From Octopus bimaculoides (Eukaryota), in NCBI RefSeq assembly GCF_001194135.2, contig NC_069000.1, positions 14,907,281-14,971,121 of the forward strand: a stretch of DNA of 63,841 nt, given 5' to 3'. Made by a program: the position numbers and the translations under genes. The notes below the pieces were generated by a model. That model was not told the origin of the DNA. It saw nothing but the letters and a program-made list of their open reading frames with translations, and did no database searches. Each line of letters starts with the position of its first letter. The stretch's first letter is position 1. Of the stretch, positions 1-63,841 are shown one piece after another.

Positions 1-13520: not shown

Positions 13521-14431
13521 GGACGGCCATCATCATGTATGTATGTACGTACATTCCTACATGTTTTGAGAATTCTTACATGAGTTTCTATTTTTGACCC
13601 AACCAGTTCTATAGCTTGACCATTATTAATGTGCAACATATTCACATTTTGTTGTTCTCCCCACCCTTCAATGCCCCTTGTCTGCTACACTAATTTTTCA
13701 GCTTTTGTAGTTTGTCTAGTTTTTGTATTGAGAAAGAGAGAGGTAGGGGTAAAGTGTATGCATTTTTTTGTCTCCTATTTAACTTTCTCTCTTTCTCTCT
13801 CTCTCTCTCACTTTCTCTCTTTCTCTCTCTCTCTCTCACTTTCTCTCTCTGTCTCTCTTTTTCTTTGCCTCCCTTTCTCTCTCACCTTTTCCATTCTCAC
13901 ATATTCTAGTTATCGGTGTGAACTTGCTCTATTTTTAGATTACCTTCCTAGGTATGAGATGTGAAAATGAAATACATAATGAATCGACTGTGTGAATATC
14001 AATATCTATAAAACAGAAGATTTACAATAAACCATTAAGTTTCCAGGCCTTTGGTCCCAATCTTGAGTATTTCCTTGTGTATTTCAGACAATACATTAAA
14101 TTCTGCATACCACAGTACCGAAATGTCCTAGATGTCAGGGACAGAAATAGCCAGAGAAATAATCATTTGGGTATTTTAACAATAGTAGATTAGCATTCTT
14201 TCTAAGGGTAGGATTTGACATGGACCTATGTTCACATATCCACTGCTGTAAAACTGACAAATGAAAAAGTGAGACCTTGTATGGCTGTTGGACCAGTTAG
14301 AAATAGCTAAATTTCATCTGGTTTAATATCCTTACGGCTGGTCTTATATCTTATCTAATATCTTTCACTTGTTTCAGTCATTAGACTGTGGCCATGCTGT
14401 GGCCCTGCTGTGGCCCTGCTGTGGCACCGCC

Positions 14432-14640
14432 TGACTGGCCTTCGTGCTGGTGGCACGTAAAAGCACCCACTACACTCTTAGAATGGTTGGCGTTAGGAAG
14501 GGCATCCAGCTGTAGAAACTCTGCCGAATCAGATTGGAGCCTGGTGTAGCCATCCGGTTTCACCAGTCCTCAGTCAAATCGTCCAACCCATGCTAGCATG
14601 GAAAGCGGACGTTAAACGATGATGATGATGATGATGATGA
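14432..14640 (+). mobile_element. RTE LINE 3' end with (GAT)n tail, nested in a family-A SINE
   Basis: Near-identical to 39835-40031 and flanked by two halves of a SINE. Confidence 0.85.
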
Positions 14641-15220
14641 TTAGTTGAATGAATTGGTCCCAGTGTTTACTTAGTTTTTTCAAGCCTGGTTCTTATTCTG
14701 TCGGTCTCCTTTGCTGAACTGCTAAGTTACGGAGATGTGAACACACCAACACTGGTTGTCAAGCGGTGGTGGAGACAAACACCAGCACAAAGACACACAA
14801 ACATACACACACACACACACACACATACACACACGCACGGAGTTATAGCAGAAGACACTTGCCCAAGATGCCATGCAGTGGCACTGAACCTGGAACCATG
14901 TGGTTGGGAAGCAAACTTCTTACCATACCGCTACACCTCATTTTATGATTTTTTTTTTCTACAAATTATATTTCAGATTATGTTATATGCATTAATGGCT
15001 TCGTTGGAGCAAAAAAATTATTCTATGAAAGACAGTGCTCCAACAATATCAATAACAGTGACTTGCACCTTTCTTACCAGGTCTTCTCTTAGCTTCTATT
15101 CATTCAAATTGAAGACCACCAGAGAAATACAAAGAAACATATGTTCTGTACATTTAATAAAATTCGAGTTGCATAGTTAAAACCACAATAATGTGAAGCT
15201 CCATAAAAAAACATAACCAT

Positions 15221-15628
15221 AGGCACAGGAGTGGTTGTGTAGTTAGTAGCTTGCTTACCAACCACATGGTTCCGGGTTCAGTCCCACTGCGTGGCACCTT
15301 GGGCAAGTGTCTTCTACTCTAGCCTCGGGCCGACCAAAACCTTGTGAGTGGATTTGGTAGATGGAAACTGAAAGAAGCCCGTCGTATACATGTATGTATG
15401 TGTGTTTGTGTGTCTGTGTTTGTCCCCCAAACATCGCTTGACAACTGATGCTGGTGTGTTTACGTCCCCGTAATCTAGCAGTTCGGCAAAAAGGGACCGA
15501 TAGAATAAGTACTAGGCTTTCAAAGAATCAGTCCTGGGGTCGATTTGCTCGATTAGAGGCAGTGCTCTTGAACCCAGAACCATGTGGTTGGTAAACAAGC
15601 TACTTACCACACAGCCACTCCTGAGCCT
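15221..15628 (+). mobile_element. SINE family A ending in an inverted copy of its own head
   Basis: + copy at 15221-15567, followed directly by a reverse-complement head at 15568-15628. Confidence 0.85.
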
Positions 15629-15854
15629 GTCTCTTTTTATTTTGTTTTTGGCCAGTAGACTTCATTATTCAGTGCATCCCTCTTTATTTTAAAGATAGTA
15701 GCAAATGCTTTGAGAGAGATTTGGCTGATATTTCTAGCAACTCAGTTGTAATCACCTATAGAGATCTCCTCCTCACTTGTTAAATCGGCTTCCTTGTTGA
15801 AAAAAAAAAAAACTGTTTTCCAGCATAGAGTTGAGCTGAAAGACATTTTCTCTC

Positions 15855-15902
<48 letters not shown>

Positions 15903-16877
15903 TCACTCTTGTACACCCATCCACTCATGCATCCCTCTACTCACTTTTGTACTCACTCTCACTCTCTCTCATATGTACACACATATTTTCTTTTTCACAC
16001 ACGCACACTCTCTATCTCTTTCTCTCTCTTCCTCAAGCCTATTATAAGGTTATTTTTCTCACATTTGTTGATATATTTATTATACTGCAAGTACAAAGGA
16101 TTAAATAGTTGATTATTTTTAGAGAACCACCACCACTGAGGTTATTGAGTTAGTCCAGTTGGTAAAAGATCATAAAACAAGCGGTGATGATGGGGGATGA
16201 CACTAAACCCCAGCATCTTTCTATGGACATGTATCAGCATTTAGATTCATGAATGAATACAGCATTGAAAATGTCTGAGTATGGAATCACAAACAGCGTC
16301 CAAATATTGGCACGATTTTGGCACAAAGCTAGCACACACCATAGAAGGGGCTAGTTGACTGCATCAACCCCAGTGCTCAACTGGTACTTATTTTATCAAC
16401 CCCGAAAGAATAAAAGGCAAAGTCAACCTTGGCAGAATTTGAACTCAGAACATAAAGACAAAGTACTGCTAAGCATTTTGCCCAGCATGCTAATGACTCT
16501 GCCAGCTCTCTGTCTTTTTAATGTCCAAATATCATCTTTTCTTATATTTTAGTGTAGAGATTTCAAACCATTGTAGCTCATCAAAATTTTAATTTCTTTT
16601 ATAGAAATAGGCGTAGGAGTGGCTGCATGGTAAGTAGCTTGCTTATGAACCACATGGTTCTGGGTTCAGTCCCACTGTGTGGCACCTTGGGCAAGTGTCT
16701 TCTACTTTTCCTCACATAATTTCTTATTTACTGTGATGAAAAGGAGATTGCATTGGAGATCATTGGCTTTGGAAATAACTACCGAACAATCTACAAAAAA
16801 AATTTAACTAATCTTTAAACAAAACTTTATAGATTTTGTAGGCCTAGTATTTATCTCAAGATTTTGTATTGTGGAAT

Positions 16878-17157
16878 GAATGAACTACAAAGTTTCTTTG
16901 GGACAGGTAACAAGTCTCCTTTATCAGTAAATTTCCCAGAAGTTTCAGTAATATTTTGTTTCTCTGAGTGAATGAGCAACAAAATTATTTTTGAGACAGA
17001 CAACATGTCTCTCTCTCATCAGTAAATTTCTTAGAAGTTTCAATGATGTTCTGTTTCTCTGAGTAAATGAGCTACAGAATTATTTTTGAGACAGGCAACA
17101 AGTCTTTCTCATCAGTAAATTTCCTAGAAGTTTCACCAATAATTTGTTTCTCACACC
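16878..17157. repeat. Three-copy ~93-bp tandem repeat
   Basis: Units start at 16878, 16970 and 17065 and share atcagtaaatttc..agaagtttca...tgtttctc. Confidence 0.9.
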
Positions 17158-17489
17158 AAGGTAACCTTTAGTAGCGAGGCCTCAGCAACAGATCACTATA
17201 TACCTTTAGTTGTCTTCAATTTGGAAGTTTTGAGCTTGTAATCTACTAGCTTACCACTTTGGTTGACCATACAATAATTCAAACCTGTTGTGATAATGAG
17301 TGGTTGCTTACATACTTTAATGAGTCATCGTTAGTGAAAAAAGTTAAAAAAATAAAATGCTTTTCTGGCAAATGATATTTGTTAATAAACACAATAGAGT
17401 CCAGCCTTGACAACTCAAACTGACATGAACATGTTTGAATTAAAAGCTGCCTACAACAATACCCAATGACAGAATGTTTCTTATTTAAA

Positions 17490-18200
17490 GTAGTTGCAGT
17501 TAGTAATGAACTTGCTGTTGTCTTAGTACAGTTGTTGCACCTAAAAGAGGTAGGTGACTGTTCAGTGGCTGTAGTGACTATTGAACCTGTAGCGTGTTAG
17601 TGTAATTATTGTGACTGAAGATGTACAGTGTTGACTGTTTGGTAGTGGTTGTTGTTACTAGTCAAACTGTAGCATCTTAACCCACCCGAGACTGTCCTTT
17701 GGTTCTGTGATTACAAACATCTCGTTCTAAAATTCTCTTAATTAAAACTTTACATCAAAATTTCATGTTAATTTATGTTGCAAATGCTAGCTTAATTATG
17801 ACAAAGATATTTCACACAATTCTGTATTATTTTCAAAAATAATTGTAACAAAGTGAGTTTATTTTAGCAGAAATATGGTAACAAAAGGATTAATACAATT
17901 GTTGTGACTGAAGAGGTATAGTGTTGACCGTTCAATACTTGCAATTACTAATGAACTTGTGATATCTTAACACATTGTTGATACTAAAGAGAGATAGTGT
18001 TATGCAATGGTATCTTAGTATCAGTGTTGTCTGAAAAGATTTAGTGATGCTTGTTAATTGGTCATAATTACTAGAATAGTAGTAGAGTTTTACTAAGTAT
18101 AGTTTTTGTGGCAAGAGATACAGCATTGACTGTTTAATGGTTGCTGGTGGTTTTCAGTACTATTGCAGTGACTAAAGAGATGCAGTGTGGTTACTAGTAT
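17490..18200. repeat. Degenerate ~75-bp minisatellite
   Basis: Recurring gttgttgtgactgaagag.tatagtgttgac.gtt at 73-76 bp spacing once the MITE is removed. Confidence 0.65.
17681..17889. mobile_element. Second TTAA-flanked MITE family
   Basis: TTAA at 17677-17680 and 17890-17893. Removing the element restores the surrounding minisatellite unit. Confidence 0.6.
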
Positions 18201-19264
18201 GCCTATACAAAGTTGGTAATGGGCCCAGGTCAAATATAAAATGTCAGTTGCCCCACTGCCATTTCTATTGATAATAGACCCAGGTTGGATGTATCCTGTA
18301 AGCTCCCATTTCAAACTACTCAATATTTTAGTAATATTAATCTGGCCTCTATCCTTTGACCTGTCCAGTATGAAAGGCCATACAAGGAGCTTGCACTCAA
18401 CTGACAAAACTCTCAGGGTCATTGAGGCACACAAGCCATCGCACGGCAATAAAGACTGGACCTCATATCTGAATGGTCTTATTCTGTTACTCTTGCATAG
18501 TACTTCACAAGAAAATAAAACAGAGCTGGATTTCCTTAATGCTTTATTATGTATAATGCAAGGTTATAATAGGGTGGCTATGATTTCATCAATGATACGG
18601 ATGTGTGAAAAGGTGGTAAGCTGTCAAAATTGTTAACATGCTGAGCAAAATGCTTGGCAGCATTTTGTCTGTCTTCACGTTCTGATTCTGCTGAGGTTGA
18701 TTTTGCCTGTCATCCATCTTTGCATTCTGAGTTTAGATTCTGCTGAGATTGACTTTGCCTGTCATCTTTCAGGGTCAATAAAATAAGTACTAGCAGAACA
18801 CTGGGGTCAATGTATTTGACTTAACCCCCTTCTCTGAAAATGCTGACCTTGTGTGGAAATTTGAAATCAGTATTACGGATGTACGAAATATCAAACACAG
18901 ACTGTTTCCACCTCTTAACAGTGTTGAACTGAATCTCTGCATAGTACCTATTATAATAGGCACCATGGGGCGGTACTACTATTATAATTATAGCTAACTG
19001 GAATGGGATACCAGAAGTTGTGTCTTTGTCAGGGACTCAGGGCATTGTTAATACAAACCCATCAGTTTCTATTCCCCAAATCAGCTTCAGTTCTATATTT
19101 CTGCTTTAATTTCATCAACTTTTCTATGCTTTCATGGGTCAGATGAAATTTATTGAGGTATATTTTTTTAATGGCCAGAATGCCCTTCTAGTTGCCAACT
19201 CTCACCTGTTTCCAAGCAAAGTTAATGTTTCCCATGGCCAAACATCTTTTTTTTTTTAATACAG

Positions 19265-19425
19265 TTCTATATTTAAGAGATGAGGAATTATCTACATTAT
19301 TTACATTCGACGGATCGGTCGAAATTTCCCCAAGACACCTGACAAAGGCTGGAGGGTATATCAGCCGAAACGTTGTGTTAACAACAAACAAGATGAGGAC
19401 AAATATCTGTTGAATGTAAAGAATG
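19265..19425. mobile_element. Second, rearranged copy of the Penelope-like element
   Basis: Same 5' ttctatatttaagagatgaggaatt and same arm, but the left arm is collapsed and the inner segment is inverted. Confidence 0.7.
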
Positions 19426-20647
19426 TAACCCACTCACAAAGCTTTGGTTAGCCCAGGACTACAGCAAAAGACATTTTCCTAATGTACTGAAATAAATAGA
19501 TGTCATCAAATTTTTATGATCCCCAAAATTTTTCCAAAAGAGTTGCTTCAAAGTTNNNNNNNNNNCCCCCCCCCCGGAAAAAAAGAGAAAAAAAATCCTA
19601 AACAATATTGTGTTTGAAATTGTTATTGTGTTTCAATTTATTTTCAGAATTGTTTCTTTGTGTTTGTATGAATGATGAATGCGTTTGGGAATGTGTGTGT
19701 GTTCATGTAACAGTGTATGTATGTATGTGTGTGATTATTGCTGAACAGAAATAGCTTTCCCCTGATAAGTTAGCTTGACAATTTCAAAAGCAAAGCTGGT
19801 TTAAATAACCTGTTTAATATAACATTTACATACACCTTGTTGCAGTTGAACAAACATTTTCACATAAATATAGCAGTGATTATTTTGAATGAGATCAAGA
19901 CAAGGAAAATATGCCCATATTACAGGGACAAGACTGAAATTAAAGTCAGATGTATGACTAAACTTTTTTAACAATATGATTACTAATTTTAGCCATTTGA
20001 GATTTTCACAAATGAAAAATAAGCTAAAAGATAAAGACCAGGGGTATTTTCTTGAAAAAAAAACTGGCTTCTTTTTGAAGGATTTTTATGGGGTCAGTGA
20101 GTTTATCCTTACAGGTTCAGCCATATATATACTTATATATATGAGTGTGTATAGGAAGCTTGCTTCCCAGCTCTGTGGTCTTGGGTTCAGTCCTGTTGTG
20201 TGGTCCTTAGGGCAAGTATCTTCTATTGTGGTCCTGGACCAGTCAAAAGTGAATTTGGTAGACGGAAACTGAAATAAGCCTGTTGTGTGTGTGTGTGTGT
20301 GTGTGTGCGCGTGTGTGTGTGTGTTGTGTGTGTGTGTGTGTGTGTGTGCATACCTGTGTCTTTGTGTCTATGTTGTTTGTCTTCTGCCACCATTTGACAG
20401 CTGGTGTTGGTTTGTCTATGTTTCCATAACTTAGTGGTTTGGCAAAGGAGACCAATAAAATAAGTACCAGGCTTAAAAAATAAGTACATAAATACTAGTG
20501 TTGATTTGTTCAACTAAACCCTTCAAGGCAGTGCCCCAGCATGGCCACAGTGCAATGACTGAAATAAGTAAAAGATAAAACATAAAACATGCATACAAAG
20601 AGGTCCGCTGCCATGTGGATGTGAACACCTCCAGCAAAATCATTGAG

Positions 20648-21008
20648 AACAAGAGCACTCAGAGAGTGCAAACCTCTTCCAAGGCAACACCAGGGTTCTC
20701 TCAATGATTAGCCAGAGATGATTTTTAAAATGAGAATGTCTGAAATAAACTTGACTGCTCTCACAAATGAGAATACTAAAAATGAACCCAACCGCTCTCA
20801 AAAATTAAGTAAAAAAATCAGGAAAAATAATCCAGAATCCTTGTCCAGTACCGGATCAATCCCAAAATCTAATCAGTTTGTGCCAGTCACTAGGCCAAAC
20901 ATCCCTGAAAGTTTCATCCGAATCCATCTTGTGGTTTTTGAGATATCTTGTCCATGGACAAACAAACAAGACTAAACAATACCTCTGCCTTTGCTAAGGC
21001 GGAGGTAA
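20648..21008 (+). mobile_element. Helentron-associated (HINE/DINE-1-like) element
   Basis: 5' aacaagagcactcag..aacctcttccaaggc subterminal repeat, internal (CAAA)n, and 3' palindrome acctctgcctt-tgct-aaggcggaggt followed by A-rich DNA. Confidence 0.65.
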
Positions 21009-22659
21009 AAATATTTATGGACAACTGTACTGAAACCTGCAGCTTGTCTACTCTGATTATGAATTCATATTTATATCAATAATTATTGGCAACCTTGGTT
21101 ATCTCAGTAAATATCAAAGTGACAATGTGAATAAACTAGGATTTTCAAATCAAGAAAGAGACCAGCTAACACATACACTTTACAAATACAATCTGTAGGC
21201 AAAACAGTAAAAACATTTTATGACCAATCTGTCTTTTCATTATGCCCTCCTCTACTTTCTAAAAATAATAGGGTGTGATTTGAGGCATATTTGGTTGTTA
21301 TTTCTAGCAGAGATAGCAACCATGTAGAGGTTCCTTTACTGGTTTGGTTGTTTAATCCCAAGTCAGCCCTGTTTGATCAAAGGCATTCCAACCATGACCT
21401 TTCTGTCTTCTTCTTATTCACAGGAAGTCCAGGACCATATTATCCAATGTGTTCTCTATGACAGTGTGGGTTTGATTTAAGGAAAATTTGGTCGCTATTT
21501 TTAGAAAGTAAAACAACCACATAGAGGAACCCTCAGTTCACAGTCTAATCTGTGTTTCCTTTATGTGTTTCCTGTTTCTAGTTCTAGAAGCTACCTTTTA
21601 TGGAAATAACCAATGAGAAGATTGAAAGTTGACATAGTTTATACAAAATTTTTTAAATGGACCAGTTTTTCACTGCACGTATATATTTCAGTATGTAACT
21701 GACCAAATTTAGTGCAGTAACTTTTTTTTTCTTTTTTTTCTACATGAGTAATTTATTGACTAGCAGTGGTAATTGGCACAGTAAGCTACTGACTGGTTCC
21801 CCGTCATCAGATTGCTGAAGATAAGGCAGTGCCAAGCTAAGGCTGGTACTTAGGCAGGTGACTGTTAGTTAGGTGGCAGTGTGAGTGGCCATCCATCTAA
21901 ATAGAAGTCAAGTGTTTTTGCAATCCGAAATGATATTGGCAGGGCCAGGGTGAAGTTTGTATCAGAATTTCTTTGAAAGAAAAAAAAAATATATATATAT
22001 AAATAAATAAAATAAAAAAAAAATTTATCAAAGCAAAGAAAATTACTCTTGTGTTTAGAGAGATATTGGTGAAGCATTCAGAATTGGTTTTCAATTATAG
22101 CTTTAATCGCAAAAAGAGAAAAATATGTTATTGATGAGAATCCATCAGGATTATTTTGGTAATGTCATCAATAGAGCTGATTGCTTGTTGATGGATGGCT
22201 TTTTATCATATAAAAGTCAAGTAATTGGTTCTGTTATACAAATTTAAATAAAAGGATCTCCATTAGTTTTGACAGTGAGTATTGAGTTGTCCAATCAATT
22301 GAATTACTTGCTCATTGGTTTATCACATAAATGTTTGAGTATTTCACAGACACCTCAACCCTTAATGTAATCCTTGGGCAGAATCAGTTTGACAGTGTAT
22401 GTGTGTGTGGTGGTGCTATAGCATTGAATTACTTGTATAATCCATCCAGTAGATTTCTGTACATTTTCCTTCAGCACTAAGTTTCACTCACAAGGACCTC
22501 TTGATCATGAGAATGCATTCATTCCTCCAAGAAGCAAAATAGTTAATACTCCCACCGTTTCAGATGTTTACTGGAGTAAAGAACAAAGGTAACACAGTAA
22601 TAATAATAGTAATAAACTTGATTTTGATATCCACCTGAATGTATGGCTTGAAGCAAACT

Positions 22660-22985
22660 TAAAGCATCTTTACAGAATCATCAATCCAGCAGCTTGTGGT
22701 ATTGGCTGGTATTATTCCAGTGCTGAGCTGGAAGTTTTGTGTGTTCCTTCTATTATCTTCATATTCCTTTAGTACTGTGTGGATCACCGCACTTTCTATT
22801 GCATCTAATGCCATGATGTTAACAAGCCAGGAGATAGATCCCTATTCCCCAACACCGGAACTTTCATTATCTGATGACCCTTTGACCAACTGCCCTTAAC
22901 AACTTTCCATCTCCAAGAGATAAAGAGTTAAATTTGTCTTTGTATTGGGTTTGATGAGCTGTCCACAAAGCTGCGGCTTTTGTGG
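22660..22985 (-). mobile_element. Possible highly decayed RTE fragment
   Basis: Weak motifs AIESAVI..EDNRR..QLSTG..WIDDSVKML resemble an RTE C-terminus, with many disruptions. Confidence 0.35.
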
Positions 22986-23029
22986 ATGCAAAACCATTGG
23001 TCACTCTATGGCCAGATTTAAACTTTATT

Positions 23030-23074
<45 letters not shown>

Positions 23075-23475
23075 TTGCAAGATTTTTTATGTGAAATCGT
23101 GTGTTGAAACAGATGTTGTTGTACTTGGGGNNNNNNNNNNNNNNNNNNNNNNNNNNNNNNNNNNNNNNNNNNNNNNNNNNNNNNNNNNNNNNNNNNNNNN
23201 NNNNNNNNNNNNNNNNNNNNNNNNNNNNNNNNNNNNNNNNNNNNNNNNNNNNNNNNNNNNNNNNNNNNNNNNNNNNNNNNNNNNNNNNNNNNNNNNNNNN
23301 NNNNNNNNNNNNNNNNNNNNNNNNNNNNNNNNNNNNNNNNNNNNNNNNNNNNNNNNNNNNNNNNNNNNNNNNNNNNNNNNNNNNNNNNNNNNNNNTATTA
23401 ATACAAATGTATCAATTTCCAGCAAAAAATAGCCCTATAAGTAAATATCGGTACCTTGTTGTATCACTCTTATGA

Positions 23476-23510
<35 letters not shown>

Positions 23511-23511
<1 letters not shown>

Positions 23512-23703
23512 TATTTGGATTTGGTTTGCAAGATTTTTTATGTGATTTTGTGTGTTGAAGCATATTCTATTGTGTCTGGGGAGAGTCATTTTCTTATTGT
23601 GCCTTAAAATTTAACACACTCACCGGTAAAATTTCCACTTATTTCTTATTTTTATTTTCCTAAAATTTTCATTGCGTCTTGCAACCTTTTCAATAGTCTT
23701 GAA
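23511..23703 (-). mobile_element. Dispersed repeat, probably a Penelope-like 3' end beside (TA)n
   Basis: Reverse-complement match to 44232-44412, with a related start at 23070-23130. The family assignment is inferred from the end motif only. Confidence 0.5.
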
Positions 23704-24313
23704 AAAACTATGACATTACTTGGTAAACTAATGTTTATTTCATAAAAATCTGTCCACTTCTCCCCATAAACCAGAGTCTTTTGATTTTTGTACAAGAGCA
23801 CTTGAAGTGTTTATACTAGGTCAGTTGGACTATTTAAAATACCACACTGACCACCATTCCTGTTATGCAACTATTGGCTATCCACATAACATTAACTTCT
23901 ATGCTTTAGTCCTTTTTATACATACATCTTATTCTCACTAAAAGCAAAAATAACTAAATAACTCAGAGCAGACATAGTTATCTGGTTAAGAAGTTTGGTT
24001 CGTGTCTTACATAGTTTTCCTTGTTTGATCTTTCTGCATAGTGTTTTGGGGCAAGTATTTTTCTACCTTAGCCTTAGACTAACTAAAACCTATCAAAAAA
24101 AATTTGATGGGCAGAAACTGTATTGAAACCTGTTGTGAGTGTATAATATACGTTTGTCTAACCCATACTAGCATAGAATTTTGGATGTAAAAATGAACAA
24201 CCCAATAAAAAGGAAATTAATTTGATTGCTATAGAATTGCTATAGAAAGTAATTTTTTTTTCTCTCAGCTGTGGTGTATAATTTAAATCTACCAAACCAA
24301 ACAACATGCAAAC

Positions 24314-24423
24314 CTGTTTGTAGTAGTCCTCTATCAGTTTAGTGTTTATTATATTAATCTCCTCCAATGTGGCTTGATTAATGGCCAAGCACCCCTTCCT
24401 CCTTCTTTTGTTTTCTTCTGTTC
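24314..24423 (-). CDS. Internal exon of the same unidentified gene
   Basis: Acceptor tttcttttcacaattaaag, donor CAG|gtttgc (weaker +3 base), 110 nt, phase 1 to 0. Reads (G)TEENKRRRKGCLAINQATLEEINIINTKLIEDYYKQ and lies inside the 132-aa ORF 24158-24556. Confidence 0.65.
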
Positions 24424-25284
24424 CTTTAATTGTGAAAAGAAACATATCTAGGTTATGAGATTCTAGAAAGGTCCCATTCACCTCCACCCACCAACATTCC
24501 TCACCGCCCCAAGATGTGGAGGAATGTTTTATCACTGTTGTCATCATCACCATCATGATCGTAATCCTAGCTCAGCGATGTGGTTAACAGGTTCATTTTT
24601 GCAATCACATGGTTCCAGTTTCAAATGCTGTGTATGTGTGTGTGGAGAAAGGCACATAAGGTGAACATTTTCCACCCTATAGGACTTTGGTTGGCCCCTG
24701 ATAGATGGAATTTGTGCAGATGCCCATTGTATGGAGTGTACCATTTCTTAGACAGTAGACTTCATCGTGGCCTATTGTTTAAGGTATTCTTCTCATGCCC
24801 CTAAGGTCATGAGTTCAATTTCCAGCAACGTGTTTTGTCCTTGAGCAAGACACTTTATTTCACACAGCTCCAGTTCACACAGCTGGTAGAAGTGAGAGAG
24901 TAGTACCTGTATTTCAAAGCATCAACCATGTCACATTCTGTGTCATGCTGACTCTTCCTGAGAACTATGTTAGGAGTATATATTTATCTGTGGAATACTC
25001 AGCCACTTGTACATTAATTTCATGAACAGGCTGTTTTGTTGATCAGATCAACTGGAACACTTGTAACCAATGGAGTGCCAGTTCGACTTTGTTTGGTACT
25101 GAGTTTAAAAAATCACCACCTGCCCTTAAATGCATTCTACAGAATCCACTCCGTTAGAAACATTTGACAAAGTTTCAGACCTGGGAGAGCATCTACATGG
25201 CTGCTCAACTTTGCTAGAAATAACAGCCAAATTTTCTTCCATATTGCACCCCACTGCCTTAAATAAGGAAAGGACACATTAGAT

Positions 25285-25529
25285 GAGTGGTTCTCAACCA
25301 TTTTTCACTTATGGACCCCTTTGATTCCCATTTTAATCAGATGGACCCTTATAGCCATTCAATGTTTAAAAAATGCTTTTATAATTAAATATTATTGGGA
25401 ATTGTATAAAAATTGTTTGAATATTTTGTGTATCATAGAAGTGTAACCAATTTATTGCACATTATTTTATAACAGCGAAATCTTATATATGACCCTAAGA
25501 GTCATATGGAACCTGATTGAGAGCCATTG
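25285..25529. mobile_element. hAT (Charlie-like) MITE
   Basis: Ends gagtggttctcaacc / gattgagagccattg, with a perfect 8-bp TSD cattagat (25277-25284, 25530-25537). Confidence 0.85.
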
Positions 25530-26079
25530 CATTAGATGCTCTGGTTCCTACAAAAAAAAGCAAGATAGGCAAGATAGTCAATGCAAGATAGTCACAGCAG
25601 GAATAACTCTGATCAGGCATGGTGTCCCAGATGAGAGTTGAGCTAGGGCTAAACTTCAGCTTAGTGAAGTGAGTGTTGAGTGTTTTAATTGTGGGACCAA
25701 ACTTCTCAGCCTTGTAACATTTTCCATCTCATAGCACGATAATGGTTTGAAAAGTTGAGAACAAAGGCGAAGGCCAAGACAGGTATCTTAATTATGTGCA
25801 ATCATTACCTGTCATTTAAAAGTCACACACTTCATTGTCAATGACAATAAACTAGATTCAACTGAGAACAACCAGGTGTATTTATCACATACATTAATTA
25901 ACACTTGCTGGTTCAAATCACTCAGTATTGAAAATTACAACACAACAGATGTGTTTTCCTACACTTAGACACACTCTCTCCCTCTATTCTGTCTCAGACA
26001 GCTTAGTAATGAGCCAGATGTGTTTTCCTAGACACAGGACTTCTTCGTTTTCGGTCACTGTTTTATATTTAATCTGTGT

Positions 26080-26119
<40 letters not shown>

Positions 26120-27048
26120 NNNNNNNNNNNNNNNNNNNNNNNNNNNNNNNNNNNNNNNNNNNNNNNNNNNNNNNNNNNNNNNNNNNNNNNNNNNNNNNNN
26201 NNNNNNNNNNNNNNNNNNNNNNNNNNNNNNNNNNNNNNNNNNNNNNNNNNNNNNNNNNNNNNNNNNNNNNNNNNNNNNNNNNNNNNNNNNNNNNNNNNNN
26301 NNNNNNNNNNNNNNNNNNNNNNNNNNNNNNNNNNNNNNNNNNNNNNNNNNNNNNNNNNNNNNNNNNNNNNNNNNNNNNNNNNNNNNNNNNNNNNNNNNNN
26401 NNNNNNNNNNNNNNNNNNNNNNNNNNNNNNNNNNNNNNNNNNNNNNNNNNNNNNNNNNNNNNNNNNNNNNNNNNNNNNNNNNNNNNNNNNNNNNNNNNNN
26501 NNNNNNNNNNNNNNNNNNNNNNNNNNNNNNNNNNNNNNNNNNNNNNNNNNNNNNNNNNNNNNNNNNNNNNNNNNNNNNNNNNNNNNNNNNNNNNNNNNNN
26601 NNNNNNNNNNNNNNNNNNNNNNNNNNNNNNNNNNNNNNNNNNNNNNNNNNNNNNNNNNNNNNNNNNNNNNNNNNNNNNNNNNNNNNNNNNNNNNNNNNNN
26701 NNNNNNNNNNNNNNNNNNNNNNNNNNNNNNNNNNNNNNNNNNNNNNNNNNNNNNNNNNNNNNNNNNNNNNNNNNNNNNNNNNNNNNNNNNNNNNNNNNNN
26801 NNNNNNNNNNNNNNNNNNNNNNNNNNNNNNNNNNNNNNNNNNNNNNNNNNNNNNNNNNNNNNNNNNNNNNNNNNNNNNNNNNNNNNNNNNNNNNNNNNNN
26901 NNNNNNNNNNNNNNNNNNNNNNNNNNNNNNNNNNNNNNNNNNNNNNNNNNNNNNNNNNNNNNNNNNNNNNNNNNNNNNNNNNNNNNNNNNNNNNNNNNNN
27001 NNNNNNNNNNNNNNNNNNNNNNNNNNNNNNNNNNNNNNNNNNNNNNNN
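26120..27048. other. Largest assembly gap
   Basis: N-run. Other gaps lie near 4494, 6030, 9986, 12012, 19556, 23131, 36243, 39261, 54452 and 61734, most of them beside microsatellites or young repeats. Exons could be hidden in them. Confidence 0.99.
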
Positions 27049-27235
27049 TCTATATGGAGAATATCTGTCTCTCATCTATAAAGTATATATCTATATATAC
27101 AAGTATTATATAATTATAAACATAATTATAGAATATTTGTATAATTTTACCTATAAAGGTTATTTTAACGTACCGATCTACTTGGTAAAATTATTGATTG
27201 ATTAATTAATTAATTTAATTGATTAATTTTACCCT

Positions 27236-27272
<37 letters not shown>

Positions 27273-28655
27273 CCCTATATAACAGCTGGATGCCCTTCCT
27301 AACACCAACCACTCTGAGAGAAATGGGTGCTTTTGCATACCACTGGTATGGGTGTCAGTTGCATGACACCAGTATTTGGGCTTGATGGGTTTTCTTCTCA
27401 AGCTCAGTATATTGCCAAAAGTCTTGGTCATTTGTTATTGCCTCTGTGAAGCCCAATGTGTGAAAGATGCTAGTTATGCGACACCAGCATTGCCTCTGTG
27501 AGGCCTGGTTTTCATCAGAAACCTGTGTAAGCTGTTTGTTGTTTGATAGATACCATCTTGTGTGGAAACAATGTAGGGGTTAGTGTCAGGAAGGGATTCT
27601 GGCTTTAAAACACTTTGCTCCCAATGTACTCTAATCTGATCCATGCAAACATAGAAAAGTAGATGTTAAAACAATGATTTTGATGATGAACATACTGTCT
27701 CTGTTTAACTGAAGACATAAAAGAACCAATCACCACCATATTATAATTATGTTAACAATTAATATTTATTATATTAATAATCATTAATATTTTATAATTA
27801 AATTCAAATGTTGGAATAATGGTTTTATGCGCAGTAACAACTTCTTTCTTAGGCCTAATTGCTTTCCACATGGAAGTACCAGTAGTATGCTGGACTTGAT
27901 TTAATCAAGTATACTCTTTGCCGACAACGATTGGCCTACTACCTAGTTAAAACAAAAGTATTCTGAGTTCTTGGTTCAAATATCACTAGAGTCAACTTTG
28001 TTTCCTCCACATAAGGTAAAAAAACCAGATATAATTAGGTGGTTATAATCAGCTATACACTCACTCCAAAATCTCTGGCTTTGAACCTATTTTAGTAATC
28101 AATAATCATTATTTATGGTTCATTAGTGAAGGTATATGGCCTTGTGGTTAATATCTTCATCTCATAATCTTAAGATTGTGGGTTCAAGTCCCAGACTAAG
28201 CATCAAGTTGGGTCTTTGTGCATGACACTTCATTTCACATCACTCCTGTTTGCTCAGCTGAAATGAGCACCAGCCGAGCGCTGGTGCAGGTCTTTCTTTC
28301 TACAGCTGTCACATCCTTGATCTTCCATTGGTTCAAGGATGAGAGGGTCAAGAGGGTCTCTATATCACGACTACAAAGGCACTTAAAAGGCACTTAAAAT
28401 AAGCAAAAGCAGGCACATGCTGCCAGTTCCTTTTCTCTTGCTATGGGTTTTCTTTGTGGTTTTGGTTCAGTAATCTCACTAAGTATTGTTACCATTAAAT
28501 TATTCAATACTGGTGGTAAGTTGGCAGACTTGTTACACTGCTGGGGAAAAATGCTTTGTGGTTTTTCTTCTGACTTGTTACAGTGAATTCAGATTCTGCC
28601 AAAGTTGACTTTTCCTTTCATTCTTTCAGCATCGATGAAATAAAGTACCATTTTA

Positions 28656-29451
28656 GTTAGCTCTTCCTTGATTTGATGGGTGGTGGTGGTGCATGGCTGT
28701 TCTCAGTTGGTGGAGCAACCTGTCTGGTTGTTTCTGATGACAAATGAGTCTCTGGATTGCTAACTAGTGCATAGATTAGTGTTTTTCTGTTGACATGGTT
28801 GTGCTGAAGCCATCAATGGTAGCTCCATGTGTAACCTGGGCTTGCTATTACCACAGCTCTCCTTTGAGTGTAGCATTGCAGCGATGTCCAGCTGCCCTCA
28901 CTGGTGATCATGGCATGGCTGCAACATCAGTTGTGGAGCAGTAGCAGTAATCCAGTTGACTCAGCCTGTGCAAACTTGGCAGTGGTACATCACATCCAGG
29001 TCAATCAGTTGACAAATGCAGCACTTCTCAGAGGGACAGGTGGAAGAAAACTGCACAAGGTGAAGCAGTAACAGGTTTGTGATGCCCTTTGATGTCCAGG
29101 GCCACATGCATGCTACATAGGAGGTATCAGTGGGTGCATTTCCCCTGACCCAAGAGACTCAGGAATCCTTTGAACCTGATAATCGATTTTTGGAATTTGG
29201 ACCTGGAATGAACCCTGTGAATGAGGAATTCCAAGTAGGTGTGGGTCATCAGCCCACATCGACCATGCCCCTGCCCTTTGTACACATCACCTGTTGCTAC
29301 TACCAATCACATGATCTGGAGAAGTCCTCAGATTTGGCCAATGTGTCTGCATTCAGGTGGCAGCATTCTGTGTTATCATCGGTGTGTTTGCTGATGGCTG
29401 AGAGATGACCAAACCCAATCGGTTATAGGAAGTAAAATTTGCAACAAGGTT
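28656..29451 (+). pseudogene. Degraded 18S rRNA 3' fragment (V6/V7 to near the 3' end)
   Basis: Decayed versions of universal SSU motifs in the correct order: ggtggtgcatggctgttctcagttggtggag, acttctcagagggaca, aacaggtttgtgatgccctttgatgtcc, gaggaattccaagtag, cctgccctttgtacaca, ggaagtaaaatttgcaacaaggtt. Many CpG>TpG/CpA changes and no flanking ITS or rDNA context. Confidence 0.93.
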
Positions 29452-29583
29452 GATGTTATTGACGAATAACAACCTTCTAAAGTTGCTGGCCTGTGCCAAA
29501 ATTTGAAGCCATTGTATTCGTCAACGAGTATTCCATTTCATTAACTTGGTTTCATTTCTTTGCTAGTATCATATACAAAAGAA

Positions 29584-29835
29584 CAGTGATGGTCAACCTT
29601 TTAAACTGGCATGTTGAAATGTTGGTTCTTTAATAATCCTGTTATTGTAGTGTCACTTGCATGTCTACATGTATTTCTCCAGCTAGGTAAATGCTTATGG
29701 ATAAACTTTTAGTAACATGATATTGTTGGAAGTTTTTTTTTTTTGCTTGTCTATCAGAGTCCATTACATGACAACCTAAAATACCCCAGTGGCATGTCAC
29801 TGCTGACATGCATGCCATAGGTTCTGCTATCACTG
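29584..29835. mobile_element. Older hAT-like MITE
   Basis: Imperfect TIRs cagtgatggtcaacct / aggttctgctatcactg. No TSD is recognisable. Confidence 0.6.
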
Positions 29836-29979
29836 CACTGCAATTCTGCTGCAGTCTGTAAAACAGTTTAAGAATAAAATGCAAGTATAAAGAATTTCCC
29901 ATCTAAATGTCTTGGCATTTTTTTTGTTTTTTTTTTGTTTCTGTATTTGGTTAAATTACATTTTCTTTCTTCCTTTCTT

Positions 29980-30375
29980 TCTTTTACTTGTTTCAGTCAT
30001 TTGACTGCGGCCATGCTGGAGCACCACCTTTAGTCGAGCAAATTGACCCCAGGACTCATTCTTTGGAAGCCTAGTACTTATTCTATCGGTCTCTTTTTGC
30101 CGAACCGCTAAGTTACGAGGACGTAAACACACCAGCATCGGTTGTCAAGCGATGATGGGGGGACAAACACAGACACACAAACACACATACATATATATAT
30201 ATACATATATACGACGGGCTTCTTTCAGTTTCTGTCTACCAAATCTACTCACAAGGCTTTGATCGGCCCGAGGCTATAGTAGAAGACACTTGCCCAAGGT
30301 GCCACGCAGTGGGACTGAACCCGGAACCATGTGGTTGGTAAGCAAGCTACTTACCACACACCCACTCCTGTGCCT
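29980..30375 (-). mobile_element. SINE family A, young copy
   Basis: High identity to 7158-7559, 55728-56125 and 36080-36683. Confidence 0.9.
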
Positions 30376-31367
30376 ACATTTCCAAAGAAAAAAAAGAAAA
30401 AAAGAAAAACATTTCAAACAAAGTTAATTACTTGCCACTGTTTTTCCAAATAAACGAATCAAAGAATTAATAGCACCTGCTGTAATAGAGATTAGACATA
30501 TTATTGTAATGCCTGGGTCAAAGACTGCACAGCTCTGTGTGTATATGTTTATGTGGGCATGCATGTATGTGTAGTCGAAGTGTTTGTGGGTATGTGTGTA
30601 TAGTAGGGTGTGTGAGTTTGTGTGTAGTAGGATGTGTTTAGTAGGGTGTGTATGTAAATGTGGTAGGTTGTATGTAAATGTGTCTGTAACAAGTGTTTTT
30701 GAAATTATTGCATTGGCAATTAAGTGAGGGTGATTAGACTAAACCGAGTGCTGTTTTTATTTTATTTATTTATTATGTATTTTTTTTAAATACTTTCAGC
30801 AGGAGGAGGGGTGGCAGCACCTGTGTAACCTTTTCTATGGCCATTGAGACTGGGAGGAAAAAAAAAGGATGTTGCTCTTATCCTGGGGATTTAACCCAGG
30901 GGAAACTTTACTAAAGACTTCTACACAGTTTCAATCTACCAAATACACTCATAAGGGATTGGTTGACCCAGGGCTATAGTCGAAGATACTTGCCCAAGGT
31001 GCCATGCAGTGGGACTGAACCCAAAACAATATGGTTGCGAAGTAAGCTTCTTAACGACATAGCCACTCCTGCATATATCTTTTGCCACTAGACATATACA
31101 TATATACATGTCATAGGCTTCCATACAGTTTCCATTGATTACATTTCACTCGAAAGGCATTGAGAACTTTAAGCTATGGTTGAAGACATTCACTCTCGAT
31201 TCCACACAGTGGGATTGAACCCAGAACCACAGCTAGGTGGCTGCAAATCAAAACTTCTTAACCATTCAGTTTTCTAACTAAACTCAGCTATAGCTTGTTG
31301 GCAACTGTATCTATTTATTTATTGATTGATAGAATCCTAATTACTTATAGATTATGATGTTACTTAC

Positions 31368-31444
31368 CTGGACAGACAAGGTATTTTATGCTGCTTGTTC
31401 TGTAGTCAAGCTGTATTTTAATGCCATGACCAACCAGATCATAT
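31368..31444 (-). CDS. Internal exon of the same unidentified gene
   Basis: Acceptor atgactttccag, consensus donor CAG|gtaagt, 77 nt, phase 2 to 1. Reads YDLVGHGIKIQLDYRTSSIKYLVCP(G). Phases match the flanking exon candidates on both sides. Confidence 0.7.
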
Positions 31445-32172
31445 CTGGAAAGTCATATCATTAGTTGCCACCTAATGAGATTCTTGCTTGTGAGCAATCC
31501 TACACCTCTTGTGACACCTCACACTTTCTCTCTCTGTCCCTCTCCCTCTCTATATCTCTTTCTCTGCTCTCTTTCTGATTCTCCATCTCTCTGCTCCTCC
31601 TGTACCTCTTTTTACTTCTGTATCTTTTCCACTTTCTCTTTCTGTCTATCATTCTATCTCGTTTCCTCTCTGTCTGTCTGTCTCTCTCTCTCTCCTATTC
31701 TGTCTGTCTGTCTTCCTCCTTTGCACTCTCTTCCTCCCTTCTCTCCTTCTTCCATTTGTTTCTTTCCTTTGTTCCTCTCTCATTCACCTGTTCTTCCTCC
31801 ATTTCTCTCCATTTCTCCTCTTTCTTTTTCCCTCCCTCCTCTCTCTTATGTTTCTCTCGGTCTTCATCTCTTTTGTTTCTTTCTTTCTCCTATTTCATAC
31901 TCACATACTCTGTTATTGTAGTTTATATTCACATCAGAAATATGCAATCAGTGTGACTCAGTATTGCAGATACACATCATATATATCATCATCATCATCA
32001 TCATCATCAAATGTCCATTGTCCATGCTGACATGGGTTGGATGGTTTGAGCAGGCTGGCATGCCAAAAGGCTGCACCACACTCCAGTTTGATTCAGCATG
32101 GTTTTCTATGACTGGATGCCCTTCCTCATGTCAACCACCCTGAGAGTATAATGGGTGCTTTTACTTGCCATC

Positions 32173-32209
<37 letters not shown>

Positions 32210-32470
32210 TGTTCCCAGTCACATTGTTTGAGATTCAGTCCCACTGCAAGGCACCTTGTATATATCTATACAATTGAATCGTGCTCTTCATCTTTATTAT
32301 TATTATTATTATTATTATTATTTATAAGGTGGAGTTCAAATTCTGCCAAGGTTGACTTTGCCTTTCATCCTTTCAGGGTCAATAAAATAAGTACCAGTTG
32401 AACACTGAGGTCAATGTAATCGACTGATCCCATCCCGCCAAATTGTTGCCCTTGTGGCAAAATATGAAAC

Positions 32471-32501
<31 letters not shown>

Positions 32502-32528
32502 GTTATTATTATTGTTGTTAGATTGATA

Positions 32529-32565
<37 letters not shown>

Positions 32566-32759
32566 GTTTATATTTAACAGTCTTCTTTGCAGCTAGCTAT
32601 GACTGATTCTGTGTTCGATGAGAAACAGGTCATCTATTTAGATATGGTTGCCAGGTAATTTGGAATTCAAGAAATATTTCTCGAATGATGACAAAAGTTA
32701 ATGGTTATAAAATGCATTGCTAACATAAATAAATACCAGGCTGGAATTCAAATTACATA

Positions 32760-33097
32760 TGTATGCAAACACACATACTCACACACTCTATACAACCACC
32801 CCCACGCGCATACTATACATAACCGCTCTCATACATCATATGCACCACACACATTCGCTTACACAGATACATAGCTGTGATACATATTCATTAACAAACA
32901 TGCATACCACATTCACACACACACACGCACATGTTCACTACATACAGTCATTCACATCATATACACTTCGCATATATTCCCTCTCATAGATATCACATAT
33001 ACACAGTCACTAACAAACATGGATACCACACACACACCCACACACATAATACATACACACATACACACAGTATACTACATTTAGTCATTAGCATATA

Positions 33098-33147
<50 letters not shown>

Positions 33148-34110
33148 CCCACATATATATCTACATGTGCTCATGTATATAGGTGTACACACACATGCAC
33201 TTAAATTCTCTCATATACATGCACATTAACTCACATTTACACATGTATTTACACATTTGTCCCCCCTCATGCTCACATACATGTACATGCTGGGGACACA
33301 CAAACACACATGCACACACATGCACATGTACACACCTGTACATAATTTTTTTCACTGACGCCTCACACTCACTCCCATTTACACATGTCCCCTCTCACAT
33401 TACATTCTCATACTCACACCCACTCACATTCATAAATACACACTCACACTCGTTCATATTTACACCCACTCACACTGACATACCTGTTCACATAGACACA
33501 CACTAGCTCACATGCACACAAAACACACACACACACACATGCACGCCTACACACACACACACATACACACTTGCTCACACACAGGCACACCTGCTCACAT
33601 ACACATCTGCTCATACATTCACATATACACACACCTGCTCTCACACACAAACACACACCTGTTCACAGATTCACATATACACACACCTTCTCACGCACAC
33701 ACACACACATACACACACACATACACACACATCTACTCACACATTCTCATATACACACACCTGCTCACACACACACACACACTTGTTCACACATTCACAT
33801 ATATATGCACCTTATCACTCACACACACACACACATACACACAGACATCTGCTCACAATTTCACATATACACACACCTGCTCTCTTTCACACACACTCAC
33901 ACATACACACACACATGCTCTCTCAAACACACTCGCACATTCACATATACACGCACACACCTGTTCACCTTAATACACATGTATATCTATACACATACCA
34001 ACATTATGTGTAGGAATGCATAACTAACAAGTCTGCTGTCACACTCTTAAATCTACACACAAACACACTCACGCATGCACACACATGTTTATACATACAC
34101 ATACACATAC
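32760..34110. repeat. Long compound CA-rich microsatellite field
   Basis: (CA)n with recurring cacctgctcaca variants. Source of the H/T-rich pseudo-ORFs. Confidence 0.95.
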
Positions 34111-35062
34111 ACATCCATGCTCTCTCTCTCTCTCTCTCTCTCTCTCCCAATCACCCCTCTCTCTTCCCCCTCTCTCTTCCCCCTCTCTCTTCCCCCTCTC
34201 TCTTCCCCCTCTCTCTTCCCCCTCTCTCTTCCCCCTCTCTCCTCCCCCTCCTCCCCCTCTCTCTAAATCATAAACATATTTGTGGGTATATTTGCATATC
34301 TACCCACACATCCACCCTCAATATATTCTAGTTACATGTACTTGTGCAAACGAGGCTGCCGGCTACACTCTGTAGCCGGCATTTCAACCTTTAATCCTTT
34401 CAGTATATGCCCCCCCCTCCTCTCGCTGCAGTAATTAAACACTCCCCCCAACATCTGCTTAATATCTTTATTTACCCCCTCCCACCTTCTCTCACTTTCC
34501 TCCTTCATTAATAAACGAACTATTGTTGTTGTTGTTGCTGTTGCTGTTCTCTAATTCCCCCCCCTTGTCACTCAACCTAAGCCTTCTCCTCAGTCAATCT
34601 TTCTTTCTTTCTTTCCTTCTTTCCTTCCTTCTTTTTTTTCTTTCTTTCTTTCTTTCTTCTACAAGTGCTATCATCACTACCACCGCCACCACCACCACAA
34701 AACGACTACCACCACTACCATGACAACAGTAACACTACCAACTACTACTACTACCACCAACACAACAACAGTGACTGTTACTACTGCCACCATTACCATT
34801 CTGTGGCTGGATGCTCTTCCTGATGCCAACCACTTTATAATGTGCTACTAGGTGCTCTTCTTGTGCCACTAGCATTAGTAAGGTCGGCGTGCATCTTAAA
34901 CAATGTAGTTGTTGGTATTACATTTTTTCCATGGCTTATAATTGTTTCAATATCACATAATTGTCAAATCATATAACATGTCTGTGGTTGATATTAAGAA
35001 GAGGACCCAGCCATAAAAACCATGCCAGAACCGACAGTGGAGCTTGGTTCAGTCCTCTAGCT

Positions 35063-35359
35063 CAGGGGTTTTCAAACTTTTTGACTTGCGGACCCCTTTA
35101 TATTTCAGGCTTTACCTTAGGGCCCCCTTATAAACGCTTACAAAATTTATACATAAATATTTGCTTAAAATAACATATATTTTTACATTTATTTATTTAA
35201 CAGTATTTAACAAATAGGTTTATTGTCAATTAAAAGATTTCGATTAAAAAAACATATATAAAATCAAATTGCCCATAAAAAGTATTTGCTGTCCACAGAC
35301 CCCCTGTCTTGTCCTTGCGGACCCCCTGTGGTCTGTGGACCACAGTTTGAAAACCCCTG
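35063..35359. mobile_element. hAT (Charlie-like) MITE inserted in an RTE 3'UTR
   Basis: Perfect 16-bp TIR caggggttttcaaact, TSD ctctagct / ctctagtt (7 of 8). Confidence 0.88.
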
Positions 35360-35670
35360 CTCTAGTTTACCAGCTCCTGCCAAGCCATCCAACCCATGCC
35401 AGCCTGGAAAATGAACATTTCATGATGATGATAATGGTGGTGGTGGCGGCAGTAGTGTTTGTTGTTGCTGAAGACATGTCTTCAACATCTCCATTCTTCT
35501 CTTGTTATTTATATTCTGCAACTGAGGATAATCTTCTTGATTTTTTACTTTGCGTAAAACTACCAGTTTCTGCTGGACAAATTCTCATCTTACACATTCT
35601 GATAACTGGTGTTCACAGGAGTTATTGCCTGAAGTTAACTGCCTGGATTTCCAAATCAAATGCTAAAAGG

Positions 35671-35965
35671 TTCTATATTTAAGAGATGAGGAATTATTTA
35701 CATTTGACGGATATTTGTCCTCATCTTGTTTGTTGTCAACACAACGTTTCGGCTGATATACCCTCCAGCCTTCGTCAGGTGTCTTGGTGAAATTTTGAAC
35801 CTGGGTTCTCATTCCTAACGATGTTACTATTATTATATTATTATTATTATTATTATTATTACTATTATTAATCAGGTCGCTGCCGTGAAAAGGCTGGAGG
35901 GTATATCAGCCGAAACGTTGTGTTAACAACAAACAAGATGAGGACAAATATCCGTCAAATGTAAA
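35671..35965. mobile_element. Penelope-like non-autonomous element with 76-bp inverted arms and a 15-bp target-site duplication
   Basis: Arms 35697-35772 and 35890-35965 differ at one base and carry the PLE-type end motif (cctga)cgaaggc..ccgaaacg. Flanked by aaatgctaaaaggtt (35658-35672) and aaatgctaaagggtt (35963-35977). Confidence 0.7.
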
Positions 35966-36826
35966 TGCTAAAGGGTTTAGGCATTTTCTCCAACCCATTG
36001 AGCTCCTGTTTTGAACTGCATTCTCCAGTTAACCCCTTCAACGTTCAGATTACTCTGTCAAATGTAATGCTTATTCTTTTACTCTTTTACTTGTTTCAGT
36101 CAATTGACTGCAGCCATGCTGGAGCATCCGCTTTAGTCGAGCAAATCGACCCCCAGGACTTATTCTTTGTAAGCCTAGTACTTATTCTATCGGTCTCTTT
36201 TGCCGAACCGCTAAGTTACGGGGACGTAAACACACCAGCATTNNNNNNNNNNNNNNNNNNNNNNNNNNNNNNNNNNNNNNNNNNNNNNNNNNNNNNNNNN
36301 NNNNNNNNNNNNNNNNNNNNNNNNNNNNNNNNNNNNNNNNNNNNNNNNNNNNNNNNNNNNNNNNNNNNNNNNNNNNNNNNNNNNNNNNNNNNNNNNNNNN
36401 NNNNNNNNNNNNNNNNNNNNNNNNNNNNNNNNNNNNNNNNNNNNNNNNNNNNNNNNNNNNNNNNNNNNNNNNNNNNNNNNNNNNNNNNNNNNNNNNNNNN
36501 NNNNNNNNNNNNNNNNNNNNNNNNNNNNNNNNNNNNNNNNNNNNNNNNNNNNNNNNNNNNNNNNNNNNNNNNNNNNNNNNNNNNNNNNNNNNNNNNNNNN
36601 NNNCCAAGGTGCCATGCAGTTGGACTGAACCCAGAACCATGTGGTTGGTAAGCAAGTTACTTACCACACAGCCACACCTGCGCCACCTGCTTGTTTATTC
36701 CTGTTGTTTTAAATTAAGTATGCATTATTTGATTGTTTTGTAGGGTAGGTGTGAGAGCCTGGATCTGGCCAGTTTGAACATAAAACAGATAGTTTGGTCA
36801 GATGTGGCTGGCTTAAATGTTAAAAG

Positions 36827-37000
36827 CATTAGCGTAGCTTAGAGTGGGGTTGGGGGTAGGGGTGACCCCGCTCCAGGTGGCACTTTTAAAGGGGCAGCAC
36901 TTTTGGGTCTGCTGTTGGCAATATGTGTTTTTTATGGGGTTTGTGGGGCAGCAAATGGAAGGGCTGCCCCTGGGCAGCTTACACTTTAGCTACGCTAGTG
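36827..37000. mobile_element. Small hAT-like MITE
   Basis: TIR cattagcgtagct / agctacgctagtg. Flanks gttaaaag / gttataga are only a partial TSD. Confidence 0.55.
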
Positions 37001-37782
37001 GTTATAGAGTTAAGTCTTAGGATACACAGAAGTACCCAGGAGCAACATATTTATTAGTTTAACCTGCTGGTCAGGGAAACACACACGCAGAGAGAGAGAG
37101 AGAGAGAGAAAGAAAGGAGGAGGAAAGAATGTAATTCCTGAAACATTTCTGTACACTCCCCATCACAAACTGTTACTGATACAGCAAGTGTTATTGAAGT
37201 GGGAGGGAAATATTTGTGTGTGATTAAGACTATTAAATTAAAGGATGGAAAGATAAAGCTTATATTATGTATTGGACAGAGAGAAAAAAAAACTACCTGA
37301 TGTACATTAGGGTTGATGTTCTAAACTCATTTAAAGTTAGGTTTTCTATCACTTTATATTCTTCTTATGTGTTTCAGTCATTGGATTGGGGGCCATGCTG
37401 GAGCACTGCATTGATGAGTTTAGTTGATAAATCGACATCAGTTTTTTTTTTTGTTTTTTAAAGTTTAGAGTTTATTCTATGATCTCTTTTGTCAAACTGC
37501 TAAGTTGTGGGGTAGGTCATGTAAACAAATCAACATAACTTTCCTAGTAGTATGTATGTAAGGGTCTAACACACATACACACACACACACACACAATCGT
37601 TCTAAGGATTCTCCATTTGAGGTTCCTGGATTTGAACACACATGCACTTGCATGTGCATTTGGAACACACAGACACACACTCACATACAAAACATAGACA
37701 CATATGCATTTAGCAATGAAGCATACCTAGTTATGTTCTAAAGTGACATGCATATCTAGTAAACGAGTACAAGCTTACGCAT

Positions 37783-37890
<108 letters not shown>

Positions 37891-38132
37891 CCAGTTCAGA
37901 TATCCATAAAACCTGAGAGCTGTCTTGACTTAACCAAAAAAACCTTGTCATTTGTCAGTAACCAGCTTGAATCCTGCAAAAGAAAAGAAAATTTTAATGC
38001 ATCCCAAAGAAAATATGTACACATTTGCACACATATACATACTTAAACATACATGCACACACAAAAAAACATATGCATGCATGTATGCATACACTGTACA
38101 TATATACAGAGCTACATACATGGGTGTTTGTA

Positions 38133-38176
<44 letters not shown>

Positions 38177-38662
38177 TACAGTATCGACACAAATATCTAT
38201 CTTTAGAGCTGCTCGAGGATGTTGACTTGAAAAGGGTTAATAGTGTTGTCAGAGAAGATTTACAGCAAGTTGATCATGTGAAATATCCATTAGCAAGTGT
38301 TAGTAACAGCCGTTGGACATGAAAAGAGATTTAAGCCAGTCAAATTACACAAGTACACCTTGTAAAAGTCCATGATTTATACAGAGAAATCACCTGTTGT
38401 TAATATATATATAAATCACCTGTTGTTGATATGGATAAATCACCTGTTGTTGATACACATAAGAATTGTCTTTCAAAGAGAATCTCTGAAATTAAAAGGA
38501 AAATGTGGGTGATTGTATTGGAACGTAATTCAATGGTCCAGCATTGTTCACTAAACACTGTTATTTGTTTCTATTTAACTTTGTAAAATGCAGTTTCCTA
38601 AATGCTTTCCCACTCTCTCTCTCTTTTTCCCCTGTCTCTGCTCTGTCTCTGCATCTATCTAT

Positions 38663-38694
<32 letters not shown>

Positions 38695-38975
38695 TTGTCT
38701 ATCTACTTACCCACCCACCCTCTTTCTCTCTTTCTCTGCTTTTGTTCTTGTTACTGGTTACTGTCATAAGCCTATGGCTACGCCAGGGAGTCACCCTAAT
38801 CCCCTTTTTGAATATAGTTGGTTTCTTGTCTTTTTATCTTTTACATGTTTCAGTCATTAGACTATGACCATGCTGGGGCACCACCTTGAAAAATTTTAGT
38901 TGAATGAATCAATCCCAGGACTTGCTTTTTTTCTTAAGCCTTGTACTTACTCTGTCAATACCAATTGTCAATCAG

Positions 38976-40031
38976 ATGGACACATAAGAGGTGCAGCAAC
39001 ATCAAAGGCAGGTTAACTAGCAAGTTAGTTTTTGTTTGTGGCAGATGTTCAGGTGCAATAAAGACTGCAAACAAACAGGAAACAACTTCTATCTCATTCC
39101 AGGGTGAAAAACTAGAGGTAGTCGATAGCTTCCGCTATCTGGGCGACCAAGTTAGTAGTGGGGGTGGGTGCGCTGAAAGTGTAGCTGCTAGAATAAGAAT
39201 AGCCTGGGCAAAGTTTAGAGAGCTCTTACCCCTGCTGGCGACAAAGGGACTCTCACTCAGNNNNNNNNNNNNNNNNNNNNNNNNNNNNNNNNNNNNNNNN
39301 NNNNNNNNNNNNNNNNNNNNNNNNNNNNNNNNNNNNNNNNNNNNNNNNNNNNNNNNNNNNNNNNNNNNNNNNNNNNNNNNNNNNNNNNNNNNNNNNNNNN
39401 NNNNNNNNNNNNNNNNNNNNNNNNNNNNNNNNNNNNNNNNNNNNNNNNNNNNNNNNNNNNNNNNNNNNNNNNNNNNNNNNNNNNNNNNNNNNNNNNNNNN
39501 NNNNNNNNNNNNNNNNNNNNNNNNNNNNNNNNNNNNNNNNNNNNNNNNNNNNNNNNNNNNNNNNNNNNNNNNNNNNNNNNNNNNNNNNNNNNNNNNNNNN
39601 NNNNNNNNNNNNNNNNNNNNNNNNNNNNNNNNNNNNNNNNNNNNNNNNNNNNNNNNNNNNNNNNNNNNNNNNNNNNNNNNNNNNNNNNNNNNNNNNNNNN
39701 NNNNNNNNNNNNNNNNNNNNNNNNNNNNNNNNNNNNNNNNNNNNNNNNNNNNNNNNNNNNNNNNNNNNNNNNNNNNNNNNNNNNNNNNNNNGGCACATAA
39801 AAGACACCATTTCGAGCGTGGCCGTTTTCGTGCGGGTGACACGTAAAAGCACCCACTACACTCTCTGAGTGGTTGGCGTTAGGAAGGGCATCCAGCTGTA
39901 GAAACTCTGCCAAATCAGACTGGAGCCTGGTGTTGCCATCCGGTTTCACCAGTCCTCAGTCAAATCGTCCAACCCATGCTAGCATGGAAAGCGGACGTTA
40001 AACGATGATGATGATGATGATGATGATGATG
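38976..40031 (+). mobile_element. Young 5'-truncated RTE-clade LINE spanning a gap, inserted in a family-A SINE
   Basis: Uninterrupted frame HKRCSNIKGRLTSKLVFVCGRC..KLEVVDSFRYLGDQVSSGGGCAESVAARIRIAWAKFRELLPLL, typical of the RTE ORF at the end of the RT domain. 3'UTR ends ggacgttaaac(gat)n. SINE halves lie at ~38843-38970 and ~40032-40160. Confidence 0.9.
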
Positions 40032-42724
40032 TGGGACAAACACATACACACACACACAGCAGACTTCTTTCAGTTTCTGTCTACCGCATCTACTCACAAG
40101 GCTTTGGTTGCTTGAGGCTATAGGAGAAGGCACTTACCCAAGGTGCCACACTGTAGGACTGACCGATGCCTGACCCAAGTATTTATTTTTATTTTGGAAA
40201 AAGGTAAAGCAAAGTGGATCTGCGTGGGATTTGAAATCAGAATATAGAATGCTGTCACCAAATACCAAGTGTTTTTGATGATAGCTTTTGGTTGATCAAA
40301 GCCTTGTGAGTGGATTTGGTAGACAGACCCTGTAAGTACCCTGTCGTATTTGTAGATGTCTGTGTGTATCCTTGCCTTGATGTCATGGTTGTTTTTGAGC
40401 ATTGTTGTCATATAAATGATGTTATTATTTCAAGTCTTCTGTGGAAAAACATGGCCAGACAGGATCAACATGACGTAGCATGTGATAAAGCTGTGTTTTT
40501 GAATTACTGGTACAATCTATCTGACAGGCTTGTGTACAGTTTTCTTCTACCCAATCACTGTCACGAGGTGTGGGTTGAGTTGAGGTTAAAGAACATCACA
40601 TTTGGTCAAGGTACCACTGCAGGCTTATGGGTACTGGTGCCATGTAAAAGCACTGTGCTGGTTCCACATTAAAAGTGCCCGTGCTGGTGCCACATAAAAA
40701 TCATCCCGTACACTCTGTAAAGTAGTTGGCATTAGGAAGAACATCCAGTCATGGAAACCATGCCAAAACAAACAAAATGAAACCCAGGCAGCTCTCTAGC
40801 TGGCCAGTTCCTGTCAAACTGTCCAACCCATGCTAGCATAAAAAAAAACAAATATTAAATGATGATCGTGATGATAATAACCATTGCATGGCATCAGACC
40901 CAGGACCTTGTGACTGCAAAGCAAACTCCTTAACCATTCTGACATCTCCCTTCTTCTCCACACACATACACACATACTCTTTAAAGTACACATTTTTTTT
41001 GTAGAAAAAAAAAAGAGAATTTATGTCCAAAGCTGAGTTTGTCTTCAGAGATGCCTGCATTACTGTCAGGTAATAAATAAATATAAATACTTAAATCACA
41101 TTTAATTTGAGGTGCTTTAACAATCTGCTAAAAGGGTTCACAGCTTAATGAATCATGTAATATGATATATTGCAGACTTCTTGGAGCAAGATTACCATGC
41201 TGGTTTTTTTCTATCTTTCTCTTTTATTTTCTACCTTTACAGTTTTGTCTTTCTTCTTTGCTTATTTGTCCATTTTTCTTTCCTTTCTTTACATATATTT
41301 TTCTTTTTTTTATCTCTTTCCTTTCTAGTTTTCTATTTTTTATTTTCTTTTTCTTTCTTTCATTCATTTTTTTTTGTTTTTCTTTCATCGTTCATTTTTT
41401 TTTTATTCTTCTTTTCTATACTCCTTTTTTCCCCCCTTTTTCATTATTTTTCTTGTTTATCACCTATGGAAAAGTTTCTTACCTTTGTGTTATTCCTGTC
41501 ATCTAATTGCTTCTCTTTTTTTTTCACTTTATCTTCTGCTTGACTTTTTCTCTTCTTCTTCATCGGTTCCACAAATTTAATTAGATATCATACAAGATCT
41601 GCATTTGAATTAAATGATTGTATTTCAAGTTCAATAATTTGAGGACAAGATTAGTTTTCAAAGAGGAGAAAAAAAAAAGAATTACTATTGTTAGGTTTTT
41701 AGCCCCAGGTCAACCATAATCGAGCAAACTTTTAATGAAAGTCACTGAAGCCATAACCATGCATCCAGAATTACATTATTCAACATCTTTCTGTCTATAT
41801 TATATGTTTGATTTGAGGGAGATTTGGTTGCTATTTCTTGTATGCTGAGCGACCACATTGTCTAATATCTTTCCATTTGTTTAAAGACTATGGTATAGTT
41901 TGAAGGAGATTTGGGTGTTATTTCTAGTATATTGAGTGTTCAGTCCAGCCTAGTCCAATACAAAGAGAAACAGAGAAGGGAAAGAGAAAGAAGATCCCAA
42001 TATTGGACTGGTAAATTTATCAGCTCCTAGTCACCACACCAAAAACAAAAGCAAAAAAAAAAAACCCAAAAGGGAAAAAAAACTGCCCTCAGTGGGATTT
42101 GAACTCACAGTGTAGAGAGAGGAATTGAATACTGCATGATGTTTTATCCCCTGATTTATGGTGAAAGGCATAGTTTATCTCATCCAATAAGAACTTCACT
42201 TTGTAATTTTCATTTGTTTTTGCTAAAGTCTAAAGACAGTAAGGTGTGATTTGAGAAAGATTTGGCTGCTATCTTTAGCAGGTTGAGCGACTGTTGAGAA
42301 GCATTGTCTTTAGATGTTACATAAAAATGATTGAGTGGTCATGTAGAAGCTGCTTATTTATTACTGCGTAGAGAAAATAAATTTAACTCTTGTTGATGGA
42401 AGGACTATGAAGATAAATCTTATCTGCAGTGGAACTGATGATGGCATAATAATCTCATCCACCATTTAAATTATTTGAAAATATTACGGTTTATTATTAT
42501 CTTCATCATTATTATTATCATTGTTGTTGTTGGCAGAATTGTTGGTGTGTTTGACAAAATACTTAGTGGTATTTCATGTGGACCTTTATGTTCAGTCTTC
42601 AAATCCTGTCAAGGTTGACTTAGACTTCCTCCCTCCCAGAGACAATAAAATAAGTATTAGTTGAGCACTTGAGTTCATGTAATTGACTGGCCCCCTCCCC
42701 CAAAATTTCAGGCTTTGTGCCTAT

Positions 42725-42734
42725 AGTAGAAAGG

Positions 42735-42791
<57 letters not shown>

Positions 42792-43045
42792 GAAGGTGAC
42801 AAGCTGGCAAAATTGTTAGTACACCAAGCAAAATACTTAGCGGCATTTCGCCTGCCGCTACATTCTGAGTTCAAATTCTTCAACAAAACAAGAGTTAAAA
42901 AGAGCAACAATAATAATAATAATAATAATAATGATAATAATAGTAATAGTAATAGTAATAATAATAGTAATAGTAATAATAATAGTAATAGTAATAGTAA
43001 TAATAATAATAGTAATAGTAATAATAATAATAATAATAATAATGC
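42725..43045. repeat. (ATT)n and (AAT/AGT)n tracts between SINE B copies
   Basis: Direct inspection. Confidence 0.95.
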
Positions 43046-43838
43046 TTATTTTAGGCACAAGGCCAGCAGTTTTGAGGGTGAAGAAGTTGATTACATTGGC
43101 CCTAGTCTTCATCCAGTACTTATTTTCTTGACCCTGAAAGGCTGTAAAGTAAAGTTGTTCTTGGTGGTGTTTGAACTCAGGACATAAAGACATGCGAAAT
43201 GCTGCTAAGCATTTTGTTGTGTGTGCTAAGGATTCTACCAGCTCGTTTATTATTTCAGGAATCTTTTATGTGTTTTTCTTTACACAGTTGAATTCAATTC
43301 TGTGTGTCTTGGTTATGTGCAGTGGTGCCTTGGATATGTGTGGTACCGTCTTGCATTGTATATGGGTAGTATTGTTGTGGGTAGGGTAGAGATGCCCTAC
43401 TTTGGTATGGTGCTAAAACAATTTTGGGTAGATAATATCTTGGAAGATAGAGAGAGAGAGAAAGAAAGAGAGAGAGAGAGAAGAATTATGGTATTACTTT
43501 TGCAATTCCAAACCAATCTGGAAACTATTTCATAAGTTAAGAAACGCTGACTTTGTTTATGAATAGTTTAGGTTTTTGGAATGGTATCATATTTGATAGA
43601 GAATTTCACTTGCGGTTGGCAATTGGTGAAACCAATTCTTGAAGATTTCCATTTATAAAAAGCGTGTTTGTGTGTATTTATACAGGCTCACACATATGTA
43701 TGTCGATGCAAAATACACACACACACATGCACACACATTTATCTGTAATTTGTTTTTTTATGTTTGCATGTATGCATTACATATGAGTTCGTTCTCAGTA
43801 TTTATGTATGAGGACCACATATATCAATGTATGTATTT

Positions 43839-43895
<57 letters not shown>

Positions 43896-44231
43896 CTTTC
43901 GCTCTCTCTCTCTCATACACATTAACTTTTTAGCCGATCATATCCAGCCCAAATATCCTCCATGTTTTATGTTCAAACTGGCCAGATCCAGCCTCTCACA
44001 CCTACTCAACAACACCATTTCTAAAAACAAACAATCACATCATCAAAGCCTCAAAGCTACATGAGATAATGCATGATTAATTCAAGCCAATGTGAATAAA
44101 TAAACATTACATTCGCTAGAATGATCTGAACACTAAAGGGTTATGTTCTGGCTTTGGTTTTGCTAAGTTCCTGGGGAGTAAATACTCAAGCTATTCTCCA
44201 AATTTCTATTTAGCCACTCAAATAGAGAGTC

Positions 44232-44412
44232 AAGACTATTGAAAAGGTTGCAAGACACAACGAAAATTTTAGGAAAATAAAAATAAGGAATAAGTGGAAA
44301 TTTTACTGGTGTGTGCGTGTTGAATTATAAGGCACAGAAAGAAAATGACTCTCCAGACACTCAAATAGAAATAGCATTGAAAAAATAATATTATATAACC
44401 ATACTCTTTGAA
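44232..44412 (+). mobile_element. Copy of the same dispersed repeat as 23511-23703
   Basis: gactattgaaaaggttgcaagacacaacgaaaattttaggaaaataaaaataagg is shared in opposite orientation. Confidence 0.55.
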
Positions 44413-46039
44413 TAACAAGGCCATAATTAAAGTAGTTATTTGCTATATACTTGTAAAATATAATAATTACTGTTATTATCAAATAACTGTTAGCACATGT
44501 AGGACAAATCCAGTCGTTGACTTAGTTTCTTGTGAAGGTAGCTCCAGGCAGTTTTTTTCCTCGGATGGCTGTCAAAATAGGTTATATAATAGCTGCACTT
44601 AAAAGAGTAGTATCGTGTTGTATAGTATGGCACCCCCATCTGTGGAAGTCACCTCTTCTGTCTGTAGACTGGGGTATTTCATCCGTGTTTATGTTTTGAG
44701 TTCAAGTCCCGCTGAGGTCGACTTTCATTGTCGTTAAAATAAGTAACGGTTGAGCACAGGGGTCAATGTTATCACCTTACTCCCCTCTTCTGAAATTTCT
44801 GGTCTTGTGCCAAAATTTTAAAACATTGTTATTATTGGCTATTGAAAAGTTTCAGTTCCTATTGAAGCAACAGTAAGTTTGGACAAAACATCTAATATTG
44901 ATCATAGCTACTATTTGGCATCTCCTTGTGTAGGAGTAAACTGCAAGATTTGTATATACCTGCTGTACCACACCCATCATTCATTTAGCTGGCTGAGTTA
45001 TTTTGCCATTTGTCTCTTTCTTAACTGAAAAGCGGAAAGAAAAGAAGACGAACAAAGAGAATGTGGGTTGTGTCAGTCACATATAAAGAGTACTGCTTTC
45101 TTTTCTGATGTTTGTTCTCTTGACTCCCATAAACATATGTGTGTTTTTTTTCCTTTTTTATTGTGTATATATCTGTCTTACTCTGTCACTGTAAATTTCT
45201 TGCCCTCATTCTTGATCACTCTCTCTCTCTCTCTCTCTCTCCCCTTCATTTGCCCTTCCCTCTGGCTAGCTAACCAAGTCTCTTTTACAGCAGCACATCT
45301 TTTCTGTCCACTTTCTTGTTACCCCTCCCCCTCATCTCTCTTTCTCAGCCAGGTAACCATGTACTTCCTCTATAGCAAGACACCCGTTTCTACCTCTCTG
45401 TCTCTTTGTCACATCCTAATCTTTCATCATCTGACACAAAATCACTTCCTCCAATGCCCCCTCTCCTTTCAAAATTCCTTATCTTGCAAGTTACTTGGTA
45501 ACCCTGCCAATGCTGGTGCCATGTAAAAAGCATGCAGTCTACATTGTGAAGTGGCTGGCATTTGGAAGGACATCCAGCTGTAAAAACCATGCCAAAACTG
45601 ACCTCACCTGTGCTGGTGCCACATAAAAAGCACTGTGTCCACTCTACAGGGTGGTTGGTGTTAGGAAGGACAGCTAGCCATAAAAATTGTGCCAAAACAG
45701 ACACAGTAGCCTAGTGTAGTCTCCTACCGAGCCAGCTCCTGTCAAATCGTTCAACCCATATCAGCCTGGAAGGTGGACGTTAAATGATGATGATGATGAT
45801 ATGTATATATGGCACTCTGTCAGTTAGAATGATGAGAGTTCTATTTGATCTGATCAGTGAAACAGCCTAATTAATGTGCAAGTGCTTTTTGACCATCGGT
45901 GGTTGAATGGTGGCAAGAATTAAGAATTTCTGGGTATTTAATGAATAGATAATAACTCCCCACCCCCACCAGAAAGAATGAAAGTGAAAATTAAAAGCCA
46001 TTAGCTTAGGTAATCTTTTTTTTTAAGGAAAAATAGACA

Positions 46040-46139
46040 GGTGTGTGTGTGTGTGTGTGTGTGTAAATATGTATATATATCTGTGTGTCTGTATGTGTGT
46101 ATGTATGTGTATATATATGTATGTGTATATATATGTATG

Positions 46140-46176
<37 letters not shown>

Positions 46177-46209
46177 GTATGTATATATGTATATATATAT
46201 GTATGTATG

Positions 46210-46248
<39 letters not shown>

Positions 46249-46645
46249 ATATGTATGTATATATATATGTATATATATATGTGTGTATATATATATATGT
46301 ATATATGTATATACATATGTATATATGTATATACATATATGTATGTGTATATGTATATATATTTGTGCATGTATATATGCATATATGTCTGTGTGCACGT
46401 ACTTGTATGTGTGTATATATATATATATGCATGTTATGTATGTATGTATGTGTGTGTGTATGTATATGTATATATATATACATGTATGTATATGTATGTA
46501 TGTGTGTGTGTATGTATATGTATATATATATATATATATACATGTATGTATTTATATGTATATGTTTGTGTGTATATATATATGTACATGTATATGTTTA
46601 TATGTAAATGCATGTGTGTGTGTGTATATATATATATAGATATAT

Positions 46646-46734
<89 letters not shown>

Positions 46735-46760
46735 GAGCGAGGGAGACACACACACACATA
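46040..46760. repeat. Compound (TG)/(TA)/(TATG)/(GA) microsatellite
   Basis: Direct inspection. Confidence 0.97.
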
Positions 46761-47327
46761 CTAGACAAAAATAATCTGTAAGAAATTCTTTTTCCTCAGA
46801 AATATCTCTAGAAATGTTCAGTATTTATTGTCTGCTGAGAATAATGGAAGGACACACCCACACACACACACACAGTTTATATATATGCACACTCACACAC
46901 AGTCGACTTAGACAAGAATGACGATAGTGGTCATAATAATAATAATAATAATAATAATAATTGTAATAATAATAATAAAAGAGTATTCTTTTGAATTATA
47001 AATGATGATGACGTAATAATGAGTGTCTATGTGTGTATGTACGGACATAACATGACTGAATAGTTTAGAAGTTGTCTTTGCAGTCACAGGATCTCAAGTT
47101 CAATCTTACTCTGTGCTATCTTAAGCAAGTGTCTTTTGTCATGAGTTTGGATTCAAACCTTCTTGAGTAAAACTGGACGAGCAGAAACTGTGATGTCATG
47201 GGTGGATTGTATGTGTGTATAACAAGATCCAGCTTGTCACACTCATTTGGACCTCAAGTGACCAATGTCTGGTTTGTGAATTTGGCAGATGGAAACTGTG
47301 TGGAAGCCCATTGTGTATGTATGTATA

Positions 47328-47363
<36 letters not shown>

Positions 47364-48174
47364 TCTGTAACCACTTGACAATCACTGTTGTGTTGTTTAT
47401 ATCCCTGTAACTTGGCAGTTTGGCAAAAAGAGATTGATAGAATAACTATTTAAGATTAGTATTGGGGACAATTTCATTGACTAAACTCTTTCAGGCCATG
47501 CCCCAGAACAACTGCAGTCCAATGAGTAAAAGAATAAAAGAATATATTTTAATTTTTATTCCTGATTTTGTTTTTTTTTTCTGGTTTGGTTAACAAACAC
47601 TCACATTCTTGCCTGAGCTGTACATTACAAGTTACTATTTGCCTTGCCTGCAGAGTGTGTCCCTGGATATTTTTTCATGCAGTATTCATTACAGTTCTCT
47701 GCACTCTCTTGCCAGGGTCAGCATTGCTTTTCATCCTTTTGAGATTAATTGGTAAAATACTATTCCAGTAGTTGGTTAAGCCCCTCCATTCCCTATGGGG
47801 TAAAATGGGTAAAAACCCCCATTCGATCATGAATGACCGTGGGATTGCACCTAGAAAGTTCCCCTCTGAGATACAACTCCAGGCAAGGTTGTTTATTGAA
47901 GACCAACAGTTGCCCATGCATACCAACCTCCTCTCTCCATACCACCAATGTTATCTAAAGGAAAGGCAAAGGCCAATACAGCTTGACACCATTGACATCG
48001 CAACTCATTTCAACAGCTAAGTGAACTGGAGAAGTGTGAAATATAGTGTGTTGGTCAAGAACACATATGGCTCAGCCCGGTCAGGGAATCAAATTCATTA
48101 TCTCATGATTGTGAGTTCAATGCTATGGAGTATAAGCTATCAGTTACTTTCCTCCATTCTCAATTCTGAATTGT

Positions 48175-48605
48175 CTTCCATGCTTCTCTTCAGTTGGACC
48201 TTTGCTTTTTCAGCTTTGGCTCAGTATCCTACCTCCAGTTATCTTCTGGATGTCCTGTCTTCTGCCTCCCTTGTGGGTTCTAGGTCAGGGCCTGACGTGT
48301 AATAGAGGATGTTGGTTTCTTTTTGGACTTTGCTGTAGTATGTCCTATATTTTCCCGAGGGAAGGCCTTCCTCTTCCAGGTCTTGTTGGCTTTGAATTGT
48401 CATTGATGCCTCTATAACTTTGCCTTTTTCTAGGTGTGGATGTTGGCTCTATGCAAACCCATTTTTTTTTACCTCTGAGAGAAGGTGGTCCATATTAGCC
48501 TGGCCCCTATCCTTTGACCTGTCCAGCATTGGATGCCCTACTAAGAGCTGGTGTCTTGCTGGTATAGCTCTGTGTCACTGAGGCACACAAACCACACCAC
48601 AAGTC
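48175..48605 (-). mobile_element. RTE derivative: 5'UTR-like segment joined to the ORF C-terminus
   Basis: 48180-48350 reads IGHT..KKPTSSITRQALT*NPQGRQKTGHPEDNWR*DTE (RTE 'WIGHTLRK..ITRQALTWNPQG'). 48497-48600 matches the RTE-5'UTR-like piece at 18340-18445. Confidence 0.65.
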
Positions 48606-49329
48606 ATTACACAGTATCATGAACTTGACCTTGTGGTGGAACCTAGTACTGGAGGGATTGATTTTACTCTCTGTCACTTTATTTCTCTCTGGGTTGTACC
48701 TGTAATTCCAAGTTTCAACCTTGTTACATTGTGTTACATTGATTCAGTCTGAAAACTGTGTTAAGAGTACAAGTGTCTGGGAAACCAGCTCAAGTGCTGA
48801 CAGGTTAATTCCATGAATAGGAATTCAGTTGGTTGTACAACTGAAAGCTTATCATTAAACTTTTCGCATTCAGATCACTCTGTCAAATGTAATGCGTATT
48901 CATTCACATTGTTTTGGATTTATCATGTATTAACACATTGCTGTGAGGTTTTGATGATGGGATCGTTTATTTTTAGAATGTCACTGTAGGTTAGGTGTGA
49001 GAGGCTAGATCTGGCCAGTTTGGATATAAAACTGGTAGAATATTTGAGTCATATGTACTCAGTTTAAATGCTAAAGAGTTGAGATCAACAGAAAATCCCT
49101 CACCTTCACTCATTCCATGTTTATTCACAAAAATCTTTGTATAGATATGAAGTGATTTGAAGAAGATGTGCTTGTAGTAGAAAGGATTATTGACTTTGCC
49201 TTTCATCCTTTCGGGGTTGATTAAATAAGTACCGGTTAATCACTGGAGTCGATGTAATCGACTTAATCCCCTTGTCTGTCCTTGTTTGTCCCCTCTCTGT
49301 TTAGCCCCCTGTGGGTAATAAAGAAATAA

Positions 49330-49362
<33 letters not shown>

Positions 49363-49583
49363 GTTGTTGTTAAGGTGGAGAGCTGGCAAAATTATTGGCA
49401 CACAAGACAAAATGCTTGGCAGCGTTTTGCTTGTTTTTACGTACTGAGTTCAAATTCTGACTTTGCTTTTCATCCATTCAGGGTCAATGAAATAAATATC
49501 AGTCAAGTACTAAGGTCAGTGCAATCAAGTACACTGCTCCTCCAAAATATCAGGCCTTGTGCCTGTATTATGAATGATGGTTT

Positions 49584-49752
49584 GAGTGGTTGGCGTTAGG
49601 AAGGGCATCCAGCTGTAAAAACTCTGCCAAATTTAGATTGGAGCCTGGTGTTGCCATCCGGTTTCACCAGTCCTCAGTCAAGTCGTCCAACCCATGCTAG
49701 CATGGAAAGCGGACGTTAAACGATGATGATAATAATGATGATGATGATGATG
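49584..49752 (+). mobile_element. RTE LINE 3' end with (GAT)n tail
   Basis: Near-identical to the 3'UTR at 39868-40031. Confidence 0.85.
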
Positions 49753-50577
49753 GTGAAGCAGTGAACTAGCAGAATCGTTATCACACCAGACACGGCTTTA
49801 CATTCTGAGTTCAAATTCTGCTGAGGTTGCTTTTGTCTTTCATCGTTTCAGGGTTGATAAAATAAGGATCAACTTTACCCCAATCCTGAAATTGCTAGCC
49901 TTGTGCCAATGGGACAAGTTGCTTAGTGGCATTTTTTTTTTTTGGCTCTTTATGTTCTGGCATCAAATCCTCTTGAGGGTGACTTAGCTTTCATCCTTTC
50001 ATGATTAATAAAAATAAATACCAGTTGAGCACGGGGGTTGATGTAATCACCTTATTCCCTTCCCTTAAAATTGCTGGCTGTATGCCAAAATTTGAAACCA
50101 TTATTTTTATTATTATTATTATTATTGTTATTATTATTATTATTGTAGGAGTCTCTGTTTATTCACTATAAAGAAAGCCACATAATCTATAACATATAAT
50201 AAGTGAGAAAAATGGAATGAGGTAATTTGAAAGGAAAAGGAAATATTTCATCTGTCACTATTCCATGTGATGGATTTTTCTATTTTTTTTCCCCTTCCTC
50301 TTGTGGTTCTTCGTTCTTTCAGTATTATTGCAATCAGCAGGGGATTCTGGCAGCAAGCACTATCCTATATAATTCCAAATAAGAATGGAATGGAGTGATT
50401 TGCCATTTTTGGAAGAATATCTATCTGTCCATTGTCAACGTTTTGTTGTTTCTCTAACCACACATACACTATGTCTTTCTCTGTCCGCCTGTCTCTCTCT
50501 CTCTCTTTCTCTCTCTCTCTTTCTCTCTCTCTCTTTCTCTCTCTCTCTTTCTCTCTCTCTCTTTCTCTCTCTCTCTT

Positions 50578-50623
<46 letters not shown>

Positions 50624-50969
50624 CCATCTTCATCTTTTACTTTTTAATCTTCCATTTTCCCTTCCTTTTTATTTTTATTTATCTCTCACTTTTTCTGTCT
50701 TTTTCCCTCTTTCTTTTTTTCTCCTTTCCATTCTCTCTCGCTTTCTCTTTCTCTTGTTCACTTACTCTCCTTTTTCCCACCTTCCTCTTTCTTTCTCTTT
50801 CCAACCTCCCACTCCCCTCCTTATGATTCTTCTCTCTTTCTTTCTGTCTTTTCCCTGACCATTCTCTCTCCCTCTCGCCCATAGTTGAAATTTTTCATAT
50901 ATTCACTATCAGAGTTTTATGTTTCTATTAAATTATATCTGTTGACTTCTTAAATCATATGCATGTATG

Positions 50970-51023
<54 letters not shown>

Positions 51024-51275
51024 TTGTGCCAAAGTGACCTGCACAGCTTTTAAGAACCTGTTCATTTATATGTTATGATGTAAATATATCAAATTTGGTT
51101 TTGACACTTTGGATAACCAAAATTTCCTTACACCACCTCTTATTTTATAATGCAAAAATGCCCGATCCTATTGGAATTAAAGCTTTCCACCAGAATTATA
51201 TGTGAGAACTTACTTTTTTTTTTTGTCAAGGTATGCTTCAAACACCGTCTTAGCAATGACAGTTATTTTACTAAC

Positions 51276-51407
51276 CTTCTAAATTCTTCATTACTTTTAA
51301 GATACTGTATTTGCTGGTGTATACGACGCGCTCTCACATAAAATGCATCCTTGTTTAACGAATCCATTTTGTAGAAAAAGACAAATTTAATATGTTTCAT
51401 CATATAC
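51276..51407 (-). CDS. Internal exon of an unidentified multi-exon protein-coding gene
   Basis: Acceptor atatctttcaatag, donor AAG|gttagt, 132 nt, phase 2 to 2. Open frame (R)YMMKHIKFVFFYKMDSLNKDAFYVRARRIHQQIQYLKSNEEFR(R). Retains CpGs (GCGCGTCGT) unlike its flanks and joins in frame to 31444-31368. Confidence 0.65.
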
Positions 51408-52504
51408 CTATTGAAAGATATTTTAAAGTGGTCTTGTAATAAAAACTGAATGATTCTGTGCATACAAATACAATGCTGTGACAGTATACTGGAACAAAGT
51501 ATGAAACCATAAATTTATCATGTATAAGCTACATTATATGAGTGCCATATTTCAACTTCTTTTAGATCAGCTTTATTGTTGTTTATATTTTGGTCTAGGG
51601 AATTGCTATGTTAGATGTTAAGCTCATATTTTTGGCATCAAGGTGCAAACAAACCACTGCTATGGTTTTCTTGCTATCCATTTATTGCAAATAGCTGACA
51701 GGTGGATGAAAATGTAATATTCCTTTCATCTTTCTGATAGAATTTTCATTCAGATAATTAATAAATGTTTCTTAAAGGTAACACAGTCTTTAAATAATGT
51801 AAAACATATCAGGTTTGGGAAAGAGGTCACCACATAACTGCACCATAAGCAATTTTACAAATGTTTGGGATAGCAAATTGTAATACTTTGGATTTGTTTT
51901 CAATATTTTATTGTTAGTAACAATTACTGTGTCTAGCAGGGGGTCATTGAAATTATTGTGCCTAGCTGGGGTTAGTGAAATAAGTACCAGATGTGTACTG
52001 GGGGCTGATGTAATCCATTAGCCTTCTCTCCAAAATGTTAGGCTTTTTGTCTATATTAGAAAGGGTTATTATTATTTCATTTGACTTAAAATTGACCAGG
52101 GCAGTGCCCCAGCATGGCCACAGTCTAACAATAGAAACAACTGCTGAAATCAGGTTGCATCTAATGAGCTCATACATCTTTTATGTCATCAAATTATGGT
52201 AGTTTTTCACATTAAGTATTTAAATGTCCTGTTAATTAAATAACAGAAGGTTTGGCAGGGACAAGGGTGATAGCATTGTTTTGCTGTGCTTGCGGCATCA
52301 GTTTATTTTAATCTAACCCTGCTGATGTTACCTGGCTGAGATCAGGTGCCACACCTATTGTTTATAGTTAAGTGGTTTATGTCAAGAAAGGACATTGATC
52401 TGTAATGAACAAAAACCACAAATTTGTATAAATTTAAAACAAAACAGAAATATGCCCAATCCTTACTTTTGTGGAGAGGTAGGTGTTAAACAAGTCTGTG
52501 TTGC

Positions 52505-52570
<66 letters not shown>

Positions 52571-63841: not shown

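What the first reader, a model, noticed from the sequence alone, without database searches (positions are those of the whole stretch)
28511..29513. An ~800-bp 18S rRNA fragment sits inside a SINE (SINE-18S-SINE chimera)
Seen: a family-B SINE 5' half ends at ..taaagtacca (28650). The 18S fragment follows (28656-29451), then the SINE resumes with ..ttgatgttattgac..gttgctggcctgtgccaaaatttgaagcc. Compared with intact copies in this window (e.g. ~50015-50100), about a dozen SINE bases are lost. The right junction shares a ggtt microhomology, and there is no TSD or poly(A). Known: 5S- and 28S-derived SINEs exist. Inference: either one-off capture of rRNA/rDNA during break repair or template switching, or, if repeated, an undescribed 18S-carrying SINE. 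It is antisense to the putative host pre-mRNA, so intron RNA would be complementary to 18S.
Basis: partly seen in the sequence, partly recalled or inferred. Interest (0 to 1): 0.7.

Follow-up and report, generated by a model that had tools for sequence, protein, structure and literature searches.

The report
Decayed 18S fragment inside a SINE
A roughly 795-base, heavily mutated piece of 18S ribosomal RNA sequence sits inside one old copy of a short interspersed repeat, most likely as a one-off patch of a chromosome break; scattered rRNA pseudogenes of this kind are already known, so it is a clean but ordinary example.

Summary
On the + strand, about 28656-29451 matches the 3' third of eukaryotic 18S rRNA (Rfam RF01960, 170.7 bits, E 5.5e-49). 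The last ~30 nt of 18S are missing. The fragment splits one copy of a SINE that has about 24 copies in the window. A SINE profile matches 28521-28650 (positions 2-129) and 29445-29507 (positions 139-202), so 6-12 SINE bases are lost. There is no target-site duplication and no A-tail. GGTT is shared at the right junction. The left junction lies in a patch where the SINE and 18S resemble each other.

The insert is an old pseudogene. CpG observed/expected is 0.11, about 13 of 14 conserved CpGs have decayed, and up to 14% of other conserved positions differ.

The best reading is a single capture of 18S sequence during microhomology-mediated repair of a break in an existing SINE copy. The template was rRNA or rDNA; I lean towards RNA. 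A double template switch is less likely, and a mobile 18S-carrying SINE is unlikely. Genome-wide copy number could not be tested, because no collection on hand holds this genome. Host-gene orientation could not be checked. Interest is low.

The parts
28511..28650 (+). 5' part of one SINE copy (head plus central domain up to ...AAATAAAGTACCA)
   Evidence: nhmmer profile positions 2-129 at 28521-28650, E 6.7e-20. The alignment with window copies shows the element starting near 28511. It differs from the window consensus at 23.7% of positions.
28651..28661 (+). Left junction zone (TTTTAGTTAGC), which cannot be assigned. The SINE (CAGTTGAGC) and 18S (GAUUGAGAGC) resemble each other here.
   Evidence: Composite ancestors with breakpoints anywhere across this stretch all give the same edit distance. 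The sequence was read.
28662..29447 (+). 18S rRNA-derived pseudogene fragment, Rfam model about 1256-1796 (3' major and 3' minor domains), sense orientation, same strand as the SINE
   Evidence: RF01960 170.7 bits, E 5.5e-49 and 146.7 bits. CpG o/e 0.11 and TG+CA o/e 1.70. 41 of 231 conserved positions differ.
28787..28993 (+). About 207 nt extra relative to the Rfam model, in the terminal loop of the V7 hairpin. Probably the species' own expansion segment.
   Evidence: The insertion falls inside the hairpin loop of the model. GC and CpG-decay signature match the rest of the fragment: 48.4% GC, CpG o/e 0.08. It has no other copy in the window.
29341..29394 (+). Tip of helix 44, 54 nt where the model has 20
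   Evidence: cmscan alignment
29448..29451 (+). GGTT microhomology shared by 18S (AAGGUU) and the SINE (GGGGTYGATG): the right junction
   Evidence: The SINE profile match already starts at 29445.
29452..29513 (+). 3' part of the same SINE copy (GATGTTATTGAC...GTTGCTGGCCTGTGCCAAAATTTGAAGCC)
   Evidence: nhmmer profile positions 139-202 at 29445-29507, E 7.9e-4. BLAST matches to the tails of copies at 50066-50102 and 44787-44829. Alignment.

Best explanation
This is a single, ancient insertion of a ~795-bp piece of 18S ribosomal sequence into a SINE copy that was already in the genome. It was made while a double-strand break in that SINE was repaired, and it has no function now.

Proposed steps (inferred): the break fell in the ...GTTGAGCACTGGGGTYGATG... 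stretch of the SINE. One broken 3' end (bottom strand ...AACC-3') paired with GGUU about 30 nt from the 3' end of 18S and was extended for about 790 nt along the 18S template. The new strand then paired with the other broken end through the TTGAG/AGC-like patch that the SINE and 18S share. A few SINE bases (6-12) were lost.

The template was either mature 18S rRNA, copied by a LINE reverse transcriptase or a repair polymerase, or a piece of rDNA. I lean towards RNA, roughly 60:40.

Shown rather than inferred: the insert then sat in methylated, unconstrained DNA and lost nearly all its CpGs.
For: 1. The two SINE pieces are colinear halves of one element with only profile positions 130-138 missing. 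A break in one copy explains this automatically.
2. There is no TSD and no A-tail, there is a small target deletion, and the inserted RNA sequence lacks its 3' end. This is the published signature of endonuclease-independent, break-associated insertions (PMC1920257).
3. The right junction has a 4-nt microhomology, with chance about 1% per junction. The left junction lies in a patch where both partners are similar.
4. The 18S segment is single-copy among about 24 SINE copies, and it is the only rRNA hit in the window.
5. The insert is somewhat less diverged than its SINE flanks: 28/203 non-CpG conserved positions against 44/186, Fisher p = 0.013. This fits insertion into an older copy.
6. It is a true pseudogene rather than rDNA reads joined in by error: CpG o/e 0.11 against 0.27 for the window, and 13 CpG-decay changes at the ~14 conserved CpG dinucleotides.
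7. For an RNA template: the piece lies wholly within mature 18S. By my own mapping onto human numbering (about 1297-1839), it also lies between the two modifications that block reverse transcriptase, m1acp3-pseudouridine 1248 and m6,2A 1850/1851 (PMC4872110, PMC4472018). About 4% of random placements within 18S would do so. This is a post-hoc observation.
Against: No empty site (the same SINE without the insert in a relative) could be examined. Genome-wide copy number is untested. The age difference between SINE and insert rests on rough references: a window-only SINE consensus that mixes subfamilies, and a pan-eukaryote 18S consensus. With CpG sites included the difference is not significant (p = 0.12). 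The same SINE family often forms partial head-to-tail arrays in this window, so template jumping by its reverse transcriptase is plausible. The left microhomology is inferred through later substitutions and is not directly visible. RNA and DNA templates cannot be told apart from this sequence.
Confidence: 0.7

Rival explanations
1. Double template switch during retrotransposition of the SINE. The LINE reverse transcriptase copied the SINE RNA tail up to ...GATG, jumped to 18S rRNA at AAGGUU, copied about 790 nt, then jumped back onto a SINE RNA at ...GTACCA(GTTGAG). The whole SINE-18S-SINE cDNA was then inserted in one event.
For: All three parts are in the same sense orientation, and both junctions have microhomology or similarity. 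Chimeric retrocopies made by one or two template jumps are documented (PMC2104539), and 28S rRNA/LINE-1 chimeras are mostly sense-oriented (bioRxiv 10.1101/2025.02.02.635956). This SINE family shows fused partial copies in the window, for example 49770-49910|49912-50098, 18620-18715|18716-18867 and 11196-11557. SINE and insert are both old, and with CpG sites included their divergence does not differ significantly.
Against: The second jump would have had to land within 6-12 nt of the point of departure on the SINE template. Nothing in this model predicts that, whereas a break in one DNA copy does. Known chimeras carry the extra RNA at the 5' end of the primary template, not sandwiched inside it. 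At non-CpG sites the flanks are more diverged than the insert (p = 0.013).
Confidence: 0.15
2. The composite is one member of an undescribed family of mobile SINEs that carry an 18S module, analogous to the 28S-derived SINE28 or the 5S-derived SINE3.
For: rRNA-derived SINE modules exist (PMC4994717, PMC10946416). The SINE head with its promoter region and the SINE tail are both present around the insert.
Against: There is one copy among about 24 SINE copies in 64 kb, and no second 18S-like segment. The composite is about 1 kb long with five T4-T5 runs on the sense strand, including one right at the left junction. These would stop RNA polymerase III, although some may be later mutations. The SINE is damaged by a small deletion at the insertion point, as in a repair event. 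The SINE flanks are among the most diverged copies in the window.
Confidence: 0.04
3. Assembly artefact: rDNA-derived reads were wrongly joined to SINE reads in a short-read draft.
For: The window is a gapped draft with 11 runs of N, and both partners are repeats.
Against: The locus lies in an N-free block of 9.2 kb. The 18S piece is not the functional sequence: it is a copy with CpG o/e 0.11 that differs at about 18% of conserved positions, so it cannot come from reads of the rDNA array. The two SINE pieces fit each other to within 9 profile positions.
Confidence: 0.02

Closest known systems
Dispersed rRNA/rDNA pseudogene fragments (annotated as SSU-rRNA/LSU-rRNA repeats by repeat maskers; human survey in PMC5381670)
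   Same: A decayed piece of rRNA-coding sequence outside any rDNA array, not under selection, and embedded among transposable elements.
   Different: The human survey stresses degraded near-full rDNA units that include spacers, near array edges and elsewhere. Here the piece is only 795 bp, lies entirely within mature 18S, and has base-resolved junctions inside a SINE.
Endonuclease-independent (break-repair) insertions of LINE-1 and Alu (PMC1920257)
   Same: No target-site duplication, no poly(A), loss of a few target bases, truncation of the inserted sequence at its 3' end, and microhomology at the junctions.
   Different: The inserted sequence is 18S rRNA rather than a retrotransposon. Involvement of a LINE reverse transcriptase is inferred, not shown, and a DNA fragment would give the same picture.
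Chimeric retrocopies formed by reverse-transcriptase template switching (tripartite example PMC2104539; 28S rRNA/LINE-1 chimeras in bioRxiv 10.1101/2025.02.02.635956)
   Same: An abundant non-coding RNA is fused in sense orientation to a retroelement sequence, with short homologies at the joints.
   Different: Those chimeras put the extra RNA at the 5' end, and the whole chimera is flanked by TSDs. Here the rRNA piece replaces 6-12 nt in the middle of the SINE, and the SINE continues on the other side.
rRNA-derived SINEs (SINE28 from 28S, PMC4994717; SINE3 and other 5S-headed SINEs)
   Same: rRNA sequence physically joined to SINE sequence.
   Different: Those are multi-copy families in which the rRNA part is a functional module of the element. 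Here there is one copy, of non-SINE size, with no sign of amplification.

Membership tests
Eukaryotic SSU rRNA (Rfam RF01960), as sequence homologue | Score above the curated gathering threshold (50 bits) | tested here: met
   75.1 bits in the whole-window gathering run; 170.7 bits in the local run.
Functional 18S rRNA gene | Full length (model 1-1831), conserved core intact, part of an rDNA unit with 5.8S and 28S | tested here: not met
   Only model positions ~1256-1800 are present. 41 of 231 conserved positions are changed, with many non-canonical pairs marked in the alignment. There is no other rRNA match in the window.
Dispersed rRNA pseudogene fragment | rRNA homology outside an rDNA array, with neutral decay | tested here: met
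   CpG o/e 0.11 with TG+CA o/e 1.70. 13 CpG-decay changes at the ~14 conserved CpG dinucleotides. Flanked by SINE and unique sequence.
Classical target-primed retrocopy (LINE-mediated processed pseudogene) | Target-site duplication flanking the insert | tested here: not met
   The flanks are consecutive parts of the SINE with 6-12 nt lost, not duplicated.
Classical target-primed retrocopy (LINE-mediated processed pseudogene) | 3' poly(A) or the LINE-recognised tail at the 3' end of the insert | tested here: not met
   The insert ends at AACAAGGTT, about 30 nt before the 18S 3' end, with no A-run.
Break-repair (endonuclease-independent type) insertion | No TSD, small target deletion, 3'-truncated insert, junction microhomology | tested here: met
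   GGTT is shared at the right junction. The left junction lies in a SINE/18S look-alike patch.
Break-repair (endonuclease-independent type) insertion | Pre-existing uninterrupted target (empty site) in a relative or other haplotype | not testable with these tools
   No collection on hand holds this or related eukaryotic genomes. Protein-based look-ups found nothing.
Template-switch chimeric retrocopy | Parts in the same orientation, fused directly | tested here: met
   The SINE halves and the 18S piece are all on the + strand and directly abutting.
Template-switch chimeric retrocopy | TSD flanking the whole chimera, with the accessory RNA at the 5' end of the primary template | tested here: inconclusive
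   The outer flanks show only a weak candidate repeat (CCATTAAATTA upstream, CCATTTCATTA downstream, read), and it would equally be the SINE's own TSD. The accessory RNA sits inside the SINE, not at its 5' end.
rRNA-derived SINE family (SINE28/SINE3-like) | Many dispersed copies sharing the same rRNA-SINE junctions | tested here: inconclusive
   Single copy within the window. The junction 21-mer gave only chance matches in the metagenome collection, which is not expected to hold this genome. The genome itself was not searchable.
rRNA-derived SINE family (SINE28/SINE3-like) | Transcribable by RNA polymerase III as one unit (no internal T-run terminators, SINE-like length) | tested here: not met
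   About 1003 bp with five T4-T5 runs on the sense strand, at 28562, 28610, 28651, 28782 and 29187. Caveat: some of these may be later mutations.

The most novel reading that the evidence does not exclude
The SINE-18S-SINE composite is, or once was, a mobile element, which would make it the first SINE family with an 18S-derived body. This copy would then be one decayed member of it. A milder novel reading is that the patch was reverse-transcribed from mature 18S rRNA primed by a broken DNA end, and that its extent was set by the two reverse-transcriptase-blocking modifications of 18S. I put that second reading at about 0.4, but it would be of modest interest.
Probability: 0.04. Interest if true: 0.6.

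Novelty: new member of a known kind. Interest (0 to 1): 0.2.

Why it matters
As it stands it matters little. It is one more rRNA pseudogene fragment, and one more case of a break patched with an abundant cellular sequence. Its value is as a clean, base-resolved example. The SINE serves as a built-in ruler that shows exactly what was lost at the target (6-12 nt). Both joints fall in short homologies. The insert spans only the part of 18S that a reverse transcriptase can copy between two blocking modifications. If a genome-wide survey showed that rRNA-derived inserts in this genome are generally confined to such intervals, that would be simple evidence for RNA-templated break repair in the germ line. 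For annotation, the segment should be masked as an rRNA pseudogene and not called an rRNA gene.

Tried and rejected
1. To find other copies, orthologues or the species' own 18S, I searched the protein collection with the 92-aa ORF that runs through the 18S part (29130-29408). No candidate was found. Exact look-ups of that ORF and of a 132-aa ORF at 24158-24556 found no encoding contig. So no eukaryotic DNA outside the window could be reached.

2. A scan of the metagenome collection with the right-junction 21-mer (AACAAGGTTGATGTWATYGAC) gave 5 loci. All match only 21-33 nt and nothing on either side, so they are chance matches. This is uninformative for copy number, because the collection is not expected to hold this genome.

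3. Folding the V7 region gave a z-score of +0.88, so no structure signal is left. I used composition and CpG decay instead to argue that the extra 207 nt is native to the fragment.

4. ARAGORN found no tRNA-like head in any SINE copy. The whole-window Rfam scan at a loose threshold found only microsatellite noise besides the 18S hit.

5. I looked for host exons by inspecting ORF lists on both strands. I recognised only LINE-derived ORF fragments and no exon, so the 'antisense to host pre-mRNA' claim stays untested. I did not run profile searches on these ORFs.

6. I tried to pin down the left breakpoint by edit distance. Many breakpoints across 28650-28660 tie, so it is reported as ambiguous.

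7. Rejected: two unrelated SINE fragments flanking the insert by chance. The profile coordinates 129|139 on the same strand argue against this. Also rejected: a later insertion of foreign DNA into V7. The composition and decay are the same as in the core, the extra sequence lies in the hairpin loop, and it has no repeat copies.

Full report
**What is there**

Reading 28200-29900 and scanning the window against Rfam gives a single family above its curated threshold. This is eukaryotic small-subunit rRNA on the + strand.

- Run on the local region, the match reaches 170.7 bits, E 5.5e-49. The 3' part alone gives 146.7 bits.
- Convincing homology begins at UCUUCCUUGAUU (28662-28673, model about 1256).
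- It ends at AACAAGGUU (29443-29451, model about 1792-1800).
- The aligner's continuation to 29472 skips nine model positions at low posterior probability. That stretch is really SINE sequence, so the last ~30 nt of 18S are absent.
- Relative to the model there are about 207 extra bases in the terminal loop of the V7 hairpin (28787-28993).
- There are also 54 bases instead of 20 at the tip of helix 44 (29341-29394).
- These extras have the same GC content (about 48%) and the same CpG-decay signature as the core.
- They lie where expansion segments normally sit (the V7 hairpin loop and the helix 44 tip), and the whole 18S segment has no other copy in the window.
- I therefore take them to be the species' own expansion segments. 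I recall that cephalopod 18S genes carry such expansions, but I could not confirm this from the papers on hand.

**The flanks**

The left flank matches more than a dozen places in the window, and the right flank matches the tails of two copies. An alignment with intact copies shows a head, a central domain (...GACTTTGCCTTTCATCCTTTC.GGGTCGATAAAATAAGTACCAGTTGAGCACTGGGGTCGATGTAATCGAC...) and a tail (...AAATTGCTGGCCTTGTGCCAAAATTTGAAACC followed by ATT repeats).

A profile built from nine copies finds 24 matches in the window. Two of them are 28521-28650 (profile positions 2-129, E 6.7e-20) and 29445-29507 (positions 139-202, E 7.9e-4). The two flanks are therefore colinear halves of one copy, on the same strand as the 18S piece, with only positions 130-138 missing.

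The central domain reminds me of the CORE domain of MIR-like SINEs, to which the octopus OR1 element is assigned (PMC4824008). That is a recollection, not a test. Likewise, the overall look of the window suggests an octopus-type genome, but I did not establish the organism.

**The junctions**

On the right, GGTT (29448-29451) is both the end of 18S AAGGUU and the start of the SINE's GGGGTYGATG.

On the left, GTACCA (28645-28650) is SINE and AGCTCTTCCTTGATT is 18S. The eleven bases between them (TTTTAGTTAGC) can be derived from either partner. The SINE reads CAGTTGAGC here. 18S reads GAUUGAGAGC, where Rfam prints UUgA, four unprinted positions, then uCUuUC, and the middle four are filled in from my knowledge of animal 18S. 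Composite ancestors with any breakpoint across this patch fit equally well.

The SINE therefore lost between 6 and 12 bases. No duplication flanks the insert, and there is no A-run. A 4-nt microhomology is expected at about 1% of random joints.

**State of the insert**

- CpG observed/expected is 0.11, against 0.27 for the window. TpG plus CpA are in strong excess at 1.70.
- At positions that the Rfam consensus prints as highly conserved, 41 of 231 differ.
- Thirteen of those are C-to-T or G-to-A changes at the ~14 conserved CpG dinucleotides.
- 28 of 203 non-CpG positions differ, which is 13.8%. This is an upper bound, since the reference is a pan-eukaryote consensus.
- The V7 region no longer folds better than shuffled sequence.

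This is an old, methylated, unconstrained pseudogene. With a Jukes-Cantor distance of about 0.15 and any plausible animal neutral rate, its age is in the tens of millions of years. That is a rough inference.

The decay also disposes of misassembly. Reads from the functional rDNA array could not produce this sequence, and the locus sits in an N-free block, 27049-36242.

**Relative age**

The SINE flanks differ from the window consensus at 44 of 186 non-CpG positions (23.7%). That places this copy among the most diverged in the window, where the range is 11-24%. Against the insert's 28/203, Fisher's p is 0.013. With CpG sites included, p is 0.12. Both references are crude, so this is only a tilt towards 'the SINE was there first'.

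**Mechanism**

The pattern is the one described for endonuclease-independent, break-associated insertions of LINE-1 (PMC1920257): no TSD, no tail, a few target bases lost, an insert truncated at its 3' end, and short homologies at the joints.

The strongest argument for a break in a pre-existing DNA copy is geometric. The SINE resumes 6-12 bases from where it stopped. That is automatic if both ends come from one break.

The alternative is a double template switch of the SINE's reverse transcriptase (SINE RNA to 18S rRNA and back). In that case the return point could be anywhere, so the near-perfect restoration of the SINE would be a coincidence. The alternative is not excluded:

- Double jumps are documented (PMC2104539).
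- 28S rRNA/LINE-1 chimeras are mostly sense-oriented (bioRxiv 10.1101/2025.02.02.635956).
- This SINE family shows several fused partial copies in the window.

I give break repair 0.70 and the double switch 0.15.

**Template**

RNA or DNA cannot be decided from this sequence. In favour of RNA, the piece lies wholly within mature 18S. By my own mapping to human numbering (about 1297-1839), it falls between m1acp3-pseudouridine 1248 and m6,2A 1850/1851. These are the two conserved 18S modifications shown to stop reverse transcriptase in primer extension (PMC4872110, PMC4472018). Only about 4% of random placements of such a piece within 18S would fit that interval. This was noticed after the fact, and it depends on positions I mapped from memory of the conserved sequence. 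The break-primed model is as follows: the ...AACC-3' end of the right-hand DNA pairs with GGUU of the rRNA, is extended for about 790 nt, and the new strand joins the left end through the TTGAG/AGC patch. It fits the data but is inferred.

**A mobile 18S-carrying SINE?**

Nothing supports this.

- The 18S part is single-copy among about 24 SINE copies, and it is the only rRNA hit even at a loose threshold.
- The composite is about 1 kb long and has five T4-T5 runs on the sense strand.
- The host SINE is damaged at the insertion point.

The genome-wide test could not be run. The collections on hand hold no eukaryotic genomes, protein-based routes failed, and a junction scan of metagenomes gave only chance 21-mers. 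I put this reading at 0.04.

**Comparison with what is known**

Dispersed rDNA-derived pseudogenes are well documented in human (PMC5381670). rRNA pieces inside transposable elements are reviewed in PMC10946416. rRNA-derived SINEs exist for 28S (PMC4994717) and 5S. This locus works like a break-repair insertion and is a member of the broad class of rRNA pseudogene fragments. It fails the defining tests of a classical retrocopy (TSD, tail). It fails, or cannot be shown to pass, those of an rRNA-derived SINE family.

**Host-gene claim**

I recognised no exon on either strand in ORF lists, only LINE-derived fragments. So I cannot say whether the insert is intronic or antisense to a transcript. 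With about 18% of conserved positions changed, any pairing with 18S would be imperfect. There is no evidence for a function.

**Verdict**

This is a new example of a known kind, and interest is low (0.2).

Noticed in passing
window 49190-50098; 18620-18867; 11196-11557; 53421-53933; 42530-43242: Copies of the same SINE family often lie in head-to-tail arrays of partial units. For example, a 3'-truncated copy is fused directly to a 5'-truncated one at 49910|49912 (...gtgccaa|tgggacaag...), and profile positions 1-103 are followed by 52-204 at 18715|18716. This suggests frequent template jumps or unequal exchange in this family.
   Followed up: partly
window 58038-58270(-), 1487-1708(-), 49190-49331(+) versus 32297-32470, 49912-50098, 44671-44823: The SINE family has two different 3' tails on the same head and core. 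One ends ...CCTTGTTTGTCCCCTCTATGTTTAGCCCCTTGTGGGCAATAAAG. The other ends ...AAATTGCTGGCCTTGTGCCAAAATTTGAAACC followed by (ATT)n. This may mean two partner LINEs.
   Followed up: no
window 7157-7567, 55713-56123, 30157-30396, 15219-15567, 1748-1986, 5167-5405, 36616-36706: A second, younger-looking and abundant repeat of about 410 nt, with 86-91% identity between copies. It ends ...GCAGTGGGACTGAACCCGGAACCATGTGGTTGGTAAGCAAGCTACTTACCACACAGCCAC..., in both orientations. One copy lies only about 460 bp downstream of the composite element.
   Followed up: no
window 12978-13409(-), 13206-13457(+), 38941-39260(+): ORF fragments that look like C-terminal parts of LINE ORF2 (...LRW... and C..C......GLISH motifs). 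Two overlap on opposite strands, and one is cut by an assembly gap. I recognised them by eye only.
   Followed up: no
window 28124-28260: A GC-richer stretch just upstream of the SINE has weak similarity (about 69%) to 9044-9160(-) and 24768-24885(+). It is probably another old repeat.
   Followed up: no
whole window: The window is a draft assembly with 11 runs of N (10-929 nt) and very dense TA/TG/TC microsatellites. These microsatellites produce dozens of sub-threshold 'mir-297/mir-466'-type Rfam matches that should be ignored.
   Followed up: yes
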